From contig CAZBQH010000200.1 in assembly GCA_964493915.1 (NCBI GenBank), positions 12,182-76,181 of the forward strand: a stretch of 64,000 bases of DNA, given 5' to 3'. Below are positions 1-64,000 of the stretch, piece by piece. The notes below the pieces were generated by a model. The model was not told the DNA's origin and did no database searches. It saw only the letters and a program-made list of their open reading frames with translations. How positions within the stretch are numbered: the stretch's first letter is position 1; each line of letters starts with the position of its first letter. Made by a program: the position numbers and the translations under genes. The stretch comes from an uncultured Nitrospiraceae bacterium. Its GTDB lineage: Bacteria; Hydrogenedentota; Hydrogenedentia; Hydrogenedentales; SLHB01.

Positions 1-763
1 CCTCCGATCCGTAGATCTCGAATCCTGTGAAGCCTGGTTTGCTCGTCCAGCCTACCTCGATATAGCCGAGCGCGCCGCTCTTGAACTCGAGCATCAGTAT
101 GGCATTATCGTCTACCTCGATTTTCTTCATGAGCGTCTTGGCTTGTGCGTCAACGCGTGCAATAGGGCCGAGCAACCATAGGCACAGATCAATTGCATGA
201 ATGCCCATATCGAGCATAGCGCCGCCGCGGGCCATTTCTTTCTTATAGAACCAGTCCGATTTCGCCCAGCCGGGGTACGGCCCGCCATGCGCAAATCGCA
301 CACGAATCATGAAAGGTTTGCCGATCTGCTTTTTTTCGAGCATTTCCTTGCACCGGGCCGGTCCCTCCATGAAGCGGTGCGTAAAGCCGATCATGAGCTT
401 TTTACGGGTCTTCCGGGCCGCGGCAATCATGCGATCGGCCTCTACAATGCTCGTAGACATGGGCTTTTCACAAAGCACGTCACAGCCCACTTCGAGCGCA
501 TCGATAGTCTGTTGGGCGTGGTGCTTGTTTGGCGTACAAATGCTGACCACGTCCAGTCTTTCCTTGTTGAGCATCTCCTGATGGGTCTTGTATCCCTTCA
601 TATGGGGATAACGTTCCGACATCTCAGCGTGTCGCGCCTTGACCGGGTCGGCGAACGCCGCAAGCTCTACATTTGCATTGCGGGCATATCCCGGAAGATG
701 GCAGTGCTGCGCGATGGCCCCCGCTCCAATGACACCGACCCTGTATGTTTTTCCGTCGGCCAT
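1..763 (-). CDS. Gfo/Idh/MocA family oxidoreductase (C-terminal end beyond window edge)
   Basis: Not in the ORF track because the frame runs off the 5' edge of the window. Reverse-complement of 721-780 reads ggtaggagaaccgaaccATGgccgacggaaaaacatacagggtcggtgtcattggagcgggg = RBS + MADGKTYRVGVIGAG (Rossmann N-terminus typical of the family). The frame stays open to position 1 (…GWTSKPGFTGFEIYGSE). Confidence 0.6.
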   Translation of the reverse strand, partial: MADGKTYRVGVIGAGAIAQHCHLPGYARNANVELAAFADPVKARHAEMSERYPHMKGYKTHQEMLNKERLDVVSICTPNKHHAQQTIDALEVGCDVLCEKPMSTSIVEADRMIAAARKTRKKLMIGFTHRFMEGPARCKEMLEKKQIGKPFMIRVRFAHGGPYPGWAKSDWFYKKEMARGGAMLDMGIHAIDLCLWLLGPIARVDAQAKTLMKKIEVDDNAILMLEFKSGALGYIEVGWTSKPGFTGFEIYGSE

Positions 764-1123
764 GGTTCGGTTCTCCTACCCAATCTTGCGTGGTCCCCTC
801 AAAGTTGGGCCAGTCTACTAGGACCCCGATTTCGCTTCAAGTGCCTTGAAACGCAGCGTCCTTGGACTTGCTCAGCGTTGCTTTGTCCACGACAGAGTAT
901 CCTCGTCTTTGCGGTAGGGACTGCGCACGAGTCCCCAAGAAGGCTATCTATGCGTTGCGCGGGTGTGGAGTGCACCAATCCCCTTAAGCCAATGAAGGCG
1001 CTGCAGAATCAGCGGACAAAAGAAACGCGCCGCTCCTTTCGCTTTACTTCTTGCGCTTGAGGAAAAAACATCAACCGCGATGTCAGGGGCCGCGCTCCAC
1101 CCGCAGTCCGTGGGCCTGTCCTC

Positions 1124-2974
1124 TTAGAAGAGATCCGGTATCTTTGTCATGTCCACCTCGGGAGTTTCTGACACGGCTTCCTCGGGTTCCCGCGCCGGAA
1201 TGTGGTCGCCTGTTATCATCTCGCGGTAACCCATGCCGGGACCAACCATGGGGTAGACTTCTGCGTTCGGGTCGATCATGACTTCGAGGAACGCGGGACC
1301 TTGATAGGCAATCAACTCGCGCAACGCCGCGGGGATGTGGGCCTTGTCCGTAACACGCCTGGCGAACAGGAAGCCGTCGGCTTGGGCTGCTTTCACAAAG
1401 TCCTTTTTGTGAAGCGATTTGTCCGTGCCGGAGAACCGCTCCCCGAAATAGAGGTGCTGCCACTGGCGCACCATGCCGTCGCCCAGATTGTTTAAGAGGA
1501 CAATCTTGACAGGGACGCCGTAAGTGGTGACGGTTTCGAGTTCGCCGAGGTTCATTCGCATGCTGCCGTCGCCGTCAATGTTAACTACCAATCTGTCCGG
1601 GCAGGCCAGTTGCGCGCCGATGGCCGACGGCAGACCAAACCCCATGGTTCCCATACTGCCGGAGGTGATCCAGGAACGCGGGTGTCTGAAGTCGAAAAAC
1701 TGCGCTGCCCACATCTGATGCTGACCCACGCCTGTGCTCACAATTGCGTCGCCCTTGGTCAGCTTGTTAAGCTCGTCAATAACGTACTGGGGCTGGATCA
1801 GGTTGCTGTTCCGATCGTAGTTCATCGCGTGCTTTTTCTTGAGCTCTTTTACAGCCTCCACCCATGGGCCAAAGTCCTTTCGGAACTCCTTGCCGCCGCT
1901 GAGCAAGCTCTTGAGTGCCTTCTTGGCGTCCCCCACATGGGCCCAGTCCGCGGCTTTAACCTTCCCGATCTCTGCGGCGTCGATGTCTATGTGGGCAGTG
2001 TACTTGGCTTTCGACGCAAACTCCGAGACTTTTCCTGCAACGCGGTCGTCGAACCTTGCGCCGACGGCAATCAAAAAATCGCAGTCCTCAACAGCATAAT
2101 TGGCATAAGCCGTGCCGTGCATCCCCAGCATGTGAAGGCAGAGGTCGTCCTGGGTATCCATGCTGCCGATTCCTGTCAGCGTGGTTACGACGGGGATCTG
2201 GTGCTCATGGGAAAATGCCCGCAATTCCTCTGCTGCGCCGCTTGCAATAATGCCGCCTCCAGCGTAAATGAGCGGGCGGTCCGACTCGCGGAGCATCCGG
2301 TAAAAGGAAGCCACTTCGTCCCGCGTCAGGCGTGCTTCTTCGATGGCGGCGACCCGCTGATTCCATCCATGGAATTCGAGAAGACCTTCCCCCTGAAAGG
2401 TGCCCACCCAGTTCTGCATATCCTTTGGGAAATCTATCACGACCGGACCCGGCCGGCCCCGCCGCGCGATCTCAAAGGCTGTTCGAATGGTTTGCTCGAG
2501 TTCTTCCCCCTTTGAAATCAGGAAAACATGTTTTGCACAGGCGCTCATTATGTTGTAAACGGGCGCCTCCTGGAAAGCGTCTGAACCAATGGCTGCACGC
2601 GGAACTTGGCCGCAGATAAGCACTACAGGGATTGAATCCGCCATGGAATCCCGGATGGGCGTCACACTGTTGGTAGCGCCCGGACCGGAGGTAACCATGA
2701 AAACGCCTACCTTGCCGCTCGCACGCGCGTAACCTGCCGCCATAAAGCCGGCCCCTTGCTCGTTTGCCGGTACGACAAGGCGAATCTGATCCTTCTTCTC
2801 GCGCGACTGATTAAAACGGAAAATGGCGTCATATGTCGGTAGAATGGCGCCGCCGCTGTAGCCGAAAATCGTGTCCACCCCCTCGTCTGCAAGCACCTGC
2901 ATAGCCATCTCCGCGCCGCTCATCTGCTGTCCGGCGAGCTGGTGCTTGTGTTTCTTGCCTGCGGTCATCAACAT
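1124..2974 (-). CDS. ilvB: acetolactate synthase (AHAS) large catalytic subunit-like thiamine-pyrophosphate enzyme
   Basis: 616-aa ORF with AHAS hallmarks: FGYSGGAILP, VTSGPGATN, GSDAFQE, GTMGFGLPSAIGA, NIDGDGSMRMN. A GAGGAG RBS sits directly upstream of the ATG ATG at 2974/2968. No ilvN small-subunit gene lies downstream within 360 bp. Confidence 0.75.
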   Translation of the reverse strand: MLMTAGKKHKHQLAGQQMSGAEMAMQVLADEGVDTIFGYSGGAILPTYDAIFRFNQSREKKDQIRLVVPANEQGAGFMAAGYARASGKVGVFMVTSGPGATNSVTPIRDSMADSIPVVLICGQVPRAAIGSDAFQEAPVYNIMSACAKHVFLISKGEELEQTIRTAFEIARRGRPGPVVIDFPKDMQNWVGTFQGEGLLEFHGWNQRVAAIEEARLTRDEVASFYRMLRESDRPLIYAGGGIIASGAAEELRAFSHEHQIPVVTTLTGIGSMDTQDDLCLHMLGMHGTAYANYAVEDCDFLIAVGARFDDRVAGKVSEFASKAKYTAHIDIDAAEIGKVKAADWAHVGDAKKALKSLLSGGKEFRKDFGPWVEAVKELKKKHAMNYDRNSNLIQPQYVIDELNKLTKGDAIVSTGVGQHQMWAAQFFDFRHPRSWITSGSMGTMGFGLPSAIGAQLACPDRLVVNIDGDGSMRMNLGELETVTTYGVPVKIVLLNNLGDGMVRQWQHLYFGERFSGTDKSLHKKDFVKAAQADGFLFARRVTDKAHIPAALRELIAYQGPAFLEVMIDPNAEVYPMVGPGMGYREMITGDHIPAREPEEAVSETPEVDMTKIPDLF

Positions 2975-3334
2975 CTCCTCGATCTGTCAACGGGGTTCAA
3001 TGATTGGGTCATGGTACGGAAACAATCTCGTATCGGCGCCGAACCAATACGTGAGAATGCCTGAAAAGGCTCAAAAAAGTAAAACAAAGGGTAAACTGGC
3101 CGCCCCATCTCTGTCAATTCCTTGTGTCCTGGCGTTTTCAGTCTAGAATGAACACAACTCACACAAATAGGAATGCGCTCTAGGGGTGTGGGCACATGAA
3201 TTGCCCGCCGCCATCCCCTGCCACTTGCTGGTCACGCATCTCCTGGGCGCACGTGTTGTGTTCGAACACGCTCGTGAAGACGGACCTTTCCTCGCTTTCT
3301 TGGGGCCATTGTTTGCAAATTGCGCATAGAGAAG

Positions 3335-3363
3335 TTGACGTCGGTTTTACATAGTTCTATGAT
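3335..3363 (+). promoter_or_regulatory. sigma70-like promoter candidate upstream of comM (TTGACG-17 nt-TATGAT)
   Basis: TTGACG at 3335-3340, a 17-nt spacer, TATGAT at 3358-3363, about 60 nt upstream of the comM ATG in a lower-GC intergenic stretch. Confidence 0.3.
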
Positions 3364-3421
3364 GCAGCCTTAACCTGAGGGGGTACACGTAAATGCCTAG
3401 TACAAAAGAGATTCTGGCGCC

Positions 3422-4957
3422 ATGCTAGCTCGAGTCCATGCCAGCGCCGTCATCGGAATTGACGGCTTTCCTCTCGCCGTCGAGGTCGACAATTATCCCG
3501 GCTCCGTTCAGTTCACTATGGTCGGATTGCCCGACCTTGCCGTGAAAGAAAGCAGGGAACGCGTCTCTTCAGCCATCAAGAACTCGGGTTTTCGCTACCC
3601 CCGGGGGGTAGTCGTGGTAAACCTCGCACCCGCGGATATGCGCAAGGTCGGGAGCGCCCTCGATCTTCCGATAGCAATGGGGCTTCTCGTAGCGAGCGGA
3701 CAGTTGGACGGTACCCGGCTTACCGAATACGGCTTGATTGGCGAATTGGCCCTGGACGGCTCCATTCGCCCTATAGCAGGTTCTCTTTCGATGGGCATCG
3801 CCTTGTGCAACCAAGGCCTGAGGGGCCTGGTTCTGCCCACGGCGAACGCGGAGGAGGCCGGCGTCGCACCGCAGGTCGAGATCATCCCCGTTGCGACCTT
3901 GAGCCAGGCCGCAGCCTTTATGGCTGGACGCGAGGATATCGAGCCTTTCCGGACGGATGTTACGGCTGTCTTCGCAGATGCGCGGCGCTCGATGCCGGAC
4001 CTGTCGGAGGTCAAGGGCCAGGCCCATGTCAAACGGGCGCTGACTGTGGCCGCAGCGGGAGGACATCACCTCTTGATGATTGGTCCGCCGGGCACAGGCA
4101 AGACCATGCTCGCATCGCGTCTGCCGGGCATCCTCCCGGACATGACATTCGAGGAAGCCCTGGAGACTACCCGCATTTACAGTATCGCGAATGGCGTTTC
4201 GGGCGCCCGCTCCCTGGTGGTTCAGAGGCCTTTTCGCGCCCCCCACCACACTGCGACGACGGTCTCGATATGCGGCGGCGGGACGGGCGGCCAGCCCACG
4301 CCCGGCGAAGTCAGCCTTGCCCATAACGGCGTGCTTTTTCTCGATGAGTTGCCTGAATTCTCACGCAGCAGCCTCGAAGTTCTTCGTCAACCCCTCGAAG
4401 AAGGCTTGGTCCACATTCGCCGGGCCATGTACAGCGTCACGTTGCCCAGCAGATTCATGCTGGTTGTGGCCATGAATCCATGCCCCTGCGGCTACAGAAC
4501 GGACCCGCGCCGCCAGTGCCACTGCTCGGTGGGGGAAGTTCAGCGGTATCTGCGCAAGCTGTCGGGCCCTCTGCTTGACCGCATCGATCTGCACGTCGAT
4601 GTGCCGGCCTTGAGCTTCGGCGAATTGACTGACAGCCGGCCTGGCGCGCCCACGAGCGCGGAGGTTCGCCAAGTAGTTCAAGCGACCCGAGACCTCCAAC
4701 GCAGGCGCTACGGGAATACGTATGGGTGCAACGGGGTCCTTGACGCGAAAGGTGTGCGAAAGTACTGCACCACCACGCCCAGCGCCCAGAAACTCCTCGA
4801 GCAGGCGATTGACCATCTTGGATTCAGTGCCCGCGCTTACGACAAGGTGCTCCGCGTTTCGCGCACCATTGCTGATCTCGAAGAGTCGGAAACAATCGCC
4901 GAGCAGCATGTTGCGGAGGCTATCCAGTACCGGTCGATCGACCGGGAGCTGTTCTGA
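3422..4957 (+). CDS. comM: YifB/ComM family Mg-chelatase-like AAA+ ATPase
   Basis: 511 aa. The N-terminus MLARVHASAVIGIDGFPLAVEVD is a typical ComM start. Walker A is GPPGTGKTM; the C-terminal Mg-chelatase subunit ChlI-like region is present. Confidence 0.85.
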   Translation: MLARVHASAVIGIDGFPLAVEVDNYPGSVQFTMVGLPDLAVKESRERVSSAIKNSGFRYPRGVVVVNLAPADMRKVGSALDLPIAMGLLVASGQLDGTRLTEYGLIGELALDGSIRPIAGSLSMGIALCNQGLRGLVLPTANAEEAGVAPQVEIIPVATLSQAAAFMAGREDIEPFRTDVTAVFADARRSMPDLSEVKGQAHVKRALTVAAAGGHHLLMIGPPGTGKTMLASRLPGILPDMTFEEALETTRIYSIANGVSGARSLVVQRPFRAPHHTATTVSICGGGTGGQPTPGEVSLAHNGVLFLDELPEFSRSSLEVLRQPLEEGLVHIRRAMYSVTLPSRFMLVVAMNPCPCGYRTDPRRQCHCSVGEVQRYLRKLSGPLLDRIDLHVDVPALSFGELTDSRPGAPTSAEVRQVVQATRDLQRRRYGNTYGCNGVLDAKGVRKYCTTTPSAQKLLEQAIDHLGFSARAYDKVLRVSRTIADLEESETIAEQHVAEAIQYRSIDRELF

Positions 4958-5144
4958 GATGTTGCCGGATCTCGATCCCAAAGAGGGGAGGACGTTCTCT
5001 GGCCAAGGTGGACCTTGGTAAAAAGGTGAGAGGATACTACAAGGCGCTGCTGCACACGACGGCGAGCATGGACGTGGGGAGCATGCGTTTGCGGCCCGCG
5101 CTTTCGCCCGAGTCCGCCTCGCTGATCAATCTGTCGCTTGCGTA

Positions 5145-5174
5145 TTGCAACCTTTTTCACAGCTTAGGCATAAT
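5145..5174 (+). promoter_or_regulatory. promoter candidate upstream of the exbB operon (TTGCAA-18 nt-CATAAT)
   Basis: AT-rich stretch in the 337-bp intergenic region. TTGCAA at 5145-5150, CATAAT at 5169-5174. The RBS GAAGGAG precedes the ATG at 5294. Confidence 0.25.
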
Positions 5175-5293
5175 AGGTCTGAAAAAACCTCCTATGTTTT
5201 GACACCCATACGTAGTGGTCAGCGGATCGCCGTCGCGCGCACCCGCGTGAGGTTTGGATTGTTGCAATATGACTGTATGAAGGAGCTTGGCGC

Positions 5294-6058
5294 ATGCATT
5301 GGACCTTTTTGATGCGTTGCGTGGCTGTACTTTTGATGCTGGGCGTCAGCGCCGCAGCTTCGGCGCAGGAACAGGGCGCCCCCAGCGATTCCGGATCGGC
5401 TGGGCCGTCCGCCGTTTCTCCCGCAAAAACAGCGGAGCAGATGACCATGAAGCAGATGCTTCAGCAGGGTGGGTTTATCTTGTGGACTATCATTCTTCTG
5501 AGCGTTGTCGCTTTGGGAATGGCCATCTACCTTTTCCTGACACTGACCCCGGCCCGTGAAGCGCCCGAGAGCTTTCTCCGCCGTGCCGTAGCGCAGATTC
5601 GCGCCGGCGATTTGCGCGGCGCCTATCAAATGTGCGAAGGACGCGACGAGCTGTTGGCGAATGTGCTCCGCTCGGGCCTTAGAATGTCCGGCCACGAACG
5701 TTATGTGGTCCAGGAAGCCATGGAAAGCGAGGGCGAGCGGGGCGCAACAGCCCTCTGGCAGAGAATCTCGTACTTGAACAACATCGGCGTGATCGCTCCC
5801 ATGCTGGGATTGCTGGGGACGGTTTGGGGCATGATTCAGGCTTTTGGGGGCATCGCTTACGATGACTCGCAAGTCAAAGGGATCATGATAGCGGCGGGTG
5901 TCGCCCAAGCGATGATTACGACCGTTGCGGGGCTTTCACTGGCCATTCCAGCCATGCTTGTGTACTTTTACCTGCGTGGCCGCGTGGTGAAGATCATTGC
6001 CGAAGTCGAGGCGCAATCGAGCGAACTTGTTGAATTGCTCACACGGAATGAAGGCTGA
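5294..6058 (+). CDS. MotA/TolQ/ExbB proton-channel family protein (with N-terminal signal peptide)
   Basis: 254 aa. A signal-peptide-like N-terminus is followed by the ExbB/TolQ core with three TM segments (…GVIAPMLGLLGTVWGMIQAF…). Its stop overlaps the exbD start (TGATG). Confidence 0.8.
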   Translation: MHWTFLMRCVAVLLMLGVSAAASAQEQGAPSDSGSAGPSAVSPAKTAEQMTMKQMLQQGGFILWTIILLSVVALGMAIYLFLTLTPAREAPESFLRRAVAQIRAGDLRGAYQMCEGRDELLANVLRSGLRMSGHERYVVQEAMESEGERGATALWQRISYLNNIGVIAPMLGLLGTVWGMIQAFGGIAYDDSQVKGIMIAAGVAQAMITTVAGLSLAIPAMLVYFYLRGRVVKIIAEVEAQSSELVELLTRNEG

Positions 6059-6486
6059 TGCGATTTGGACACCGCGGCCCAACGGAGGCCGAAAACATCC
6101 CCTTGGCGCCCCTCATTGATATTGTGTTCCTGACCTTGGTCTTTTTTATGACCACCTCCGTCTTTTCGACCCTCGAAAGCGAGATTGATATTACCTTGCC
6201 CACTGCGGACAGCGCCGTCCAGACGGAGCGCTCGCGGGGCGAAATCTATATCAACGTGCGCCAAGACGGCCAGATCGTGCTCAACAATCGCGAGCTCACC
6301 ATCGATGAGTTGCAGGATGTTCTGAACCGCGTAGCGGCCTTGGTGCCGGGCGGCGCAGTGATTGTGCGGGGTGACGAGAAGGCGATGCTGGGCCGTATTG
6401 TCGCTATTCTGGACTGCTGCCGGAAAGCCGACATCCAGAACGTGAAGTTCGCTGCGCTTAGAGCAGCCCCGGAAGACACGGAGTGA
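6058..6486 (+). CDS. ExbD/TolR biopolymer transport protein
   Basis: 142 aa. The N-terminal motif PLIDIVFLTLVFFM is typical of ExbD/TolR. A single TM is followed by a periplasmic domain. Confidence 0.8.
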   Translation: MRFGHRGPTEAENIPLAPLIDIVFLTLVFFMTTSVFSTLESEIDITLPTADSAVQTERSRGEIYINVRQDGQIVLNNRELTIDELQDVLNRVAALVPGGAVIVRGDEKAMLGRIVAILDCCRKADIQNVKFAALRAAPEDTE

Positions 6487-6487
6487 T

Positions 6488-8833
6488 ATGCAAGCACTGC
6501 GCTTTGGAATCGCCGTATCGTGTATCTTGCTTGCAGTGCAGAACCCGGCGATTGCCCAGGCGTCCTCGCCGGAACAGGACCAGTTTGACTTTGCGAGCGC
6601 TCTCTTCCAACACGGTTTTTTCGACCTGGCGGCCCAGGAATTCCACAGTTACATCGAGCATTTCCCTGACAGTCCGCAAATCCAGACCGCCCTGTACCGT
6701 CTTGGCGAGTCCGAATACGCTCTGAAAAACTACGAGGCCGCGCTTTCCGCTTTCTCGAAAGTGCTCGAGTTGAATGTCGGCCCGGAGACCCGGCAGCGGT
6801 CGCTCCTGCGAAAAGGCGAGATTCTCTACCGGCTTGCCAGGCACGCCGAGGCAGCGGCAACGCTCGAGCACGTGACAGGGGCTGAAGTCGATCCTGAGAT
6901 ACGCAGCGGCGCCTTGTACTATCTCGGCAGGGCTTTTCTCGATGCAGGCGATAGCGCGCGAGCGGCCCAGGCCCTCGATACGCTGATCGAGGCGCTACCC
7001 GACAGTCCTCTCGTGCCTTACGCACGGTATCAACTGGCGTTTGCGAAGCTTGCGCTTGGCGAATCCGAGGCAGCTGCCCTTCAATTCTCAGAGGTCGCTT
7101 CGTCCAATGCCGAGGCGGCCCTGTGCATCGCGGCGCGTTTCCGTGCGGCGGAAACCTACGACAAGATTGGCTGGTACGATGCAGCCGCCCTCGCCTATAA
7201 ACAATTGCTCGACGAGTCTCCCGAGAGTTCCTATGCGCAGCGTGCCCTGTATGGCTATGCGTGGGCGTTGTACCGGGGTGGCAAGTTCTCGGAAGCGGCG
7301 GAAGCAGCAGCCGGCTATCTAAGCAAGTATCCCGACGCCCCTGAGGCAACCGGCACGCTGTACCTGCAAGCGAATTGCCTTCAGGAGTTGAAGCGCTATC
7401 CCGAGGCGCTGGCCCTTTACCAAAAGGTCCGGGAGAAGCAGCCGGATTCTGAATTCGCAGTGCGCGCCGCGCATCAGACGGCCTGGACCCTCTACTTCAG
7501 CGGGGATGCCACCGAGGCAAAACGACTGGCGACGGCCTTTCTAAAAGACTATAAAGAAAACAAACTTGTGGGAGACGCGGCTTTCTTGCTTGGCACAATC
7601 CTCATCGACGAGGGCAACTACAGCGACGCCTACGATGCGTTCCGGCTGGTGGCGGAGAAGTATCCGGAGAGCAAATTCGGACCCGAAGCCCTGTACAAAG
7701 CAGGGGAATGCCTTGCCCAGATGGGACGCACCGGCGAGGCTGCCGAGCTTTTCGAGAATTTCGTGAAAGCCTATCCGTCCAATCCTCTTGCAGAGGAGGC
7801 TATGCTTCGTGCAGCAGACGCGGAATTCTTCTCGGCCGCTTTCGACGATGCCATCGCCAAGTACAAGCAAGTGCTCGAGTCGAGTCCCGATCCACAGGTG
7901 GAGCGCGATACACTCCATCGGCTCGCGGCAACTTACCACAACAAGCGCGATTTCAAGGCCAGTGCGGCAGTATTTCAGACGCTGCTGGAAAAGTTCCCAG
8001 AGAGCCCCTATGTGGCTGAAGCCCATTTCCGCATTGCCGAATTCCAGTTGCGGGAACAACAGGCGCCGGTGCCAGCGATTGAATCCTACCAGAAAGCGTA
8101 TGACTTGGACTCCTCAGGCCCCTTTGCAGGCAGGGCGGTTAAAGGCCTTGGCCTGGCCCGATACGAAACGAAGGACTACGATGGAGCAGCCGAGCATTTC
8201 CTGAAAGTGATAAGGGAATTTCCGTCCGTATCGCTTAATGAAGAGGCCTATGCATGGCTTGGCCAGCGGCTCTATGACCAGCAACGTTGGAACGACGCAG
8301 CTATTGCATTCGGCGCACTCCTGAAGACCAGCCCGAACTACCCGAATCCGGAGAGGGTACAGTTCAAGATAGCCCAATGCAGCGAGCAAGCCGGCGAGCT
8401 TGATACCGCTCTCAAACGCTATAGCGAGGTAGCGGCGACTGCCCCGCTAAGCGCCTCCGCCGTCGAGGCGCGCTTCCGCATGGCCAAAATATACGAGGCG
8501 CAGAATAAGGCCGACGAGGCCATGAGGCTTTACGAGCAAGCCGCCAGCACGAACACGGGCGACATTGCGGCGCGTGCCCGTTTCAGGCTCGCCGAGCTGT
8601 ACGAACAGAAGGGCGACTTCGAGCAAGCGGCAAAGAGCTATATCCTTGTCGCCATACTCTTTTTGCATCAGGAGTTGTCCCCGGAGGCATACTGGCGTGC
8701 GGGCCAGTGTTTTGAGAAGATGCAATCCGTCGACTCCGCGGTAAAGGCCTATCGTGAGCTTGTTGCGGAGTTTCCCGACAGCGCTCAGGCAGCCAATGCT
8801 GCGCAGCGCCTCGCCGAACTGAACAAGGGTTGA
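6488..8833 (+). CDS. tetratricopeptide (TPR) repeat protein, secreted/periplasmic
   Basis: 781 aa. Signal peptide MQALRFGIAVSCILLAVQNPAIAQA. Repeated 34-aa A/Y/L-rich TPR-like units run through the whole length. Its start is 2 nt after the exbD stop. Confidence 0.75.
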   Translation: MQALRFGIAVSCILLAVQNPAIAQASSPEQDQFDFASALFQHGFFDLAAQEFHSYIEHFPDSPQIQTALYRLGESEYALKNYEAALSAFSKVLELNVGPETRQRSLLRKGEILYRLARHAEAAATLEHVTGAEVDPEIRSGALYYLGRAFLDAGDSARAAQALDTLIEALPDSPLVPYARYQLAFAKLALGESEAAALQFSEVASSNAEAALCIAARFRAAETYDKIGWYDAAALAYKQLLDESPESSYAQRALYGYAWALYRGGKFSEAAEAAAGYLSKYPDAPEATGTLYLQANCLQELKRYPEALALYQKVREKQPDSEFAVRAAHQTAWTLYFSGDATEAKRLATAFLKDYKENKLVGDAAFLLGTILIDEGNYSDAYDAFRLVAEKYPESKFGPEALYKAGECLAQMGRTGEAAELFENFVKAYPSNPLAEEAMLRAADAEFFSAAFDDAIAKYKQVLESSPDPQVERDTLHRLAATYHNKRDFKASAAVFQTLLEKFPESPYVAEAHFRIAEFQLREQQAPVPAIESYQKAYDLDSSGPFAGRAVKGLGLARYETKDYDGAAEHFLKVIREFPSVSLNEEAYAWLGQRLYDQQRWNDAAIAFGALLKTSPNYPNPERVQFKIAQCSEQAGELDTALKRYSEVAATAPLSASAVEARFRMAKIYEAQNKADEAMRLYEQAASTNTGDIAARARFRLAELYEQKGDFEQAAKSYILVAILFLHQELSPEAYWRAGQCFEKMQSVDSAVKAYRELVAEFPDSAQAANAAQRLAELNKG

Positions 8834-8837
8834 CAGC

Positions 8838-10613
8838 ATGTTCAGCAAGAGAGCCATCCTCGCAATGAGCATTGCGCTCTCGGTGGCCTTTCACGGAGCG
8901 CTTCTTGCACTCGCGCCGCGAGTCACGCTGCTGCCTATGGCGGCGTACCCTGAGCAACTCGTCCGCCGGTTCAATATCGAGCTCTTCAGGCCCGAATCTG
9001 TCATAATCGAAGAGCAAATTGTGGAAGCCAGACACGCCGGTCTGATCACCCGTCCAGACTCGATCGAGGACCTGCTCAGACGCGACAACGAGAAGGCCAG
9101 GACATCCGAAACGCTGCTCCGCCAAACGGTCGAGGTCCCGCGCCTCGCTGAACGCGTAGCAGCGGAAGATCTCGATCGGGAGCACGACCTGACCCCTGAT
9201 CCGGACCTCCTCAGCCGGATGGACGCCCGCATCATCGAGATTACCGAGTCTGCAGCGCGTCGTGACGTCGAGGTCCCGCGGCGGCTTGTTCGGCCCAGCC
9301 CTTCCCGGATCCTCCCGGCGGATGCGTTCCCGGTCCTTCGCTCTTCACAAGAGGAAGGCCTCGTCGACGTCATGCTCATTGATTCACCAGCGGGGAGTGG
9401 GCAAGCAGGGAGCGGCGGCCCCGCCGCGAGCAGCGTCGAGCCCGAGGATGAATCCGCGCATCCTGTGCAGGTTCCCGACGAAGACATCCTGAAGCCCGCG
9501 CCTGCGGAACGCAGTCTGCCTGAGTTGCCTGCTGAGCCTGTTGTCGTACGCGAGGCGGTCCTCGAGGAGGTGAAAAGAGAGCGGCCCTACGAGTTCATGG
9601 ACGAACTGGTCGATATCAAGGTCGATTCCTACATGCCTTCCGGCGACGAGAAGGGCTTTTTCAAACTGCGCATCATTCCGAAGGCCAAGTCCAACATCGA
9701 GGTCTTGCCTAAGGACATCACCTTTGTCATCGATGCATCAAGCAGTATTCTGCAACGAAAACTCAATCACACTACGGCCGGCCTCGAGCAAGTAATAGCA
9801 GCCTTGAGACCGGAGGATCGATTCAATGTCGTGGTCTTCCGGGATGCGCCACAGCAATTTCAGCCGGCGCCTGTGTCCGCCACCGAAGAGAACAAGCAAG
9901 GCGCTCTCGGTTTCATCTCGAACCTTGAGTCTTTCGGCGAGACCGACGTGTACCAGGCTATTCGTCCTGTCGTGCTTGAATCGCCCCGGCCCGGTGTCCC
10001 CGGGATTGTCGTTCTTATGTCGGATGGACGCCCGACAAAAGGCGTGCGCGACGGACGCACTATTATCAATGCCCTTACCGCTGAAAACGAGGGACGCCAG
10101 GCGATCTTCGCCTTGAGCGGCGGAGGCGGCGTGAACCGTTATCTTCTCGACCTGCTCGCCTACCGCAACAAGGGGGCTTCCTTTGTCACGGGGACCATAG
10201 AAGAGATCCAGCAGGCCGTGCCCCGCTTCCTTGGGCAGGTCAGCGATCCTATCCTTGTGGATTGCGAGGCCGACTACGGGCGCATTAACCAGGACGAAGT
10301 CTTTCCGAAGGAAATCCCCGGCTTTTACCGGGGCCGCCCGGTTACAATCTACGGACGCTTCGATCCTGCTAAGGACCATAGCCTTGTGATGCGGCTCAAA
10401 GGGCTCGCGGGCTCACGCGAAAAGGAGGTAGTGTTTCAGACGGATCTTGCCGCCGCAGCGACAGGCGAGGCCGAGATCGCACGAAACTGGGCGTTCCACA
10501 AGATCTACTACCTCATCGGCGAGATATGCCGGATTGGCGAAGACCCGGCCCTCTTGTCTGAACTCCGGCATCTCAGCGAAGAATACCGTATCAAGACAAG
10601 TTATGATGAATAG
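8838..10613 (+). CDS. VWA (von Willebrand factor type A) domain membrane protein with Pro/Glu-rich linker
   Basis: 591 aa. N-terminal TM (ILAMSIALSVAFHGALLALAP), then an acidic/Pro-rich segment (…PVQVPDEDILKPAPAERSLPELPAEPVVV…), then a VWA domain carrying a MIDAS motif (DASSS) in DITFVIDASSSIL…VVLMSDGRPT. Confidence 0.75.
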   Translation: MFSKRAILAMSIALSVAFHGALLALAPRVTLLPMAAYPEQLVRRFNIELFRPESVIIEEQIVEARHAGLITRPDSIEDLLRRDNEKARTSETLLRQTVEVPRLAERVAAEDLDREHDLTPDPDLLSRMDARIIEITESAARRDVEVPRRLVRPSPSRILPADAFPVLRSSQEEGLVDVMLIDSPAGSGQAGSGGPAASSVEPEDESAHPVQVPDEDILKPAPAERSLPELPAEPVVVREAVLEEVKRERPYEFMDELVDIKVDSYMPSGDEKGFFKLRIIPKAKSNIEVLPKDITFVIDASSSILQRKLNHTTAGLEQVIAALRPEDRFNVVVFRDAPQQFQPAPVSATEENKQGALGFISNLESFGETDVYQAIRPVVLESPRPGVPGIVVLMSDGRPTKGVRDGRTIINALTAENEGRQAIFALSGGGGVNRYLLDLLAYRNKGASFVTGTIEEIQQAVPRFLGQVSDPILVDCEADYGRINQDEVFPKEIPGFYRGRPVTIYGRFDPAKDHSLVMRLKGLAGSREKEVVFQTDLAAAATGEAEIARNWAFHKIYYLIGEICRIGEDPALLSELRHLSEEYRIKTSYDE

Positions 10614-10627
10614 AAAAGGGGGACCCG

Positions 10628-13051
10628 ATGATCACTCTTGGGTGTTTTCTTCTAGGCGCTCTGCTTCCCGTTGAAGGACCAAGCGATGCCGAGTGGGATC
10701 ATGCCCGCTGCATCCTCGAACCTCTGCCGGACGGGGCGATGATCATCTATGACTTTACAGGGAATGTCACGAGCTGTTGGGCGCGTCGTGTCTATGCCGA
10801 GGCCCGGGACCTGACAGCCCACCAGTACCTCACATTCACCGTCCACGGCGAAGGGACCGGATTGCGGCTCTCAACTCACATCATTCGGCATGAGAACGGC
10901 AAGGAGCAGGCGTTCGCCAGTCCGGCCATCGAGTTGGATTATGCAGAGACCCGCTCTTTCAGTGTTCCGTTGCGCGCTATGGTGCATAGCGGCAGACTGA
11001 TCTCCGACGAAGAACTCCGGGACATCGACCAAGTGAACTTTGGCCTCAATCGGGTAGCTTCAGGCCGGGGACGCCTGTCCGTCACAGACATCGCATTTTC
11101 TGATGCGCCCCGGGGCGAGGTCCTCGAACCTTCTCTCTCGAAGGCCGCATTCGCATCCGACGAAGACTTTCTGGCGGCGATTGACTGGCCGGCGGGCGTA
11201 GAGCGGAGCGTCGAAGGTTTTGGGACACATCTAGCCCGTCGGGGAAAGCCGCGTTTCTTCTTTGACGGACAGGATCCGGCCAAGCTCCTGGCCGTGTTGC
11301 GCGCCCGATTCCCCGGCGTGCTTCGGGCTAAACGCCGCGATGCCGATGAGCACGTGCTCCCCCGGCGCTTTGTGTTCGAAGGCGACGCGCGTCAACTGTC
11401 GGATCCGATTCAATGGCATCAAGGTCCCGTCGAATGGACGAATATTCTCAACCGTCTTCAGTACCTCGAGTCTCTCTGGGTCACCTATTGGGATACAGGC
11501 GATGACCAATATGCTGAGGACTGCGTGGGTCTTCTGAATGACTGGATCGACAACAACCGCCCCCCGGACCTCGTCGGCAATGAGGGCTACCCCGAGGGCA
11601 ACCCGTGGCGTTCACTCGAAGTGGGCGTCCGCTGCGATACGGTCGCGCGGGCGTTTTACGCCCTTGCCGGTTCGCCGTCTCTTTCTTCCACTATGCGGGC
11701 AAAAATCGCCCGATCTCTGGCCGAGCACGCCCGCTACCTGGTCGCTATGGAAAAGCGGACGGGCTACAGCGGCGGGAATTGGCAAGTAGTCGAATGCGCC
11801 GGGCTTGCGACCGTCGGCATGCTCTTTCCCGAGTTCAAAGAGGCGACGGAATGGCGCGAAACAGGGCTTCACTGGCTTTATGAGCACATGAAGCGCGACG
11901 TCTATGACGACGGCGTCCACCACGAGGTCACACCCGGTTACCATGGCTGGGTAACGGAACGGTTCACGACTGTGCTGCAATTGGCCAGACTTAATGGGTA
12001 TGCCCTGGACGAAGGTTTTACCCGCAAACTCGAGAGAATGTACGACTTCGACCTCAAAATCGCGTCTCCCAGCGGACATACTCCAATGAACGGAGACTGC
12101 GGCCGCGCCTCACTGCGCGGACGCTTGGCAACTGGCGCACTTCTCTACGACGACCCGCACATGCGCTATCTGGGGGACCCGGCGCCTTCCCTTGACGCCG
12201 TTTGGCTCTTGGGTCCGGGTGCCGTAGAACGTTACGACGCTATGGCGAAGACGCCGCCGTCTTTCACGTCGGTCCTTCTGCCCGACAGCGGTTACTGCAT
12301 CATGCGGACGGGTTGGGGACCCGACGACCTGTGGTTCTTCTTTGACCTGGTCCCCTATGGCGGCGGCCACAGCCACCCCGACCAACTCTCCTTCGATTTC
12401 CAGGCGGGGCCAACGCTCGTCATAAGCGACTCGGGCCGGGCCAATTACAACCATCCGCTTCATGCCGGCTACTTCCGCACGCCTGAAGCCCACAACACCT
12501 GCTCGGTGGACGGCCGCTTTGCTGATCCACAGAAATCCCCGAAAAGACTCGAGTGGCAGGTGGGCGCGCGATATGCCGTTGCGCGCGGGTCTATTCCCAT
12601 CGGCGACGTGCTGTGGGAACGTGGCGTGCTTTGGGTCAAACCGGACCTCTGGGTGGTCCGCGACCTCTTCAAAGGAACGGGTCTCCATCGCGTCGTGCGC
12701 CGGGTGCATTTCGCTGCTTCTTATCCAGAAAACCCTGAGCTGCCGTTCCCCTTTACCGACTGCGTACGGATCGACGACGGGCAAGTCCGCGCCGAGGATG
12801 GTTGGTTTGGGATCAGCGCCTCGACGCGCTATGAAGCGCCGACTCTCGCGGCGGCGAGCGAGATCCAGTTGCCCGGCGTCCTGTGGATGTTAGTCAGCCC
12901 CGATAGCGCCCTTCTCAAAGCCGTCTCGGTCCGATCGAATGTCGAAGACTTTGCTCTCACAGTCCCCGGCGCTTGGGAGGTGCATTGGCGCTGGCCCGAC
13001 GGGGAAGGCCCCAGCGACGTAGTCTGGACCAGGGTAGGTGATGCGTCGTGA
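10628..13051 (+). CDS. heparinase II/III family protein (polysaccharide lyase-like) with N-terminal beta-domain
   Basis: 807 aa. The central region resembles heparinase II/III/alginate-lyase toroid proteins (…NPWRSLEVGVRCD…GGNWQVVECAGLATVG…HHEVTPGYHGW…). Its stop overlaps the next gene by 14 nt. Confidence 0.6.
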   Translation: MITLGCFLLGALLPVEGPSDAEWDHARCILEPLPDGAMIIYDFTGNVTSCWARRVYAEARDLTAHQYLTFTVHGEGTGLRLSTHIIRHENGKEQAFASPAIELDYAETRSFSVPLRAMVHSGRLISDEELRDIDQVNFGLNRVASGRGRLSVTDIAFSDAPRGEVLEPSLSKAAFASDEDFLAAIDWPAGVERSVEGFGTHLARRGKPRFFFDGQDPAKLLAVLRARFPGVLRAKRRDADEHVLPRRFVFEGDARQLSDPIQWHQGPVEWTNILNRLQYLESLWVTYWDTGDDQYAEDCVGLLNDWIDNNRPPDLVGNEGYPEGNPWRSLEVGVRCDTVARAFYALAGSPSLSSTMRAKIARSLAEHARYLVAMEKRTGYSGGNWQVVECAGLATVGMLFPEFKEATEWRETGLHWLYEHMKRDVYDDGVHHEVTPGYHGWVTERFTTVLQLARLNGYALDEGFTRKLERMYDFDLKIASPSGHTPMNGDCGRASLRGRLATGALLYDDPHMRYLGDPAPSLDAVWLLGPGAVERYDAMAKTPPSFTSVLLPDSGYCIMRTGWGPDDLWFFFDLVPYGGGHSHPDQLSFDFQAGPTLVISDSGRANYNHPLHAGYFRTPEAHNTCSVDGRFADPQKSPKRLEWQVGARYAVARGSIPIGDVLWERGVLWVKPDLWVVRDLFKGTGLHRVVRRVHFAASYPENPELPFPFTDCVRIDDGQVRAEDGWFGISASTRYEAPTLAAASEIQLPGVLWMLVSPDSALLKAVSVRSNVEDFALTVPGAWEVHWRWPDGEGPSDVVWTRVGDAS

Positions 13052-14711
13052 CTTTCTGACGCCGAATCAGTGGATGAAAGCGCTACATACGCCTGCGGCG
13101 GCGAGGCAGCTCTCCGCTGTCTACGGCCCTTCGAGCGAGGTTTTGGCTGATCGGGTCCAGCTCTTGCGGCGGGTACTGGACCAGTTTGGCGCACGCTTCG
13201 GCGATGTGCCCGTCCGTGTGTTCCGATGCCCAGCGCGGGTGAACCTGCGCGGCATGCATGTCGACACCCACGGCGGATTCCTTAACCTGACGACCCACCA
13301 GCGAGAAACGGTGATTGCCGCGTGCTCTAGTGGTACCCGCCAAGCCGTAGTTGCCAATATCGACCCTCAGTACCCGGAGACGCTGGTCGATCTCGACCAC
13401 GAGACCCGCCGCTCCATTTTCACGGGACCTTGGCTTGACTTCATTTCTGCACCCGAAGTAACAAGCGAGGTGGATAAGCGAAAGGGCGCGTGGAGTAACT
13501 ATGTCAAAGGCGCCTTGCTGAGCGCTCAACACCGATTCCACGATGCGCCGCTCTCTGGCATGAATGGGGTCGTGGGCAGCGACATACCTCAAGGGGCCGC
13601 CCTTAGTTCGTCTGCGGCCCTCTGCGTTGCTGTTATCCTGAGTTTCCTGGGCTGCAACGGAAAAGCCCTTGGCGAACTGGAATTGATCCAGGCAGGCGCC
13701 GACGCGGAGTGGTACACAGGGGCACGGAGCGGCCTGAGCGACCAGGCCGCTATGGTGCTCGGCGATCTCGGCGAGATGATCAATGTGGCGTTGTTCCCGC
13801 CGGCGCCTGACCTGTCTAGCTGTCGGCGGCTGGTCTTTCCAGAGCAACTGACCTTGCTTGTCATTGACTCGGGGACCCGGCGCAGTCTCAGCGGTGCTGA
13901 ACTCGCGGCCTATACGCGGAATCGCTTTGTTTACTCGCTGGCGTTGGACGTCGCCCGCCAGGAACTTGCCGTACAAGGAGCGCCTCCCGGTCTTGTGGAC
14001 CGGATCGATCGGCTTCCCCATCTCTCTCCTGGATTCCTCGAAGAAATCGGGGGGCTCGAAGCCGTCTACAGGCTTCTGGCGCACTTGCCCCTCGAGATCT
14101 CCCTGAACGGGCTAAGGGAGCGATATGGTCTTTCCTCGCTGGATGCGCACTATAGACGGTATTTTGATACGGTACCGCCTGATCTCAGACCCCAAACCTT
14201 CAGCATGCGCGGTCCCTTGGCCTTCGGCATCGCAGAGTCCGAGCGTGCCCGCCTGTTTATCGACTTCATGGCCCGCGGTAATTACGAAGAGGCTGGAAGA
14301 CTCATGTCGATAGGGCATGACGGGGACCGCCGCGTGGACAGGGCAGGGCGGGCATACGAAAACACGTTGAACGATCGGCGCCTGACAATCCTCGCACGGT
14401 CCCGCAAGCCCATCTACTTAGTACCCGGAGTCTACGGTGCGAGCAGCCCGGTTCTCGACAGCATCGTGGACGTTGCTCTGGATGCGGGGGCATTGGGCGC
14501 CAGTCTAACGGGCGCGGGCATTGCGGGGACTGTTGTGGCGTTGTGCAGGGCGCATAGCAGCCAGGCAGTTGCCGAGGCCCTGCGGCATTGGCTTGGTTCG
14601 AGGGAATACGCCGCGTTGGCAAGACGCCGGACCGCTTTCACGAAGGCCGAAAGCGCCGCTGCCGTCGTCGAGAACCATGTCGTTGCGCCGGCATGTGAGC
14701 TGACAATTTAG
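13038..14711 (+). CDS. GHMP-family sugar kinase (galactokinase-like)
   Basis: 557 aa. PARVNLRGMHVDTHGGF matches the galactokinase signature. GHMP motif 2 is GAALSSSAA; the C-terminal glycine-rich motif is TGAGIAGTVVAL. GTG ATG start with the RBS AGGGTAGG. Confidence 0.65.
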   Translation: MMRRDFLTPNQWMKALHTPAAARQLSAVYGPSSEVLADRVQLLRRVLDQFGARFGDVPVRVFRCPARVNLRGMHVDTHGGFLNLTTHQRETVIAACSSGTRQAVVANIDPQYPETLVDLDHETRRSIFTGPWLDFISAPEVTSEVDKRKGAWSNYVKGALLSAQHRFHDAPLSGMNGVVGSDIPQGAALSSSAALCVAVILSFLGCNGKALGELELIQAGADAEWYTGARSGLSDQAAMVLGDLGEMINVALFPPAPDLSSCRRLVFPEQLTLLVIDSGTRRSLSGAELAAYTRNRFVYSLALDVARQELAVQGAPPGLVDRIDRLPHLSPGFLEEIGGLEAVYRLLAHLPLEISLNGLRERYGLSSLDAHYRRYFDTVPPDLRPQTFSMRGPLAFGIAESERARLFIDFMARGNYEEAGRLMSIGHDGDRRVDRAGRAYENTLNDRRLTILARSRKPIYLVPGVYGASSPVLDSIVDVALDAGALGASLTGAGIAGTVVALCRAHSSQAVAEALRHWLGSREYAALARRRTAFTKAESAAAVVENHVVAPACELTI

Positions 14712-14817
14712 TACGGACTGTGCGCGCAATTGTGCCTGGCATCCGGCAAAACGCTGCCAGAACTGACGAACTTTTTCATGTATTCACCCCTCATAAGGGT
14801 TCATTTCCTGCTCTTTA

Positions 14818-14847
14818 TTGATTGAAAGTGAGTTTTATCAGTATATT
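14818..14847 (+). promoter_or_regulatory. sigma70-like promoter candidate inside an AT-rich island (TTGATT-18 nt-TATATT)
   Basis: The island spans about 14760-14880 and falls below 35% GC in a genome of roughly 63% GC. TTGATT at 14818-14823, TATATT at 14842-14847. Confidence 0.35.
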
Positions 14848-14953
14848 ATCTTTTTTCCGATTTAGGCATATATCTTGCTCACCCAATGGCCAGAGCATAT
14901 GTACTTGGGTGACACGCAAGCCTCCGGGCTTGACTTTCAAGGGATTCAGCGCC

Positions 14954-15952
14954 GTGAGCAACGACGAAGTACTTGTTGATTTGATGGAGCACGCGATAGC
15001 AGGGGACTGCCTCAGCAGTCATTCGGCGGCCGTCCTCGAGGAACGATTGGAGAAAGGCGCTGGCGACGACCGTGCAAGGGCTCAGCTTCTGGGCTACTGG
15101 TTTCCACGAAGACAAGGTTCTGAGTCGGCGCGTTCGTCCCATGACGCACAGGTGTTGTGGCTGATCGAGCATACACCGGACAGCCCTATCCTGGCGCTGC
15201 CTCAGGCCTATATCGTTGCGCCCGTCGAAGACACGGAATACGAGCGCATGAGGACCGCGTGGCTGCGGCAGGTCCAGGTTCATGGTTCCGATCCGGCGGT
15301 GTTGGGCAACGCTGCCCGCTTCTTTATTCTGCATGACCCCGAGCTGTCGGAATCCCTTCTAAAAAAAGCCCGCACACTTGACCCTCTCGAACACGAATGG
15401 GCCCAGCTCTTGGGGCAAGTCTATACGCTGCGCTACCAGTCCTCATGGACGCCGGAAGAAAGACACGAGGCTGCCGCACTTGCTCTCGATGCACTTGAGG
15501 AGTCCCTGCGTCTGGCAGATGAAGAGGTGGAGCGCTCCGATCTGCTGGACGAGGCGGCCAAGATTGCCCTTGCCGCCGGGTCTTACGAGAAGGCTGCTGT
15601 GTATGCGCGGGAATTGCTCACATACGCCCTGTCGGAGGATTGCTGGGAGAAAGGCAACGCCGTGCATGACGGCAACATGGTTCTGGGATGTGTTGCCCTC
15701 CGAGCCGGTCAGACTGCCATCGCAAAGGCCCACCTGATGGCCGCGGGACGCGCGGAGGGCTCGTCGCACCTCAATTCCTTCGGTCCTAACATGACACTTG
15801 CCAAAGAACTGCTCGAGGCCGGGGAGCGCGCTGCTGTACTCAAATACTTGCGCCTTTGCAGACGGTTTTGGCCTGACGAGATCCTTGGTCTATGGATTGA
15901 ACAGATCGAGAGAGGCGCAATACCTGAATTCGGGCCGCATCTTTACTTCTGA
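14954..15952 (+). CDS. hypothetical all-alpha protein
   Basis: The track ORF 14822..15952 begins inside the promoter island, so the real start is probably GTG 14954 (AAGGGA 9 nt upstream) or ATG 14984 (MEHAIAG…). No recognisable family; helical, TPR/HEAT-like composition. Confidence 0.4.
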   Translation: MSNDEVLVDLMEHAIAGDCLSSHSAAVLEERLEKGAGDDRARAQLLGYWFPRRQGSESARSSHDAQVLWLIEHTPDSPILALPQAYIVAPVEDTEYERMRTAWLRQVQVHGSDPAVLGNAARFFILHDPELSESLLKKARTLDPLEHEWAQLLGQVYTLRYQSSWTPEERHEAAALALDALEESLRLADEEVERSDLLDEAAKIALAAGSYEKAAVYARELLTYALSEDCWEKGNAVHDGNMVLGCVALRAGQTAIAKAHLMAAGRAEGSSHLNSFGPNMTLAKELLEAGERAAVLKYLRLCRRFWPDEILGLWIEQIERGAIPEFGPHLYF

Positions 15953-16090
15953 CCGTGCGGCCGTGTTCGCCTCGATCCGCCCGAGCAACGTCCCGATTTG
16001 CCTGCACAGCCCCTTTGCTGATATCCTTAATCGAAGGTTCCTCGCCTGGTTCTTCACCCGTTCTCCTGGTCCAATGCACGGGAGCCTGCC

Positions 16091-16822
16091 GTGTCGCAAG
16101 AGCGAACAGAAGCCATCGTATTGCGCGGGGTCGACTTCGGCGAGACAAGTCGAATCGTTACCTTTTTCTCCCCTGAGCGGGGACGGCTGACGTGCATCGC
16201 CCAAGGCGCCCGGCGGCCGAAGAATCGGTATGGCGCGGCGCTCGACACGCTGAATCGCTTGGAGTTGGTGTATTATTGGAAAGATGGGCGGGAAGTTCAG
16301 AAACTGGGCGAGGTAAGCCTGCTGGAAGACTTCGGGCAACTAAAGGCAGACCTCGACAAAAGCCTGTTCACGATGCTTCCCGTTGAGCTGGTGTATCGAA
16401 TTGCCCATGCAAACGAACCCTCGTCTGAACTGTATGGGATGCTCATGCATGGACTGCATGAGATGACGGCATGGCGCGGCGATGTCCGGACGCACGCTGT
16501 GTGGCAGGCAGTTCAGTTGGTTTCGGCGGCTGGTTTCCGGCCGGACCTCGGCGATATCAACCGGACGGGCGAAGGCGGGCCCTTCGCATATGCCCGGGGT
16601 CTGGCCGATTCGCAGGAAACGGCCGGCTGCAAGTTGGAAGCGGACGAGGTCCGCGCGTTGCGCGCGCTGGTGCTTGAGGAATCGCGTTGCCCGGACCTTG
16701 TGGTGAGTGGCGCCTTGTTCGAAGCCCTGTGCGGCTATTTCCGGTGGCAGCTCGATACGGATTTTCGAAGCTTGCGCGTCATCCGTGAAATGTACGGTTC
16801 GCGCAAAGGACGCGCTACGTAA
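16091..16822 (+). CDS. recO: DNA repair protein RecO
   Basis: 243 aa, GTG start. The N-terminal OB-fold pattern EAIVLRGVDFGETSRIVTFFSPERGRL and a central Zn/Cys-poor bacterial RecO-like region are present. Confidence 0.8.
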   Translation: MSQERTEAIVLRGVDFGETSRIVTFFSPERGRLTCIAQGARRPKNRYGAALDTLNRLELVYYWKDGREVQKLGEVSLLEDFGQLKADLDKSLFTMLPVELVYRIAHANEPSSELYGMLMHGLHEMTAWRGDVRTHAVWQAVQLVSAAGFRPDLGDINRTGEGGPFAYARGLADSQETAGCKLEADEVRALRALVLEESRCPDLVVSGALFEALCGYFRWQLDTDFRSLRVIREMYGSRKGRAT

Positions 16823-16849
16823 CGCGCGGGGCGCTGGCAATGGAACAAG

Positions 16850-18664
16850 ATGGCAGATTCCCAAAGTAAAACGCGTAATTTCTGCATCATAGCTCATATC
16901 GACCACGGCAAGTCGACGCTGGCGGACCGTATCCTGCAGGAGACAGGGGCTGTTGATGAACGGACGCTCAAGGAACAGACCCTTGACACCATGGATCTTG
17001 AGCGAGAGCGGGGGATTACAATCAAATCTGCGACGGTCCGGCTGAACTACCGGGCTGTCAACGGCCAGGACTATACCCTGAATCTCATAGACACCCCGGG
17101 CCATGTGGATTTCTCCTACGAAGTGTCCCGAAGTCTAGCTGCATGCGAAGGCGCCCTTCTGGTGGTCGATGCGGCGCAGGGGGTCGAGGCCCAGACGCTG
17201 GCCAACGCATACAAGGCTGTCGAGCAGAACATCGAAATTGTCCCGGTGATTAACAAGATCGACCTGCCGGGCGCGGATGTTGCAAGTGTACGCAGACAGA
17301 TTACGGAAGTGGTGGGCCTCGATGGCGACCATGCCCTCCTGACCAGCGCCAAGGAAGGCATAGGAACCCAAGACGTTCTCGAGGCGATCGTGAGCAGGAT
17401 TCCCCCGCCGCAGGGCAATCCAAGCGCGCCGCTCCGCGCCCTGATTGTGGACGCGATCTATGACCTGTACCGAGGCGTGATCGTCTATGTGCGCGTTGTG
17501 GAAGGTCGCCTTGTGAAAGGTATGAAGGTCCAGATGATGGCTACAGGCGCCCGGTACGACGTGTCTGAGCTGGGCGTGCAGACCCCCGAAATGAAGCCCA
17601 TAGACGAACTGCAGGCGGGAGACGTTGGCTACCTGATCTGCAACATAAAGACCTTGCAGGATACCAAGATCGGCGACACGGTCACAGGCGCGCACAACCC
17701 CGCCTCGAAGCCTTTACCGGGCTACAAGGAAGTCAAACCGGTAGTGTTCTGCGGACTGTATCCGGCGGTAGCCACGGATTTTCAGGAGCTGCGCGACGCC
17801 CTTGAACGGCTGCAGCTCAATGATTCGTCTTTCCAATTCCACCCTGACAGTTCGGACGCTCTGGGTCTGGGGTTCCGGCTTGGTTTTCTGGGTCTGCTCC
17901 ATATGGAAATTGTGCAGGAACGACTCGAGCGCGAGTTTGGCCTGACTCTCGTCATCACCATGCCGAACGTGGCTTATCAGGTAACGGACAGGGACGGGAC
18001 CACCGTCACGATCCAGAACGCCTCGCAAATGCGTCCTCAGGCCGAGGTGGAACGGATTGAGGAGCCCTACATCGAGGCGGAGATTATCTGCCCGACCGAG
18101 TATTTGAGTCCGGTCATCGAGTTATGCAAGAAGAAGCGCGGCGTTCACGTCCGGGTGGACTACATTGACGCCAAGCGCTGCATGGCGGTATATGAGATGC
18201 CGCTGGCTGAGATTGTTATTGACTTCTACGACAAGCTGAAGACCTTCACCCGGGGTTACGGGTCCCTCGAGTACCAGATTATCGGTTTCCGGGAGAGCGA
18301 TCTGGTAAAATTGGACATCTTATTGAACGGCGAGCCTGTGGACGCGCTCTCGACGATTGTTCACAGGCAGCGTGCCGAAGGGGTAGGGCGGCAATTGGCG
18401 TCGAAACTGCGCAAACTGATTCCGCGCCAGCAGTTCGAGGTTGCAATACAGGCCGCTATCGGCAGCCGGATTATCGTGCGCGAAACGGTTAAGCCATTGC
18501 GCAAGAATGTGACGGCCAAGTGCTATGGAGGGGACATCACACGCAAACGCAAACTGCTTGAGAAGCAGAAAGAAGGCAAACGTCGGATGAAGCAGATTGG
18601 TGCAGTCGAGGTACCGCAGGAGGCTTTTATGGCCCTTCTGCGCGTTAGTGAGGAGTCGGATTAA
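16850..18664 (+). CDS. lepA: elongation factor 4 (LepA) translational GTPase
   Basis: 604 aa. [18 protein letters not shown]1 motif, [12 protein letters not shown], and the C-terminal LepA-specific domain. Confidence 0.95.
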
Positions 18665-18670
18665 CCCATT

Positions 18671-19936
18671 TTGACCCCCAAGAATGAAGCCGGTAAGAAG
18701 CAAGACACAGGCGGAAAAGGGCTTAGCCTTATTCGCAGTATTACAGGTCCATGGACTTGGGAGAACCTTTGGGGATGGCTGAAAATAATCCTCATCGTCC
18801 TTGTCATCCGATGGATCTGGTTCGAACCCTACAGCATCCCGTCCGGATCGATGGAACCCACCCTCCATGGAGATCCACGATTTCTTCGCGGAGACCGGGT
18901 CGTAGTGAACAAGTTCTGGTTCGGTCCTCGTATCCCCTTTACCAATAAACGCTTGTTCCGATGGCACGAGCCTGAACGGTGGGACATCGTCGTCTTTAAC
19001 TCACCCGAGCCGGACGCGCAACACAAGGTGCTCATCAAACGCGTCGTGGGCCTCCCAGGAGAACGGGTTCATATCGAGGGAGGCAGAGTCTACGTGAATG
19101 GGAAGCCCCTCGAGTTGCCCGAGGATATACAGCATGTGAGCTACACGTCTGCGCCCTCTATGAGGTCATTCGAGCGGTTGAGCGGCGGCGAGCTTAGGCT
19201 TCTCATGCTCCAGCATGAAATGCGGTACGGGATCCTGCCGGACGAGCGTTACAGCGTCGTGCCAGAGAACCATTACTTAGTGTTGGGCGACAACAGCGCC
19301 GACAGCAAGGACGGCCGGTATTTTGGATGGGTCCCCCACGAGAACCTGATAGGGCGGGCCTTTGCAATCTGGTGGCCTCTGAGCCACCGCCGCGATCTGA
19401 CTGGCTTCACCAACACTTGGTGGGGCATGGCATTGCTTCTCGGACTCCCCGCACTTTTGCTCCTCTATGAGGGATCTCGCGCCTTTTTCTGGGCGTCGTG
19501 GCGCGTCTGCTCCAACGATTTGCCGGGGGAGCTCCGCGAAGGCGAGCATATCCTCGTCAGTCGTATTGCGTTAGGTTTGCGGCTGCCGTTTTCGAGGCGG
19601 CGGATTATTCCGGGCCGTGGTTTACGCAGGGGGGAGACGGTGGTACATGTTTCAGAGCAAGACGGTTCGGGGCGGTCTCTGAAACTTTCGCGAGTCATTG
19701 CTGTTCCAGGCGAAACAGTCAATGCTCGACTTGATATGCCCTGCGTCGAGCGCAAAAAAAACTCCCAAATCGTCCGCGACGGATACTATCTCGTAACCGA
19801 CGGCAATCCGGCTGCCGGAACGGGTTGCGTCTCGAGCCTCGACCTGGTTGGAGTTGCACAGCTTGTCTGGTGGCCCTTGCACCGGCGTCGAAAGCTTGCA
19901 GCGCCTGGGGCTGCTAATTCCACACGGACTGCCTAG
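18671..19936 (+). CDS. lepB: signal peptidase I with an additional degenerate peptidase-like C-terminal domain
   Basis: 421 aa. The first half is canonical (SGSMEPTL catalytic Ser box, LIKRVVGLPGE Lys box, GDNSADSKDGRYFGW box). After a second TM (WWGMALLLGLPALLLLY) there is a second SPase-like repeat lacking both catalytic residues (CSNDLPGEL, LSRVIAVPGE). Confidence 0.75.
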   Translation: MTPKNEAGKKQDTGGKGLSLIRSITGPWTWENLWGWLKIILIVLVIRWIWFEPYSIPSGSMEPTLHGDPRFLRGDRVVVNKFWFGPRIPFTNKRLFRWHEPERWDIVVFNSPEPDAQHKVLIKRVVGLPGERVHIEGGRVYVNGKPLELPEDIQHVSYTSAPSMRSFERLSGGELRLLMLQHEMRYGILPDERYSVVPENHYLVLGDNSADSKDGRYFGWVPHENLIGRAFAIWWPLSHRRDLTGFTNTWWGMALLLGLPALLLLYEGSRAFFWASWRVCSNDLPGELREGEHILVSRIALGLRLPFSRRRIIPGRGLRRGETVVHVSEQDGSGRSLKLSRVIAVPGETVNARLDMPCVERKKNSQIVRDGYYLVTDGNPAAGTGCVSSLDLVGVAQLVWWPLHRRRKLAAPGAANSTRTA

Positions 19937-19937
19937 C

Positions 19938-20699
19938 GTGACCTGGAAAGCGAAGAGCGGCAAGCGCCGGGCGGCTGTTCCCAGAACGGGGCGCCGGGGC
20001 TTGGTTGTGCAGCTCGGTTGTGGTTTGCTCTTGCTCGGGGTTTTGTTCTGGTACTCGCGACAACTCGAAACCATCGAACCGGTTGAATTGCTGACCACAA
20101 TTCCCCTAGCCGTGTCTGTCGCCTTCGTTGTTCGGTGGATCGCGATCGAGCCATACAAGATCCCTTCCGCTTCAATGAGGCCGGCCCTCGAGCCCGGCGA
20201 CCGCATTTTCGTGAACAAATGGGTCTATGGGCTCCGCTTTCCACTTAACGGGATGCGCGTCCCTTTTACGACGCGCGGCGTCCGTTATGCGGCCCGCCGC
20301 TTGTGGCGGGGTCGACGGCCGGAACGGGGAGACATTGTTGTGTTTCGTACGGTGGAAGAAGGGGAAACACACGACATCTTGGTCAAGCGGGTCGTCGGGA
20401 AGCCGGGCGAACACATACTTATTCGAGACGGACGGATCCATGTAAATGGAACGCCTCTCGAGACGCCGCCTTCGATTGCCCGCAACTACTACACGGCGCC
20501 GCGCGGCTTTCCCGTCATGCACTACGGCATTTCCGGCGGGAAGACCTACTCGCTTGTCCCGCCGGACCATTATCTGCTCCTTGGCGACAACAGCGCAGCG
20601 AGTCGGGACGGCCGTCTCTTCGGCTGGGTACCTGATGAACATATCTTGGGGCGCGTCTGCGCTATCTGGTGGCCTATCCGCCGGTGGCGCCGTTTGTGA
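19938..20699 (+). CDS. lepB: signal peptidase I (second copy)
   Basis: The track ORF 19848..20699 overlaps the upstream gene out of frame. The in-frame GTG at 19938 lies 1 nt after the upstream TAG, giving VTWKAK…TM…IPSASMRPAL (Ser box), LVKRVVGKPGE (Lys box), GDNSAASRDGRLFGW. Confidence 0.75.
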   Translation: MTWKAKSGKRRAAVPRTGRRGLVVQLGCGLLLLGVLFWYSRQLETIEPVELLTTIPLAVSVAFVVRWIAIEPYKIPSASMRPALEPGDRIFVNKWVYGLRFPLNGMRVPFTTRGVRYAARRLWRGRRPERGDIVVFRTVEEGETHDILVKRVVGKPGEHILIRDGRIHVNGTPLETPPSIARNYYTAPRGFPVMHYGISGGKTYSLVPPDHYLLLGDNSAASRDGRLFGWVPDEHILGRVCAIWWPIRRWRRL

Positions 20700-21808
20700 T
20701 GATTGGTGTTTACATCCATATACCCTACTGCCGCCGCTTGTGCCCTTATTGCGACTTTGTCCGTCAACAAGTGTCCGGCGACCCTCCCGAGGCCTTTACA
20801 GACGCTCTGTGCCGTGAGATTGCGTCTTTCGAGGGTCCGCGAGAAGCAGGGACCCTGTTTATCGGCGGCGGCACGCCTTCAATCATGCCGCCAGACGCGC
20901 TGGCGCGCATTTTCAAGGCGTTGGAAAGGCGTTTTGCGTTTTCTGACCCTGTCGAAGCGACCATCGAGGCCAATCCGGACGACGTTGCGCCGGAGTTGGC
21001 CCAAGCTTGGGCAGATCTCGGCATCAATCGCGTCAGCTTGGGTGTTCAGAGTTTCAGCGATGCGGCCCTGAGCTATCTTGGACGGCGGCACGACGCGAAG
21101 GCGGCGCTGCGGGCCTGCGAGACCGTCGCAGAGCACTTCGCCAACTGGAGCATGGACCTTATCTTTGGTGCGCGTCCGATCGAGGCGTGGGAGGAGACTC
21201 TCGATACCTGCCGAGCGCTGAGGCCTCCCCATGTCTCGGCCTACGGCTTGACGTTCGAAGAAGGCACGCCCTTCGCCCGGCGGGCCCATGAGGCCGTTGA
21301 CGATGAGACCTACCTCGACTTATACAGGCTCGCTGCGGCGGTGCTCGACGCATACGAGCGCTACGAGATCTCGAACTATGCCTTTCCCGGGTACGCCTGT
21401 CGTCACAACCTCATCTACTGGCGAAACGAGGAGTATGTCGGCTTTGGACCGGGGGCCTATTCGTTTATCGACGGAGTGCGCGCCCGGAATACGCCTGAAC
21501 TTGAGGTCTATTACGACGGCCCTGGACGAAAAACAGAGTCCCTCGATCTGCCGCAGCGGGAGGTTAAGACGGAAACGCTCATACAGCATTTCCGGCTCGC
21601 TGCGGGCATTGACAAAGGGTACTACAGAGCGCGGTTTGGTTCTGAACTACAGGTGGACTTTGGCGACAGACTTGCAGGACTGGTTGACAGGGGTCTACTG
21701 GTCGAGACAAAAGACGCCTTCCGTCCCACGGATGTTGGGTTTGAACTGAACAACGAGATCGGCCTTGCCCTTGTTGGCGATTCCCCCGCCGGCCATCAAT
21801 CAGCCTGA
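20699..21808 (+). CDS. hemW: radical SAM heme chaperone HemW (coproporphyrinogen III oxidase-like)
   Basis: The ATG at 20699 overlaps the lepB TGA (TGATG). The N-terminus MIGVYIHIPYCRRLCPYCDF is the CxxxCxxC radical-SAM motif in a typical HemW context, followed by the HemN C-terminal domain. Confidence 0.8.
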   Translation: MIGVYIHIPYCRRLCPYCDFVRQQVSGDPPEAFTDALCREIASFEGPREAGTLFIGGGTPSIMPPDALARIFKALERRFAFSDPVEATIEANPDDVAPELAQAWADLGINRVSLGVQSFSDAALSYLGRRHDAKAALRACETVAEHFANWSMDLIFGARPIEAWEETLDTCRALRPPHVSAYGLTFEEGTPFARRAHEAVDDETYLDLYRLAAAVLDAYERYEISNYAFPGYACRHNLIYWRNEEYVGFGPGAYSFIDGVRARNTPELEVYYDGPGRKTESLDLPQREVKTETLIQHFRLAAGIDKGYYRARFGSELQVDFGDRLAGLVDRGLLVETKDAFRPTDVGFELNNEIGLALVGDSPAGHQSA

Positions 21809-21893
21809 AAGGATAGGATTAGCGCCTTCTAAAGGCCAACGCCCCCGCGAACGGGCGCAGGGGCGCTTACACTGCCGCGATCTCTGGTGCACT

Positions 21894-22979
21894 TTAGAGC
21901 TCGCCAAGGTTCCTGAAGAGATACAGACCCTCTTTGCCGGGGGCGATAATGTCCTTCCAACCGTTGCCGTCGAGATCCTCGACCCAGAAGTAGATCCCGG
22001 CCCCGCTGCTTTTGTCTGGCTCGCCGTAGTCGAGGGTAATCCGCTCGAACGCACCACGGTTGATGTTGAAATAGTAGATTCCGACGGGGTCGGCCGCGCC
22101 AGGGTCATGTCCCTGGTGAGCCCGGTAGCGTTTTCCGGTGATCAACTCGACCTCTCCGTCATTGTCGATATCGACGAGTTGCAGGTCGTGGTACTGGCTC
22201 CGGTGCAAGTCGATGTCGTGCTTGATCCATGTCCGATTACCGCCGCCATCTTTTTGCTGCTCCCACCAGAAGAGTCCGTAGTCGTGGCCCATCCCAACGA
22301 TGAGGTCGTTGAGACCGTCTTTGTTAACGTCGTAAACCAGGATCGGCACGCTCGCGGTGCCGCCCAGTTCGAACTCCTGGTGGAAGGTCCACGCCTCCTC
22401 ATAGGGCCGTTGAGGCGCTTCCCACCATCCGTTGTTCAACACGATGTCCATTCTGCCGTCGCCGTTGATGTCGCCAAACCCTAGGCCGTGCCCTTGCGCG
22501 CCCGTCGTGATGGAGACCTGCTTGAACGAGGCGGCCGGTTTGCCGCCGGCGTCGCGCTCGAGCTTGAAGATCGACACGGGCTCGCCGGGGCAATTGGGAA
22601 TGACCTCGATTTCGCCGTCGCCGTCAATGTCAAAGAAAGTCGGCCGCTCGATGTTGCCGATTTTTCCAATGTCATGGACCTTCCACTCTTCAGCTGATCC
22701 TTTCGGGTTTTCCCGCCAACGAAGCGTTTCGTCAAACCATCCGCCGGTGATGATGTCGAGATAGCCGTCGCCGTTCACATCCATAGGGTAGTCCGAGAAG
22801 TCGTCGAAGTAGTCGCCCACCGCCTTTACGCTGCAGATTTTGTGTTTTGTCTTGAAGTCCGGTCCTTCGAACCAGTACTCGCCCGATACGATATCCAGAA
22901 TGCCGTCCTTATTGACATCAAACGCTGAGGCAGCCTCATAGGTGACATCCCCGATGCGCGTCTTCTCGAACTTGAGCAT
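21894..22979 (-). CDS. FG-GAP/VCBS repeat-containing protein (ASPIC/UnbV-like beta-propeller)
   Basis: The track ORF runs to 23039, but GGAGG is spaced 8 nt before the ATG at 22979 (MLKFEKTRIGD…). It carries repeated DxNxDGxxD FG-GAP-type Ca-binding units (DVNKDGILDIV, DVNGDGYLDII, DIDGDGEIEVI, DINGDGRMDIV, DVNKDGLNDLIV, DIDNDGEVELI, DLDGNGWKDII). Confidence 0.55.
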   Translation of the reverse strand: MLKFEKTRIGDVTYEAASAFDVNKDGILDIVSGEYWFEGPDFKTKHKICSVKAVGDYFDDFSDYPMDVNGDGYLDIITGGWFDETLRWRENPKGSAEEWKVHDIGKIGNIERPTFFDIDGDGEIEVIPNCPGEPVSIFKLERDAGGKPAASFKQVSITTGAQGHGLGFGDINGDGRMDIVLNNGWWEAPQRPYEEAWTFHQEFELGGTASVPILVYDVNKDGLNDLIVGMGHDYGLFWWEQQKDGGGNRTWIKHDIDLHRSQYHDLQLVDIDNDGEVELITGKRYRAHQGHDPGAADPVGIYYFNINRGAFERITLDYGEPDKSSGAGIYFWVEDLDGNGWKDIIAPGKEGLYLFRNLGEL

Positions 22980-23269
22980 GTCGTGTTCCTCCGTTGCTAT
23001 ACTAAAAAGGGTCATTGCCGCAATGCACACGGAATACATGGTTTTGGTCCTCCGAAAGGCGCCAAGTTATGGTAAATTGCATAGTACCATACCATATGGC
23101 GGCGAAGCATGTTCGAGGTTTTGAGCCGGTCGAACGCAGTGTAGTCGACTCCACGCAAAGGCTGTCAGTTTGCGTTACGTCCTTCAGGCACGATATGATC
23201 GCATGCTTTCACGTTTCCCACTCCTGCCGTTGACGGCGATTTCCGAAGACTACAAGGACTGACAAATAT

Positions 23270-25159
23270 ATGCCGGCCATAGACCGGATTCGCAACCTGG
23301 CCATTATCGCCCATATTGACCACGGCAAGACGACACTGATCGACAGCATCTTCCGTGCGACCCATGTGTTTCGCGACAACGCGCACGTAGCAGAGCGCGT
23401 GATGGACAGCAACGAGCTCGAGCGCGAGCGGGGCATCACGATTCGCGCCAAACACTGCACCGTCGAATGGAACGGTTATCTTATCAACATTATCGACACG
23501 CCGGGCCATGCTGATTTCTCAGGCGAGGTCGAACGCATCTTGTCTATGGTCGATTCGGTCTTGCTTCTAGTGGACGCCAACGAAGGGCCGATGCCGCAGA
23601 CCCGTTATGTGCTCATGCGTGCACTACGCCTCGGCTTACGTCCCATCGTTTTCGTGAACAAGACGGACCGGCCCAACGCCGACCCCCACGACGCCGTTGA
23701 CAAGACCTTCGACCTTTTTGTCGAACTGGACGCAACCGACAGCCAATGCGATTTCCCGATCCTTTATGGTTCGGGACTTCACGGTTGGGCGACGCGCCAT
23801 CCTGGGGACCCGCGTGAGGGCATGGAACCTCTGTTCGAGACGATCATCAAGGAAGCGCCGGCGCCTTCCGGAAAAGTCGATGCGCCTTTTCTTATGCAGA
23901 TAAGCACTCTGGGATGGTCGGACCACATAGGCCGTACAGGTGCTGGCCGCGTGTTGCAGGGGCGCCTCAGGCGCGGCCAAATCATTGCGCGAACAGCCAC
24001 GCGATGGAAACAGGCCGAATGGCTTCACCACCACGATCGAAGCCGCCGGGAAGAGTGGGAGGTCACCGGTGTCGAAGAGGAACGGGCAACTTATCTCTGG
24101 ACCACGCGGGGCCTGACCGCCGTGGCGTGCGACGAGGTGAGCGCGGGCGACATCGTCACAATCGCGGGTCCTAAAGACTTGGCCATCGGCGATACCATTT
24201 CAGCGCCTGGTCTCGAGAATGCCGCCCTTCCGCCTCTCGAAATCGAAGACCCCACGGTGTCCATGTTGTTTTTGGCGAATAACGGTCCCTTCGCAGGGCA
24301 AGAGGGCGCGGCAGTCACGCTCCGGCAGATCAGGACACGCGTCGAACGTGAATTGCGCACCAACGTCGCCCTTCGAATCGAAGACGCGGCCCGGAGGAAC
24401 GCGATACGGGTTTCAGGACGCGGGGAGCTGCATCTGGCCATTCTTGTCGAGGAAATGCGGAGGGAAGGGATGGAATTGTGCGTGTCGCCCCCCGAGATCA
24501 TCACGCACCGGGATGCCCAGGGCCGCCTGCTCGAGCCCTTTGAGGAGCTCACCATCGACCTTCCTCTCGAATATCAGGGTATAGTCATCGAAAAGGTCTC
24601 GCATCGGATGGGAAGACTCCTGAACATGGAAACACACGGCAATACCGTGCGCCTCGGCTTTGAAATCCCTACCCGCGGCTTGATGGGTTACCGCAGTGAG
24701 TTTCTCACCGACACGCGAGGCCAAGGCGTCATGGCCTCCCGGTTTACAGGCTATGGCCTCTGGTCTGGAGAAATCTCGATTCGCGGTCGTGGGTCGATGA
24801 TCAGCACGGACACGGGCGAAGCCACCTCCTACAGCATCGAGAATCTGCAGCAACGCGGGGTCCTGTTTATATCCCCGATAGATCGTGTTTACGAAGGCAT
24901 GATTGTCGGAGAACACGCCCGGCCCGGTGACCTGCCCTGCAATCCCACCAAGCGCAAGGCCTTAACCAACCACCGTGCGGCGAGCAAAGACCACACGGTT
25001 CTTTTGGATGTGCCCCGTGTGTTGACATTGGACAGCGCCCTCGAATGGATTGCGCCGGATGAGCTTGCCGAGGTGACGCCGAAAAGCGTCCGTGTGCGCA
25101 AGGCGACGCTGGCCGCCGAAGACCGCAAGCGCGAGATGAAACGGCGCCTCGCGGGGTAA
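23270..25159 (+). CDS. typA: translational GTPase TypA/BipA
   Basis: 629 aa. N-terminal [17 protein letters not shown] and DTPGHADF; overall BipA architecture. It carries an in-frame insertion of about 20 aa in domain II (see noticed_but_rejected). Confidence 0.9.
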
Positions 25160-25401
25160 CAGCGCTCGGGGCCGCAGAGACCCGTCACAGGAATCCGGAG
25201 CAAAGACCCTTGCTATCGGTTGCGTCGCTCCATCCGGGCGGAATGTTGCAAGGTTTGCGAACAGGCTGCGGGTTTGGGAACGCTGCCTATTGCCTGAGGA
25301 GGGCGCCGCGTTATAGGATCGGGGCGTTGATTCTATGAAAGCGTTGTAGTGTCGGGGATAAGACGGGCGGGCGTGTGTTCAAAATTCTTGCATCTGCAAG
25401 C

Positions 25402-25430
25402 TTGACATACGGAAAGAAGTTGCATAAACT
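25402..25430 (+). promoter_or_regulatory. sigma70-like promoter candidate (TTGACA-17 nt-TAAACT) with adjacent TTGCA inverted repeat
   Basis: TTGACA at 25402-25407, TAAACT at 25425-25430. Immediately upstream is TTGCATCTGCAA (25388-25399, 5-bp inverted arms) and TTGCA recurs inside the spacer. This leaves a 5' UTR of about 150 nt before the aldolase ATG. Confidence 0.3.
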
Positions 25431-25579
25431 GGCAGGGCTTAACAACCGTTTATGCCGACCGTCAAGCTGGGCTTCTGCCGCTGTATCCAAGGAATCCGTC
25501 CGCTGCGTTGTTAGCGGCAGGGTTCAGGCAGGTGCCTATCGGGGCGCCCGGCCGCTATGAAACCGGAAAGGAGTTGCTC

Positions 25580-26470
25580 ATGCCTGAAGCTGATGTCGCC
25601 AAAGAAACGACCAAGAATTTTTACGAAAACATTCCAATGGAGACCCCGGGCTTCTTCTTGCGGGGTTCAGGGTCTTACGATTGGGGGATGAAAAACCGGC
25701 TTGCGCGTGTCTTTAACCCCGACACAGGCCGGACGTTGATGCTGGCAATCGATCACGGGTATTTTCAGGGACCGACCACGGGGCTCGAGCGCATTGATCT
25801 GAACATCATGCCTCTCGCGCCGTATGCCGACGCGCTGATGTTGACCCGGGGCATCCTGCGCAGCACTGTTCCTCCGGCGTATAAGAATGCGATTGTCATG
25901 CGGGCAAGCGGGGGCCCGAGCATCCTGAAAGAGTTGTCCGACGAGGAGATTGCAGTGGATATCGAGGACGCCATCCGCATGAACGTTTCGGCTATGGCGA
26001 TTCAAGTCTTCATCGGGGGGGAGTTCGAGACCCGTTCTGTGCACAACATGACCCGCCTGGTCGATATGGGTTTGCGCTATGGAATCCCGGTGCTGGCAGT
26101 GACCGCTGTTGGCAAAGACATGGTACGCGACGCCAAGTATTTCCGCCTGGCCTGCCGCATTTGTGCGGAATTGGGCGCCCAGTTCGTGAAGACCTACTAC
26201 GTGGCCGATGGATTCGAGACCGTGACAGCCTCGTCTCCCGTACCTATCGTTATGGCCGGCGGCAAGAAACTGCCCGAGCTCGACGCATTGCGCATGGCCT
26301 ACAACGCGGTGCAAGAGGGAGCGGCCGGCGTCGACATGGGACGCAACATCTTTCAGTGCGACGCGCCTGAGGCCATGATTACGGCCGTCAAACGGGTGGT
26401 CCATGAGAACCTGAAGCCCGAAGAGGCGCTCGACCTGTACAAAACGCTCAAAAACGAGAAAAAGAAGTAG
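25580..26470 (+). CDS. DhnA-type class I fructose-bisphosphate aldolase family protein (LsrF/FbaB/ADH-synthase-like)
   Basis: The AAGGAG RBS is 7 nt before the ATG at 25580. The product (296 aa) shows DeoC/LacD-family class I aldolase features (…[11 protein letters not shown]…, Schiff-base region …AQFVKTYY…). Confidence 0.7.
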
Positions 26471-26484
26471 CGAAGGGGAGTCAG

Positions 26485-27210
26485 ATGCCAGAGCCACGCG
26501 CCCTTGACCGCCTGCGGGCCGTTGCCCCTACTATCAGTGCGGGCATCCTCACGGCCGATCTACTCAAGCTGGGGCAGGAGATAGCGCTCATCGAACAGAC
26601 CGGGGTCCAGCTTGTCCACGTGGACGTGATGGACGGGTGTTTCTGTCCAATGATGACGGTGGGACCGCCTCTCATCAAGGCCATTCGCACCACCATGCTC
26701 AAAGATGTTCACTTGATGGTCGTCGACCCAATCGACAAGCTGCATGCGTATGTTGGTGCCGGCGCCGACATCATCACGGTCCATGTCGAGGCGACGCATC
26801 ACGTGCACCGTGTTCTTCAGATACTCACGGAAGTAAGGAATGCCAACGACAGCGAGCGCGGCATCGTGCGGGGGATTGCGGTCAACCCCGGCACGCCCAT
26901 CGAGGTTGTCAGGCCCCTTCTCGACGAGGTCGATATGGTTACGGTGATGGCCGTCAACCCCGGTTGGGGAGGCCAACCATTTATACGCAACGTCAAGACA
27001 CGCATCGAGGCAGTGCATGACATGGCCCACGACGCCCAGCGCGACATTCTAACCGCCGTCGACGGAGGCGTGAAAAAAGACAACATCGCCGACGTCGCAG
27101 CTATGGGGGCAGACATCATCGTGACAGGCAGCGCGGTATTTGACGGCAAAGACCCCGCGGGCAACGCTCATCTCATGCTGGAGGAGGTCGCTCGCGTCAA
27201 AAGACGCTGA
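26485..27210 (+). CDS. rpe: ribulose-phosphate 3-epimerase
   Basis: 241 aa. VHVDVMDG, HLMV, VNPGWGGQ, DGG and the rest of the canonical RPE motifs. Confidence 0.9.
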   Translation: MPEPRALDRLRAVAPTISAGILTADLLKLGQEIALIEQTGVQLVHVDVMDGCFCPMMTVGPPLIKAIRTTMLKDVHLMVVDPIDKLHAYVGAGADIITVHVEATHHVHRVLQILTEVRNANDSERGIVRGIAVNPGTPIEVVRPLLDEVDMVTVMAVNPGWGGQPFIRNVKTRIEAVHDMAHDAQRDILTAVDGGVKKDNIADVAAMGADIIVTGSAVFDGKDPAGNAHLMLEEVARVKRR

Positions 27211-27235
27211 GCAAGGAACAGAATGACAGGGGAAG

Positions 27236-28378
27236 GTGATGGCCATGGATAGGCTCACGGCGGAAATCGTGGTGCGAATCCGGCGGCTGCTTGCAGTCGA
27301 GACAGGCGACCCCGATCTACCGCTTGCCTTGCCCTTGTTGTCGACCTTTACGGACGAAGACGCTGTCGCTTACGCTGGCGGCGAACCGGGCGCCCAAGCT
27401 CCCGCGCTCGCGGCCGCTGCCTCCGCTCCACCCCTTTTCCTCGAGGGGGAAACACCTGAGCTCGATAGGGCTTTTCGAGCGTACCAAGAGGCGCACGGGA
27501 GGAAGCCGGAGGTCGTCTGTCTATCCGGGAGGGGCGTTGTTTGTGTCGCGTCGCCGGCCAGCTCGAAGGGTGGCCCACTCCGCAACAAGGTGGCGGTCGT
27601 CACCGGCGCAGCGGGCGCCATCGGCCACGGGGTCGTGCGCGGACTGCTCGACGCGGGTTGCGCTGTCGCCGCAACCGACCTTGCAGGACCTCAACTCGAG
27701 CAGATGCTTTCGCACTTCGAGGACGGGGTTCGCGACCATCTTATAACTGTTGCGCTTGACGTGACGGACCGGGCCTCTGTCGCCCGGGGACTCGATGCGG
27801 TAGCTGCGCGCTGGGGCGGCATCGACATCGCCGTGGTTAATGCGGGGATCGCCCATGTGGCCGCGCTGAACGAGCTGGACCTTGAGACCTTCCGCAAACT
27901 TGAACGGGTCAACGTGGAAGGCACGCTTTTGACCATCTCCGAGGCCTCGAAGCTCATGATCGCACAAGGCGCCGGCGGCGACATGGTGCTCATCTCGACA
28001 AAGAACGTCTTTGCACCGGGCGCGCGTTTCGGTGCCTACAGCGCCACCAAGGCGGCCAGTCATCAGTTAGGCCGGATCGCCAGTCTGGAACTGGCCGAGC
28101 ACGGGATACGCGTCAACATGGTCTCGCCCGACGCCGTATTCTCGGATCGGGATGTTCGATCAGGGTTGTGGGCGACTGTCGGTCCTGACAGGATGCGCGC
28201 GCGCGGACTCGACGAAAAGGGCCTCGAAGAGTACTATCGGAGCCGGAACCTGCTCAAGGCGCGGGTAACGGCCAAGCACGTGGCGAATGCCGTCCTTTTC
28301 TTTGTCACGCACCAGACGCCCACAACGGGTGCGACCATCCCGGTCGACGGGGGCCTGCCCGATGCCGCTCCGCGATAG
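27236..28378 (+). CDS. SDR family oxidoreductase with about 120-aa N-terminal extension
   Basis: 380 aa. The C-terminal 260 aa is a classical SDR (TGAAGAIG cofactor motif, YSATKAA catalytic YxxxK). The N-terminal extension ends in …EVVCLSGRGVVCVAS…, reminiscent of the C-terminal strand region of class II aldolase/adducin domains. Confidence 0.7.
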   Translation: MMAMDRLTAEIVVRIRRLLAVETGDPDLPLALPLLSTFTDEDAVAYAGGEPGAQAPALAAAASAPPLFLEGETPELDRAFRAYQEAHGRKPEVVCLSGRGVVCVASPASSKGGPLRNKVAVVTGAAGAIGHGVVRGLLDAGCAVAATDLAGPQLEQMLSHFEDGVRDHLITVALDVTDRASVARGLDAVAARWGGIDIAVVNAGIAHVAALNELDLETFRKLERVNVEGTLLTISEASKLMIAQGAGGDMVLISTKNVFAPGARFGAYSATKAASHQLGRIASLELAEHGIRVNMVSPDAVFSDRDVRSGLWATVGPDRMRARGLDEKGLEEYYRSRNLLKARVTAKHVANAVLFFVTHQTPTTGATIPVDGGLPDAAPR

Positions 28379-28539
28379 GGCATCCCTTAACCATAGGGAG
28401 TGACCTTGACTATTCGCCAGATAGCCCTTTCTACGATGTCAAAGGCTGCATTCTAACAGCGCTGTTGCTCTCCGGCCGATGTGGCCGAATGGACAACAGC
28501 GCTTGACGCCCTACAAGAAGCGGCTTGGGTCCAGGTTAT

Positions 28540-29946
28540 CTATCCGCGTGCAGCCATATCGCTGCAACCGGGAGCATCGGCCTGGTTGTCGGCCAGTTTG
28601 ACGAGCCAGTCAGGGTATCCGCCTTTCGCGTCGCTTTCCGCTACCTTGAACAACGAGCGTGCCACGTCCGGATGCTCGTTAGCGACATTGCGGACGAAGG
28701 GATCTGCGGCCTGCAAATCGTACAGAAGAATGCCGGTCCCATTGACCTTGCTGTTAAACCACCAGCGGTCGGTGACAACAGTCGGGGTCGAACCCCAGCC
28801 GATGGTTACGTGGTCGCGCGGACCCGGCTTGCCGCTCAGAGCGTAATCGAGGAACGAGGCGCCGTCCATTTCAGGCGGGATTGTTGCGCCGGCGGCGTCG
28901 AGGATGGTCGCCGTGATGTCCGTGTGCTGGACAAAGGCGTCGCAGGTCTTGCCGGCATGTTCCGCCTTGGGGAACCGGAGCATGAGGCACGTATCGTAGA
29001 CCTCCGGCATCGAGGGATACCCCCGCTTGCCCATGTAGTGGCGGTCGCCAATGCTATGGCCGTGGTCGCTGGCGAAGATGACAAGCGTGTTGTCCAGCAA
29101 GCCAAGAACGCGCATGGACTCCATGAAATAACCAAACCACCGGTCACATTGCGACACTGAGCCGCAGTAGTTGGCCTGAGTCCGTTTCAGCAGAGACGGG
29201 TCGAGTCCCGACACATCTGCATAGCTTGATTTCACCTGTTCCTGACCCTCCTCCGGCAGATACATCTTACGATAGTGGGAAGGTATGAGCCATGGCTCGT
29301 GGGGGTCAAAGGACTCGACTGTTAGGAAGAACCTGTCGGCGTCCTGATTCTGTTCAAGCCAGCGGGCCGCCTCGCGCAAGACGCGCGGGGAGAAGTAGTC
29401 GGCCTCCTCGTGGCGGTCGCGAATATTCGTGATGCAACGCTGGATAAACTCAATGGTCGCCTCATTCTGCAGTTCTCTCGGCAGCCAGTAGTCGAGTTCT
29501 TCCTGGGTGAGTCGCGGACCCGAGAGATAGGGGTCGTTTTCCTGGCCCCGCAAAAAGGTCCACTGGTGGAACCCACGCGTATAGTTTTTCGACGGCTTGA
29601 ACATGTGGTAGAGGTCGGCGATAAGACCTGTCCGGTAACCCGCTTCGCTGAGGAGTTCGGCCAGAGTCGGCTGCTCCTCGGGAATTGGCCCCCAAGCCGG
29701 CGCCCCGACAAAGTCGCCTTTAAGCCGGAAATCGCTGTTGTGGAAGGGGTAGCACCGTCTGCCTGTATAAAGGGCCCGCCGCGCCGGCAAAGTCGGGAGC
29801 GACTCCGGATAGGCCCGGGTCATAATCAGCGATTCTTTGGCAAAGGCGTCGAAGTGAGGAGTCTTGAGGGGCCACCAGGGGGCGGGGCCATACGCGTTCA
29901 TGCAATCCTTACGCAGCGAGTCAAATACGACGAGGACGATGTTCAT
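28540..29946 (-). CDS. sulfatase-like hydrolase/transferase (alkaline-phosphatase superfamily), cytoplasmic, Thr at nucleophile position
   Basis: 468 aa. Metal-binding N-terminus VVFDSLRKD. The sulfatase signature region reads TLPARRALYTGR, i.e. T-x-P-x-R instead of C/S-x-P-x-R. No signal peptide; the RBS AAAGGGGAAAA lies upstream. Confidence 0.7.
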   Translation of the reverse strand: MNIVLVVFDSLRKDCMNAYGPAPWWPLKTPHFDAFAKESLIMTRAYPESLPTLPARRALYTGRRCYPFHNSDFRLKGDFVGAPAWGPIPEEQPTLAELLSEAGYRTGLIADLYHMFKPSKNYTRGFHQWTFLRGQENDPYLSGPRLTQEELDYWLPRELQNEATIEFIQRCITNIRDRHEEADYFSPRVLREAARWLEQNQDADRFFLTVESFDPHEPWLIPSHYRKMYLPEEGQEQVKSSYADVSGLDPSLLKRTQANYCGSVSQCDRWFGYFMESMRVLGLLDNTLVIFASDHGHSIGDRHYMGKRGYPSMPEVYDTCLMLRFPKAEHAGKTCDAFVQHTDITATILDAAGATIPPEMDGASFLDYALSGKPGPRDHVTIGWGSTPTVVTDRWWFNSKVNGTGILLYDLQAADPFVRNVANEHPDVARSLFKVAESDAKGGYPDWLVKLADNQADAPGCSDMAARG

Positions 29947-30005
29947 TGTGGTTTTCCCCTTTTCGTTTGTGTTGCGACATTGTGCCCAATTGTAGCAACC
30001 CGCGT

Positions 30006-32468
30006 CTAGGATTGGTAGAGTGCGAAGAGGACTCCCTCGCCTGGTCCCGTGCGAACGGGGAAGGTCGTAAAGACGCCGTCGAATGTCCCCGGGACCGTTA
30101 CGGCGCTGCCTATGCTCAGGTCGAGGATGCGAGGCCAGTGGCCGCGCACGCTTACGGAGGTGAGACCCGGCTTTTTCAACTCGAGGCTGGTGACGAAGAG
30201 CAGCAGATTGCCGTCCGGCGCTTTGCGCAAGACCAGTTCGTGATCTTGTGATGGCGAGTAGACCGCTCGAGCCGGATATTCCCGCGCCACAACCCGGCTG
30301 AGCAGGCCGCGGTCGCTGTTAAAAACGTCTTTTTCATAGCGCACGAGCCTCCCTTCGCCGTGCTCGGCCTCGCGGGCTTGCGCCCATAGGATGACCTTGC
30401 CCTTGTCGGCCCGTTGATCAAAGGCGCCCAAGGGTTCGCCGTCTTCATCAATCGTGCCCAGCGCACCCTGCCAGACAAGCGTGCCCCCTGCGGCAACCCA
30501 GTCGAGGAGTTGGGCCGCCAGCCTACGCGGCAGCACCCTAGCAGGGGGCACAACAATGACATGGAAGGCCTCGAGAGGCACTGACCCGTCAACAATGCCC
30601 GCTTCCGGAAGAAACAAGGGGAGCCAGTGGTCGGCGAGAAGCGTACGCGCAATGACGTTTCCCCACCACTGGGTCGATGCAGGATTGTCGTCGCCTAGGA
30701 GGGTTGCCGTCGGCACCAGTACGCCGAGGCCGTCGTTAACAATTTCTGTTGGGTAAACCATTGGTGCGAGCCGGTCCAGTTTTCCCGGCAGATGGCCGAA
30801 TACGCCCGCTGCGAAGCGTGGAAACACCATCCCTGAGGCGCGGTTAAGGATCTCGTTGTTCCAGTCCCCTTCAATGTCCGTGTCCCACAGCCCATCCCAG
30901 ACAAAGAGTTCGAGTGCCCGTTTGCCCCATGCGAACTGACGCCAGATGCCGCTGCGAGCAGCACCCCACAAGGCCTCCTCGCCGGCATCACGGCTGACCC
31001 AGTTCGACCAGATGTATTCCTCGTTCCACAGCGGCTTGTCGGCCCAGTGAGCGACGCTGTAGGTGAAGGCGGTCTCGAAAGCAGGTCCTTGCCCGGGCCA
31101 GTCATGAGTCGAATAGAAATCCCAGTTCGCCTGCGCGAGCAAGAATGGGTCCAACCCATGCCTGGGTCCCAGGAAGGACATGGGGAGGAATTGGGGTACA
31201 ACGGGGTGGTTGGGGTCGGCTGTTTTAAGGATATCGACGAGTTTCGCAAAAAATGCTGCGTGGCTTTCGCACCGGAACCGGTTAAAGTCGCTGCGTGCTG
31301 GAACGCTTGGATTTGGCAATTGGGCTGTACCAGGCAAGACGACCTCGTCGAAGTCCCCGTAATCTGTTTGGTATCGGGTATTGAGAGCAGCGATGGTCCC
31401 GTATTGGGCCCGGAGAGAGTTCTGGAACGCCTCCTTTGCATGCTTGCTATAGCCGCCGGCGTGGCGCGGCAAGGCCTGGCCCTCCGGCGGATTGGCGGGG
31501 GCAAATACGAGATCGGGCTCTTCGAACAATTCATAGCACAGGACGTTTGGATTGGCCACGAAACGTTCGCCGATACCTCGTAAAAAAGACTCGAGCGCTT
31601 CCACGACGGCCGGATGCCAAAAGTTGGCGTTGTTGTGAATGCGTGAGCGTGAGTAGTATGTGCCGTCTGCCGCGTGCAGGTAGACCTCGGGTCCATGTTG
31701 CCGCTCCAGTGCTGTGATGACGTCGTCGGGTTCGATCCAGATGCTCGTCTTGAAGCCTTCCAGTGCATTCCGTGCGACCAGCGCCTCAATGCGCGACACC
31801 CGGTCGGCGATCACCTCGTTTACAGAGCCGGAAGGGACGTGCCCTCGATAGCCCCACGCGCCTACCCAAGGGCAGACAGCATCAAACCCAAAGGCTCGGA
31901 GCAAATCCCAGTCGCCGTCGCCGTTGTAGAAGTCCAGTTTGCCGGAGATGATGACCGGAAAAACCTGGAAATGAGCCGCAAGCGACCTTGTTGGAGCAAT
32001 TCCTTTCGTCCGCTTATCCGGCACTGTCTCTGCCTCGGGCGAGACGGGCAGCAAGCTTGCTCCTCTATCCCGGTCCGCTCTCGTACGGGCAACAGCAACG
32101 GGCAATTGCTCAATTGCCATCTGCAATCGTTTCTCTTGAGATGGTTCAAAGACTGCCGGCGCATCGCAGTCCGTATCGAGGATTTTCGAGATTGCTTTCT
32201 CTGTCTGCCGGGCTTGGTCGAGACCCTGCTCGAAGTCAGAGTCAAAGCGACTGCTCCACTTGAGGTAAATAGACAACCGTTCTATCTGGTCCACCAGGTC
32301 CCGCAGTTCAGCAACCTCTATGATCGCCCCGGCGTAGGCTTGGGCACGGGACCGCAGGGCATTGCTGGGAAGTGGGGCCTCGGTTTGAGCATCAGCATCG
32401 TTAGCCGGCGCAAACGTTGTCAACAGCGTTACAAAGAGCAGCCATCCAGCAGTCATGCCGATACTCAT
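30006..32468 (-). CDS. secreted glycoside-hydrolase-like protein (GH42 beta-galactosidase-like catalytic and trimerisation-like regions)
   Basis: The 922-aa track ORF was trimmed to the ATG at 32468 (GGAGGCGCCG ATG; MSIGMTAGWLLFVTLLTTFAPANDADAQ signal peptide), because the upstream part overlaps a small same-strand gene. It has a TIM-barrel-like central region and a C-terminal class-I-glutamine-amidotransferase-like fold, as in GH42 trimerisation domains. Confidence 0.4.
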   Translation of the reverse strand: MSIGMTAGWLLFVTLLTTFAPANDADAQTEAPLPSNALRSRAQAYAGAIIEVAELRDLVDQIERLSIYLKWSSRFDSDFEQGLDQARQTEKAISKILDTDCDAPAVFEPSQEKRLQMAIEQLPVAVARTRADRDRGASLLPVSPEAETVPDKRTKGIAPTRSLAAHFQVFPVIISGKLDFYNGDGDWDLLRAFGFDAVCPWVGAWGYRGHVPSGSVNEVIADRVSRIEALVARNALEGFKTSIWIEPDDVITALERQHGPEVYLHAADGTYYSRSRIHNNANFWHPAVVEALESFLRGIGERFVANPNVLCYELFEEPDLVFAPANPPEGQALPRHAGGYSKHAKEAFQNSLRAQYGTIAALNTRYQTDYGDFDEVVLPGTAQLPNPSVPARSDFNRFRCESHAAFFAKLVDILKTADPNHPVVPQFLPMSFLGPRHGLDPFLLAQANWDFYSTHDWPGQGPAFETAFTYSVAHWADKPLWNEEYIWSNWVSRDAGEEALWGAARSGIWRQFAWGKRALELFVWDGLWDTDIEGDWNNEILNRASGMVFPRFAAGVFGHLPGKLDRLAPMVYPTEIVNDGLGVLVPTATLLGDDNPASTQWWGNVIARTLLADHWLPLFLPEAGIVDGSVPLEAFHVIVVPPARVLPRRLAAQLLDWVAAGGTLVWQGALGTIDEDGEPLGAFDQRADKGKVILWAQAREAEHGEGRLVRYEKDVFNSDRGLLSRVVAREYPARAVYSPSQDHELVLRKAPDGNLLLFVTSLELKKPGLTSVSVRGHWPRILDLSIGSAVTVPGTFDGVFTTFPVRTGPGEGVLFALYQS

Positions 32469-32666
32469 CGGCGCCTCCAGGGAACGAGGGCCGTCTTTTG
32501 CGGAGCGTAAAGCTCCTTGGGCGCCCAGCCGGGGCTGGCGTTCAAGCTCGAGTTGATAGGTGGTCGGTCTGAATCTTCCCGATGCAGTACAGGCAACAGC
32601 CGTCCCCTCAAGGCTATGGACGGATCTCTTTTCCTCTTCGCGTAGAGTAGAGGAAACTGGATGCGG

Positions 32667-32704
32667 GCAAAACACGGCGCGTAACGCACGGACCCATGGC
32701 GTTA
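32667..32704 (-). terminator. putative intrinsic terminator of the entericidin-like gene
   Basis: Stem GTAACGC (32680-32686) pairs with GCGTTAC (32698-32704, overlapping the stop) across an 11-nt loop. Downstream on the minus strand is GUGUUUUG (32667-32674). Confidence 0.3.
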
Positions 32705-32842
32705 CTGGGTTACATCTTGGAGCTTCTCGCCGCCGCGTTCGATGTCTTTTCCCATGCCGCGGATTGTGTGGCACCCTCCAATGCTGACAACCACCATCAC
32801 TAGCGCCACAGCAATCAGGACAATCTTCTTAACTCCACGCAT
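32702..32842 (-). CDS. entericidin EcnA/EcnB-family small lipoprotein
   Basis: Absent from the ORF track (46 aa). The reverse-complement reads AGGAGG-9 nt-ATG…: MRGVKKIVLIAVALVMVVVSIGGCHTIRGMGKDIERGGEKLQDVTQ*. This gives a lipobox (SIGG-C) followed by the entericidin-like NT-RG-G-DI-G motif. Confidence 0.55.
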   Translation of the reverse strand: MRGVKKIVLIAVALVMVVVSIGGCHTIRGMGKDIERGGEKLQDVTQ

Positions 32843-32877
32843 TTCCTTGCATCCTCCTAACGACCATGGGCGGAGAG

Positions 32878-32905
32878 TCTATACTGAGCCTCGAGACAAG
32901 GTCAA
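32878..32905 (-). promoter_or_regulatory. sigma70-like promoter candidate for the entericidin-like gene (TTGACC-16 nt-TATAGA)
   Basis: On the minus strand, TTGACC is at complement(32900..32905) and TATAGA at complement(32878..32883), about 35 nt upstream of the ecn ATG. Confidence 0.3.
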
Positions 32906-33042
32906 GATACCTCGGATGTTCCCGTTGGCCGTCCGGTTTTGTAAGACCTTGCAGGGCAAGGATATCCGTGCGACAGGGCTAGAACCCTCTCGCTGCCTCT
33001 TTGTCCAGCTGGCCAGTTACGGCCTCCGTTCCGTGGCCAGCA

Positions 33043-33786
33043 TCAGTAATGCCGTCGCGTGTCCCAACGGCGTTGCAGGCGTGAAACGTCGCTGTATGGG
33101 TCTGGGGGTCTTGGCTTCGAGACGAAGAAGCGGTGCGTGAGAGCGCCGAAAGCGAATCCTCCGATGTGGGCCCACCAGGCGATACCTCCGCCCTCTTGGG
33201 GCGACATCAAAGACAACGATCCGCTGATGAATTGGGAGAAAAACCAAATCAGGATGAAAACAAGCGCAGACAGCTCAAAAAACACGGGGAAAAACAGGAT
33301 TGGGACGACGCAAATGACCTGTGCCCGGGGATAGAGAAAGAGGTAAGCTGCCAGAACGCCAGCGATGGCGCCTGATGCGCCGATCGCCGGCACGGTCGAC
33401 AAGGGAGTTGATATCATGTGGATGATGCCTGAAGCGATGCCGCACAGCAAGTAAAACAATAGGAACCGCAACGGCCCCATGCGATCCTCCACGTTGTCGC
33501 CGAATATCCACAAGGTCCACATATTTGCGATGATGTGAAACCAGCCTCCGTGGAGGAACATGCTCGTCAGAAAGGGCCAGTAATCATCGGCGGGAAAGCC
33601 GGCCCACACAGCCCAGTCCGGGTGAACATACCGTTTGGGCACGATCCCAAAAAAGTGCACAAGGCGAAGGAGTCTTTCCTGCGGAAGACCCAATTGGAAC
33701 ACAAACATAAATATGTTGACGCCGATCAGCGCCCACATAGCGACAGGCAGCCGCCGGCTCGGCACATTGTCGCGAATTGGAAACAT
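33043..33786 (-). CDS. rhomboid family intramembrane serine protease
   Basis: 247 aa. MFPIRDNVP start, GlpG-like core with the GASGAIAG catalytic Ser motif and a downstream AHIGGFAFG His. Six to seven TM segments. Confidence 0.8.
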   Translation of the reverse strand: MFPIRDNVPSRRLPVAMWALIGVNIFMFVFQLGLPQERLLRLVHFFGIVPKRYVHPDWAVWAGFPADDYWPFLTSMFLHGGWFHIIANMWTLWIFGDNVEDRMGPLRFLLFYLLCGIASGIIHMISTPLSTVPAIGASGAIAGVLAAYLFLYPRAQVICVVPILFFPVFFELSALVFILIWFFSQFISGSLSLMSPQEGGGIAWWAHIGGFAFGALTHRFFVSKPRPPDPYSDVSRLQRRWDTRRHY

Positions 33787-33831
33787 AACCTACTCCCGGC
33801 CTCGTCAAGGTTCTTATGTTGCAGTGCGCTG

Positions 33832-35490
33832 TTAGAACCCGTAGGGGCTGCTGCCGCCCGAGCTGTCGCTCGAGCCGCCGTATGTTCCGTACCCCCCGCC
33901 CTCGCTGTAGTCCGGGAGAATCGGCTGGGCGTTCGGATGACGGCTCTCATTCGAGCTTGTGACACGAATGGCGGGTTTGTCTTCGAAAGGGCACTTGTTC
34001 TCGCAGATGCCGCATCCAATGCACAGGGACGGGTCTACATGGGGTTGCTTGACTGTTTTCACGCTGCCATCGCGCATGGGGACCTGCGCCTCGATAAAAT
34101 AGATGGCCTTCGTCGGCAGGGGGCAATGCTCCTCGCAGACAATGCAGTCTCTGCCGTATGCGTAGGGCAGACAACGCGACGTATCAATAGACGCAAGCCC
34201 CAGCTTTACCTTCTGTTTCTCCTCCATGGAAAGGGGCTGGATGGCTTGCGTTGGGCACACTTGGCCGCAGAGGTTGCATTCATACGCACAGTAACCGATC
34301 TGGGGATCGAGACGCGGCGTCCATATGCCTTCAATGCCCGCCTCGAAAAGCGTCGGCTGCAAGCCATTGGTTGGGCAGACCCGCATACACAAACCGCATT
34401 GTATGCAGCGCTGGAGAAACTCGCGCTCTCCCCGTGCGCCAGGCGGGCGGATTAAATCCTTGTTGTAAGTTCGGGCTTGGGCTTGCGGGCTCAGCCGAAA
34501 AGCGAGCAGCGCTGCCAATCCCCCTGCCCCCGACGCGAGCATTGCGCGTTTTCCGAGGTCGAGCTTTGCTTTCGTGGGCGACTTAAACGGCGACCCGAAA
34601 CCAAAAGCCAACCCTTTCTCCGGGCAAGACGGCACGCAGTTCCAGCACATAAAGCATTCGGACGGCTGCCATTTGCCAGGCTTTTCCGGGGATGCTGCAC
34701 CTTGGCAAACGGCGGCGCACTCCCGGCATCCCGTGCAGGCGCCTTCGCCAGGCTTCAACCGAAGTACGGGGCGTCTGGCGACAAGACCCAGCAATGCCCC
34801 CAGGGGACAGATGTATCGGCACCAGAACCGCCTGCGAACAAGGTTCAACCCAAGTATGCCGATGAATACGCCGGCAACCAGCAGCGCGTTGCGAAAGGCT
34901 TGTCCCTTGACTGCAAACACCTGCTCGCGGAAAAAGCCATAGACCGGCTCCGTGATCGAGGTAATGTGAAAAGGTCCGATTGCTGGGTCCGATTGAAACA
35001 CGGCAGTGGACCCGTCTTCAATGGCGTACTGTGCAGCCGGGAGCACAAAGAACGTTAAGCTGCGATAGGTCAACGAAATGGGATCAAGCACCCCAAACCA
35101 ATGGACCCCGAAGACCGCCATCACGAGCAACGCCACGAGTAGATAGTACTTGGCTCTTTGCCACTTCGAGAAACGCTCGATTCGCCGCCGCCGGAACCAG
35201 CTCATCATGGTGTTCAGCGTGCCGAGAGGGCAGACCCACCCGCAGAACACCCGGCCGAACAGAGCGGTAACGGCCAAAGTCAGCACAGCGAGCAGCGCCC
35301 CTATTGCCACGGTGTGGGCCGATAGCAGCGTTCCCAGCACGATGAGGGGGTCCGCGTCGAAGAAAAGCTGCATCCCGCGGCTGGCTGTAGTGGAATCGTT
35401 CCTTGCTGCCCCTACGACAAGCCAGAAGAACAACAGGAGGAAGCTCCCTTGGACGAGGCGCCGAATCCATCTTATCCAGACTGGGCTCAC
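33832..35490 (-). CDS. NapH/MauN/NosR-type membrane polyferredoxin (4Fe-4S)
   Basis: 552 aa. Several N-terminal TM helices carry the two CxxxCP motifs typical of NapH-type proteins (FCGWVCPLG, CRYICPLG). The C-terminal half carries at least four CxxCxxCxxxCP ferredoxin motifs and a Gly/Ser-rich tail. Confidence 0.75.
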   Translation of the reverse strand: MSPVWIRWIRRLVQGSFLLLFFWLVVGAARNDSTTASRGMQLFFDADPLIVLGTLLSAHTVAIGALLAVLTLAVTALFGRVFCGWVCPLGTLNTMMSWFRRRRIERFSKWQRAKYYLLVALLVMAVFGVHWFGVLDPISLTYRSLTFFVLPAAQYAIEDGSTAVFQSDPAIGPFHITSITEPVYGFFREQVFAVKGQAFRNALLVAGVFIGILGLNLVRRRFWCRYICPLGALLGLVARRPVLRLKPGEGACTGCRECAAVCQGAASPEKPGKWQPSECFMCWNCVPSCPEKGLAFGFGSPFKSPTKAKLDLGKRAMLASGAGGLAALLAFRLSPQAQARTYNKDLIRPPGARGEREFLQRCIQCGLCMRVCPTNGLQPTLFEAGIEGIWTPRLDPQIGYCAYECNLCGQVCPTQAIQPLSMEEKQKVKLGLASIDTSRCLPYAYGRDCIVCEEHCPLPTKAIYFIEAQVPMRDGSVKTVKQPHVDPSLCIGCGICENKCPFEDKPAIRVTSSNESRHPNAQPILPDYSEGGGYGTYGGSSDSSGGSSPYGF

Positions 35491-36425
35491 GCGAGCGCGA
35501 TTTCCTTATAGCGAAGCTTCTTGTAATCGATTTGGCCAAGCCCTGCATTGTGACCGGACACGATGGTTCCGATTTCCTGAGGGTTGTAGCCCAAAAGAGA
35601 CGCGCCGAAGGCGTCGAGCGCGACGATATCCGTCCCTGCAACGACCGTATCCGCTCGTTTCACATCGGCCAGGTTGCCTCCTGTGGGGCCGTTGGCCGTC
35701 AACAGCCGGATGGCGTCAAGCACACAGAGTCTTGGCTTCATGAACAGCGAGATATCTGTAATAGTGGTGGGGAGATCCTGGTGGAATTTCGCCCGGTTGT
35801 CGACAACGCCCATGTAGTTTTTCATACACAGCGTAACCGTTGTGGCGCTGTGATGTTTGGCAATAGGCACGTTGATCACCAGGTCACAGTCCGTGATCTC
35901 CGTGTAGACAGGGATTGATTTGAGGCCCTTGCCGCCGATCTCGGTCTCGCGGAAGCGGCTCGGGTCGATATAGACCACCTCGGCGCCGGCCTCTTTTGCA
36001 GCCTGCTCGATACCGCTACGGGGGTAGGTTTTTGTAATCTCATTGCAGGGGTGATCGCCGACCTTCACGTTTTTGGCACCCGCCTTGTAGCACAGCTCGA
36101 CAAGTGCTGCAACAACGGCCGGGTTGGTCGTGGCCGCTTGTTCAGGTCTGCGATCCCACGCAATGTTCGGCTTCACCCAGACCACGTCGCCCTGGTTTAC
36201 GAAACGCTTCATCCCGCCCAGCGCGTCCATCGCCGCTACGGTCAGCTTCCGGGCCATCTCGGCGACGCCCTCATCTTCTACAGATGCGCCTTTCCAACGG
36301 CAAACGGCCATGTCAAGGGGCGCATCTACTGCTTCCTGAGCGGATACGGCCTGACTGGCCAGAGTCATTGCACCGCTCGCCGCGACCGTCTGTTTGAGGA
36401 AATCCCGTCGTGTTTTCCTGGACAT
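35487..36425 (-). CDS. Tat-exported DUF362 domain protein
   Basis: 312 aa. Twin-arginine signal MSRKTRRDFLKQTVAASGAMTLASQAVSAQE. The remainder resembles DUF362, which is often found beside ferredoxins. It overlaps the polyferredoxin start by 4 nt. Confidence 0.6.
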   Translation of the reverse strand: MSRKTRRDFLKQTVAASGAMTLASQAVSAQEAVDAPLDMAVCRWKGASVEDEGVAEMARKLTVAAMDALGGMKRFVNQGDVVWVKPNIAWDRRPEQAATTNPAVVAALVELCYKAGAKNVKVGDHPCNEITKTYPRSGIEQAAKEAGAEVVYIDPSRFRETEIGGKGLKSIPVYTEITDCDLVINVPIAKHHSATTVTLCMKNYMGVVDNRAKFHQDLPTTITDISLFMKPRLCVLDAIRLLTANGPTGGNLADVKRADTVVAGTDIVALDAFGASLLGYNPQEIGTIVSGHNAGLGQIDYKKLRYKEIALA

Positions 36426-36568
36426 CTGGCGTCTCCCATTTCCTTGTAGTTCAGGAGGTTAATCCCGAGCCTTCTTCTTTCTCGAGGGAAGAATACAGTT
36501 CTCCCTCCTGACCAGCGCCCGTATAAATGCGCGTTGCCCTTACCTTCCACTTACCCATATTCTAACCC

Positions 36569-37513
36569 ATGCCCAGGGGGCCGTTTCAAGGGCGGCAGAA
36601 CAGGCAACAGGCAGGATCTCAATTCTTGTTGCGCAAATCAACTTGGCGGCCTGCTTTGCTCGGTGCGGTTGCGCAAACGCTTACTGGCGCGCCGCTGCAA
36701 CCACATGCTATCGTCGTGAATGGGAATGCAACGACCTTGACACCCTACGTAAGCATACACAACGGCCGACAGACCGCGCTGGTGCACCATTCATACGCGG
36801 AACACGTCGCGGCCGCTTTCTTTGAAGGAAAAGCATGCATTCCCGTGCGCAAGGGCGGGCGCAATGCCCTTGTTTTTCGATTTCCACTCGGCAGCGGCGA
36901 AACCGGGATTATCCGGACGTGCAGACGGGGCGGGCTCGTGCGCCGTTTGTTCAAAGACGCCTACCCTTTTTCTAACCGCCCCTTGCGCGAGTTCCGCGTT
37001 CACCTCTATGCCTATAGCAGGAAACTGCCCGTTCCTGAACCCTTGGGCGTCTTCTGGGAGCGAAAAGGGATCGCATTCCGAGGCGCCGTTGCCACCCGGG
37101 AGATCGAGGCAGTAACCTTGTTTACTGCTCTTAAGCGTCTGCAGAGCAACGCCGGCCGTTTCGAGCCGCTGCTCATTCACGCTGGACGCGCTGTCCGCCA
37201 CATGCACGAGCTTGGCATCTGTCACGCCGACCTTCAGCTTGGCAACATTCTCGTTACGCACACCGGGATCCATCTTATCGACCTCGACAAGGCCCGCGTT
37301 TTCCCGAAACTCTCGACACTGCGTCGGGCGCGCAACCTCTTGCGTTTGCGCCGATCGCTCGGGAAAAACGGTTTCCCGCCGGAGCTTTTTGAGCGCATTC
37401 TCGACGGTTACGGTGCCGATGTCATTCCTCATTGGCTCGATGTGGCCTATCGCGTTAAGGGCATGCTCTCCGACGGCATCACAAGGCGGAAACGGAGGCG
37501 GAATGGTCGATGA
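36569..37513 (+). CDS. lipopolysaccharide kinase (Kdo/WaaP/InaA) family protein
   Basis: Catalytic loop HADLQLGNILV and DLDKAR. The N-terminal 50 aa of the track ORF look non-coding, so the likely true start is an internal GTG at 36716. Its stop overlaps the next paralog's start. Confidence 0.5.
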   Translation: MPRGPFQGRQNRQQAGSQFLLRKSTWRPALLGAVAQTLTGAPLQPHAIVVNGNATTLTPYVSIHNGRQTALVHHSYAEHVAAAFFEGKACIPVRKGGRNALVFRFPLGSGETGIIRTCRRGGLVRRLFKDAYPFSNRPLREFRVHLYAYSRKLPVPEPLGVFWERKGIAFRGAVATREIEAVTLFTALKRLQSNAGRFEPLLIHAGRAVRHMHELGICHADLQLGNILVTHTGIHLIDLDKARVFPKLSTLRRARNLLRLRRSLGKNGFPPELFERILDGYGADVIPHWLDVAYRVKGMLSDGITRRKRRRNGR

Positions 37514-38279
37514 CGCTATCCGCGCCGAGCGCGCCGGGGGATGGCTTGTATACTATCGAGCCGATTGCTCCCTGGATAGGATCTTTGCTGCAGCAGCATC
37601 CCCAGGCGAGGTGTTGAAACAGTCTTCGAAGACGCGAACGCGTCGCGTCGGGGAGTGGGTGGTGAAGGAAAGCCGGTTCAACTGCGGTCGCGGTCTCCTG
37701 AAACACACCTTCAGACGCGAGCGATATCGTCGCGCTTGGCGCGCCGCCTTGTTCCTTCACGCGCACGGCATCAGCGTGCCCGCCCCTGTGGCGCTGATCG
37801 AACGCAGCGCGGGCCCCGTTGTCCTGGGTAACGTCTTCATTACCGAATACCTTGACGGACACCACAACGTTGAAGATTATGCCCGAGGCCTGTTGGGCGC
37901 ACGCCAGGGGGATGTCGACGTCTTTCTGGCTGGCATCGCGGAGGCGGTGAACGCCCTATGCGCATCCGGCGCCTATCATGCCGATCTTTCCGGCAAGAAC
38001 ATCTACACCAAAGACGGCAGCCGCTTCTGGTTTATTGATCTCGATGAAGTCGTATTGAACCGGCCGTATACCGACAAACAACGCCTCGAAAATCACGCCC
38101 AGTTGTACGACTCTTTCTGCGACATCTGGGACTCGGATGTCCTTGAACCGTTCATAGTCCGGATGCTGCCCGCGTGCTATGATGCGCAAGCATGGTTGAG
38201 CAGAGTCCGCCGCGCCCAGAAACAGAGGCGCGACCGTCAGATTGCGATCTGGCGCAGACAGGGCAAACCTAGCTTCTGA
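37503..38279 (+). CDS. lipopolysaccharide kinase (Kdo/WaaP/InaA) family protein, second paralog
   Basis: The track ORF 37212.. overlaps the previous gene. ATG 37503 (MVDDAIRAERAGGW…) sits in ATGGTCGATGA, overlapping the upstream stop. Motifs are HADLSGKNIY and FIDLDE. Confidence 0.55.
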   Translation: MVDDAIRAERAGGWLVYYRADCSLDRIFAAAASPGEVLKQSSKTRTRRVGEWVVKESRFNCGRGLLKHTFRRERYRRAWRAALFLHAHGISVPAPVALIERSAGPVVLGNVFITEYLDGHHNVEDYARGLLGARQGDVDVFLAGIAEAVNALCASGAYHADLSGKNIYTKDGSRFWFIDLDEVVLNRPYTDKQRLENHAQLYDSFCDIWDSDVLEPFIVRMLPACYDAQAWLSRVRRAQKQRRDRQIAIWRRQGKPSF

Positions 38280-38380
38280 AACCGTACTGGTTCTTGCGAA
38301 CTACACATAAAAGGCGCAGCATAGACACCCGCGGCCTGGAATGACCCTATGCTGGACAGCGGCTTAATAGGAGATGCGAA

Positions 38381-39976
38381 ATGCAGATAACAGTCCAGAG
38401 GAATCATGTTGCCGAGTTCACTTTCGAGTCCACTGCGCAACATAGCGACCCCTACAACGAACTCGACCTGGACGTTGTGTTCACATCGCCGTCCGGCCGC
38501 GAACTGCGCGTGCCGGCGTTCTGGGACGGCGGCGGTTTGTGGAAAGTGCGCTTTTCGGGCAGCGAGCTCGGCGTCTACCGTTTCGAGTCGGTTTGCTCGG
38601 ATCGGGATGACCGTGGCCTTCACGCGCAGTCCGGCTCGCTTAGTGTGGTCCCATCAACGGGGCAATCCGATCTCATGGGCCATGGGCGCATCCGTGTGGC
38701 GGCTGACAGACGGCACTTCGAGCATGCGGACGGCACCTCCTGCTTCTGGGTGGGGGATACCTGGTGGATGGGGCTGACAAAACGCCTTGACTGGCCTCAC
38801 GGGTTCAAAGAACTTGCGGCGGATCGGGTCGCCAAGGGTTTCAACACCATCCAGATTGTCGCGGGACCGCTGCCCGATATGGATGCCTGGGATCCTCGGG
38901 GCGAGAACGAGGCGGGCCATCCCTTCGAGCGGGATTTCCTACGGATCAACCCCGCCTTCTACGACCTTGCCGATCTGAAGATTGCGCACTTGGTTGAGGT
39001 CGGGCTGATGCCTTGCATCGTGGGCATGTGGGGCTATTATCTTCCCCAGATCGGCGTCGATCGCGTCAAGCGGTTCTGGCGTTACCTCATTGCGCGTTAT
39101 GGGGCTTATCCGGTTGTATGGTGTATCTGCGGAGAAGGGAAAATGCCTTACTACCTCTCCAAACAGCCCGAGAAAGACGCAACCTTCCAGTTGAAAGGCT
39201 GGACGGAAGTCATGGCTCATGTGCGCGAGATCGACGCTTACCACAACTTGATCACCATCCATCCTACGCAGTTTGGACGGGAACAGGTCGAGGATCCGGG
39301 CCTTATGGACTTCGAGATGCTGCAGACGGGCCACGGTGATTTTGACAGCATCGTGCCCACGATTCAGTCTGTGCGTAAGGCAGTCGAGGCCCAGCCGCGG
39401 ATGCCTGTGGTGAATGCAGAGGTGAACTACGAGGGGATCATGGGGCGCGCGTGGCAGAACGTGCAGCGCTTGTGCTTCTACCATTCTGTTCTGAATGGAA
39501 CGACGGGCCACACTTATGGAGCCAATGGGATTTGGCAGATGAGCACCAAGGAACAGCCCTACGGGCCGTCGCCTCACGGCCGTTGCTGGGGCAATACCCC
39601 CTGGCGTGAGGCAGCACAGTTGCCCGGATCGCGGCAGATTGGCTTGGGAGGCCGTTTCATCCGGCGCTTCGCGTGGTGGGAATTCGAGCGGCATCCCGAA
39701 TGGGTTAAGCCGCCTGCCAATGGGGATGCTGCCTATGCATCGCTTGCCGTCGGTATCCCGGGGAAGTTGCGCATCGTCTATGCGCCTTTTGTTTGGGATC
39801 CGCCAATTCTCACGGCCTTCGAGCCGCACGTGAAGTATGAGGCAAGTTACTTTGACCCGATCCGAGGAAGCGATATTGCCTTAGGCGCTGTGGAACCCGA
39901 TTCGAACGGATTGTGGTGTCCGCCCCTGCCCCCTGAAATCCATGACTGGATTCTCGTAGTCCAGGCTTCTGACTGA
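38381..39976 (+). CDS. DUF5060 + DUF4038 (GH140-like) putative glycoside hydrolase
   Basis: 531 aa. The N-terminal beta-sandwich (…FTSPSGRELRVPAFWDGGGLWKVRFSGSELGVYRFE…) is followed by a TIM-barrel region containing FWVGDTWWMG, as in DUF4038/GH140 proteins. No signal peptide. Confidence 0.55.
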   Translation: MQITVQRNHVAEFTFESTAQHSDPYNELDLDVVFTSPSGRELRVPAFWDGGGLWKVRFSGSELGVYRFESVCSDRDDRGLHAQSGSLSVVPSTGQSDLMGHGRIRVAADRRHFEHADGTSCFWVGDTWWMGLTKRLDWPHGFKELAADRVAKGFNTIQIVAGPLPDMDAWDPRGENEAGHPFERDFLRINPAFYDLADLKIAHLVEVGLMPCIVGMWGYYLPQIGVDRVKRFWRYLIARYGAYPVVWCICGEGKMPYYLSKQPEKDATFQLKGWTEVMAHVREIDAYHNLITIHPTQFGREQVEDPGLMDFEMLQTGHGDFDSIVPTIQSVRKAVEAQPRMPVVNAEVNYEGIMGRAWQNVQRLCFYHSVLNGTTGHTYGANGIWQMSTKEQPYGPSPHGRCWGNTPWREAAQLPGSRQIGLGGRFIRRFAWWEFERHPEWVKPPANGDAAYASLAVGIPGKLRIVYAPFVWDPPILTAFEPHVKYEASYFDPIRGSDIALGAVEPDSNGLWCPPLPPEIHDWILVVQASD

Positions 39977-39984
39977 AAACGCGG

Positions 39985-40617
39985 CTACCCGGATAACGTG
40001 ACGGCAACCACGAGTTGCCCCGCGTCGAGATTCAGACCCCCGAGCAGCAACCGGCGCCCCGGGGCCACCAAACTTGTTGTGTCCAGCGCTTTGACGAGAC
40101 GCACCGGCGCTTCCGAGTTCTCGCTCCGTCGCGGCGTCAAGGGGCGGTACCCAAGAATAGGCGAGCTGCTGCGGTCTTCAGCCGTATCCTGGGTTTTCTT
40201 GCCGATCCGAAGCTGCAAGCGCGGCCGCTCCCAGCCTTTCTGTTCCTTGTCCTCTCTCTTCTCGACGATACGCGACTGGACGCGGATTCGCCCATCCGGA
40301 GCCTTCGCGACCGGCGTTACATAGAGCGTGTAGCGCCGATTGATGGGGAATACGGCTTGCTTGCCGAGTACCGTGCGCTTGCGGTCAGATGCGATCTTAC
40401 GGTAGGTGTCATAAGAGGCAAGTTTCCGGGTTGTATAGTCTCTGGGTTGCTCGAGCAGCTCCTCGAGCCACTCGAGGCCCGGGGCGTAGAACTTGGCCGG
40501 CCGATTCTCCTGAGTCGCCTGCACGGCCACGACCTCGACCGTGACCGGCTCTCCATCCCTTTCATCATCAGCGCCTGTCAACGTGAGAGCAAGTGTCAAT
40601 AGCACGAGCGTTTTCAT
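39985..40617 (-). CDS. secreted hypothetical protein downstream of anti-sigma factor
   Basis: Start taken at MKTLVLLTLALTLTG (signal peptide); its ATG overlaps the anti-sigma stop (ATGA). About 210 aa, basic, no recognisable family. Confidence 0.5.
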   Translation of the reverse strand: MKTLVLLTLALTLTGADDERDGEPVTVEVVAVQATQENRPAKFYAPGLEWLEELLEQPRDYTTRKLASYDTYRKIASDRKRTVLGKQAVFPINRRYTLYVTPVAKAPDGRIRVQSRIVEKREDKEQKGWERPRLQLRIGKKTQDTAEDRSSSPILGYRPLTPRRSENSEAPVRLVKALDTTSLVAPGRRLLLGGLNLDAGQLVVAVTLSG

Positions 40618-41069
40618 TGGATGTCTTTTCCTGTGACATTCACCCAAACGACCGCCGTGCCGTCTTCAGTAGAGTATGTATCGACGGTAGCCCCTTCGAG
40701 GTCCGTGCTGTACGATTCGACGACTGTGGCCTTCACAGACTGCGGCCCGCCGGTCATGATCAAAAGCGTTGCAGAAGCCACGATGATCGAGGCTGTTACC
40801 AGGGAGACTGCAGCCCACATGCCGGCCGAGCGGCGGGGGGGCGCCTCGAGCCGCTCGCGGATACCGTGCATGAATGCCGGAAACTGGGCATCCTGAATCT
40901 CCTCGCGGCGGGAGACGAGGCGAACACGTTCACGCAGAGTTCTCAGGCTTCTCAAATAGGAGGTGCAGTGGGGGCAGGACGCAAGATGCTTTTCTATGTC
41001 TCCGCTCTTGCCGGCCTCTTCACCGTCAAACCACTTTTCGATCTGTCTCGTCCAGCGGCATTTACTCAT
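40614..41069 (-). CDS. zinc-finger (zf-HC2) anti-sigma factor, single-pass membrane
   Basis: ATG at 41069 sits inside ATGAGTAA, overlapping the sigma-factor stop. MSKCRW…HLASCPHC is an HxxxCxxC motif. One TM (MWAAVSLVTASIIVASATLLI) and a short periplasmic tail. Confidence 0.55.
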   Translation of the reverse strand: MSKCRWTRQIEKWFDGEEAGKSGDIEKHLASCPHCTSYLRSLRTLRERVRLVSRREEIQDAQFPAFMHGIRERLEAPPRRSAGMWAAVSLVTASIIVASATLLIMTGGPQSVKATVVESYSTDLEGATVDTYSTEDGTAVVWVNVTGKDIQ

Positions 41070-41721
41070 CGGAGTAATCCTCCGCAATCCCCCTCTTCAA
41101 CAGAAAACGCTGCACTCTTTTCCGGGCATGATGAAGTCTGCTCATCACGGTGCCGGGGCCGCACTTCATCACCTTTGCCATTTCCTCATAGGACAATCCC
41201 TCGAATTCCCGGAGTACGAAGGCCGTCCGGTGTTTTTCTGAAAGGGTCCGTACAGCGGCCGAGATCGCTTCGCCTATCTCCGAGGCTTCCAACTGTCTTC
41301 GTGGGTCGAGTCCTTGGCTTGACACGTGCTTCGTTTCAATAGCTTCATCAAACGAGACGGTCTCGACTCGCCGTTTCTTCAAAAAATCCTTTGCTTGATT
41401 GGCGGTAATGCGCATCAGCCAGGTCTTGAAACTCGAGTCCCCTCGAAAACGTTTCAGCCCTCGGTAGGCCTTCACGAAAACATCCTGGGACAAGTCCCAA
41501 GCTTCCTCGCGATTCCTCACAAAATGATGGGACAGAGCAAAAACCTCGTTCCGATAGAGACGGACAAGCCCCTCGAACGCCCTGGAATCCCCCTTGCGGG
41601 CCGCTGCGACCAAGTCGGCAACCTCGCGTTCCCGCGCCGCCGATGGGTCGCTGACCTTGCCGGCATTCTCGCCTTTCCCGTCGCGAGAGAGGGCCGACTC
41701 AAAGGTAGCACTCAAGGGCAC
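41062..41721 (-). CDS. ECF-subfamily RNA polymerase sigma-70 factor
   Basis: 219 aa. Region 2 (…FVKAYRGLKRFRGDSSFKTWLMRITAN…) and region 4 (…LSYEEMAKVMKCGPGTVMSRLHHARKRV…). Confidence 0.8.
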   Translation of the reverse strand: MPLSATFESALSRDGKGENAGKVSDPSAAREREVADLVAAARKGDSRAFEGLVRLYRNEVFALSHHFVRNREEAWDLSQDVFVKAYRGLKRFRGDSSFKTWLMRITANQAKDFLKKRRVETVSFDEAIETKHVSSQGLDPRRQLEASEIGEAISAAVRTLSEKHRTAFVLREFEGLSYEEMAKVMKCGPGTVMSRLHHARKRVQRFLLKRGIAEDYSDE

Positions 41722-41859
41722 AACTCCTCACTCAAGAAACAAGACGAGGTAACAGCTGCCTTTATTCGCTTTGTCGCGACTGGCGGGGTCCGTTCTTGCC
41801 GGGAGCACGCCCGACCAATGCATGACTCTCCCATGTCCAGCGTCGCCTGCCTTGCCCTT

Positions 41860-42900
41860 CTAATACCCGCGTACCACAACAAATTCCGTGAGCCCCAACA
41901 TCGAGTCCCGATACGTGGAAGGCGGGATTCGGTCCAGGGCGACGCGGGCCTTCGCCGCATAGTTGCGTGCGAGGGATTCCGTTCGTTCGCGGGCTCCTGA
42001 GCTTTCGACGAGTGTCGCCACCCATTCCCGATCCCCGGCGCTTAAGGTGGCCCCGTTGAGCTTGTCCAGGTGCGTCCTGTTGCTCGAGTCTAACCCTTCA
42101 CGCAAATACGCTATCGGCAGCGTCTTCTTCCCCGCGACAAGATCTCCGCAAGCAGGTTTGCCAAGAACGCTGTCGTCTTGCGTCAGATCGAGCAAATCGT
42201 CAATGAGTTGGAAAGCCACGCCAAGGGCCATGCCGTACTCGTGAAGCGTATCGCGGTAGGTTCTGTCGGTCAGCAGAGCCGGGGTGCTGCACGTCACGGC
42301 GAACAGGCTGGCTGTCTTCTGGCGGGCAAGGCTGATGCACTGTTCCGGGGTCGCGTTGTCGGGCCCGAAACCAAAACTCTCAAGCTCGCCCTCAGCCATC
42401 TCGCGTACGGAGTCTATTGCGTTGACAATCACGTCGCAACAGTCGTAAACGCCCAAAAGTCTGATCGCCCGCGCGACCAGGTAGTCGCCTCCCAAAACGG
42501 CTGCATGGTTGTCCCACCTGGCATGCAATGAGCGCACGCCGCGCCGCATCTCAGCCTTGTCAATTACGTCGTCGTGCGCTAAGGCCGCCAGATGCAACAG
42601 CTCCATCGCTGTAGCCATCGAGACAAATCGCTCGAGGTCCGCACTTCCTGTCGCCCCTGCAGACATAAGCGCAAGCGCTGGCCGCAACATCTTGCCGCCC
42701 ATCCTCGGGGTCTTCATGCTTTCCCCGTGAACCAGCCGCAATGCTTCCGCCCAGAGTTCGCCCACGCCGTTGCGAACTGAGACAAGCTCCCCCTTCACGG
42801 GGTTGTAAAGCTCGGCCAATGTGACAGTTGTAGTCATTGAGGCTGATTTTAGCACAGCAAAACCGCTCCAATCGAGGGGAGTCCTGTCTTCAAAACGCAC
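41860..42900 (-). CDS. polyprenyl synthetase family protein (trans-isoprenyl diphosphate synthase)
   Basis: 346 aa. First aspartate-rich motif LAHDDVIDKAEMRRG, second DD-containing motif (GVAFQLIDDLLD). Confidence 0.8.
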   Translation of the reverse strand: MRFEDRTPLDWSGFAVLKSASMTTTVTLAELYNPVKGELVSVRNGVGELWAEALRLVHGESMKTPRMGGKMLRPALALMSAGATGSADLERFVSMATAMELLHLAALAHDDVIDKAEMRRGVRSLHARWDNHAAVLGGDYLVARAIRLLGVYDCCDVIVNAIDSVREMAEGELESFGFGPDNATPEQCISLARQKTASLFAVTCSTPALLTDRTYRDTLHEYGMALGVAFQLIDDLLDLTQDDSVLGKPACGDLVAGKKTLPIAYLREGLDSSNRTHLDKLNGATLSAGDREWVATLVESSGARERTESLARNYAAKARVALDRIPPSTYRDSMLGLTEFVVVRGY

Positions 42901-43098
42901 AATACGCGGTCGCTTCTCTTTCGCGATCTCAGCAACTCATGACCATCCGTTATCTTTCAAAAAAGCGTCAGGGTGGCTTTGTTTAGTTCTGCCCCGGCCA
43001 CTGGAATTTGCGTTGGTGGCGCGCTACAATCGCCGCGCAAGCGTCGCTTAATCGCCGTGTCAATACACGGCCAACAAGAAGGAAGAAGGGGTTTTACC

Positions 43099-44097
43099 GT
43101 GCTTCGCGTATGTGTGATCGGTTTAGGACCAATTGGCAATTTGCATTGCGATCAGTACCGAACGAGCCCGCTCTGTGAACTCGTCGCGGTCTGCGACATT
43201 ATCAGGGAACGTGCGGATGCCGCAGCGGAAAGACTTGGCGTTCCAGCGTTTTATGACGTCCAAGAGATGCTAAAACAGCTTCAGCCAGACCTGTGCGGGA
43301 TTGCCACCGGCGGCGACGAGTACGCCAGCGACCACTACAAACCGACCATCCAGGCCCTCGAAGCGGGATGCCACGTATTGGGCGAGAAACCCATTTCAAA
43401 CAATATCCAGGAAGCCGAGGAAATGGTCGCGCTGGCCAAAGAGAAAGGGGTGTGCTACGGCGTCAATCTGAACCACCGTTTTACGCCTCTCGCACGCAAG
43501 GCCAAACAATGGATCGAGGAAGGGCGACTGGGCCATCTGCTCTTTGTCAACATGGCCATGTGGATCAAAAACCCCCGGGAAAGCTCTCCTTGGTTTCAGA
43601 TAAAGGCCCTGCACCCTCACACAGTCGACATTATGCGGTATTTTTGCGGCGACATTGTCGCCGTTCAATGCTTCGCCACCAAGGCCCCAGGACGCCGCAT
43701 CTGGAGCACGGCCCACTTCTGCTTCAAGTTTGCCAATGGCATGGTGGGGGGTCTGACGGGGAGCTACGACATCGAGCGAGGCCACCCGATGGAACGATGC
43801 GAAGTAGCAGGGACCGGCGGCCGTTTCGTCCTGGACGACATGTTCTACGAATTGACGCTATACCCTGCCGGAACAATGGAGAAAACCGTCATCACCAACA
43901 CGGTTTTCGGCGACATCGCCGAGAAGACCTTCACCGACACGTTTCGCAATCGCATCCACCGCTTCGTCGAGCAAGTTGCTGAGGGCGCCCGACCCGACCA
44001 GATTGACGGCAGCGGGGCAGACGGATTGGCGGCCCAGAAGGTGCTTGCTGCGGCCATCGAGTCCATTCAGAATGAGACTGTCGTGAAGATAAGGTGA
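43099..44097 (+). CDS. Gfo/Idh/MocA family oxidoreductase
   Basis: GTG at 43099 with GGAAGAAGGGG upstream gives VLRVCVIGLGPIGNLH (Rossmann motif). The track's N-terminal extension from 42973 has no supporting feature. Confidence 0.7.
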   Translation: MLRVCVIGLGPIGNLHCDQYRTSPLCELVAVCDIIRERADAAAERLGVPAFYDVQEMLKQLQPDLCGIATGGDEYASDHYKPTIQALEAGCHVLGEKPISNNIQEAEEMVALAKEKGVCYGVNLNHRFTPLARKAKQWIEEGRLGHLLFVNMAMWIKNPRESSPWFQIKALHPHTVDIMRYFCGDIVAVQCFATKAPGRRIWSTAHFCFKFANGMVGGLTGSYDIERGHPMERCEVAGTGGRFVLDDMFYELTLYPAGTMEKTVITNTVFGDIAEKTFTDTFRNRIHRFVEQVAEGARPDQIDGSGADGLAAQKVLAAAIESIQNETVVKIR

Positions 44098-44113
44098 CTG
44101 GAGCTCTTTCCGC

Positions 44114-45220
44114 TCAGTTTTGTGCAATGTGGCCCAGAATGTCGAGACCCTTCAGGATGGTCTCGTCTTCGGCTGCGAAGCTGATTCGGAAATGGGTTTT
44201 CCTCTCGCTGAACACGCTGCCCGGGATTACGAGGAGATTGTTTTCAATCGCCTTGGCCACAAAAGCGTCGCCATCGCCGCCAGGTGCTTCTGGGAAGACG
44301 TAAAAGGCGCCTTCAGGTTTGACCACGGTGAAGCCGCGTTCCTTGAGTCCGTTGTAAACGAGGTCCCGTTTGCGCCGGTATTGTGCGACTTTCGCCGAGG
44401 GGTCCTGTTCCAGCGCGAGGACGGCAGCCTTCTGAGCGAAAGAAGGCGCACAAACAAACGTGTACTGCTGCAGCGTGTTCATTTTCTGGATGAGGTCCTC
44501 GGGACCGGCGGCAAATCCGACCCGCCAACCGGTCATCGCGGCCATTTTTGAGAAACCATTCAGAATCAAGGTGTTGCCGTAGATCCCGGCCAGCGATGCC
44601 CGCACGCCGTCGTAACTCAGCACCTCGTAGATCTCGTCGGATATGAGAAGGAGATCGTGCTTGCGCGCGACGCCCGCGATCGCCTCAAGCTCCTCGCGGC
44701 GCAACGTTGTCCCGGTGGGATTTGAAGGCGAATTGAGGAGCAAGACCTTTGTTCTGCTCGTAATGGCTTTCTCGACTTGCCCGGCTTTGAGTTTGAAGTC
44801 GGGATAGGTGTCTACCATAACGGATTTGCCCCCGAGCAGGCTCACGAGATGCTTGTACATCACGAAATACGGGTCTGCAAAGATGACCTCGTCCCCAGGA
44901 TTGATGGTCGCAAGGAGAGCCAGGAACAAACCGCCGGATACTCCGGACGTGATCATTACATTGTCAAGAGGCGCGCCGAAATGACGCTCGTAGTAAGCTG
45001 AGCATGCCGCCCGCAGCTCGTCGATTCCCCAAGTCTGGGTGTACTTGTTGTTGCCGGCGCGAATCTCTGCAATTGCTGCTTCTTTAACGGCGTCGTCTAC
45101 GTCGTAGTCCGGTTGGCCGATGCTCAGGTTCACAGGGTTCCGCAACTTCGAAGCCAACGCAAAAACCTTCCGTATGCCGCTTGCGTCAATGCGCGCCATT
45201 CTGTCCGCGATGTAGTTCAT
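44114..45220 (-). CDS. pyridoxal-phosphate-dependent aminotransferase (class I/II, aspartate aminotransferase-like)
   Basis: 368 aa. The NPSNPTG and SFSKMAAMTGWRVG regions, including the PLP-lysine region, are typical. Confidence 0.8.
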   Translation of the reverse strand: MNYIADRMARIDASGIRKVFALASKLRNPVNLSIGQPDYDVDDAVKEAAIAEIRAGNNKYTQTWGIDELRAACSAYYERHFGAPLDNVMITSGVSGGLFLALLATINPGDEVIFADPYFVMYKHLVSLLGGKSVMVDTYPDFKLKAGQVEKAITSRTKVLLLNSPSNPTGTTLRREELEAIAGVARKHDLLLISDEIYEVLSYDGVRASLAGIYGNTLILNGFSKMAAMTGWRVGFAAGPEDLIQKMNTLQQYTFVCAPSFAQKAAVLALEQDPSAKVAQYRRKRDLVYNGLKERGFTVVKPEGAFYVFPEAPGGDGDAFVAKAIENNLLVIPGSVFSERKTHFRISFAAEDETILKGLDILGHIAQN

Positions 45221-45571
45221 TTGGCACTCCTGTCGTTGTCAGAGCGGGTAGGTGTGAACAGACCCATTCTACAATGCGCGCGACCTATACGGCAACGCGC
45301 TGCGGCGTCGGAGACAGCACTCGCCTCGATGCTCGCGCCCCTTGCCGCCGATTCGGTTCGAGCCGACGCGTCGCTTTCTACTCGAGGATCGCCTTCACCA
45401 TCAGGTCCACAATCGGGCACAGCAGGTATGGTTTCAGGCGCCGTCCTCTTGATGGATTGCTCCGTTTGCGATATCATAGTAGTTCTCAAAAGGGTATGCG
45501 GGGGCCGTCGGCATGAGACCGGCGATCCAGGTGCGTCAGGCGACACTCCCATTCAAAGAAAACGAAAGGCT

Positions 45572-46153
45572 ATGGGGTTGTACGGAGCCAGATTTCTCAA
45601 ACAAGCGGTCCGTTTCCCTTTCGAAGTCGGCGCAATCGCTGCCAGCGGGAAGTACCTTGCTGAGGTCATCACGAATGCCGCGGAGGTCGCACAGGCGTCG
45701 GTGGTCGTCGAGTACGGACCGGGTACAGGCCCTGTCACGGAGGTCATCCTCCGCAAACTTCAACCGGGAGCGACCTTCTTCGCCATCGAAGTGATCGAGG
45801 AGTTCGTCGTTGGGCTTCGGACGCGTTTCCCCAATCTGACGGTCTACCATGATTCGGCCGCAAATATCCGGACCTACCTCGAAAAACACGGCGTGCCGGC
45901 CTGCGATACGATTGTCTCGGGTCTGCCTTGGACAGCGTTCAAAGAGAGTCTTCAGGACGAGTTACTGGACGCGACCCTCGGCGCCTTGCGAAAAGGCGGG
46001 CGTTTCACCACGTTCATGTATCTGCAAAGCCCTTTCTTCCCGAGCGGGAAACGCTTTGTTCGGAAAATGTACGCCCGGTTCTCGACGGTCGATTGCAGAA
46101 CGATCGTCTGGAGGAACGTGTTGCCGGCGGTCGTCTTTAGTGCGCTCAAGTGA
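45572..46153 (+). CDS. class I SAM-dependent methyltransferase (PmtA/rRNA-adenine-MTase-like small MTase)
   Basis: The track ORF starts at a TTG inside the aminotransferase. ATG 45572 gives MGLYGARFLKQ… with motif I VVEYGPGTGPVT; 193 aa. Confidence 0.55.
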   Translation: MGLYGARFLKQAVRFPFEVGAIAASGKYLAEVITNAAEVAQASVVVEYGPGTGPVTEVILRKLQPGATFFAIEVIEEFVVGLRTRFPNLTVYHDSAANIRTYLEKHGVPACDTIVSGLPWTAFKESLQDELLDATLGALRKGGRFTTFMYLQSPFFPSGKRFVRKMYARFSTVDCRTIVWRNVLPAVVFSALK

Positions 46154-46223
46154 ACGCGGTTTGCGGTGTTGCGGCGGCTGATTGAAGAATGCAATCTGAA
46201 AAAACCAGGGAAGGAAGCAAGGG

Positions 46224-46868
46224 ATGAAGTCTGCATTAATGGTATGGGGCGGCTGGGAAGGCCATGAGCCCAAACAATGCGTCGAGCGTTTTGTACCTGT
46301 GCTGCGAGCTGAGGGCTACCTGGTTGAGATCCATGACAATATGGACATCTACACGAATGAATCCAGAATGAAAGCGTTCGACCTTGTCGTTCCGTGCTGG
46401 ACCATGGGGGAGATATCTGCTGAGCAGTCAAGAGGATTGCTCGATGCCGTAAAGAGCGGCGTCGGAATCGCAGGATGGCACGGCGGAATGTGCGACGCCT
46501 TTCGCACGGACACGGAATACCAGTTTATGACGGGCGGCAACTGGGTCGCACATCCAGGGGGCATTGTGGGCTACGAGGTACACATCATCAAACCGGACGA
46601 TCCGATTGTTGCCGGACTCAGCGATTTCTCGATGCGGTCCGAGCAGTACTATCTCCACGTTGACCCGTCCAACGAAGTCCTTGCGACGACGACGTTCTCC
46701 GGGGATGCTGTCCCTTGGATCGCCGGGACCGTTATGCCCGTCGTTTGGAAACGGCGATGGGGCGAAGGGCGGGTCTTCTACTCGTCGCTTGGCCATGTCG
46801 CGAAGGACTTTGACGTCCCGGAGTGTTTTGAAATCATGAAACGCGGCATGCTCTGGGCCAGCCGCTAA
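46224..46868 (+). CDS. ThuA domain-containing protein (trehalose-utilisation-like, class I GATase fold)
   Basis: 214 aa. [11 protein letters not shown]… and [10 protein letters not shown]… are typical of the ThuA family. RBS GGGAAGGAAG. Confidence 0.7.
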
Positions 46869-46885
46869 TAGGAAGGCAATCGGGA

Positions 46886-47989
46886 ATGACACCTGTGAAA
46901 GTAGGCGTGATAGGATGCGGCAACATCAGCGATGCTTATCTCCATGTCATGAAATCGCTCGAGCGTGTCGAGGTGGCGGCCTGCGCCGATCTGATCAGGG
47001 AGCGTGCAGAGGCCCAAGCCGCTAAGCACGGCGTTCCTAAAGCCTGTTCGGTGGAAGAGCTTCTCGCAGATCCTGAGATAGGCATCGTCCTGAACTTGAC
47101 CATACCCCTGGCCCACGCCGAGGTGGCCCTGAAGGCCCTCGACGCGGGCAAGTCCGTCTACAATGAGAAGCCCCTCGCCGTAACGCGTGAGGACGGCAAG
47201 ACCATCATCGACCGCGCCCGGCAGAAGGGACTGCGCGTGGGGTGCGCACCCGACACATTCATGGGCGGCGGCATTCAGACCTGCCGCAAGCTCATTGACG
47301 ACGGCTGGATCGGCGAGCCCGTTGCTGCGACTGCTTTCATGCAGTGTCATGGGCACGAACACTGGCATCCAGACCCTGACTTTTACTACCAACCCGGCGG
47401 CGGCCCCATGTTTGATATGGGACCTTATTATCTTACGGCACTGGTGGCTTTGCTCGGCCCCGTCCGGCGCGTGGCGGGCTCGGCCAGAATCACCTTCGCC
47501 GAGCGTCTCATTACCAGCGAGCCAAGGCGTGGAACCGTCGTGAAGGTCAACACCCCTACGCATATCGCGGGAACCATGGACTTCCGCAGCGGCGCCGTCG
47601 GCACGATTGTGACCAGTTTTGACGTATGGGTTCACACGCTGCCCTGCATCGAGATTCACGGCACGGAAGGCTCGCTCAGCGTACCCGACCCGAACACCTT
47701 TGGCGGTGTGGTTCGCCTTTTCCGCAAGGGAGGCAAAGACTGGGCAACGGTTCCCCTCAGCCATGGTTACACGGAAAACAGCCGCGGAATCGGCCTCGCT
47801 GACATGGCCAACGCGCTTCAGTCCGGTCGTCCTCACCGGGCGAGCGGCGATTTGGCCTATCATGTGTTGGACATCATGCACGCCTTTCTGACCTCGTCGG
47901 AGAAAGGAGCTTATGTCGAGCTCGATAGTGCCTGTGAGAAGCCGCTGCCCGTACCCATGGACTTGAGACCGGGCACACTTGACCCGTAA
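46886..47989 (+). CDS. Gfo/Idh/MocA family oxidoreductase
   Basis: 367 aa. [12 protein letters not shown] Rossmann motif and the EKPLA motif. Pairing with an upstream ThuA gene is a common arrangement. Confidence 0.8.
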
Positions 47990-48084
47990 ACGCCCGGCCG
48001 GTTTCTGCTAAAAAGTCAAGCCCCTGCGCGAGCGCCTCGGGGGTCGTTGCACAGGGGCTTGTGAGTTTCTTTTCGCTGGGAAGG

Positions 48085-48933
48085 TCAGAAGCGTATCGAT
48101 ACGCCGACAAACGGGCCCTCCATGGTGAGATCGGCTTCCTTTTCCTCCTCAGCTCCAAGAAGTTTCGGAACTAACGGCAGGTCGTCGAACTCTCCAAAGC
48201 GGCCATTGATAGCAAACCAACGATAGCCTCCTTCGATCGCAAAATGGTCCCCAAATGGAAGGCGCAGTCCCGCTTCAGCGTCGAAGAGATGGCCGTAGTC
48301 TCCAGCATACATCCCCGCGAATTCCCCAAATACCTCGAGGTACTTGGTGGGGCGGCCGTTAAACCCCAACCCGACTACCGGAAGCCCAATTGTTCCATCG
48401 AAGCTGTGCTCCTCGGGCACGAAGTAATTCCACACGTCATAGTGTTTGGCCGACGCATCGAGACTGAACACCGCGGCATCCAGAACGGTGTCGAGGTGAA
48501 AACGTTCTGTAGGGTCTCCGATAATGCTCCATCGCCAGCCGACACGTCCATAATGCAGCTCGATGTCGCTCTCGACGTAGCTCGCGAGCCCGGCCAGCTC
48601 TCCTTCGAACAGCAGGGGCTCGACAACAGTATTCTCACCGCTGAAATCCAGATAGACATAACGAAACACAAGAGCATGGTTGCGGGTGAGCTGCAAACGG
48701 ATCCGTGCGTCGAGACTGTCTTCATCATCGATGCCGAGCTTCCGGTCAAGGTCAAGCCGGTCGCCTATAAGGTTGGTAATCAGACTTGTATCGCCGTCAA
48801 GGTTCGCGCGCCAACCTCGAACAGTAAGCCCAAGCCGTTGCAGACTGCCCCCGTCTTCAGTCTGAGCTATAGCGCTTACACCGGGCGCAATCAGCGCCAA
48901 CACAACAAGCCACAAACGCATATTCATGCACAT
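48085..48933 (-). CDS. outer-membrane beta-barrel protein (hypothetical)
   Basis: Start set at the ATG at 48933 after AAAGGGAGGAAGG (MCMNMRLWLVVLALIAPGVSAIAQ signal peptide). Alternating hydrophobic beta-strand pattern, ending in the C-terminal aromatic residue …GVSIRF. Confidence 0.5.
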   Translation of the reverse strand: MCMNMRLWLVVLALIAPGVSAIAQTEDGGSLQRLGLTVRGWRANLDGDTSLITNLIGDRLDLDRKLGIDDEDSLDARIRLQLTRNHALVFRYVYLDFSGENTVVEPLLFEGELAGLASYVESDIELHYGRVGWRWSIIGDPTERFHLDTVLDAAVFSLDASAKHYDVWNYFVPEEHSFDGTIGLPVVGLGFNGRPTKYLEVFGEFAGMYAGDYGHLFDAEAGLRLPFGDHFAIEGGYRWFAINGRFGEFDDLPLVPKLLGAEEEKEADLTMEGPFVGVSIRF

Positions 48934-49138
48934 GGGACCTTCCTCCCTTTGAACGTCTCTCGACCCTGCCTTGCTTCCGAGCAAGGCAGGACTTTTGTGA
49001 TGCGGGCCGTCCCGCATCTGGTCTGAACGCTTTCTAGAATAACTACATCGAATTGTAGCAGGGTATTCCGCATTCGGCAACCATGGATTCCCCGATTTTG
49101 CCGTCGGGCAATGACTGACTCGAGTGTACTCACGCCGC

Positions 49139-51562
49139 TCACGTCAGCTTTTCGTAAGGCCACATGTCGGTGCCGCCGTCCAACACGCGCACATCGGGAA
49201 AGTCCGCAGCCTTCAGAATCAGGGCCGCCTCGTAGCCCCGAAGCGAGATGTTGCAGAACGTGACGATGGTCTTGGACTTGTCTAGCTCGTGGAGACGCCT
49301 GCGAAGCACTCCCAAGGGAATGTTAATCGAGTTGGGAAGCCTGATCTCCTCGAACTCTTCCTGCGACCGCACATCCAAGAGAGTCACGGCCGTTCCGCCG
49401 GCGATCATTGCGCGATGGACCTCCATCGGCGTGATGCCCGTCAAGTAACCGTCAAGCTTGTTGCGGGCCACGTTCGCGGCCGTAATCAGGTTATCCATGG
49501 CCGGCGAGTACGGAGGCGCATAGCATAGGTCGGCGTTGGCAAGCTGGTCCACGGTCATTCCCGCCGCAATGGCCATAGCCGCGACATCGACGCGCTTGGC
49601 GCCGTCGCCCGGCCCCGTCACCTGAGCGCCCAGCACTTTGCGTGTGGCCGCATCCACAACAAGTTTGAGCATGAGTGGCTGCGCATCTGGCATGAAGTGG
49701 GCTTTGTCGGGAGCAGGGACCAGCACGGCGACGGCGTCGTAGCCGAGTGCCTGGGCCGAGGCCTCGGTCAACCCAGTGCGCCCCACGCAATACTCGAAAA
49801 CCTTGCAGATCGTGCTGCCGAGTATCCCGGGGAACTTCTCGCGGCCTCCACATAGGTTGACGGCAGCCACGCGGCCTTGCTTATTGGCCGTCGAGCCGAG
49901 AGGCATGTAGATGGGCCTTCTCGTCACGATGTCCCTGCATTCCACGCAGTCGCCTGCTGCATAGATGTCCGGGTCGCTTGTGCACATGAATTCGTCGACT
50001 TTGACGGCGCCCGTTTCGCCTATGTCAAGGCCGGCTGCCCGTGCAAGTCCTACGGAGGGCTGAACGCCGACAGCCATGATCACCATGTCGGCTGAGAGCT
50101 TGCCGGTTTGGGTCACAACCTGCGTAGACCATTCCTCGCCTTCAATAGCGGTGACTTTCGTGCCCGTCAAGACCCTGACACCGTTGGCTTCCATGTGTCT
50201 CTCAACCAGCTTGGCCATTTCCCAATCAAGCATGCCCAGAACCTGCGGCATCATCTCGACCATGCTGACACGGCATCCTGATTCCACCAACGCCTCCGTT
50301 GCTTCGACCCCGATAAGTCCTCCGCCTACAATTACAACGTCGCGCGCTTTGCCCTCACTGAGCATGGAACGGATGCCTTCGGCATCATGGACCCCGTGCA
50401 GCGTAAAGACATTAGGGAGATCGATTCCCGGCAAAGGAGGCTTGACAGGCGTTGCGCCCGTAGCCAAAACCAGTTTGTCATAGTCGAGCCAGGCGTCTTC
50501 CGATGTCAGGAGATTGCGTACAAGGATGCGCTTGTTTTCTCGATCGATCTCGATGGCTTCCGTCTCGTTGTGCACATGCACGTTTTTCACTTTCTGAAAG
50601 AAGACCGGGTCGCGCACCGCTCCTGCGGCGGTCGACATCAACTCGCGCTGTGAACGGACCATTCCTGAGACGTAGTAGGGAAGACCGCAACCCGCATAGG
50701 ACAAGAAACGCCCCCTTTCGATCACTGTAACTTCGGTGTCCGGACGAATACGGATAATCTTGGATGCCACTTTGGGGCCTGCCGTGACCCCACCGACGAT
50801 CACCACCTTAAGAGGCTGTCTCGCTTTGCTTTCTTCTTCAGCTTTTGCCGCCGCAGGTTCCGCCGCAGCAAGCAGAACCGAAAACTCAGCGCCTCCAAGA
50901 TCAGACGTCCCGACCGTGATCGATCCGCCCGCCGTCTCGAACACAGTTTTGGCGAAAGCCAGCCCCAGGCCGACCCCGGGCCGCGCAGAACCTTCTGCAG
51001 TTGCACTGCGAAAAAAAGGTTCGAAGATATGCTCTCGTTCCTCCGCCGGGATTCCTATGCCGGAGTCGTCAACTGTGAGACAGACGAAATTGCCTGGCGC
51101 CCGTGCAAGATTCAGCCGGACCCGCCCATGTTCAGGCGTGTACTTGACAGCGTTGCCGACCAAGGCCGCCACGGCTTCCGTCAGCGCAGGCGCATCGCCC
51201 TTCACGAAAACATCGCCCGCCTCGTTTACCGCCTCGAAGTCAATGCCTTCCTCAGCAGCTTTCTGAAGAAACAACGCATGAACGCGGTGGAGGAGTTGGC
51301 CCAGATTGCAGATGCTCTGCGTCGCGGACGGAGAGTCCAGCTCTCGTACGACATACAGCATCCGCTGCACCGCTGCGATCGCTTCGTCGCAGCGCGCGTT
51401 GGCCCGCTCCACCAGAGTGCGTTGCTTTGGCGTCATCGCGCCGGCATACCCCCCGAGGAGCGTCCGCAAATGGCTGCTCACCGCGCTCAGGGGCGCCTGC
51501 AACTGGTGTGCAATCAGACCTGCTGACCGAATGGCTGTGTCGTGCGGTTTGCTCTGACTCAT
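49139..51562 (-). CDS. fusion protein: histidine-kinase core (HisKA+HATPase) + CoA-disulfide reductase-like FAD/NAD(P) oxidoreductase + rhodanese domain
   Basis: 807 aa. Residues about 1-240 carry the H-box AHQLQAPLS, N-box LVGNAVKYT, G1 DDSGIGIP, F-box FEPFF and G2 GVGLGLAFAK, with no TM or sensor domain. Residues about 250-700 carry VVIVGGVTAGPKVASK (FAD), the redox Cys in SYAGCGLPY, and VVIVGGGLIGVE (NAD). Residues about 700-807 form a rhodanese domain with the active Cys in TFCNISLRG. Confidence 0.7.
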   Translation of the reverse strand: MSQSKPHDTAIRSAGLIAHQLQAPLSAVSSHLRTLLGGYAGAMTPKQRTLVERANARCDEAIAAVQRMLYVVRELDSPSATQSICNLGQLLHRVHALFLQKAAEEGIDFEAVNEAGDVFVKGDAPALTEAVAALVGNAVKYTPEHGRVRLNLARAPGNFVCLTVDDSGIGIPAEEREHIFEPFFRSATAEGSARPGVGLGLAFAKTVFETAGGSITVGTSDLGGAEFSVLLAAAEPAAAKAEEESKARQPLKVVIVGGVTAGPKVASKIIRIRPDTEVTVIERGRFLSYAGCGLPYYVSGMVRSQRELMSTAAGAVRDPVFFQKVKNVHVHNETEAIEIDRENKRILVRNLLTSEDAWLDYDKLVLATGATPVKPPLPGIDLPNVFTLHGVHDAEGIRSMLSEGKARDVVIVGGGLIGVEATEALVESGCRVSMVEMMPQVLGMLDWEMAKLVERHMEANGVRVLTGTKVTAIEGEEWSTQVVTQTGKLSADMVIMAVGVQPSVGLARAAGLDIGETGAVKVDEFMCTSDPDIYAAGDCVECRDIVTRRPIYMPLGSTANKQGRVAAVNLCGGREKFPGILGSTICKVFEYCVGRTGLTEASAQALGYDAVAVLVPAPDKAHFMPDAQPLMLKLVVDAATRKVLGAQVTGPGDGAKRVDVAAMAIAAGMTVDQLANADLCYAPPYSPAMDNLITAANVARNKLDGYLTGITPMEVHRAMIAGGTAVTLLDVRSQEEFEEIRLPNSINIPLGVLRRRLHELDKSKTIVTFCNISLRGYEAALILKAADFPDVRVLDGGTDMWPYEKLT

Positions 51563-51990
51563 ATCCGATTCGCCAAGTTCTTAGCCGATCATGTCAAACT
51601 GCTCCGTATTGAGCCTCGAGAGAAGATCTAATTCATGGGTCATAGGGTAGTGCACCAGGGATTCGCTGCTGAAGAACGCAAGCCTGACGCGCACATTCTC
51701 TTTGCGTCCAACAAGGTGTCCAGGCCCCTGCTCCCAATCCGTCTCATGATCACTTGCAGCAAGAAAACCTCCTCCTCTCGCGTTGTCGGTATATTACATG
51801 GCAGAGACCGTTCTCACAAGGGTTCGCTTCATGAGCAGGATGCAACCTGTCCTTTTCGCAGCGCGAGTTGCCGAGAGCTCCCAGCGTGTTGCTTTGTCTT
51901 GTTTTACGGGGAATTCCCCGGACGTAGCCGCCTGAATGGCCGTCTTCCATCTGGAACGCGTTCAACCCCTTCCTTGGATCCTGGCTCGGC

Positions 51991-52020
51991 TTGCGGATGA
52001 GAGCCGGATTGCCGTATACT
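51991..52020 (+). promoter_or_regulatory. sigma70-like promoter candidate immediately upstream of the lytic transglycosylase gene (TTGCGG-18 nt-TATACT)
   Basis: TTGCGG at 51991-51996, TATACT at 52015-52020. The ATG at 52028 would lie at the predicted transcription start, implying a leaderless mRNA, unless GTG 52055 is the real start. Confidence 0.25.
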
Positions 52021-52027
52021 TGTGCCG

Positions 52028-53071
52028 ATGTTAAAGTGGGCAACGAACAGTGTGGGCCTGCGGCTTTTCCATCATGCAGGGGCGGGTCCGGCGGCCGTCT
52101 TTATTGCACTTCTCCTTGCTCTGACGGCGTGGGCCCAGGAGGGGACAAGCATTCCGTCTCTCGACCAGCGGCGCGAGGAGCTTCGGCGCCTTGATCAAGA
52201 ACGGCGAAGCGAGATGGCAAGTCGGTACGCTAAGTCCGGGTTGCGTGTTTTCCGCAGTAAAGAAGGTGTGCCGACCTTCACAAACATCCCGCAGAAGTAT
52301 CATCATAAATCCGGTTATATCGAGGAGAGACTGCGCAGCCGGGGTCTGAGTTCCTCGGTTTCCCGCCGAAATGCAGGGCCTATTTTCAAGAGCAGAATCA
52401 CTTGGCAAACGGGTTTGGCCCCTATTGTACGCAAGTATGCGGCTATGTACGGCCTGGACGAAGGTCTGATCTATGCTGTGATCCGCGTGGAAAGTGATTT
52501 CAACCCCTATGCCGTGTCGCGCGCGGGGGCGCGCGGGCTTATGCAACTCATGCCCGATACAGCCGAAGACATGAACGTACGCAACGTCTTCGATCCGGTT
52601 CAGAATGTGGCAGGCGGGACACGGTACCTGGCGCTTATGCTCGACACATTCAACAACAACCTCGCTCTAGCGCTTGCGGGCTATAACGCCGGTCCGGAAG
52701 CTGTGAGGAAATATGGCGGCATTCCCCCTTACGAAGAAACGCGAGCGTATGTGCGGGATGTTCTATCCTACATGGCCTCGTATAGCCGTCGAGGGATCGG
52801 ATCCCAGGACAATGAGAAAGCCGTTGCCTTGGCCTTGGCTAGTGAGGAAGTCCAAGAGCCGGCCCCGAGTGCCGGGCAGGAGGATGAACCGCCGAGTGTT
52901 GCATATCTACCGGCCGTCGAAGGCAACTACTACGTGGTTGAGTTTAACAGCGGCTTGACGCAGCGCGCGGATAGGGTCGTAGATGCGGAAGACTACTATT
53001 ACGTCGAGTTTGAGGGACACACAGTCCGGGTGAAAAAGGCGCACGTCCGCAAGATAGTGGCGCCTGCCTGA
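52028..53071 (+). CDS. lytic transglycosylase (SLT domain) protein, secreted
   Basis: The track starts at GTG 52022; the ATG at 52028 is in frame. Signal peptide …AAVFIALLLALTAWAQE. SLT domain …YAVIRVESDFNPYAVSRAGARGLMQLMPDTA…AGYNAGP, containing the catalytic Glu. The exact start is uncertain. Confidence 0.65.
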   Translation: MLKWATNSVGLRLFHHAGAGPAAVFIALLLALTAWAQEGTSIPSLDQRREELRRLDQERRSEMASRYAKSGLRVFRSKEGVPTFTNIPQKYHHKSGYIEERLRSRGLSSSVSRRNAGPIFKSRITWQTGLAPIVRKYAAMYGLDEGLIYAVIRVESDFNPYAVSRAGARGLMQLMPDTAEDMNVRNVFDPVQNVAGGTRYLALMLDTFNNNLALALAGYNAGPEAVRKYGGIPPYEETRAYVRDVLSYMASYSRRGIGSQDNEKAVALALASEEVQEPAPSAGQEDEPPSVAYLPAVEGNYYVVEFNSGLTQRADRVVDAEDYYYVEFEGHTVRVKKAHVRKIVAPA

Positions 53072-53460
53072 AGGCAGCCATGGGGGCTTAAGCTGAATCC
53101 GTTTTGCCAAGGCTGCCATCTGCTGTAAGCCCGCGACGGCGGGCTGGGGCAGGAGCATGTGATCGCTCTGACCATTCACGAGCAGGCTGCTAACCGGCAA
53201 TAAGGGGGCGACGTCATCTCGTGGCGTTCCTGCTTTTCTTCATCCCACCCTTGCCAGAACCAACGTGTGCGAGATGGGCATTCACCTTTCTTGCGGCTCC
53301 TATCAGCGAATTGGGGAAAGCGGGCTCGGTTTTGAAAACAACGCCCTTGTGTGTTATGGTTCAGCCCCGTTAGGCAACGGGGCCATCCCCACCTTCGCCC
53401 TCGCTCCTGTCCGCAGAAGCAGTTTGCGCATTACGTGTGCCTGTAAGCTAGGTTTTTGCT

Positions 53461-54261
53461 ATGAATGCGGAACGCCAGCCGGCCGTTTTGGCGGTTATTC
53501 CGGCACGATACGCCTCGACCCGGTTCCCAGGGAAAGTGATTGCGCCGCTCGGCGGCAAACCCTTGGTTGTGCATACCTATGAGAATACAAGCCGTGCCCA
53601 GCGCGTCACACAGGCTGTTGTGGCCACGGACGACGAGCGCGTGATAGAAGCGGTCCGGCCTTACGGCGTCCCCGCCGTCATGACGCGGGCCGACCATTCA
53701 TGCGGCACCAATCGCATCGCGGAAGTGGCGGAGCAAAGCGATGCGGCGATTATCGTGAATGTGCAGGGAGACGAACCACTTATCGATCCCGGCACAGTAG
53801 ACGCGGCAGTGGGCGCGCTCATCGGCGAGGAGGAGGTGTCCATGGTTACGGCACGCCGCCGAATCAACGAGCCAAGGCGTATCCAGGACCCGAACGTCGT
53901 CAAAGTCGTTTGCGACCAACGGGGACGGGCGCTCTACTTCAGCCGTAGCGCCATCCCTCACATTCGCGACCAGAGCGATCGGGAAGCTGCGGCTCAATGC
54001 TATTGGCAGCACATAGGCATTTACGCTTTCCGGCGGGATTTTCTGTTGGTTTACGCGAAATTGCCTGCAACGCCCCTCGAACGGCTCGAAAAGCTGGAAC
54101 AATTGCGCGCGTTGGAACACGGCTACGCCATACGCGTCGTCGATACGGAACATGATAGTCTTGGAGTGGATTCGCCCGAAGACCTGGACAGAGTCTCCGC
54201 GTTGCTGGCGCGAATCGCGGATATAGGGGAAAGCGGGACATGCCGAAATACGTCTTCGTAA
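53461..54261 (+). CDS. kdsB: 3-deoxy-manno-octulosonate cytidylyltransferase
   Basis: 266 aa. VIPARYASTRFPGK N-terminus, and VQGDEP; canonical KdsB. Confidence 0.85.
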   Translation: MNAERQPAVLAVIPARYASTRFPGKVIAPLGGKPLVVHTYENTSRAQRVTQAVVATDDERVIEAVRPYGVPAVMTRADHSCGTNRIAEVAEQSDAAIIVNVQGDEPLIDPGTVDAAVGALIGEEEVSMVTARRRINEPRRIQDPNVVKVVCDQRGRALYFSRSAIPHIRDQSDREAAAQCYWQHIGIYAFRRDFLLVYAKLPATPLERLEKLEQLRALEHGYAIRVVDTEHDSLGVDSPEDLDRVSALLARIADIGESGTCRNTSS

Positions 54262-55871
54262 CGGGCGGGGTCGTTTCATCTGTCGGAAAAGGCATCACGG
54301 CTGCTAGCTTGGGGCTTTTGCTCGAGTCGCGAGGCCTGACCGTGAGCATGATGAAGCTCGATCCCTACATCAATGTGGATCCAGGCACCATGAACCCCTT
54401 CGAGCACGGCGAGGTCTTTGTGACGGACGACGGCGCCGAGACGGACCTCGATCTAGGCCATTATCAACGCTTTACGAATGCAAAGCTCTCTCAGAAAAGC
54501 AACGTAACCACCGGCGGAATCTACAATACCGTTATCCAGAGAGAGCGCCGCGGCGAGTATCTGGGCAAGACGGTCCAGGTCATCCCGCACATCACTGATG
54601 AAATCAAGTCGCGCATTCGCATGCTTACGGCGGATCCGGAGGATCAGACAGATGTGGCCATTGTCGAGATCGGCGGAACCGTCGGCGACATCGAAGGTCA
54701 GCCTTTCCTCGAGGCCATCCGGCAGTTTATCCTCGAGGTTGCACCCGTCCCATGCTGCACGATCCACGTTACCTTGCTCCCTTATATCGAGGCTGCCGGG
54801 GAACTCAAAACCAAACCTACGCAGCATAGTGTGCGCGCTCTGCGGGACATCGGGCTGCAACCTAACGTGATTATCTGCCGAACAGGGACCCGCCAGATCG
54901 GCTTGGAACAGCGCCGCAAAATCGCCATGTTCTGCAATGTGACCGAGGACGCGATCATCGGCGCTCCGGATATTTCCCCTGTCTACGCGATTCCCCTGAA
55001 TTTCAAGGACCAACGGCTTGACGAAACGGTCCTCAGAATCCTGGGCATTCAGGCGCCCGAACAGAATCTCGCGCCTTGGCGTGAGATTGTTCACAAAGTG
55101 ACGCACCCGGCTCAGGAGATCCGCATCGCGGCCGTCGGGAAATACGTCAACCACGATGATGCGTATAAGAGCATCAATGAAGCCTTCATTCATGCAGGGA
55201 TCAGCAACGATTGCCGGGTCTGCCTGGAATGGGTGGATTCCGAGCAGTTCGAGAACGGCGTGCTGCCCCAGGACGTGCTCAGCGACTTTGACGGCGTATT
55301 GATAGGCCCGGGTTTCGGCAAACGCGGCATCGAGGGTAAGGTCAGCGCCGTCCGCTACGTGCGCAAAAGCAAGAAGCCTTTCCTTGGCATCTGTCTGGGC
55401 ATGCAGATAGCCGTCATCGAGCTGGCACGCAACTGCCTTAAGCTGCCTAAAGCCAACTCGACCGAATTTGATCCCAATACCCCCGATCCTGTTATTTCAT
55501 TGCTCACGGAGCAGCAGGGGATCCGCGAGTTGGGCGGCACGATGCGTCTCGGGGCCTATGCATGCCGCCTGCGAGAAGGTACGCGGGCCCACGATGCGTA
55601 TGGTGTGGACCAGATTGATGAACGGCACCGTCACCGTTATGAATTCAACAACGCATATCGGGAACGGCTCGAGAAGGAGGCAGGGCTGGTTGTGAGCGGA
55701 CTTCATCAGCGCCAAGACCACGAACTTGTAGAGATTATCGAGCTGGAAGACCATCCCTGGTTTTGCGGATCGCAGTTTCACCCCGAGTTTACCAGTACCC
55801 CAATGCGGCCTCAGCCATTGTTCCGCGAGTTCGTGAAGGCCGCCTGCCGGCACAAAGAGTCCCGTAGATAG
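54240..55871 (+). CDS. pyrG: CTP synthase
   Basis: 543 aa. MPKYVFVTGGVVSSVGKGI N-terminus, GATase domain with GICLGMQ. Overlaps the kdsB 3' end by 22 nt. Confidence 0.95.
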   Translation: MPKYVFVTGGVVSSVGKGITAASLGLLLESRGLTVSMMKLDPYINVDPGTMNPFEHGEVFVTDDGAETDLDLGHYQRFTNAKLSQKSNVTTGGIYNTVIQRERRGEYLGKTVQVIPHITDEIKSRIRMLTADPEDQTDVAIVEIGGTVGDIEGQPFLEAIRQFILEVAPVPCCTIHVTLLPYIEAAGELKTKPTQHSVRALRDIGLQPNVIICRTGTRQIGLEQRRKIAMFCNVTEDAIIGAPDISPVYAIPLNFKDQRLDETVLRILGIQAPEQNLAPWREIVHKVTHPAQEIRIAAVGKYVNHDDAYKSINEAFIHAGISNDCRVCLEWVDSEQFENGVLPQDVLSDFDGVLIGPGFGKRGIEGKVSAVRYVRKSKKPFLGICLGMQIAVIELARNCLKLPKANSTEFDPNTPDPVISLLTEQQGIRELGGTMRLGAYACRLREGTRAHDAYGVDQIDERHRHRYEFNNAYRERLEKEAGLVVSGLHQRQDHELVEIIELEDHPWFCGSQFHPEFTSTPMRPQPLFREFVKAACRHKESRR

Positions 55872-55972
55872 CCAATCGCGGGCATACTCCTTGCCGCGCG
55901 TTCTTAAAACAGCGATATGCTACTATGGTGTTCGATGTCGGGGCGATAGCTGCCGGCAAGGAAGGATCGGCC

Positions 55973-57811
55973 ATGGTTGCGAACAGACAAGCTCTTATGT
56001 CTTTGCGTCTTGCTCTATCTCGTCGGGAAAAGGCATTGTCGCTCGCCCAGGAATCCAAGGAGGCCTTGACCGCGGGCCATATTGACAAAGCGCGCCATGA
56101 CATGCTGCAAGCCTTTTACTCGGGCCATCTCCAATCCGCCGAAAACCGCCTGCGCGACCTGCGCCAGGAGCACGCGAAGCGAATCGCCGAACTCGACACC
56201 GTTCTTGAGGAACTGCAAACACGTCAGAAAGAGGTGCAGGAAGGTGCAGCTTCCGGCCTTGTGAGGGTTTCTGAAGTGAATCGCCGGCATCGCAAACTTG
56301 CGAAACGAATCGGCGAGCTGAAAGAAGAAGCGGCCTTCGAGCGGCGCTTAGTTGAAGCCGATTCTCCTGATGCAGTGGGCGGTTTTATCGATATGCCTCT
56401 CGATGACTACGCCGCTGAGGCACCGTCGGGTCCTGCGGCCTATTCCACGGAGGAATGGCTGTTCACATGCGTGCTGTCCCTGCTCATGCCCTTCGCCTTG
56501 CTCTTGCCGTGGGTCATCGTACTCGGGGTCTCGTGGCGTCTGAGCGACTTGCCGGCCTTTCTTGAGATGGTGGGGTTGGAAGAGGTGCCGGAAACCGCTC
56601 GTTTCGTGTGGGCTGTGTATGCATTACTTCCTTTGGTTGGGTTGCCTTTCGCATTGTGGCGCAACCTCCAGAAGTCAGGTGCTTGGTTGATAGTCGTAGG
56701 CGCCGCCTGTACAGGCGCCGTTGTCACTCCGCTGGCAGCTATAGGCATCAATCCCAACATCGAGGCGTCCATCGATCCAATCCAACTTTTTGCGGGATTG
56801 CGAATCGGATCTCTATCTTACCTCGGCGGCGCGGTTCTGATGATGCTCTTGGGCGCACGCCGGATACGGTTGAGCAAAGGACCCCTGAAGTCTTCCTGGA
56901 AAGGCGTAGTGGTCCTTGTGGTCTCGGCTACGGTTCTTCTCCTGTTGGCAGGCGCCCTTTTCTCGACGGCGCCCGGTCACGCCTGGATTGCCATGGAAGC
57001 GGGCCCTGCACGAGAAGCAGGGCGGAGCGTGCGGCTTCACTTCGAAAACACCGGCACGCATACGGCTACCGTGCATCTGCCTTGGCCGGAGAATCGCGCG
57101 GCCGTAATCGAGGCGGGCCAGGAGAAACGTCTTTTCGGCGTGACAGTATGGGTGCGTGAACGGGGCGAGCGCGATTTCCATATGTATCCGCACTCGGATG
57201 TCTGCTGGGATTTTGGTAGTGTGCCTGCCCCCGAGAACAACGGCTTTCAACTCGAGCACGGCGTTTCCGTGCAGGCTCAATTTCACTTGGGCAGGTTGGA
57301 GACCGAGGGGATAGACGCCCTGCAGGTACGTTTTCGTCTGACCCGGGGCGACGGCCACCTTCTTCAATCTCTAGATGTTGACGTTCCGGAAATCAGTGCC
57401 GCAAGCGCCCGGCCTGCACCCCTCGCGGGGATGCCGGACATTGCTTCTGCACCCCAGCCTCCGCAATCGGAGACGCTTTCCCCGCCGCCATCCGCTATCG
57501 CAACAGAACAAACCGGCGCCTCTTCTGCAGAAACCGGAGACAGGGGATCGCCCGTGTGGTCCGTCGCTTTCAAAGGCACCATTGGAAACAACGCGATCTT
57601 AGCGATACGCGAAGCGGCTGATGGGAAAGTCGAGTCGCGGTCCGTCGCGGCCGGCGACACGGCAACTGGAGACTGGTTGGTCGAGTCTATTGAAGCGTCC
57701 GGTGCTGAAGTTGTGCTTCGCAATCGCTATACCGGGAAGCGTGTCACGTTGAAGCGGGGAGCTGGAGAAAGCCCCTTGCCCGACACAAAAGCTGCCTCGA
57801 GCGGCGGGTAG
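55973..57811 (+). CDS. hypothetical membrane protein with N-terminal coiled coil
   Basis: The track starts at 55925. ATG 55973 has AAGGAAGGA 6 nt upstream. About 120 aa of coiled coil, then a block of several TM helices, then a C-terminal soluble region that is Pro/Ser-rich near the end. Confidence 0.45.
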   Translation: MVANRQALMSLRLALSRREKALSLAQESKEALTAGHIDKARHDMLQAFYSGHLQSAENRLRDLRQEHAKRIAELDTVLEELQTRQKEVQEGAASGLVRVSEVNRRHRKLAKRIGELKEEAAFERRLVEADSPDAVGGFIDMPLDDYAAEAPSGPAAYSTEEWLFTCVLSLLMPFALLLPWVIVLGVSWRLSDLPAFLEMVGLEEVPETARFVWAVYALLPLVGLPFALWRNLQKSGAWLIVVGAACTGAVVTPLAAIGINPNIEASIDPIQLFAGLRIGSLSYLGGAVLMMLLGARRIRLSKGPLKSSWKGVVVLVVSATVLLLLAGALFSTAPGHAWIAMEAGPAREAGRSVRLHFENTGTHTATVHLPWPENRAAVIEAGQEKRLFGVTVWVRERGERDFHMYPHSDVCWDFGSVPAPENNGFQLEHGVSVQAQFHLGRLETEGIDALQVRFRLTRGDGHLLQSLDVDVPEISAASARPAPLAGMPDIASAPQPPQSETLSPPPSAIATEQTGASSAETGDRGSPVWSVAFKGTIGNNAILAIREAADGKVESRSVAAGDTATGDWLVESIEASGAEVVLRNRYTGKRVTLKRGAGESPLPDTKAASSGG

Positions 57812-57827
57812 CGTTTCGCAGACGGCC

Positions 57828-59894
57828 CTAGCTCGACGGCGTAGGCATCCCGTCCATCGCCCCAGTGTCTGGGAATACGGTGATTGCGGCCGCGAGGCAG
57901 CATGCTGCATTCAGTGTGTCCGGGTACACGGTGGGCGCCAGAGGATCAGCCTGGGCGGCTGCCCCTGCCCCTGACCCTCTAGCCATGGCGTCTCGCATGT
58001 ACGGCCCAAGACGGGCGAGTTCCTTCGGTTCGTCCCGCCAGAGCATTGCCAGGTTCAGCAGAGTCTTGGCCGTTTCATGGGGCGCCATCTCGTCGAGGCC
58101 CTCGAGAGCCTTCTCGGCAAGGTGTTCCCATGGCGCCGATCGAGGGCGGCCGGGCCGGGCGACATCCGCGGCCCAGTAGTCAAGAGCGCCTGGAACCGTC
58201 CAATGTCCCGTGCCGTCTAGGCAATGGTAGTTGATAAGCGCGCGTAACTCGCTGCGTCTTTCATTCCATTCCTCTTGCTTGAAGCCAAGGGCGTCGGCGA
58301 TTTCGATGGCCGCGCTGATTCCGATGTAGGTAACAGCGACCAGGCCGTTGCTCTGAGCGTCGCGCCAACGTGCAGGGTCGAACGAGTGAAGAGGCATGCG
58401 GGTCCTTAGGTCGCACCAGCGGACCAGAAAGTCTGCACCTTGCTGAACGCTCGGCCAGACACCCTCAAGAAAGGCCCGCCGCCGTTCTTTATCTAAGCGG
58501 CGGCTGTGCTCGGAAATGTCCCAGAGCGTCCAGGCAGTGCCGTCTACCTCGAGTACCGGATAAGGCAACGCCTCCGTGCCGTCGGCGTAGACCGTGGCCG
58601 GCACAGAGCCGGCAGGTCGGCCCGGTTGTGTCGTTTGGCGCACAAGCCCGGCCCCGAAAAGGACATGCCGCTCTGCAAGCTCGGGGAATCCCGCTTTATC
58701 GAGGGCCAACGTGATCCATGGGGCATGCCGCGCGAAGTGCATCGCCAACGGCGGCTGAGGAGTAGGGTTGCGCACAACAGCGCCCGTTTCCCGATCCATG
58801 GCGCTTAACAGCGTCATCAAGCAGCCTTCGGCCATGGCGCGAATGGCAGGATCCGGCGAGGCAGGCAGTGTCGCCTTGGCCTGAACCGCCGCGATGCGGC
58901 TTCGGGCGTCCTGCAAAAGACCAGCCCAACCTTGCACACAGGCTGCGGCCAGCCGCTCCGATACGGTCTCCCATGTTGGGCCAAAGGCCGTGTAGACGGT
59001 CGCTTCGCTCAGGGAACTGCCCGAATCGTCCTCGCGCTGCGTGGGCGGGATTGCTATGACTGAACTGCAGGTGCCCACCGCAGCCTGATCCTTTGCCAGC
59101 TTGCCCGCACTCGCCTGCGTGTAGGGCGATGCAGGCCCGGCGTCTGGTCCGCACTGGAACGCCTCCGCACCTGCGGAGGACGTATAGGCGATCCACACTC
59201 CCTCGCCGAAGGCGCGCCACGCTTCGCTTTCTGCCTTAGTCCTGATTAGCTCTCTGGCCTGTTGCCAGGACCTGCTGTTCAGGTCCTCGGGCCGGAAGTG
59301 GCAGATGCTCGTCCCAGTCCCCGTTGTGAAGACTGCAAAATCGTTCGCGCTGTCGAAAGCCCAGTCAGCGAGCGGCCATTCAGGGAGAACACGTGTGGCG
59401 GGGCAAAAGTTGGCGATCCAAAAGAACGTCTGGACCGGCCGGGCCGACTGTACGCGGATATGCACCCCGAACACGTCGTGCTCGGGGTGTACAAGAAGCT
59501 CCTGGGTGGCCGTAAAGTCCGGGTCCTTTGACCGCGTTGTCACCCGGAAGACGTAACCTGCCCGATCGGTTGACGCCGTTGCGTCGCCTGTGACCCCATT
59601 CAGCCAAAGGGTATTGTCGTCTATCCGCAGACCCCAGAACAGGCCATCTGCCGGCAGGGCGCCATACTGGGGCAGATTGCGGGAACGGGTGCGATAGCTA
59701 AGCTGGTCGCTGAGACCGGGGCTCGGCCAGCGGCACACTGTGATCCGCCCTGCGCCGTTCGCGCTAAGGGTCAACCGCCCATTGCCAAGAACAATCGCAG
59801 TATCCGGCGGACCAAAGATTTCTTCGAGAACGCCATACGACGGGGGTGCCGCGGCGAATGCCGCAAAAAAGAGGAGAGCAAGCGGCAATATCAC
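57828..59894 (-). CDS. secreted hypothetical protein, possible (alpha/alpha)6-barrel glycoside-hydrolase-like fold
   Basis: 688 aa. Signal peptide MILPLALLFFAAFAAAPPSYG, an N-terminal beta-rich region and a C-terminal helical region. Family assignment is tentative. Its start overlaps the upstream gene by 4 nt. Confidence 0.4.
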   Translation of the reverse strand: MILPLALLFFAAFAAAPPSYGVLEEIFGPPDTAIVLGNGRLTLSANGAGRITVCRWPSPGLSDQLSYRTRSRNLPQYGALPADGLFWGLRIDDNTLWLNGVTGDATASTDRAGYVFRVTTRSKDPDFTATQELLVHPEHDVFGVHIRVQSARPVQTFFWIANFCPATRVLPEWPLADWAFDSANDFAVFTTGTGTSICHFRPEDLNSRSWQQARELIRTKAESEAWRAFGEGVWIAYTSSAGAEAFQCGPDAGPASPYTQASAGKLAKDQAAVGTCSSVIAIPPTQREDDSGSSLSEATVYTAFGPTWETVSERLAAACVQGWAGLLQDARSRIAAVQAKATLPASPDPAIRAMAEGCLMTLLSAMDRETGAVVRNPTPQPPLAMHFARHAPWITLALDKAGFPELAERHVLFGAGLVRQTTQPGRPAGSVPATVYADGTEALPYPVLEVDGTAWTLWDISEHSRRLDKERRRAFLEGVWPSVQQGADFLVRWCDLRTRMPLHSFDPARWRDAQSNGLVAVTYIGISAAIEIADALGFKQEEWNERRSELRALINYHCLDGTGHWTVPGALDYWAADVARPGRPRSAPWEHLAEKALEGLDEMAPHETAKTLLNLAMLWRDEPKELARLGPYMRDAMARGSGAGAAAQADPLAPTVYPDTLNAACCLAAAITVFPDTGAMDGMPTPSS

Positions 59895-61330
59895 GGTTTT
59901 TCCCCGCTTGAATGTCTCGAGTGTGATGCAAGATGCCCCGTGAAATCGAGGGAATCCTTCTCTACGGTTGCGGCGATTTCGAGAGCGCCCATCTGACCCA
60001 GGGCGCGAAACTTCGGGATGACCTTCTCCTCAATCTCCTGTACGCCTGTTTCAGGCAAAAGCTGGCTCAGAGCAGCATGGCGCGCCAACTCTGAGAAAAC
60101 CTCGGAAGTTTCCTTCCAATCCACGCGCAATGCTACATCCGCATCAATCTGTTCAAGAACAGGCTCATTTCGTGCAAGCTCCGCCATCAAAGGCTCCTGG
60201 CTCGCCGCGAGCCAATACTCCTCCTTGTTACACAGGCACAATAGCAAGGCCTCGCCAATGAGCGGCGCAACGACTCCGGGCGCTCCATGCCACTCGTGGG
60301 GCAGAGCGTCCAGTTCAGCCGCAAGCGGCGCCAATGGATGATCACCAACGCCGGATTGGACCCGGCGCATCAACAGCGCCGCCTTTGGAACAGGCGTGGT
60401 CTGCGACGTGTCCACGCCCGTAATACCGAACGAGCACTCCGCCACGCCTTGGTCCCAACCCTCGGGCAGGCCTTGAATGTCCCATGAAGCCCACATCGCC
60501 CACGCCGCCTTTACGACGGCATCCACGACGCTGCAATCGCGGAAAGGCTCGTACAGAATCTGTACAACCGATGCGATGTCGCGCCACCGTGTCGCGGTGA
60601 CGGTGAGAAGTGCGGAGGAGGGCCAAGGCTTTGTCATCGTAAGGGGGACTTCGCGGTCCGTACAGACGCCCGTAATCTGGCCCGTGACGGGGAGGCCCTC
60701 TGCCGCGCGAACCACGAGTTTTGTTTTCGGTGTTTGTTCCCAGCGAAACGAAACTGTGTCATGCTGTTTCGGACGCTCCGCCAAGTAAGCCGGCGCGCTC
60801 AAACACTGCTTGACATACCTTTCAGACTCAGAGAATATAAGCGATCCGTCGCGCCACGCATAGTACAAGCCGCGAAACGTGGGGAGGGAACTGCCGGTTG
60901 GCGCAGGCCCAACCAACCGTTTCAGGAAAAGAACGGAACGGAGCAGAAGCCCAGGGCGCACGCAGGCGCCTGACTGGTTCTCTGACCCAGCGATAAGAAG
61001 CCTCGGGCCGAGCCATAGACTCCAACGAGAAGGGGTGGGCCGGATTCCATAGGCCAAACGGACGGCCCGTTCGAAATCGCGCAATGGCGCGGGAGCTTCT
61101 TTGTTGAAGGCGCGTACAGCCTCGGTGGCAGCGGCCATACGCCAGAATCGGGGGAAGTCGTGGGCAGCGAAAGACCATGCAGCGTCTCGAGGCGCATACA
61201 ACGCGCCTGGCGCCGTTTTCAGGCCCGCGTCAACATGATTGAAGAGAAATACCGCAGCTATGCATGCTGCTAAGAACAGCCACCGCCGCGCCGTACGCGC
61301 CATTCTCGACGTCGCCTCGCGCAATCGCAA
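59891..61330 (-). CDS. hypothetical membrane-anchored protein
   Basis: 479 aa. N-terminal TM (WLFLAACIAAVFLF), then a large soluble domain. No recognisable catalytic motif. Confidence 0.45.
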   Translation of the reverse strand: MRLREATSRMARTARRWLFLAACIAAVFLFNHVDAGLKTAPGALYAPRDAAWSFAAHDFPRFWRMAAATEAVRAFNKEAPAPLRDFERAVRLAYGIRPTPSRWSLWLGPRLLIAGSENQSGACVRPGLLLRSVLFLKRLVGPAPTGSSLPTFRGLYYAWRDGSLIFSESERYVKQCLSAPAYLAERPKQHDTVSFRWEQTPKTKLVVRAAEGLPVTGQITGVCTDREVPLTMTKPWPSSALLTVTATRWRDIASVVQILYEPFRDCSVVDAVVKAAWAMWASWDIQGLPEGWDQGVAECSFGITGVDTSQTTPVPKAALLMRRVQSGVGDHPLAPLAAELDALPHEWHGAPGVVAPLIGEALLLCLCNKEEYWLAASQEPLMAELARNEPVLEQIDADVALRVDWKETSEVFSELARHAALSQLLPETGVQEIEEKVIPKFRALGQMGALEIAATVEKDSLDFTGHLASHSRHSSGEKP

Positions 61331-61361
61331 CGCTTACCTTGCCGTTCTGGAGACAGACGTT

Positions 61362-61652
61362 TCAGGGATTGCCAGCGGGACTCGCCTTTTCCCAGACAGC
61401 CTTTCTGTCCCGTTCACGCCGCTCCTCGACCGAGGCCAGTTCCCGGCTCAGCCGGGCCTGGGCCTGCTGCAGCTCCTCGACGTTGGCGGCGTCCGCGATT
61501 TGGGCCTCGAGCGTCAGCCGCACTTCAGCCGCTTGAGCGTCATACTTTCTGTCTATTTCGGCCATCTGTTCCCGTTGCTCGTCGCTCAGTTTCTGGACGG
61601 GTCCCTGTTCCTTCTCGAGCCGTTCCATAGCAAGCTCATAAGCGCTTTTCAT
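61362..61652 (-). CDS. hypothetical small coiled-coil protein
   Basis: Start placed at MKSAYELAMERLEK, with GAGGAGAGA about 10 nt upstream. 96 aa, highly charged and helical (E/Q/R-rich). The track's N-terminal extension runs into the upstream gene. Confidence 0.4.
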   Translation of the reverse strand: MKSAYELAMERLEKEQGPVQKLSDEQREQMAEIDRKYDAQAAEVRLTLEAQIADAANVEELQQAQARLSRELASVEERRERDRKAVWEKASPAGNP

Positions 61653-61668
61653 GGCGTCATGTCTCTCC

Positions 61669-62166
61669 TCAGATTCTGAATTCGTCTTCCAGGACGCTTG
61701 TGATGAAACGCTCGATCGAGATCGGGTAGTAGCGACTGTCAGGAGTGACAATCACCCCCGTCGTGATGTCTTCCTGGCGTTCCAGTTCGTCCAGTGCCAG
61801 GCTCAGGAGCTGGTCGACGGACCGAGATGTGTGTCTAACCTCAATATGCTCCGACTTGCAATCGACCGGCTTGCCCCGAAAGCCCAGAAAACCAAAGATG
61901 CGGCCCAGCAAAGCGCGATCGACATTCTCCTCGCCGAAAATGTCACCGTAACTTGGCTGGTAATGCGTGGGGCGGATGACAAAACGCGGCGAGACCTGGA
62001 TCTTGCCCCGCACCTCGACGGACTTGTTCTCTTCCTTGAGGGCGCTGCCTACACAGATGTAAGGGAGCTCATGATAGCCGCTCACAATGCCGTACGTCGG
62101 TCTGCGGATGATTTGCGTCCGCTGGAATATTTCCCGCATTTCGTCGCTGTCCAGCATGTCAATCAA
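61669..62166 (-). CDS. hypothetical protein
   Basis: 165 aa with no recognisable motif. It lies 16 nt upstream of the coiled-coil gene on the same strand. Confidence 0.45.
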   Translation of the reverse strand: MIDMLDSDEMREIFQRTQIIRRPTYGIVSGYHELPYICVGSALKEENKSVEVRGKIQVSPRFVIRPTHYQPSYGDIFGEENVDRALLGRIFGFLGFRGKPVDCKSEHIEVRHTSRSVDQLLSLALDELERQEDITTGVIVTPDSRYYPISIERFITSVLEDEFRI

Positions 62167-62257
62167 TTATCTCCCAAGCGATGCCATGCTTTCTGATGGT
62201 GTGTCACACACTCAGAGCCATACATCAGTTTATCGAATCGGGACGGCGGACGGCAAC

Positions 62258-62716
62258 TCATTTCGCGTCGCCGCTTACAATCAGTTCCAGGACGCGGAGA
62301 TGCTGGCCCGACGAGCTGGTTTGGCATCTCACCTCAACTTCATCTCCTGCATCCAAGGCGTCCCAATCGGTACGGCCTACTCGCACAACCGTTTCTCGCT
62401 TATCGCCTTCATCCAGCGTTAGCCGTAGAGTGATCAGGTGTTGCTGTTTGCCTTTTAGGCCTTGCTCCCATTGCTTCGATACGACCCGTCCCGGCAGAAT
62501 CCGGACGGGTCTGCCCTGATATCGGAGGAAGTCCTGCGACAGTCTAGCGAACACGAGCAAAGCTGTAATAGCAAGAACGAGCGATATGAGCAGTAAAAAG
62601 CTCCGGCGCGCTAGGCGCTTCGTGGATCTTTCCACGTCAGCCAAGGCATCTATGTGCTTGCGTTGCCACGCCCCTTGTCGGTGCGGTTCTCGGGGCACGT
62701 ATTTCGTTGGGGTCAT
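62258..62716 (-). CDS. hypothetical single-pass membrane protein (DUF3592-like size/topology)
   Basis: 152 aa. A basic N-terminus, one TM (FLLLISLVLAITALLVFA), then a beta-rich C-terminal domain. Confidence 0.4.
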   Translation of the reverse strand: MTPTKYVPREPHRQGAWQRKHIDALADVERSTKRLARRSFLLLISLVLAITALLVFARLSQDFLRYQGRPVRILPGRVVSKQWEQGLKGKQQHLITLRLTLDEGDKRETVVRVGRTDWDALDAGDEVEVRCQTSSSGQHLRVLELIVSGDAK

Positions 62717-63009
62717 GAGAATCGATCCTCGATCGAACTCTAGCCTTCCGGCAGACGATTGGGCAAGCCCATAGGTTTACAACGCCTCGAGGGTCTGCCG
62801 TTCCAAGACACTTGGGCGGCCATTATCATTTCTCGCTCTAAAGAACCCAAAACAATTGGACAGTTCAGTGAAACATCAGCATTATCCGAGTTTCGCCGTT
62901 CTGGTCGCGAGTTTTGCATTGCCTGCGCCGAGGTCCATAGTTGAATCGCCCGGACTGCATATAAGATGATTGCACTGAAGCGAAGAGCAACCTTCTATCC
63001 AGTAGGCAT

Positions 63010-64000
63010 ATGAACATTTTTGTCGCAGGCGGCGGACGGGTCGGATTTCACCTTGCCCGCCTTCTAAGCATTGAGAATCATGATGTAACGGTCATCGAGC
63101 AGGGCGCCGGCCCTTTCGAGCAAGTGGATTTTGCGCTAGACGTCCGCACCATTCTCGGAAATGCCGCCAGCGTCTTGCTTCAGCAAGAAACGGGGGTCGC
63201 TGACGCGGATCTATTTGTCTCGATGACAGGCGCCGACGAGATCAATCTCATTGCGGCCGCAACAGCCAAGGGACTCGGGGCCAAGCAGGTTGTTGCAAGA
63301 GTAGACGACCTGGTCTATATCGAGAGCAACATCCTTTACGAGACGATCCTGGGCATCGACTACATACTTAGCCCTAACGCACTTTCGGCACTGGAAATCG
63401 CCAAAAGCATCGAGTCTCCTGGAATGGTGGCGGCCGAAGAGTTTGCCCGAGGATTGGTCCAGGTGCGGCAGCTCCGGGTATCGCAATCGCCTACGACGAA
63501 CGGGAAGACGCTGCAGGATGTCCTCCCCCCAGGGAGCGGGGTATTGCTCGGTCTGATCACCAGAAAAGGCGTAGCCGACATCCCGCACGGCGACTCGGTC
63601 GTTGAACCGGGCGACTTGGTCACGCTCATCGGCCGGCGCGATGCGATGCCGCATGTGCAATCCCTTTTCCAGGGGACGGAGCAAAACCTGAAGAATGTCG
63701 TCATCATGGGGGGGGGCCAGATCGGGATGCACCTGGCGCAAGTCCTCGAAACCCGGCGCCGTTCGGTCAAACTCTTCGATCTCGATATGAACCGATGCAA
63801 CCTCCTTGCCGGCAAGTTGCACAAGACCAAGATTGTCTGCCGCGATGCAACGGCGCGAGGCGCCCTTGATCAGGAAAACGTAGAAAGCGCGGATGTTTTT
63901 GTGGCGACCACCAACGACGACGAGCGGAATATCATGGCGAGCGTTTTGGCCAAGGAGGTGGGCGTCGGGCACGCCATCGCGGTGGTTCACCAACCGGACT
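63010..64000 (+). CDS. trkA: Trk potassium uptake system protein TrkA (two RCK/TrkA-N domains), 3' end beyond window
   Basis: Not in the track because no stop falls inside the window. ATG 63010 gives MNIFVAGGGRVGFHLARLL (first Rossmann GxGxxG); the second RCK domain shows VVIMGGGQIGMHLAQVL. The frame is open to the window end. Confidence 0.8.
   Translation, partial: MNIFVAGGGRVGFHLARLLSIENHDVTVIEQGAGPFEQVDFALDVRTILGNAASVLLQQETGVADADLFVSMTGADEINLIAAATAKGLGAKQVVARVDDLVYIESNILYETILGIDYILSPNALSALEIAKSIESPGMVAAEEFARGLVQVRQLRVSQSPTTNGKTLQDVLPPGSGVLLGLITRKGVADIPHGDSVVEPGDLVTLIGRRDAMPHVQSLFQGTEQNLKNVVIMGGGQIGMHLAQVLETRRRSVKLFDLDMNRCNLLAGKLHKTKIVCRDATARGALDQENVESADVFVATTNDDERNIMASVLAKEVGVGHAIAVVHQPD

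Follow-up and report, generated by a model that had tools for sequence, protein, structure and literature searches.

A four-gene ExbB-ExbD-TPR-VWA module of Hydrogenedentota and Omnitrophota: a candidate Ton/Tol-type envelope system with a VWA-domain transducer

Gene layout and conservation of the locus

Six open reading frames follow one another on the + strand of the analysed stretch of Candidatus Hydrogenedentota DNA (64 kb, here called the window). They have the coordinates assigned in an initial annotation, and Pfam searches recover the domains named there. The first four (5294-10613), encoding ExbB/TolQ-like, ExbD/TolR-like, TPR and VWA proteins, make up the core unit. The genes, together with the parts of the VWA protein discussed below, are as follows.

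5294-6058, + strand: ExbB/TolQ-like proton-channel subunit, 254 aa (PF01618, MotA_ExbB, 6e-30)
6058-6486, + strand: ExbD/TolR-like subunit, 142 aa, single copy (PF02472, 6e-25)
6488-8833, + strand: secreted TPR protein, 781 aa, with repeated CpoB/YbgF-like modules (TIGR02795, TPR_6)
8838-10613, + strand: VWA protein, 591 aa, a proposed force transducer with transmembrane helix, linker and ITIH-like VWA module (VWA_3/VWA/VWA_2)
8847-8921, + strand: transmembrane helix, aa 4-28, with S15-x3-H19 and invariant P27 (AlphaFold2, homologue alignment)
8970-8993, + strand: D-box or 'motor box'-like strand F45-N-I-E-L-F-R-P52 (TonB D-box pattern of PMC10907165)
8994-9575, + strand: periplasmic spacer, aa 53-246 (alignment; pLDDT <50 over most of aa 30-246)
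9714-10202, + strand: VWA domain with complete MIDAS, D299-x-S301-x-S303, T369 and D396 (alignment)
10203-10610, + strand: C-terminal beta-sandwich and helical hairpin, packing with the VWA domain (AlphaFold2, ITIH1 alignment, TIGR03788)
10628-13051, + strand: heparinase III-like lyase, 807 aa (PF16889 and PF07940, Hepar_II_III_N and Hepar_II_III_C)
13041 (ATG) or 13038 (GTG)-14711, + strand: GHMP sugar-1-kinase-like protein, 556-557 aa (GHMP_kinases_N and C, galactokinase signature)

The ExbB and ExbD genes overlap by 1 nt at 6058 in a TGATG read from the sequence, a single base separates the ExbD stop (6486) from the TPR ATG (6488), and a 4-nt spacer (8834-8837) precedes the VWA gene. Further downstream, a 14-nt spacer with AAGGGGG inside lies between the VWA and heparinase genes, and the heparinase and kinase genes overlap by 14 nt with the GTG start at 13038 or by 11 nt with the ATG start at 13041. 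The junctions are as first described, except that the supposed 2-nt gap at 6486/6488 is a 1-nt spacer. In related loci the ExbB-ExbD overlap is 4 nt in 47 of 48 cases, and the median gaps are 1 nt between ExbD and TPR and 3 nt between TPR and VWA. Because these values recur from locus to locus, the coupling of the genes in the module exceeds chance.

Examined in related genomes, as the initial annotation had proposed, the neighbourhood is kept in two phyla while its flanks vary. The sample comprised 80 related loci from Hydrogenedentota and Omnitrophota, and in every locus with enough upstream DNA (about 60 of the 80) the order and strand of the four genes are identical. All-vs-all clustering of ORFs showed just these four genes to be common to both phyla, with no conservation of the flanking genes across the loci. 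Of the Hydrogenedentota loci, 38 extend more than 3 kb upstream, and in about 15 of these the module ends a murC-ftsQ-ftsZ cluster. This adjacency, found in a minority of genomes and absent in the window, may reflect shared ancestry within one subclade. The upstream AAA+ gene in the window is ComM/YifB-like and is not kept in other loci, and the window also encodes a sulfatase, a GH42-like enzyme and an apiosidase-like enzyme.

The heparinase-like lyase, which matches heparinase III (4mmi, 7e-26), lies 3' of the VWA gene in two loci alone, the window and L005, and in other genomes this junction holds unrelated inserts (a P-type-ATPase-like ORF, recognised by eye, or small ORFs). The heparinase gene is a lineage-specific insertion outside the conserved system, though co-oriented and coupled here. 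The GHMP kinase, with human GalNAc kinase as its best solved relative (2a2c, 5e-23), is located 3' of the VWA gene in 37 Hydrogenedentota loci and overlaps it in 15. Another 15 Hydrogenedentota loci lack it although their downstream DNA exceeds 2.5 kb, and it is found in none of the Omnitrophota loci. It is best explained as a cytoplasmic accessory with a loose tie to the module, often present as a fifth gene but only in Hydrogenedentota.

A link to glycan uptake, suggested earlier from these two genes, is not sustained by their distribution, with the heparinase in 2 loci and the kinase confined to part of Hydrogenedentota. In its fullest form, such a link would make the six genes a polysaccharide-utilisation operon in which the motor and the VWA protein power uptake of heparinase-released glycans, which the GHMP kinase then phosphorylates. 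The translational coupling of all six genes in the window, the sulfatase, GH42-like and apiosidase-like enzymes nearby and the kinase, whose gene in most Hydrogenedentota loci lies 3' of that for the VWA protein and often overlaps with it, would fit such an operon. We regard it as very improbable, given the rarity of the heparinase, the other inserts at the same junction, the lack of the kinase in the 15 Hydrogenedentota and all Omnitrophota loci, and the absence of a linked outer-membrane transporter gene.

Motor subunits and TPR protein

The ExbB/TolQ-like protein has an N-terminus that resembles a signal peptide. Its best NCBIfam match is TolQ, under the cut-off of that model, and its closest solved structures are those of TolQ (8vlw/8odt, 2e-13), with ExbB 5sv0 behind. 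It has both Thr residues that correspond to TolQ Thr145 and Thr178, and these do not vary among 60 and 58 family members, respectively. The position of TolQ E173 or ExbB E176 is a Gln in the window and varies in the family (Q, K, E, L, M, T). The ExbD/TolR-like protein aligns with ExbD (7ajq_F and 6tyi_Y), and its transmembrane Asp21, in 'PLIDIVF', is invariant (60/60). The two Thr of ExbB and the Asp of ExbD are proton-path residues, and the motor keeps all three invariant.

For the core proteins, PADLOC returned no match beyond a weak one of ExbB to ZorA (19.8 bits). This match is what an anti-phage or conflict system, whether of the Zorya (MotAB-like) or the vWA-MoxR type, would have in its favour. 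We give such a system almost no credence, as no core protein has any other PADLOC match, the module shows vertical conservation in two phyla and is often found beside cell-division genes, and no composition anomaly was seen in the 64-kb window.

The TPR protein has a type-I signal peptide without a lipobox. It matches TIGR02795 (tol_pal_ybgF) in 9 stretches with 291 bits (cut-off 90), and in Pfam it matches TPR_6 (216 bits), TPR_16 and others; the CpoB coiled-coil trimerisation domain was not detected with Pfam. Its orthologues are mostly about 770-805 aa long in both phyla, and most share a conserved 'DFANGLFxRGFF' start after the signal peptide.

The VWA protein

Homologues of the VWA protein number about 341, nearly all from Hydrogenedentota. 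AlphaFold2 predicts a helix at aa 4-28 (pLDDT 83-94) and a globular part at aa 250-591 (mostly pLDDT 85-97), joined by a region (aa 30-246) that is mostly below pLDDT 50. This model matches the topology first described, namely an N-terminal transmembrane anchor, a Pro/Glu-rich linker and a C-terminal globular domain.

The helix carries Ser15 (codon 8880-8882) and His19 (codon 8892-8894), and of the SHLS motif S and H alone are retained. Among homologues with a recognisable helix motif, [S/A/T]xxxH occurs in 100 of 120 from Hydrogenedentota (SxxxH 81, AxxxH 17, TxxxH 2) and [S/A]xxxH in 107 of 117 from Omnitrophota (SxxxH 63, AxxxH 44). The His is replaced by Tyr in about 16 and by Gln or Asn in 2 of the 120 Hydrogenedentota proteins (about 15%). 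After the helix, FNIELFR-P of the window is an exact fit to the published TonB D-box pattern, which reads hydrophobic-polar-hydrophobic-polar-hydrophobic-hydrophobic-polar and then Pro (PMC10907165). Of 119 Hydrogenedentota homologues, 113 have the five-residue core, which lies at His+26 in 101, compared with 15% of shuffled segments that contain it. The strict core is found in 53 of 117 Omnitrophota homologues, mostly at His+24. In E. coli TonB the D-box lies at His+25, with residue numbers that agree with PMC10907165. The AlphaFold2 monomer has no strand at the D-box, which is expected if the strand forms on binding alone, and the model therefore does not confirm it either. Apart from the helix motif and this D-box-like strand, the N-terminal regions of the two phyla are unalignable.

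The spacer contains two conserved short helical blocks, TRPGxVxDLL (aa 71-80) and VDAKIIEISExxARxDIxVxRRLVxPS (aa 128-154), and after them, at about aa 170-240, its sequence varies and is rich in Pro, Glu and Gly. When 1.84 billion proteins were searched with a profile of the N-terminal 168 aa, no relative outside the family was detected. The 67 matches are nearly all full-length family members or fragments, with one weak 1026-aa outlier, and none is identifiable as TonB or TolA. The TonB likeness of the VWA protein therefore rests on short motifs and topology.

Across 50 ORFs spanning the whole 64 kb, Pfam found no TonB_C, TolA, TolB, OmpA/Pal or TonB-dependent receptor domain, which bears out the earlier statement that no protein with a TonB C-terminal domain is encoded. 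Six TonB/TolA queries likewise gave no tblastn match in the 80 loci and the window. It is conceivable that ExbB/ExbD works with a canonical TonB or TolA whose gene lies elsewhere in the genome and that the TPR and VWA proteins belong to a separate complex, periplasmic or in the inner membrane, that is merely co-transcribed with the motor pair. In other bacteria tonB is often unlinked from exbBD, the view here is limited to 64 kb of the genome, and the VWA N-terminal module has no sequence homology to TonB or TolA. This arrangement is nevertheless unlikely. The four genes keep their synteny and 1-4 nt junctions in two phyla while their flanks change, the helix His and the D-box-like strand are kept at a fixed spacing while the rest of the N-terminus diverges, and TonB/TolA was found neither in the window nor in the 80 loci.

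In the globular part, Pfam VWA_3, VWA and VWA_2 match aa 293-455. The five MIDAS residues are all invariant in the homologue alignment, and DxSxS is kept in the Omnitrophota homologues as well. Behind the VWA domain, AlphaFold2 predicts strands (aa 471-536) and then helices (aa 545-582), with pLDDT about 90. The top Foldseek match is inter-alpha-inhibitor heavy chain 1 (6fpy, 1e-24), and a VWA profile run against PDB sequences matched ITIH4 (1.6e-35) and ITIH1 (2.8e-29). The ITIH1 alignment spans aa 284-578 and TIGR03788 spans aa 279-588. The globular part (aa about 270-588) is thus homologous in sequence, fold, MIDAS and C-terminal extension to ITIH1/ITIH4 and to the VIT-VWA 'sortase target' proteins of TIGR03788. 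Those proteins, in contrast, are secreted or lie at the surface, contain a full VIT domain, and lack an N-terminal TonB-like anchor and a motor linkage.

A membrane-anchored VWA protein beside a TPR protein also recalls the Bat operon (Bacteroides aerotolerance), with its TM-anchored VWA proteins BatA and BatB and its TPR protein BatC. Accordingly, the two proteins encoded here could be a Bat-like or generic membrane-anchored pair, acting in assembly or adhesion without motor force. The weak match of the TPR protein to the BatC model (63.8 bits, cut-off 175) and BatB 3ibs at rank 39 of the VWA fold matches would agree with such a pair. However, the MoxR ATPase, DUF58 and the BatA N-terminal domain are all missing, the AAA+ gene upstream is the unconserved ComM/YifB-like one, the closest relatives in fold and sequence are the inter-alpha-inhibitor heavy chains, and the similarity to Bat is that of a generic VWA fold. 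Bat operons are without ExbB/ExbD whereas the module has both, and a Bat-like role, which we consider quite improbable, leaves this obligatory linkage and the TonB-type motifs unexplained.

The proposed machine and its relatives

As in Tol-Pal, the motor subunits score best against TolQ/TolR, CpoB/YbgF-type modules make up the TPR protein, the VWA protein has a TolA-like topology with S-x3-H, and about 15 related loci lie beside ftsQ/ftsZ. Unlike in Tol-Pal, the TolA C-terminal domain, TolB and Pal are absent from the window, the loci have no further conserved neighbour, the TPR protein has 781 aa and about nine modules with no CpoB coiled-coil detected, and the TolQ E173 equivalent is not conserved. 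The Ton system shares the 5:2-type motor families, the helix motif, the D-box-like strand (His+26 here versus +25 in E. coli) and a Pro-rich spacer. TonB_C and a nearby TonB-dependent receptor are both absent, however, and the C-terminus here is a metal-dependent VWA adhesion module whereas that of TonB is a beta-strand-exchange domain. In the Agl-Glt machinery, the transducers GltG and GltJ carry TonB-like C-terminal domains, and the VWA domain of CglB belongs to a separate outer-membrane lipoprotein. In Myxococcus xanthus, Agl-Glt and CglB bring together a motor of TolQR type with periplasmic proteins rich in TPRs and a VWA protein for surface adhesion (PMC12204202; cf. in part PMC11761067). 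The module resembles them in its TolQR-like motor, periplasmic TPR protein and VWA domain, but here the VWA domain is fused to an inner-membrane anchor and no other Glt gene is linked.

It is probable that genes 5294-10613 encode a four-part, pmf-driven trans-envelope system of Ton/Tol type, with the VWA protein in the TonB/TolA role. Of the earlier interpretation, the idea that ExbB/ExbD powers the VWA protein, partnered by the TPR protein, is supported by the synteny in two phyla, the TonB-type motifs and the invariant proton-path residues, while its heparinase and glycan-uptake extension falls away. The VWA helix would dock through its Ser/His on the rim of the ExbB pentamer, the periplasmic ExbD dimer would capture the D-box strand, and rotation of the motor would then pull the spacer. 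At the outer membrane or cell wall, the MIDAS site may hold a ligand that bears a carboxylate, and the TPR protein could bind the conserved helical blocks of the spacer, much as CpoB binds TolA. As output, we favour a Tol-like role in envelope maintenance or cell division rather than adhesion/gliding or nutrient import.

The initial annotation was right that this is not a textbook system, yet the same concept had already been proposed. VWA force transducers were predicted in 2025 in a structure-prediction-based proposal (Williams-Jones et al., 2025, Mol Biol Evol msaf138; PMC12204202), with Tichowtungia aerotolerans (Kiritimatiellota) as seed and with AlphaFold3 models in which the His of the transducer helix occupies the TonB site of the motor. 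Hydrogenedentota and Omnitrophota are not named for this class in the main text of that paper. The family described here is a distinct variant of these transducers, from other phyla and with one ExbD, one transducer and an intact MIDAS. The module may point to a third kind of Ton/Tol-like envelope machine, of the class first proposed in 2025. Both families have one N-terminal S-x3-H helix, a disordered linker, a strand motif after the helix and a vWA fold at the C-terminus, in synteny with ExbB/TolQ-like, ExbD/TolR-like and TPR genes. Their sequence families differ, however, as profile-profile comparison aligns 73 columns of the VWA domain only (probability 96.6%, E 5e-10) and none of the N-terminus. 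The Tichowtungia transducers are about 475 aa long and without a Pfam match, whereas the VWA protein here has 591 aa and VWA matches, and the seed has DADKR (family consensus DASK) versus the MIDAS DxSxS of this family. The Tichowtungia locus has ExbD, transducer and TPR genes in two copies each, the transducers in tandem, along with a third vWA-annotated protein of 781 aa. The module here has a single ExbD and a single transducer, which ends in an ITIH-like module, and its TPR gene stands between motor and transducer.

Gene order and the conserved unit

The initial annotation placed six genes in a plus-strand run, and reading of the open reading frames together with Pfam searches confirmed all of them, in position and in domain content:

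5294-6058, plus strand: MotA_ExbB protein (PF01618, 104 bits, above the cut-off)
6058-6486, plus strand: ExbD protein (PF02472, 88 bits, above the cut-off)
6488-8833, plus strand: TPR protein, made up of TPRs over nearly its whole length (Pfam)
8838-10613, plus strand: VWA protein, with the VWA domain at aa 293-455 (Pfam)
10628-13051, plus strand: heparinase II/III, with N and C domains (Pfam)
13038-14711, plus strand: GHMP kinase with a galactokinase signature (Pfam)

As read from the sequence, the ExbB and ExbD genes share 1 nt in a TGATG junction, the TPR and VWA genes are separated by a 4-nt spacer, and the spacer between the ExbD and TPR genes is 1 nt, where the initial annotation gave 2 nt. 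The spacer between the VWA and heparinase genes is 14 nt long and includes AAGGGGG, and the kinase start overlaps the heparinase gene by 14 nt with GTG 13038 or by 11 nt with ATG 13041. Gaps of 336 nt upstream and 110 nt downstream flank the run, each with a promoter-like site (5145-5174, 5′ of exbB, and 14818-14849, past the kinase) that is a weak consensus match only, and the same promoter and terminator scan found no convincing internal terminator in the gene run. The ATG at 8838 as the VWA start is backed by homologues with the consensus MxSRRxxLxLSI. The public gene call of this protein (P0001, 582 aa) starts at its Met10 and so loses the first nine residues of the transmembrane helix region (8838-8864).

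Homologues of the VWA protein come nearly all from Candidatus Hydrogenedentota MAGs and align over the full length at 45-55% identity, which places the window itself in a Hydrogenedentota genome. Scanning one genome per GTDB species yielded 80 loci, about 64 of Hydrogenedentota type and 16 of Omnitrophota type, with some of the MAGs labelled otherwise. In the conservation check called for in the initial annotation, by tblastn searches with the window proteins, the order ExbB-ExbD-TPR-VWA and its strand are kept in every locus with sufficient upstream DNA, in both phyla. All-versus-all clustering of 952 ORFs from the loci left these four as the only genes common to both phyla, and the window flanks (the ComM-like gene, a 376-aa ORF and LepA) are not conserved in the other loci. 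The spacing is similarly constant, with a 4-nt ExbB/ExbD overlap in 47 of 48 loci and median gaps of 1 nt (ExbD/TPR) and 3 nt (TPR/VWA).

The two downstream genes behave differently. A GHMP kinase gene lies directly 3′ of the VWA gene in 37 Hydrogenedentota loci and overlaps it in 15, most commonly by 11 nt, the kinase ATG then falling within the final codons of the VWA gene (TATGATGAATAG). It is thus a frequent accessory in that phylum, but its proposed membership of the operon does not extend further, as 15 other Hydrogenedentota loci, each with over 2.5 kb of flank, lack it 3′ of the VWA gene and no Omnitrophota locus has it there. The heparinase gene directly follows the VWA gene in the window and one other locus (L005) only; elsewhere the 3′ junction holds a P-type-ATPase-like ORF (identified by eye) or small unrelated ORFs. 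On the basis of this synteny, clustering and junction survey, the core unit consists of the four genes from ExbB to VWA; the kinase counts as a fifth member restricted to one lineage, and the heparinase gene as an insertion. The link to glycan uptake drawn from the heparinase and kinase is not borne out, and a polysaccharide-utilisation operon was rejected because the lyase linkage is unconserved. The 11-nt heparinase/kinase overlap in the window (13038-13051, with ATG 13041) repeats the VWA/kinase geometry of other genomes (compare window 10600-10613).

Motor, TPR protein and VWA protein

TolQ models and structures give the best scores for the ExbB protein, as do TolR and ExbD for the ExbD protein. 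The NCBIfam scores (TolQ 86 bits, cut-off 221; TolR 57.7 bits, cut-off 127) fail to establish equivalog identity as ExbB, TolQ, ExbD or TolR, and because all of them are far under the equivalog cut-offs, the motor is a separate branch of the family. The transmembrane Asp21 of ExbD, equivalent to D25 of E. coli ExbD, is present in 60/60 family members, and the pore-lining Thr residues of ExbB, equivalent to TolQ T145 and T178, in 60/60 and 58/58. The TM3 Glu position (ExbB E176, TolQ E173) is Gln in the window (ExbB aa 204-205, 5903-5908), varies in Hydrogenedentota (Q, K, E, L, M or T) and is mostly K in Omnitrophota. A variable Glu position beside invariant Thr, Thr and Asp is a distinguishing mark of this branch.

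The TPR protein carries a type-I signal peptide without a lipobox. Its orthologues are mostly about 770-805 aa long in both phyla, and most open the mature protein with DFANGLFxRGFF. CpoB/YbgF is a protein of about 260 aa with an N-terminal coiled-coil trimerisation domain and a TPR domain. The CpoB/YbgF model TIGR02795 matches the 781-aa protein with 291 bits, above its cut-off, and TolA_bind_tri, the CpoB trimerisation domain, is not among its listed Pfam matches. Because the TIGR02795 matches repeat in nine stretches, the protein is best described as a presumed chain of CpoB-like TPR modules and not as a CpoB orthologue.

The VWA protein was analysed in an alignment of 20 homologues and an AlphaFold2 model (mean pLDDT 71.6). 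Both uphold the TonB/TolA-like topology proposed in the initial annotation, namely an N-terminal helix, a long spacer and a C-terminal globular part. The confident helix (aa 4-28) contains S15-x3-H19, followed by an invariant Pro at His+8. Relative to the SHLS motif (S-x3-H-x6-L-x3-S), S15 and H19 are largely kept, unlike the L and the second S. Among 120 Hydrogenedentota proteins, SxxxH occurs in 81, AxxxH in 17 and TxxxH in 2, with Tyr at the His position in about 16 and Gln or Asn in 2; among 117 Omnitrophota proteins with a recognisable motif, whose N-terminal halves no longer align with that of the window protein, SxxxH occurs in 63 and AxxxH in 44.

Twenty-six residues past H19 lies F45-N-I-E-L-F-R-P52. 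It fits the TonB D-box pattern, in which hydrophobic and polar residues follow the order hydrophobic-polar-hydrophobic-polar-hydrophobic-hydrophobic-polar, flanked by Pro, and which in E. coli TonB includes SVTM at residues 46-49 (Loll et al., 2024; PMC10907165). Of 119 Hydrogenedentota proteins, 101 have the five-residue core of this pattern at His+26, compared with a motif at any position in 15% of shuffled segments; in Omnitrophota the core is mostly at His+24, with the strict pattern in 53 of 117. The D-box strand of E. coli TonB begins 25 residues past His20. The segment FNIELFR-P (aa 45-52) is accordingly regarded as a putative D-box, or motor-box, strand for capture by ExbD. The region from aa 30 to 246 is modelled with low confidence; it retains short helical blocks (TRPGxVxDLL and VDAKIIEISExxARxDIxVxRRLVxPS) and has a variable Pro/Glu/Gly-rich stretch at aa 170-240. 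A profile of the N-terminal module (aa 1-168), searched against 1.84 billion proteins, returned 67, nearly all family members or fragments; no homology to TonB or TolA was identifiable, and the module was found joined to other C-terminal domains in essentially no proteins outside the window family.

The confident globular part (aa 250-591) is homologous to the inter-alpha-inhibitor heavy chains. Its Foldseek match to 6fpy has an E-value of 1e-24, profile matches were obtained to ITIH4 (1.6e-35) and to ITIH1 (2.8e-29, spanning aa 284-578), and TIGR03788 matches aa 279-588. All five MIDAS residues (D299, S301, S303, T369 and D396) are invariant among the 20 homologues. In the profile searches of this C-terminus against the TonB_C and TolA families that the initial annotation called for, only VWA families match and PF03544, PF13103 and PF06519 do not.

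It had also been claimed that no TonB C-terminal domain is encoded, and this holds across the 64 kb: Pfam searches of 50 ORFs found no TonB_C, TolA, TolB, Pal or TonB-dependent receptor. No linked tolB or pal is present in the 64 kb, and the 80 loci have no further conserved neighbour. A canonical TonB encoded elsewhere in the genome might serve the motor, although we consider this improbable. Against it, tblastn with six TonB/TolA sequences gave no match in the window or in any of the 80 loci, a weak test in that C-terminal domains diverge fast and the loci are not whole genomes. Two further known systems were rejected. The locus is without the MoxR, DUF58 and BatA domains of a Bat aerotolerance operon, and the AAA+ gene upstream is ComM/YifB-like and not conserved; as for a defence system, PADLOC gave only a ZorA match at 19.8 bits.

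Comparison with the proposed vWA force transducers

Ton and Tol are the two established routes by which inner-membrane energy reaches the outer membrane in diderms. In 2025, structure prediction led to the proposal of a third class of transducer, headed by a VWA/MIDAS domain. Its members are tethered to the inner membrane and combine an SHLS-type helix, a disordered linker that bears a motor box, and a vWA fold at the C-terminus; in AlphaFold3 models, the His of the helix falls at the motor's TonB site (Williams-Jones et al., 2025; PMC12204202). Since that paper proposes the same architecture, the central idea of the initial annotation is not new and was already published as a prediction. The VWA protein of the window likewise has a His helix, a strand-bearing linker and a C-terminal vWA fold, and its locus is likewise syntenic with tolQ-like, tolR-like and TPR genes. 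Neither Hydrogenedentota nor Omnitrophota is named for this class in the paper's main text, and its supplement lists a Hydrogenedentes page (PMC12204202). A search of the literature on Hydrogenedentota and TonB/Tol-Pal gave no useful result.

The reference locus for comparison was that of Tichowtungia aerotolerans:

L081:1-12883 (CP047593.1): TPR - 110 aa - 781-aa vWA-annotated - TPR - 262 aa - ExbB - ExbD - ExbD - vWA476 - vWA474

This locus is larger than the text of the paper implies, with TPR proteins of 904+ and 938 aa and tandem transducers of 475 aa. Its 781-aa protein (P0231) is distantly related to the transducers, and its 262-aa ORF has no Pfam match.

A Tichowtungia seed retrieved 125 proteins, of which the few with taxon names are Kiritimatiellales or Tichowtungia; none overlaps with the window homologue set, and none of the listed homologues has a Pfam match. 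An Omnitrophota member of the window family retrieved 276 further proteins, the taxon-named ones being Omnitrophota except for one from Eisenbacteria. Profile-profile comparison of the window and Tichowtungia families aligned 73 columns at the VWA domain start (probability 96.6%, E 5e-10); across profile comparisons, 51-73 VWA columns align (probability 94-97%) and the N-termini do not. The two families share the motif FNV.V..D....F.P..VPAT..N. Because the homologue sets are disjoint, the VWA alignment is only partial and the N-terminal profile finds its own family, the window protein appears to represent a distinct family with the same architecture and context logic, met here only in Hydrogenedentota- and Omnitrophota-type genomes.

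The window family is also simpler than that of Tichowtungia, with one transducer, an intact MIDAS site and, by tblastn, a single ExbD region at each locus, the window included, where Tichowtungia has two. As the simplest version so far, it lends itself well to reconstitution and to a search for the ligand. It is an independent family, distinct in sequence, from two more phyla, and it retains the motor-docking signatures S-x3-H and a D-box spaced as in TonB. Together with the obligatory four-gene synteny, these signatures make it more credible that the class exists and is either ancient or recurrent. The value of the locus lies mainly in this independent comparative support and in a minimal model system for vWA force transducers.

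Possible mechanism and genomic context

The components, their motifs, the invariant residues and the synteny are directly established, and analogy with the Ton and Tol structures cited by Loll et al. and Williams-Jones et al. suggests how the parts could work together. The VWA helix would dock on the rim of the ExbB pentamer through its Ser and His, and the ExbD dimer would capture the D-box strand. Proton flow would turn the motor and pull the spacer, and an acidic ligand, located at the outer membrane or wall, would be held by the MIDAS site. Binding of the TPR protein to the conserved blocks of the spacer would parallel that of CpoB to TolA.

Of 38 Hydrogenedentota loci with over 3 kb of DNA upstream, about 15 (including L023:185-5067, L001, L016, L024, L036, L037, L047-L050, L052, L058 and L062) have the module directly 3′ of murC-ftsQ-ftsZ, with domains confirmed. 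A PilT-like T2SSE ATPase gene (366-369 aa) is often found between ftsZ and exbB, and no ftsA was seen in L023. In seven Omnitrophota loci (including L069:11048-14149, L063, L071 and L074-L076), the gene immediately 3′ of the VWA gene encodes a GT4-type glycosyltransferase (about 376 aa), after which a HemD-HemE (uroporphyrinogen synthase-decarboxylase) fusion comes next in several of them. The adjoining genes, a sugar-1-kinase in Hydrogenedentota and this glycosyltransferase in Omnitrophota, are cytoplasmic. These clues suggest an envelope role rather than nutrient uptake; they are associative, and the window itself has the ComM/YifB-like gene upstream and no link to a division cluster. The initial interpretation is supported in part: the core idea of a VWA protein powered by ExbB/ExbD stands, and its extension to glycan uptake falls away.

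A more ambitious and rather doubtful reading is that the four-gene module is the functional counterpart of Tol-Pal in Hydrogenedentota and Omnitrophota. Acting via a TonB-like anchor, the proton-driven motor would exert its pull on a MIDAS domain of the integrin/ITIH type engaged in a force-dependent, catch-bond-like metal link to an outer-membrane or wall ligand, and the CpoB-like TPR solenoid of about 780 aa would coordinate this with septal wall synthesis. If true, Ton/Tol-type motors would have a third, mechanistically distinct output domain, tied to cell division. Should the division-cluster link prove meaningful, it would reveal how outer-membrane constriction is coordinated in lineages that have no recognisable TolA.

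Elsewhere in the window, a sulfatase, a 922-aa GH42-like protein and an apiosidase-like glycoside hydrolase with DUF5060 (28540-32774 and 38381-39976) fit a polysaccharide-degrading lifestyle, which may explain why a heparinase gene landed in the operon. Neither tRNA genes nor Rfam families at the gathering threshold were found anywhere in the 64 kb. At E <= 1e-4, Pfam gave no match for three large neighbouring ORFs or for three others:

55925-57811, plus strand: 628 aa
57828-59894, minus strand: 688 aa
59891-61330, minus strand: 479 aa
48085-49080, minus strand
14822-15952, plus strand
197-1060, plus strand

One further gene encodes an unusual combination of domains:

49139-51562, minus strand: 807-aa fusion of HATPase_c (histidine-kinase/GHKL ATPase domain), a pyridine-nucleotide-disulphide oxidoreductase with its dimerisation domain, and rhodanese

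Follow-up and report, generated by a model that had tools for sequence, protein, structure and literature searches.

Type I signal peptidase is essential, has been heavily studied and is an antibiotic target. To our knowledge the known type I signal peptidases are single-domain enzymes, in which the only folded part faces outward. The Streptomyces lividans enzymes SipX, SipY and SipZ were reportedly found by Geukens and co-workers, in J Bacteriol in 2001, to carry an extra C-terminal membrane anchor. Their catalytic domain lies between an N-terminal and a C-terminal transmembrane (TM) helix, which leaves the C-terminus in the cytoplasm. Among paralogous signal peptidases, mitochondrial Imp1 and Imp2 are both active. 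Two S26 proteins with replaced dyad residues are also on record. SipA of Streptococcus pyogenes (SipA/LepA; PDB 4N31 and 4K8W) carries Asp and Gly in place of the dyad and is indispensable for the assembly of pili (PMC4049620), while Staphylococcus aureus SpsA has Asp33 and Ser75 there and is encoded beside the active SpsB (PMC10849702). These two set the precedent for dead S26 proteins, SipA being functional although enzymatically dead. In the literature on tandem or cytoplasmic S26 domains and on Hydrogenedentes signal peptidases we found no description of a LepB with the architecture presented below.

The window (the whole stretch of 64,000 nucleotides that was analyzed) has the gene order recO-lepA-lepB1-lepB2-hemW. 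The product of lepB1 consists of an N-terminal anchor (TM1), an S26 domain predicted to be active (domain 1), a second TM helix (TM2) and a second domain of S26 fold (domain 2). Taken as a whole, we consider it reasonably probable that LepB1 is a working signal peptidase fused through TM2 to a dead, cytoplasmic and non-catalytic domain that arose by an ancient duplication and has been kept by selection.

The open reading frames and junctions of lepA, lepB1, lepB2 and hemW were re-read in the sequence and agree with the sequence-only reading that preceded this analysis, and the motifs it had named in LepB1 (SGSMEPTL, KRVVGLPGE, CSNDL, LSRVIAVPGE and WWP) were all recovered. The lepA gene ends with TAA at 18662-18664, and lepB1 lies in the same reading frame with only this stop and two codons in between. 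Translation of lepB1 runs from TTG 18671 to TAG 19934-19936. After one spacer base lepB2 begins with GTG 19938 and ends with TGA 20697-20699, the last base of which is the first of the hemW ATG (20699-20701), a TGATG overlap. Both the NCBI and the JGI gene calls give identical lepB1 and lepB2 products of 421 and 253 aa. In most related loci lepA is found immediately 5' of the lepB gene or genes, and hemW is located 3' of lepB in at least 15 of them. The context of lepB1 is the housekeeping one of lepA-lepB-hemW.

Features of the lepA-lepB1-lepB2-hemW region, with positions given in the window
Feature	Position	Strand	Evidence
lepA (EF4), 604 aa	16850..18664	+	Pfam GTP_EFTU, LepA_C, EFG_C
lepB1 (A-type paralogue), two-domain signal peptidase I, 421 aa, TTG start	18671..19936	+	
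TM1, N-terminal membrane anchor, aa 30-49	18758..18817	+	AF2 helix 30-49
Domain 1, S26 catalytic domain, predicted active, aa 50-243	18818..19399	+	dyad and boxes B-E
Linker RD[FL][TS]GF (conserved) and TM2	19400..19486	+	AF2 helix aa 250-272
Domain 2, dyad-less S26-fold domain, aa 273-421	19487..19933	+	HMM, BLASTP, AF2, Foldseek
lepB2 (B-type paralogue), single-domain signal peptidase I, 253 aa, GTG start	19938..20699	+	
hemW (radical SAM, HemN_C)	20699..21808	+	Pfam

As judged from its sequence, domain 1 is a type I signal peptidase of family S26A with the full dyad and is predicted to be active. Full-length LepB1 scored 172.1 bits against PF10502 (cut-off 22.9) and 165.7 bits against TIGR02227 (cut-off 47). 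The nucleophile Ser60 in SGSMEPTL is encoded at 18848-18850 and the general base Lys123 in KRVVGLPGE at 19037-19039; box E reads GDNSADSKDGR and a WWP box closes the domain. Ser60, Met61, Lys123, Arg124, Asp214 and Arg216 were invariant in all 35 homologues aligned. The same alignment revealed a basic tail and a conserved TGPWTxxN motif N-terminal to TM1. A co-occurrence of this motif with domain 2, as a possible contact, was considered and rejected, since A-type proteins lacking domain 2 carry it just as well.

The sequence-only reading had described the second half of LepB1 as S26-like with mutated Ser and Lys boxes, and this description stands. On its own the C-terminal half scored 24.1 bits against PF10502 (E 3.8e-5), which is just over the gathering cut-off of 22.9; against TIGR02227 it reached 31 bits (E 1.9e-7) and stayed under the cut-off of 47. 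When the halves were compared with each other and with LepB2 by BLASTP, the C-terminal half matched the N-terminal half with an E-value of 3e-10 at 23% identity and LepB2 with an E-value of 7e-10, so that the similarity is far beyond chance. A profile built from 26 homologous copies of domain 2 matched E. coli signal peptidase I (1T7D and 1B12) over the whole catalytic domain (E 3e-15). An AF2 model of domain 2 alone had a pLDDT of 86.3, and its closest PDB neighbours in Foldseek were E. coli signal peptidase I, SpsB and SipA (probability 1.00), with human SEC11 (7P2Q) as a weak match. SipA was found among both the sequence and the structure matches.

At the dyad positions of domain 2, Asp283 (19517-19519, in CSNDL) replaces the nucleophile Ser and Ser340 (19688-19690, in LSRVIAVPGE) replaces the general-base Lys. 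A second WWP box is kept at aa 400-402. Of 35 homologues 33 have Gly in place of the Lys, and the residue at the Ser position varies (A/D/M/I/P/G/V/H) without Ser among the commonest, while the residues that are conserved are mainly Gly, Pro and hydrophobic positions that determine the fold. Domain 2 is thus predicted to be a true S26 homologue that is catalytically dead throughout the family.

A search for the same tandem architecture in homologues, drawn as clusters from NCBI, JGI, ENA and Logan assemblies, recovered the LepB1 layout in more than 100 full-length protein clusters (31-51% identity, mostly about 90% coverage or more) and at 79 genome loci, nearly all from Hydrogenedentota MAGs. 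Loci were mapped with domain HMMs, and the counts allow for weak domain-1 HMM matches that overlap domain 2. The domain-2 profile matched only 88 of 1.84 billion representative proteins at E<=1e-30, and those of the weaker matches that were inspected were ordinary single-domain LepBs. Two candidates for two-domain proteins from other phyla, P0340 (labelled Myxococcales) and P0313, were discarded, as both are ordinary LepBs with a single domain and an extended N-terminus. The predicted two-domain layout is conserved across the candidate phylum Hydrogenedentota.

In a neighbour-joining (NJ) tree all domain 2 sequences were monophyletic, with those of the A-type and B-type paralogues as sister subclades, and domain 1 of both types together was monophyletic relative to single-domain outgroups from Omnitrophota. 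Domain 2 grouped with domain 1 of Hydrogenedentota and not with these outgroups. The branching of A and B subclades as sisters within a single domain 2 clade makes the internal duplication older than the split between the tandem paralogues. An intragenic duplication had been proposed from the sequence alone. This holds for the unit, membrane anchor plus S26 domain, since TM2 aligns with the anchor part of S26 profiles; the tree, however, places the event not in this lineage but deep in the phylum. In the resulting history, the anchor and S26 domain were first doubled within one gene in an ancestor of the sampled Hydrogenedentota. Tandem duplication of this two-domain gene then gave the A and B paralogues downstream of lepA, after which one or the other lost domain 2, differently in different lineages; here the loss was in lepB2. 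Most relatives retain domain 2 in the second gene, and the window is reversed in this respect, with domain 2 in lepB1 and none in lepB2. The arrangement 'TM2-tail | full' was found at 23 loci, and 17 single A genes carry the tail only.

By its sequence LepB2 is a single-domain type I signal peptidase of family S26A. It scored 134 bits against PF10502 (cut-off 22.9) and 133.2 bits against TIGR02227 (cut-off 47), its dyad is intact (Ser79 at 20172-20174 and Lys150 at 20385-20387) and its box E reads GDNSAASRDGR. No HMM match to the linker and TM2 or to domain 2 was found in it. A very basic tail is followed by two hydrophobic segments, and the topology is ambiguous. In the NJ tree LepB2 was located inside the B-type domain 1 group. 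The only other 253-aa form is a relative at 85% identity, and all matches that share 43-58% identity and score more than about 220 bits have lengths of about 350-443 aa, nearly all of them 405-443 aa. Because the nearest relatives past the one at 85% identity are two-domain proteins, LepB2 is best seen as a derivative that has lost TM2 and domain 2. Its earlier designation as a second lepB is hence correct in that it encodes an intact signal peptidase I, but it is not an ordinary copy.

The hydrophobic 17-mer of LepB1 TM2, WWGMALLLGLPALLLLY, covers aa 250-266. In the AF2 model a beta-strand begins at residue 274, right after the TM2 helix. Homologues without domain 2 carry polybasic tails past TM2, e.g. 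RARRKRKRDKKV and SRLRRRRRGQRRK, with on average 5.5 Lys and Arg over the 15 residues that follow TM2, compared with 2.3 ahead of it, and an excess on the C-terminal side in 36 of 40; these tails argue for an Nout-Cin orientation of TM2. In the two-domain forms the flanks are nearly equal (2.8 vs. 2.5), so that only the short-tailed homologues contribute a positive-inside signal. To do its work, domain 1 has to be exposed to the periplasm. With TM2 oriented Nout-Cin and no further hydrophobic segment after it, domain 2 most likely mirrors domain 1 on the cytoplasmic face of the membrane. In that position it would have no part in the cleavage of periplasmic substrates, and the earlier suggestion of a role in substrate binding is accordingly unlikely where binding beside the active site is meant, since TM2 would put domain 2 on the opposite side. 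In a broader sense, binding or regulation may still be its role.

Domain 2 could instead be periplasmic and form a pseudo-dimer beside domain 1 that shapes or extends the substrate site, much as Imp1 pairs with Imp2 or SEC11 joins non-catalytic partners; the earlier mention of substrate binding implied such a reading. All characterized S26 domains, the dead SipA and SpsA included, are extracytoplasmic (PMC4049620, PMC10849702). The WWP box kept in domain 2 is located at the membrane interface in signal peptidases, the charges flanking TM2 are balanced in the two-domain forms, and the AF2 model of full-length LepB1 (pLDDT 82.5, pTM 0.72) suggests a defined arrangement of the two domains. A periplasmic domain 2 nevertheless has to be reconciled with the helix between the domains, which leads directly from where domain 1 ends into the opening strand of domain 2. 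This helix is hydrophobic over 17-23 residues (the 17-mer averages 2.09 on the Kyte-Doolittle scale in two-domain forms), and no third hydrophobic segment returns the chain across the membrane. The homologous helix in the short forms precedes strongly polybasic tails, which is a cytoplasmic signature, and domain 2 carries a net positive charge in 32 of 35 proteins, where domain 1 is about neutral. We therefore regard a periplasmic location as rather unlikely.

For a domain 2 on the cytoplasmic face, a role as a non-catalytic binding, scaffold or anchoring module is the most likely one, and we put it forward tentatively. The beta-cleft retained from the S26 fold might bind a peptide or protein partner; the domain might dimerize, as do the related S24 domains of LexA and UmuD; or it might hold the TM1-TM2 hairpin in place against the inner leaflet. 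Where relatives have lost domain 2, a polybasic tail appears to do this instead. For domain 2 we identified neither a partner or ligand nor a conserved polar motif on its surface.

Any such role presupposes that domain 2 is more than a harmless, functionless relic of the old duplication that is slowly being lost. In favour of a relic, neither catalytic residue is left, sequence change in domain 2 is about twice as fast as in domain 1, and losses and degenerate versions have arisen repeatedly and independently (lepB2, the A-type short forms and P0296/P0300). The substitution pattern points the other way. Domain 2 of the window differed from that of L080, an independent JGI metagenome contig from another sample found through the LepB2 relative P0122, by 41 synonymous and 24 non-synonymous changes (dN/dS 0.166; domain 1, 0.11). 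For domain 2 the ratio was 0.05-0.29 in about 25 further ortholog pairs whose dS is below 1, with a median, read by eye, near 0.19. Overall dN/dS was about 0.17-0.19 for domain 2 vs. about 0.08-0.11 for domain 1. Purifying selection acts on domain 2, and it is thus not a decaying remnant. It has been kept in both paralogue clades since before their split, it is modelled with a confident fold, and its fold-determining Gly and Pro motifs are conserved, as is the Gly at the Lys position. None of 44 loci with two lepB genes lacked domain 2 in both, although the query with which these loci were retrieved contained the linker and domain 2, which biases the count. A relic is therefore unlikely in our judgement. 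As domain 2 has repeatedly been lost from one paralogue, its function must be dispensable in at least one copy.

A bolder form of the binding proposal, which we judge quite unlikely as it stands, is that domain 2 represents the first S26 fold on the cytoplasmic face and acts as a pseudo-peptidase receptor that couples delivery on the inside to cleavage on the outside. Its beta-cleft would hold signal peptides or preproteins, or else a component of targeting or translocation, for which SecYEG/SecA/YidC, the ribosome and the co-transcribed LepA/EF4 are candidates. If this were true, LepB1 would be a bitopic membrane protease whose internal repeat has an inverted topology. The only fused LepA-LepB protein, P0023, provides no link to LepA, as its LepA part ends in a frameshifted reading of the normal LepA C-terminus and is an assembly error unrelated to the window.

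Two further explanations carry little weight. Peptidase families S24 (LexA/UmuD) and S26 belong to one clan, and S24 enzymes act in the cytoplasm. Domain 2 might accordingly still be a protease through other residues, for example a LexA-like self-cleaving or regulatory one; this is very improbable, as no Ser, Thr, Cys, Lys or His is conserved in domain 2 across the 35 homologues and the nucleophile and base columns are filled as described above. An artefact of assembly behind the 421-aa frame, whether through a frameshift or through a tandem lepB duplication that was collapsed or joined wrongly, is next to impossible, given that L080 has the same lepB1-lepB2-hemW layout with a continuous frame and mostly synonymous differences, that full-length homologues form more than 100 clusters and that halves sharing 23% identity are not collapsed repeats; the sole fusion-like oddity was the 731-aa P0023 from another assembly, and a contig search with the LepB1 product of the window returned no encoding contig.

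Altogether, these observations suggest that selection maintains a dead peptidase-domain copy throughout a whole phylum, most likely on the inner side of the membrane. If the cytoplasmic placement is right, duplication of an anchor together with its domain would have forced the copy across the membrane and into a new, non-catalytic role. Pseudo-signal-peptidases would then have arisen independently a third time, in addition to SipA and SpsA, with convergent substitutions to Asp and to Gly or Ser, and domain 2 might provide a handle on the cytoplasmic contacts of signal peptidase. All of these proteins carry the plain annotation 'signal peptidase I', and it conceals both the two-domain architecture and the differential loss between the tandem paralogues.

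Compared to LepB and SpsB (MEROPS S26A; PF10502, TIGR02227), domain 1 and LepB2 share the N-terminal anchor, the Ser-Lys dyad and boxes B-E, and domain 2 agrees with them in its fold and in the order of its boxes. The E. coli lepB gene is located downstream of lepA, as in the window. LepB1 differs in having one more TM helix and an additional S26 domain (about 150 aa) that lacks the dyad and is probably cytoplasmic. With SipA and SpsA domain 2 has in common an S26 fold in which both dyad residues are replaced: the Asp/Ser pair of SpsA is that of LepB1 (Asp283/Ser340), and the Gly at the Lys position of SipA is the family consensus of the domain 2 homologues. SipA and SpsA are, however, separate, extracellular and N-terminally anchored proteins of Firmicutes, while domain 2 is a C-terminal fusion behind TM2, and SipA is encoded in pilus/sortase loci rather than between lepA and hemW. 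Because domain 2 groups with domain 1 of Hydrogenedentota, its origin is independent of both. The A-type relatives without domain 2, consisting of domain 1, TM2 and a polybasic tail, look just like SipX, SipY and SipZ. LepB1 deviates from these three in that a folded pseudo-peptidase of about 150 aa takes the place of the short basic tail, and in that its TM2 is homologous to the S26 anchor and not newly acquired. Imp1/Imp2 and the eukaryotic signal peptidase complex (SEC11 with non-catalytic subunits) are likewise assemblies of paralogous or non-catalytic partners, but there the partners are separate polypeptides on the same side as the active site, whereas domain 2 is part of the enzyme itself and most likely faces the other side.

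The two adjacent signal peptidase I genes of the window, lepB1 and lepB2, were found in a tightly packed gene string, recO-lepA-lepB1-lepB2-hemW, with all genes in the same direction. The junctions were read directly. Six bases separate the lepA stop codon TAA (18662-18664) from the TTG of lepB1, one base separates the lepB1 stop codon TAG (19934-19936) from the GTG of lepB2, and the lepB2 stop codon TGA (20697-20699) shares its A with the hemW ATG (TGATG). The one-nucleotide gap and the TGATG overlap described in the sequence-only reading were thereby borne out, and every motif it listed was found in its place. Both lepB products were identical in the NCBI and JGI gene calls.

Genes and open reading frames around the lepB pair (window positions)
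Feature	Position	Arrangement	Start and product	Assignment
recO	16091-16822	co-directional string		Pfam, as expected
lepA	16850-18664	co-directional string		Pfam, as expected
lepB1	18671-19936	co-directional string	TTG, 421 aa	Pfam, as expected
lepB1 short insert	19150-19240	within lepB1	aa about 160-190	
lepB2	19938-20699	co-directional string	GTG, 253 aa	Pfam, as expected
lepB2 N-terminus	19938-20180	within lepB2		
hemW	20699-21808	co-directional string	ATG at 20699	Pfam, as expected
ORF	18320-18967	(-), antisense	156-215 aa	
ORF	19652-20218	(-), antisense	156-215 aa	
ORF	20172-20642	(-), antisense	156-215 aa	
ORF	21894-23039	(-), convergent	381 aa	

lepB1 is in frame with lepA, only the TAA and two codons lying between them (18662-18673). 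A 731-aa protein from another assembly (P0023) was rejected as a real LepA-LepB fusion and was ascribed to a frameshift in the lepA 3' end. The antisense ORFs overlap lepA, lepB1, and lepB2 and were regarded as spurious, since such ORFs are expected by chance at ~59% G+C and the sense genes have strong family matches. The convergent ORF just downstream of hemW contains repeated D-x-[ND]-x-D-G-x-x-D motifs (DVNKDGILDIV, DINGDGRMDIV, DVNKDGLNDLIV, DIDNDGEVELI), judged from the translation to be typical of FG-GAP/VCBS-type repeats.

Residues 250-421 of lepB1 alone passed the gathering threshold of PF10502 (24.1 bits against 22.9, E 3.8e-5) and matched TIGR02227 with an E of 1.9e-7, which is under that model's own cut-off. 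By BLASTP the second half matched both domain 1, the active S26 catalytic domain of lepB1 (E 3e-10), and lepB2 (E 7e-10), each alignment covering the entire domain from box B through the WWP box. These alignments place Asp283 at the position of the nucleophile Ser and Ser340 at that of the general-base Lys. A profile built from 26 homologous second domains (A2) matched the whole catalytic domain of the E. coli SPase I crystal sequences (E 3e-15) as well as the inactive SipA of S. pyogenes. AF2 models were confident both for full-length lepB1 (pLDDT 82.5, pTM 0.72) and for the second domain alone (pLDDT 86.3, pTM 0.77), and the closest solved structures to the latter were E. coli SPase I, S. 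aureus SpsB, and SipA. The similarity to S26 peptidases is therefore significant by PF10502, BLASTP, A2, and nearest structures, and homology and modeling indicate that the second half is a true S26 domain that is catalytically dead (domain 2).

Conservation was scored on a 35-sequence alignment. In domain 1, Ser60, Met61, Lys123, Arg124, Asp214, and Arg216 were kept in all 35 sequences. The Lys column of domain 2 contained Gly in 33 of 35, and its Ser column A, D, M, I, P, G, V, or H. The motifs conserved in domain 2 are fold-determining (GD.V.VNR, FGLR.PF, GR.P.RGE, G-R-V-x-G-x-P-G, and VWWP). Domain 2 is accordingly predicted to be catalytically dead across the whole family. Nei-Gojobori estimates of omega, restricted to pairs with dS below 1, were 0.05-0.29 for domain 2 (median near 0.19 by eye) and 0.01-0.20 for domain 1 (near 0.08). 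Between the window and L080, an independent JGI contig from a close relative, omega was 0.166 for domain 2 (24 non-synonymous and 41 synonymous changes), 0.112 for the sampled part of domain 1, and 0.22 for lepB2. Domain 2 is thus clearly under purifying selection, though more relaxed than domain 1. Since L080 has the identical lepB1-lepB2-hemW layout with mostly synonymous differences, the frameshift or collapsed repeat that the sequence-only reading wished to see checked is excluded.

Many A-type homologues, i.e., those corresponding to lepB1 (e.g., P0044, P0048, P0060, P0063, and P0099), have an insertion of ~60-90 aa that separates boxes D and E of domain 1 (about columns 260-380 of the homologue alignment A1). 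The window has a short version, in which AF2 models two helices (164-168 and 173-183); nowhere in domain 1 is the pLDDT lower.

Full-length lepB1 matched more than 100 homologue clusters (31-51% identity, mostly ~90% or more coverage, lengths ~400-480 aa), and named homologues were always 'signal peptidase I' of Candidatus Hydrogenedentes/-ota. The linker motif D[FL][TS]GF[TS]x[TAL][WF]W, used as a degenerate pattern against 185,579 species genomes, gave 96 relatives, of which 79 loci were kept, nearly all from Hydrogenedentota MAGs. A few carried other labels: Nitrospirales/Nitrospiraceae (L012, L021, L027, L035, L037, L046, L048, L051, L052, L059, L063, L065, L066, and L077), Bathyarchaeia (L049), FCB group (L029), and Rhodothermaeota (L030). 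All of these carry typical Hydrogenedentota-type lepA-lepB loci, and several oddly labeled contigs come from assemblies holding other such contigs. The unrelated names are probably binning or labeling errors in public MAG records. When the domain-2 profile was run exhaustively with HMMER against 1.84 billion representative proteins, only 88 scored E<=1e-30; weaker matches, checked on examples, grade into ordinary single-domain LepBs. By these searches the two-domain family is therefore narrow and essentially phylum-specific.

With HMMs for domain 1, linker plus TM2 (the second membrane helix), and the domain-2 core, every ORF in the window and in the 79 loci was mapped. The commonest layout was lepA followed by a tandem lepB pair, A before B (B-type corresponding to lepB2), with hemW downstream in at least 15 loci. 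An A gene ending in a short basic tail after TM2 was paired with a full B gene (domain 1, TM2, and domain 2) at 23 loci, and both genes were full at 15-18 loci. A full A gene with a B gene of domain 1 only was found at one locus, the window, which is the reverse of the common pattern. No locus had both genes without domain 2. Single lepB genes were full at 17 loci and tail-only at 17, and for five of the latter the same assembly contains a full B-type gene on a different contig.

When the four domain classes were placed in an NJ tree together with single-domain outgroups from Omnitrophota, all domain 2 sequences were monophyletic, their A and B members forming sister clades. All domain 1 sequences were monophyletic as well, and lepB2 was nested in B-type domain 1. 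This topology argues for internal duplication first, tandem gene duplication second, and differential loss third. Domain-2 monophyly could be inflated by long-branch attraction, but the common Gly-for-Lys substitution and the common linker and TM2 argue for the same order. The intragenic duplication and dead domain of the sequence-only reading both hold, while the timing needs correction, as the duplication precedes that of the genes. The status of lepB2 as simply a second lepB also changes: one of its closest relatives is a 253-aa sequence (85% identity), but the rest are almost all two-domain proteins of 405-443 aa, which indicates that lepB2 recently lost TM2 and domain 2.

TM2 aligns with the N-terminal anchor positions of S26 profiles, suggesting that the duplicated unit included the membrane anchor. 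In the AF2 model residues 250-272 form a helix of 23 residues and the first domain-2 strand begins at residue 274; no further hydrophobic segment was found past TM2 in lepB1. In 40 domain-2-less homologues the helix runs into a short, strongly basic tail (e.g., RARRKRKRDKKV, SRLRRRRRGQRRK, and RHFLRERRR), with a mean of 5.5 K+R in the 15 residues after the helix against 2.3 before, and more after than before in 36. Such basic tails after a TM helix classically mark a C-terminus as cytoplasmic. As a caveat, two-domain forms show no such bias, their flanking charges being balanced (2.8 vs. 2.5). Domain 2 has a positive net charge in 32 of 35 proteins, which weakly supports a cytoplasmic location; domain 1 is about neutral. 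As domain 1 must be periplasmic for signal-peptide cleavage, and given the basic-tail signature, we infer that domain 2 is cytoplasmic, and the sidedness implied by the sequence-only reading would need correction.

The lepB2 N-terminus has a very basic tail (VTWKAKSGKRRAAVPRTGRR, 8 K/R) followed by two hydrophobic segments (GLVVQLGCGLLLLGVLFWY and LLTTIPLAVSVAFVVRWIAI) with an acidic 11-residue loop between them. With both of them membrane-spanning, the positive-inside rule would predict a cytoplasmic location for the intact catalytic domain; hence either the first of the two is non-spanning or the topology is unusual. B-type genes at about 5200-6800 in locus coordinates (L056, L057, L064, L065, L067, L076, and others) differ in how many hydrophobic segments precede the catalytic domain. 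Some apparently have three (e.g., IIILIGAYIIY / LWWVGLGVFVVGLHLFFF / SIALGLALLIRWPIA), others apparently two, the first Ala/Gly-rich. The N-terminal anchoring of B-type paralogues seems evolutionarily plastic.

The comparisons show lepB1 to combine an intact catalytic domain with a selected, evidently non-catalytic S26-fold domain. On the cytoplasmic face the latter would not contribute to the periplasmic substrate cleft. It may be a peptide- or protein-binding module, since the positions matching Phe84, Ile86, Leu95, and Ile144, which we take to be pocket residues of E. coli SPase after Paetzel et al., stay hydrophobic. It may also serve for dimerisation, as suggested by LexA and UmuD, whose S24 domains are related to S26, or hold the TM hairpin as a structural counter-anchor, as suggested by the polybasic tail in place of the lost domain. 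We would tentatively rank generic binding or scaffolding first among the three.

The two-domain layout is conserved in a candidate phylum, yet annotated everywhere as just 'signal peptidase I'. In the literature searched, which was incomplete, no published description was found of an active S26 domain joined by a TM helix to a dead one that most likely lies across the membrane from it. The two-anchor layout of lepB1 resembles that of the Streptomyces SipX/Y/Z type. The closest functional analogues of domain 2 appear to be the dead SPase homologues SipA, which has Asp/Gly at the dyad positions and is essential for pilus polymerisation (PMC4049620), and SpsA, which has Asp33/Ser75 and whose gene adjoins spsB (PMC10849702). 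The same residues replace the dyad in domain 2, which is convergent: SipA and SpsA are stand-alone, extracellular proteins of Firmicutes, whereas domain 2 is part of lepB1 and of independent origin.

Follow-up and report, generated by a model that had tools for sequence, protein, structure and literature searches.

A histidine-kinase core fused to an Npsr/CoADR-type flavoenzyme and a rhodanese domain: a widespread variant of two-component protein in Planctomycetota, Verrucomicrobiota, Lentisphaerota and Hydrogenedentota

The window, by which we mean the whole stretch of 64,000 nucleotides that was analysed, carries on its minus strand, at positions 49139 to 51562, a single unbroken open reading frame with an ATG start and a stop codon at 49139-49141. 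It codes for a protein of 807 amino acids, and ORF scans, Pfam and full-length relatives agree on its extent. The modules follow each other in the order DHp-CA kinase core (residues 6-234), linker of about 17 residues, Npsr/CoADR-type flavoprotein (residues 252-705) and rhodanese domain (residues 706-807). An earlier note had read the same order from one uninterrupted frame, and its observation of a kinase-flavoenzyme-rhodanese fusion is confirmed; its interpretation is only partly supported, as detailed below. When searched with Pfam, the protein gave matches to HATPase_c, Pyr_redox_2, Pyr_redox_dim and Rhodanese, with HisKA below its cut-off, and no match to PAS, GAF, TM-associated or receiver domains, again in line with that note. 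Moreover, an in-frame stop lies seven codons 5' of the ATG, which excludes a longer N-terminus, and hence an N-terminal sensor, in the window gene. Across the family of fusions the N-termini extend just 10-20 residues ahead of the H-box. Longer ORFs at five loci (L075, L076, L029, L009 and L065), considered as carriers of a hidden N-terminal sensor, were found to be low-complexity read-through translations of high-GC DNA. An AF2 prediction of the full chain, a monomer model that says nothing on a 2:2 assembly, gave DHp helices, an alpha/beta CA fold and a disordered linker.

Downstream of the fusion gene lies an OMP-like gene (48085-49080). Its earlier description as an OMP gene is supported by a C-terminal Phe and an N-terminus resembling a signal peptide, but not by any Pfam match, and no counterpart was found at the other fusion loci. 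On the other side, a divergent intergenic region of 459 bp (51563-52021), presumably the site of the promoter, separates the fusion gene from an SLT lytic-transglycosylase gene. The GC content of this region is indeed lower, as had been stated, but only slightly so (0.54 vs 0.58-0.62). A single weak sigma-70-like match was detected on the minus strand (51722-51695); apart from such weak consensus matches, the 459 bp showed no Rfam family, no strong promoter or terminator and no regulatory element. The absence of an adjacent response regulator, also pointed out before, extends to the entire 64-kb window.

The kinase module comprises a DHp helical hairpin (residues 6-76; 51335-51547, minus strand), with AF2 helices at 6-36 and 45-76 that align to the DHp domains of WalK, VicK and EnvZ, and a CA (ATP-binding) domain (residues 84-234; 50861-51313, minus strand); the DHp-CA fold is confidently predicted. 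The CA assignment rests on the predicted alpha/beta fold, on column counts and on a Pfam HATPase_c match at residues 122-232 that scores 79.5 bits against a cut-off of 26.4 bits. The N (N137, in NAxKYTP), G1 (D166-S-G-x-G), F (F183, R185) and G2 (G196-x-G-L-G-L) boxes are all invariant. So is the phospho-acceptor His19, present in 118 of 118 ungapped family sequences and aligned in register with the phospho-acceptor His of the PDB kinases WalK, VicK and EnvZ. The core had been called a complete HisKA/HATPase core. HATPase_c, the DHp hairpin and His19 bear this out, but the HisKA family itself (PF00512) scores 20.7 bits, under the gathering cut-off of 26.9 bits (relatives P0112 and P0145, the latter from an HE-box cluster, reach 26.5 and 32.5 bits), and the H-box (A-H19-Q20-L-Q-A-P-L; 51488-51511, minus strand) is non-canonical. 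Column counts in relatives and in distant clusters show that it reads A-H-Q-L-Q-A-P, not H-E/D-x-x-T/N-P. The H+1 position, in particular, is occupied by Gln20, which is invariant in the main family (118/118 ungapped) and present in six of the seven fusion clusters at the 50% identity level. The H+4 position, a phosphatase determinant that is Thr or Asn in the canonical box, is Ala23 in the window protein and in an ortholog of 89% identity and Ser in 108 of the 120 relatives, in which it may stand in for Thr.

In HisKA proteins the H+1 residue is described as strictly acidic and needed for autophosphorylation (PMC8292422, PMC3904827), and the need for it, as the general base of this reaction, is documented in PMC7005713 as well. 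With Gln in place of Glu or Asp, the kinase activity of the fusion may be weak or phosphatase-biased, and the combination of Gln at H+1 with Ala at H+4 makes both the kinase and the phosphatase competence of the window protein uncertain. A bias of the HQ box toward phosphatase activity would not be without precedent: DrBphP of Deinococcus radiodurans has a HisKA-type output without an acidic H+1 residue, no kinase activity was detected for it, and it functions as a signal-regulated phosphatase (PMC8292422). DrBphP, however, has His at H+1, Glu at H+4 and an N-terminal photosensory module, whereas the fusion has Gln at H+1, Ser at H+4 (Ala in the window protein) and a putative C-terminal enzyme input. 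In DHp helix 2, the pair R57-C58 (51389-51394, minus strand) is conserved in the main cluster only, with the Arg invariant and the Cys at least 90% conserved. Cys58 was considered as a universal persulfide-accepting sensor residue, but it is missing from the distant fusion clusters and thus does not define the family.

Residues 252-705 (49448-50809, minus strand) were identified as a pyridine-nucleotide-disulfide oxidoreductase of the Npsr/CoADR type by Pfam, NCBIfam, a PDB search and Foldseek. Pfam matches to Pyr_redox_2 (residues 252-547, 216.8 bits), Pyr_redox (74.1 bits) and Pyr_redox_dim (residues 586-691, 68.3 bits) cover the FAD and NAD(P)H Rossmann domains and the dimerisation domain of a Class I PNDOR fold. 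Within the module we located the FAD GxGxxG motif (residues 255-266), the redox Cys292 (codon 50687-50689, minus strand) in SYAGCGLPYY (residues 288-297; 50672-50701), as aligned to AfNpsr and BaCoADR-RHD, the lid loop (residues 309-318) and the NADH GxGxxG motif with E436. The FAD and NADH motifs are invariant in the fusion family, and Cys292 is invariant in 120 of 120 relatives as well as in a set of 49 fusions and 28 free enzymes. The closest solved relative of residues 252-807 is AfNpsr (6PFZ; E 3e-151, 47% identity, TM 0.95, rmsd 2.0 A), followed structurally by NADH peroxidase and oxidase. The earlier placement of the flavoenzyme among the CoADR-rhodanese/persulfide reductases is thus upheld. 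Scores against the NCBIfam CoADR models stay below the equivalog cut-offs (TIGR03385, 419 vs 578.8 bits; NF007123, 390.2 vs 458), an expected outcome, given that Npsr enzymes are relatives of CoADR and not equivalogs. Free-standing enzymes from the same phyla share 62-71% identity with the module; together with the identity to AfNpsr, this suggests that the module is probably catalytically competent, and by its similarity to AfNpsr we infer that it would bind CoA tightly and carry out NADH-dependent reduction of persulfide or polysulfide.

We compared the fusion with AfNpsr of A. fulgidus, Shewanella loihica Npsr (3NTA), B. anthracis CoADR-RHD (3ICR) and E. faecalis CoAPR (8A56). Residues 252-807 match these proteins over their full length and share with them the single redox Cys in SxxxCGLPYY, the Rossmann motifs for FAD and NADH, with the acidic E436 that usually goes with a preference for NADH, a partly kept lid loop above the CoA site (STAAGAVR vs TTYGAVR in AfNpsr) and the Cys and Arg of the C-terminal rhodanese. 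Unlike the characterised members, the fusion adds an N-terminal DHp-CA module of 250 residues. It also differs from AfNpsr in four extra conserved Cys residues (430, 571, 586 and 592), but the free enzymes of its clade conserve them equally, so that they are not specific to the fusions. No residue of the enzyme module separated fused from free forms at the 80%/80% level in a way that might mark a docking surface.

The rhodanese domain (residues 706-807; 49142-49447, minus strand; Pfam Rhodanese at 717-801, 57.7 bits) retains in the window protein both the catalytic Cys770 (codon 49253-49255) and Arg775 of the active-site loop C770-N-I-S-L-R775, which lies within TFCNISLRGYE (residues 768-778; 49229-49261). 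Both motifs quoted in the earlier note, this one and that around Cys292, were found in place. The rhodanese Cys is present in all 28 free enzymes, as compared with 94 of the 120 relatives and 33 of the 49 fusions. It has therefore been lost from about a quarter to a third of the sequences in the latter two sets (26/120 and 16/49), in at least four to five separate events among the fusions. That this relaxation is restricted to fusions suggests that the fused context altered the constraints on the enzyme. As the Cys is dispensable in many fusions, a persulfide relay through the rhodanese cannot be a universal signal; the invariant element is Cys292, beside the FAD. Joint loss of Cys58 and Cys770 was not observed (0 vs about 3.7 expected), a weak signal from a count that ignores phylogeny.

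The linker between the kinase and the enzyme (residues 235-251, EPAAAKAEEESKARQPL; 50810-50860, minus strand) is variable and predicted to be disordered. Its mean pairwise identity is 22%, its dN/dS about 1.1 over few sites, and its pLDDT below 50 at residues 237-247 in the AF2 model. Any coupling between the two modules would thus have to proceed via domain-domain contacts and not via a signalling helix.

The same domains are found in more than 120 protein clusters of 790-839 amino acids. The fusion occurs in about 50 species-level genomes of Planctomycetota, Verrucomicrobiota, Lentisphaerota and Hydrogenedentota and in about seven clusters at 50% identity. It has been kept over several phyla at 35-60% identity with domain order and length fixed. 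The architecture is not rare but represents a large conserved family, with members labelled in databases either 'FAD-dependent oxidoreductase' or 'histidine kinase'. As judged from MAG titles and sample names, the host lineages are apparently mostly uncultured ones from anoxic sediments and digesters. The 89% ortholog has the same 807-aa ORF, with dN/dS values of 0.22 (kinase), 0.08 (flavoprotein) and 0.30 (rhodanese); every domain is under purifying selection. In a neighbor-joining tree the free-standing enzymes fell among the fusions and the Brocadiia fusions took a basal position; as the tree has no support values and may contain rooting artefacts, it does not decide the number or direction of gain and loss events.

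Could the gene be an assembly chimera, or a pair of genes masked by a frameshift? Two entries might be taken to suggest so: in a single MAG (UBA2224, L041) the gene is split by a frameshift, and one database protein, P0002, is only 592 aa long. The latter, however, is truncated by a contig end, and over 7,911 nt that contig follows the window colinearly, without a single indel and across both domain junctions. Together with the constrained ortholog and dozens of full-length genes, this independent contig rules out a chimera or a split gene, and we attach practically no weight to an artefact. The fusion is thus a real and widespread variant of two-component protein for which no earlier characterisation was found. 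The suggestion that it belongs to no described sensor class agrees with the texts searched: a kinase fused to a CoA-disulfide or persulfide reductase is not described in them, a set that leaves out most subscription journals and so amounts to absence of evidence only.

Of about 54 fusion loci, 7 encode a related single-domain Response_reg protein next to or near the fusion. The three Brocadiia loci L042, L058 and L060 have this receiver immediately upstream of the fusion gene, on its strand and in operonic arrangement; in L011 and L024 it is adjacent and convergent, and in L023 and L032 it lies within 6-9 kb. Most loci, the window included, have neither a nearby receiver nor any conserved neighbour, and blastp across the 54 loci gave no recurrent flanking family besides the receiver in this minority.

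Like the HisKA kinases WalK (5C93/4U7N), VicK (4I5S), EnvZ (4KP4), CpxA and HK853, the fusion has a DHp hairpin with the His in register and N, G1, F and G2 boxes. Unlike them, it begins its DHp at residue 6 with no N-terminal input or transmembrane segment, its candidate input lies C-terminal to the CA domain behind a disordered linker, Glu or Asp at H+1 gives way to an invariant Gln, and the residue at N-box minus 4, Asn356 in CpxA, is Ala133. Input from behind the ATP-binding domain has a precedent in CheA, in which the P5 regulatory domain is C-terminal to the P4 kinase domain, but CheA is of another kinase class, in which the His is carried by a domain of its own, P1; P5, for its part, is a CheW-like adaptor and not an enzyme. 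NreB (an Fe-S PAS kinase), TtrS, RsrS and the persulfide-sensing one-component proteins SqrR and CstR respond to sulfide, sulfane sulfur or redox conditions and control gene expression. They do so, however, via PAS/Fe-S or periplasmic binding domains or via reactive Cys pairs in a DNA-binding protein, and none via a complete flavoprotein reductase.

From the architecture, its conservation and selection, the similarity to Npsr and the adjacency of receivers, we infer a direction of information flow, a range of signals and a balance of activities as follows. With a probability of about 0.5, the protein is a soluble, probably homodimeric orphan transmitter in which the Npsr-type reductase, tethered C-terminal to the CA domain as the sole candidate input, sets the flow of phosphoryl groups. 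A role for the enzyme as the sensor is plausible. Its redox or ligand state would be fixed by the supply of NADH relative to that of sulfane sulfur (persulfide or polysulfide), or of another oxidant, at Cys292, the relevant states possibly being the Cys292-S-S-CoA mixed disulfide and the reduced enzyme. This state would alter the docking of the enzyme dimer on the DHp and CA domains, and altered docking could in turn shift phosphoryl flow at His19 toward or away from a single-domain receiver, encoded beside the fusion in some lineages and presumably elsewhere in the genome here. Because the general base beside His19 is replaced by an invariant Gln, the module is likely to be a weak kinase, or mainly a regulated phosphatase or phosphotransferase, and not a strong autokinase; what couples the enzyme to phosphotransfer may then be phosphatase or weak-kinase control and not classical kinase activation. 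Several observations weigh against this scheme. The disordered, variable linker offers no obvious allosteric path from enzyme to kinase, most loci lack a receiver or any other conserved gene beside the fusion, Gln at H+1 and Ala at H+4 put both kinase and phosphatase activity in doubt, and the repeated loss of the rhodanese Cys speaks against a common signal in the form of the canonical rhodanese-persulfide relay.

The last of these bears on what is sensed. Possibly, though we think it unlikely, the input is the NADH/NAD+ balance or O2/H2O2, read through the FAD and sulfenic-acid chemistry at Cys292 as in NADH oxidase and peroxidase, and the rhodanese is mainly structural. This would fit the invariance of Cys292 alongside a rhodanese Cys that fusions, but not free enzymes, have lost, the NADH oxidase activity of AfNpsr (PMC7969121) and the NADH peroxidases and oxidases as next structural relatives; for hosts apparently mostly from anoxic habitats, exposure to O2 would moreover be a meaningful signal. 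Conversely, Cys770 and Arg775 are still in place in the window protein, persulfide and polysulfide are the preferred substrates of the closest characterised enzyme, and part of the lid loop above the CoA site has been conserved. Information could also flow the other way, with the kinase-like module switching the persulfide reductase, as the output, through binding of ATP/ADP, phosphorylation of His19 (for example through back-transfer by a receiver) or phosphorylation of Ser/Thr residues in the enzyme by the GHKL domain. With its invariant His and a DHp of HisKA type, the kinase-like module suggests His-Asp chemistry instead, the adjacency of receivers in several lineages fits a two-component pathway with a separate output, and in a protein with no fused receiver there is no known route for His~P onto a C-terminal enzyme. 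We therefore regard such a reversal as rather improbable, even though the enzyme module is conserved as strongly as the free enzymes (dN/dS 0.08), outputs of multi-domain signalling proteins are usually C-terminal, Gln at H+1 argues against an efficient autokinase and some relatives show faint HATPase_c_2 matches (RsbW-like, PF13581).

The two activities might, finally, be uncoupled. In such a 'Rosetta-stone' fusion, of proteins linked in function yet independent in allosteric terms, a constitutive orphan kinase or phosphatase would simply share its location or its expression with a detoxifying enzyme. The flexible and poorly conserved linker, the nesting of free enzymes among the fusions, which implies easy gain or loss of the kinase module, and an enzyme module in which no residue tells the fused forms from the free ones would all agree with this. 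A kinase core without any input, however, would signal without regulation, the fusion has persisted with fixed order and length across phyla, and the relaxation of the rhodanese Cys is confined to fusions; we see little chance that the modules act independently.

To our knowledge, reactive-sulfur sensing in bacteria is documented almost entirely for one-component repressors with reactive cysteines. We know of no histidine kinase with a whole flavoprotein reductase as its input, and of few cases in which a sensor module is located after the ATP-binding domain. Tentatively, and at somewhat less than even odds, the protein may be the founding example of a cytoplasmic two-component class, widespread in the four phyla, in which a turnover-competent C-terminal flavoenzyme gates a His-Gln H-box and a dedicated single-domain receiver takes up the signal. 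The load of sulfane sulfur, or the flux of NADH or oxidants, would then be read via an enzyme's catalytic cycle and not via a ligand-binding domain. Such an arrangement might let the cell read its own sulfur or redox state through an enzyme. If the enzyme gates the kinase, the turnover of an enzyme would serve as a signal that ties metabolism to a two-component system in a new way. The family would then also offer an entry into the sulfur and redox physiology of bacteria from sediments and digesters that are little studied and mostly uncultured, relatives of the anammox organisms among them. The invariant His-Gln H-box, moreover, represents a natural experiment that bears on what the general base does in HisKA kinases. 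One carrier of the fusion gene, Anaerobaca lacustris, is in culture, which makes the question directly testable.

The gene at 49139-51562 on the reverse strand encodes 807 amino acids in a single uninterrupted frame that begins with ATG, as an earlier, sequence-only note on this DNA had it, and its N-terminus cannot extend further because an in-frame stop lies seven codons upstream. Pfam matches along the product are HATPase_c (residues 122-232), Pyr_redox_2 (252-547), Pyr_redox (409-483), Pyr_redox_dim (586-691) and Rhodanese (717-801), and the motifs quoted in the note occur where it placed them. The same scan detected no PAS, GAF, HAMP, receiver or any other input domain, which bears out the absence of PAS, GAF and receiver domains noticed before. 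Among NCBIfam models, those for the kinases PhoR, PnpS and RppB cover residues 17-231, and the CoA-disulfide-reductase equivalogs cover residues 252-700 with scores below their cut-offs. In an AlphaFold2 model obtained with a 40-sequence family alignment (mean pLDDT 84), the dimerisation/phospho-acceptor (DHp) domain is a hairpin of two helices (residues 6-36 and 45-76), the first of which carries His19; the alpha/beta ATP-binding (CA) domain (84-234), a linker predicted to be disordered (237-247, pLDDT < 50) and a flavoprotein-rhodanese module of high confidence follow. The protein is a conserved fusion of a DHp-CA unit with an enzyme of the Npsr (NADH-dependent persulfide reductase) type. 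A 176-aa ORF antisense to it (50736-51266, forward strand) was rejected as an overlapping gene; its blastp "homologs" in 40 loci are opposite-strand readings of a conserved high-GC gene.

An assembly chimera, a possibility raised in the earlier note, is excluded. A database entry of 592 aa with 100 % identity to the fusion (P0002, one of the clusters from a large protein search) is a truncation at a contig end; this separate contig begins at about fusion residue 172, so that it covers both domain junctions, and its 7,911 nt shared with the window are colinear, at 98.1 % identity and without indels. Moreover, an ortholog with 89 % identity from another sample has the same 807-aa ORF. Comparison with this ortholog (Nei-Gojobori) gave dN/dS values of 0.22 (kinase module), 0.08 (flavoprotein) and 0.30 (rhodanese), and every domain of the fusion is under purifying selection; the value for the linker, about 1.1, comes from few sites (about 17-18 residues). 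That the fusion gene is an artefact thus has practically no probability. Broken copies do occur among the loci of our genome scan: in the Hydrogenedentes MAG UBA2224 (L041, 9878-12315) a frameshift, which is a sequencing error or marks a pseudogene, divides the fusion into ORFs of 193 and 659 aa, and the fusion of L023 likewise stops early, at 720 aa.

The earlier note did not recognise the architecture as a described sensor class; rare it is not. A search of 5.8 billion proteins, clustered at 90 % identity, returned more than 120 clusters with the identical domain set (790-839 aa; 56-62 % identity to the window protein across 98-100 % of the query), which databases name "FAD-dependent oxidoreductase" or, in the case of the UniRef entry from the cultured Anaerobaca lacustris, "histidine kinase". 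At the 50 %-identity level the family consists of one large cluster and some six distant ones, also full-length, with 35-44 % identity. About 50 full-length fusions were found among the best 80 loci of a scan with one genome per GTDB species, in Phycisphaerae/Sedimentisphaerales, Pirellulales, Planctomycetaceae, Brocadiia, Hydrogenedentota, Verrucomicrobiota and Victivallales/Lentisphaerae; a few fusion-bearing bins labelled Thermodesulfobacteriota, Anaerolineales or Paceibacterota may be mis-binned. We found no description of a protein in which a histidine kinase is joined to a flavoprotein disulfide or persulfide reductase in the full-text literature, in which few subscription journals were covered. 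The sulfur-responsive kinases NreB, TtrS and RsrS and the regulators SqrR and CstR have input types that differ from that of the fusion. The fusion is real, widespread and made of well-known parts, and what is unusual is its input topology and its H-box. A different architecture, with the Npsr module N-terminal (1-540) and about 270 residues after it, was seen in proteins of about 800-860 aa (P0176, P0182, P0199, P0202, P0208, P0218, P0222 and others).

Residues 250-807 match the Archaeoglobus fulgidus protein "NoxA-3" (PDB 6PFZ) over its full length (E 3e-151, 47 % identity), and the predicted model superimposes on this structure with a target-normalised TM score of 0.95 and an rmsd of 2.0 A. 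6PFZ is AfNpsr, an NADH-specific persulfide/polysulfide reductase that binds CoA tightly; its redox cysteine is Cys42, its rhodanese cysteine is Cys519, and its flexible lid loop reads TTYGAVR (PMC7969121). At the aligned position the window protein has STAAGAVR, precisely the stretch where the AlphaFold2 model is of low confidence. The family shows no variation at Cys292 or in the FAD and NADH motifs. Among these fixed positions is Glu436, which ends the second Rossmann strand and indicates a preference for NADH over NADPH. The C-terminal two thirds qualify structurally as an Npsr/CoADR-RHD enzyme, whose activity is predicted.

Free enzymes of about 560 aa that lack the kinase module are found in the same phyla (L045, L047, L050-L054, L056, L057, L061-L064, L066-L070, L072, L073, L077-L083 and L086) and are 62-71 % identical to the enzyme module of the window protein. 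In a neighbour-joining tree of this module, the window protein clusters with Hydrogenedentes sequences; judged by this single gene, the organism probably belongs to Hydrogenedentota. In the same tree the free enzymes nest among the fusions, which implies that the kinase module was probably gained or lost repeatedly. No alignment position was found that separates the fused from the free forms. Together with the identity and the nesting, this suggests that the fused enzyme is not degenerate and has not decayed to a mere ligand-binding shell, with one exception, the rhodanese cysteine. Cys770 is present in 28 of 28 free enzymes, as against 33 of 49 genomic and 94 of 120 metagenomic fusions (Fisher's test, p = 3e-4, yet only about 4-5 independent losses lie behind this value). 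It is replaced by Ser in the Brocadiia fusions, where the loop Arg is also lost, and in L016 and L046, and by Gly in two Phycisphaerae/Sedimentisphaerales clades, Anaerobaca included. The window protein retains both Cys770 and Arg775.

When the DHp-CA core is aligned with WalK, VicK, EnvZ and CpxA, the phospho-acceptor His stays in register, and the family does not vary at His19 or in the N box (N137, NAxKYTP), G1 (D166-S-G-x-G), the F box or G2 (G-x-G-L-G-L). The H-box of the fusions, however, has the consensus A-H-Q-[LM]-x-S-P. All 118 of 118 ungapped sequences have Gln directly after the phospho-acceptor (H+1), as do six of the seven clusters of fusions at 50 % identity; His-Glu is found only in the most distant cluster, P0145. 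In line with this, the window protein scores below the Pfam HisKA cut-off (20.7 against 26.9 bits; 26.5 for another fusion cluster, P0112, and 32.5 for P0145). The core, called complete in the earlier note, thus has the hairpin, His19 and the CA boxes but neither the acidic H+1 nor a HisKA score above threshold. The literature describes the acidic H+1 as a general base by which the His is activated, and as strictly conserved in HisKA; its mutation destroys the kinase activity of NtrB, CrdS and Agp1, and DrBphP, naturally without it, is a phosphatase and not a kinase (PMC7005713, PMC8292422, PMC3904827). The CA partner of H+1 also differs, being Asn356 in CpxA, four residues before the N-box Asn, and Ala133 in the window protein. 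At H+4, the phosphatase determinant (Thr/Asn), 108 of 120 relatives have Ser, and the window protein and its 89 % ortholog have Ala. Judged by its residues, the N-terminal third is a transmitter of HisKA-like type that departs from that class at H+1, here also at H+4, and by its score below the Pfam threshold. It is a conserved, selected, ATP-binding DHp-CA unit, probably with atypical phosphoryl-transfer chemistry, and may act as a weak kinase, a phosphatase or a phosphotransferase.

In characterised relatives, both halves are obligate homodimers. The linker between them is variable and predicted to be disordered, and the fusion has no other input domain. We favour, with a probability of about 0.5, a model in which the enzyme provides the input. 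The enzyme dimer, about 17 residues from each CA domain, would dock on the DHp/CA domains according to its state, that is, the Cys292-S-S-CoA mixed disulfide or the NADH-reduced form, together with the positions of the lid and the rhodanese. NADH, together with sulfane sulfur or another oxidant, would govern this state, and docking would modulate the flow of phosphoryl groups between His19 and a receiver. Within this model sulfane sulfur is the leading candidate for the signal of the window protein, because Cys770 is retained. Losses of Cys770 across the family make sensing of NADH or an oxidant through Cys292 a serious alternative, if the less probable one. Conversely, the kinase module could regulate the enzyme, which seems unlikely to us, and that the two halves are uncoupled seems more unlikely still.

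The earlier note saw no adjacent response regulator, and this extends across the 64-kb window: neither a home-made REC profile, built from the receiver domains of CheY, PhoB, NtrC and Spo0F, nor Pfam scans revealed a receiver domain, and no second kinase or dedicated sulfur-metabolism genes were found (43 of 47 greedily called ORFs of at least 100 aa). Across the other fusion loci there is likewise no conserved neighbour, with the sole exception of a family of single-domain receivers (about 125-140 aa, Response_reg only) that have the signature residues DD, D, T and K; in these receivers D[VL]MM follows the phospho-acceptor Asp, and [EQ]KP[VI] occurs close to the C-terminus. In Brocadiia the receiver lies directly upstream on the same strand (L042, 9485-9958; L058, 9458-9973; L060, 9589-10008, where it overlaps the fusion start codon); elsewhere it is immediately downstream and convergent (L011, 2971-3345; L024, 4720-5094) or within 6-9 kb (L023, 3309-3860; L032, 13989-14402). 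This family is a candidate cognate partner, and its occurrence beside fusions in several lineages supports a true role in two-component signalling, in which the partner is CheY-like. In the genome of the window, the partner must be encoded outside the window.

Housekeeping genes of the window include those for LepA, TypA, RecO, signal peptidases, Rpe, PyrG and KdsB. A heparinase II/III-like lyase (10628-13051, +), a sulfatase (28540-29946, -), a GH42-like protein (30006-32774, -) and an apiosidase-like protein (38381-39976, +) make the organism look like a degrader of (sulfated) polysaccharides, a trait typical of Hydrogenedentota and Planctomycetota. The gene that follows the fusion directly on its downstream side (48085-49080, -) encodes about 280-330 aa, of which the N-terminus resembles a signal peptide (MRLWLVVLALIAPGVSAIAQ) and the C-terminus reads ...VSIRF; the product looks like a beta-barrel of the outer membrane, matched no Pfam family and has no counterpart beside the fusion in any other locus. 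Three ORFs of 628, 688 and 479 aa (55925-57811, +; 57828-59894, -; 59891-61330, -) matched no Pfam family at E <= 1e-3. A tandem pair of signal-peptidase-I (Peptidase_S26) genes follows lepA (18671-20699, +). At 33832-36425 (-), a 312-aa DUF362 protein and, after it, one of 552 aa that carries multiple ferredoxin-type 4Fe-4S domains may form a redox pair.
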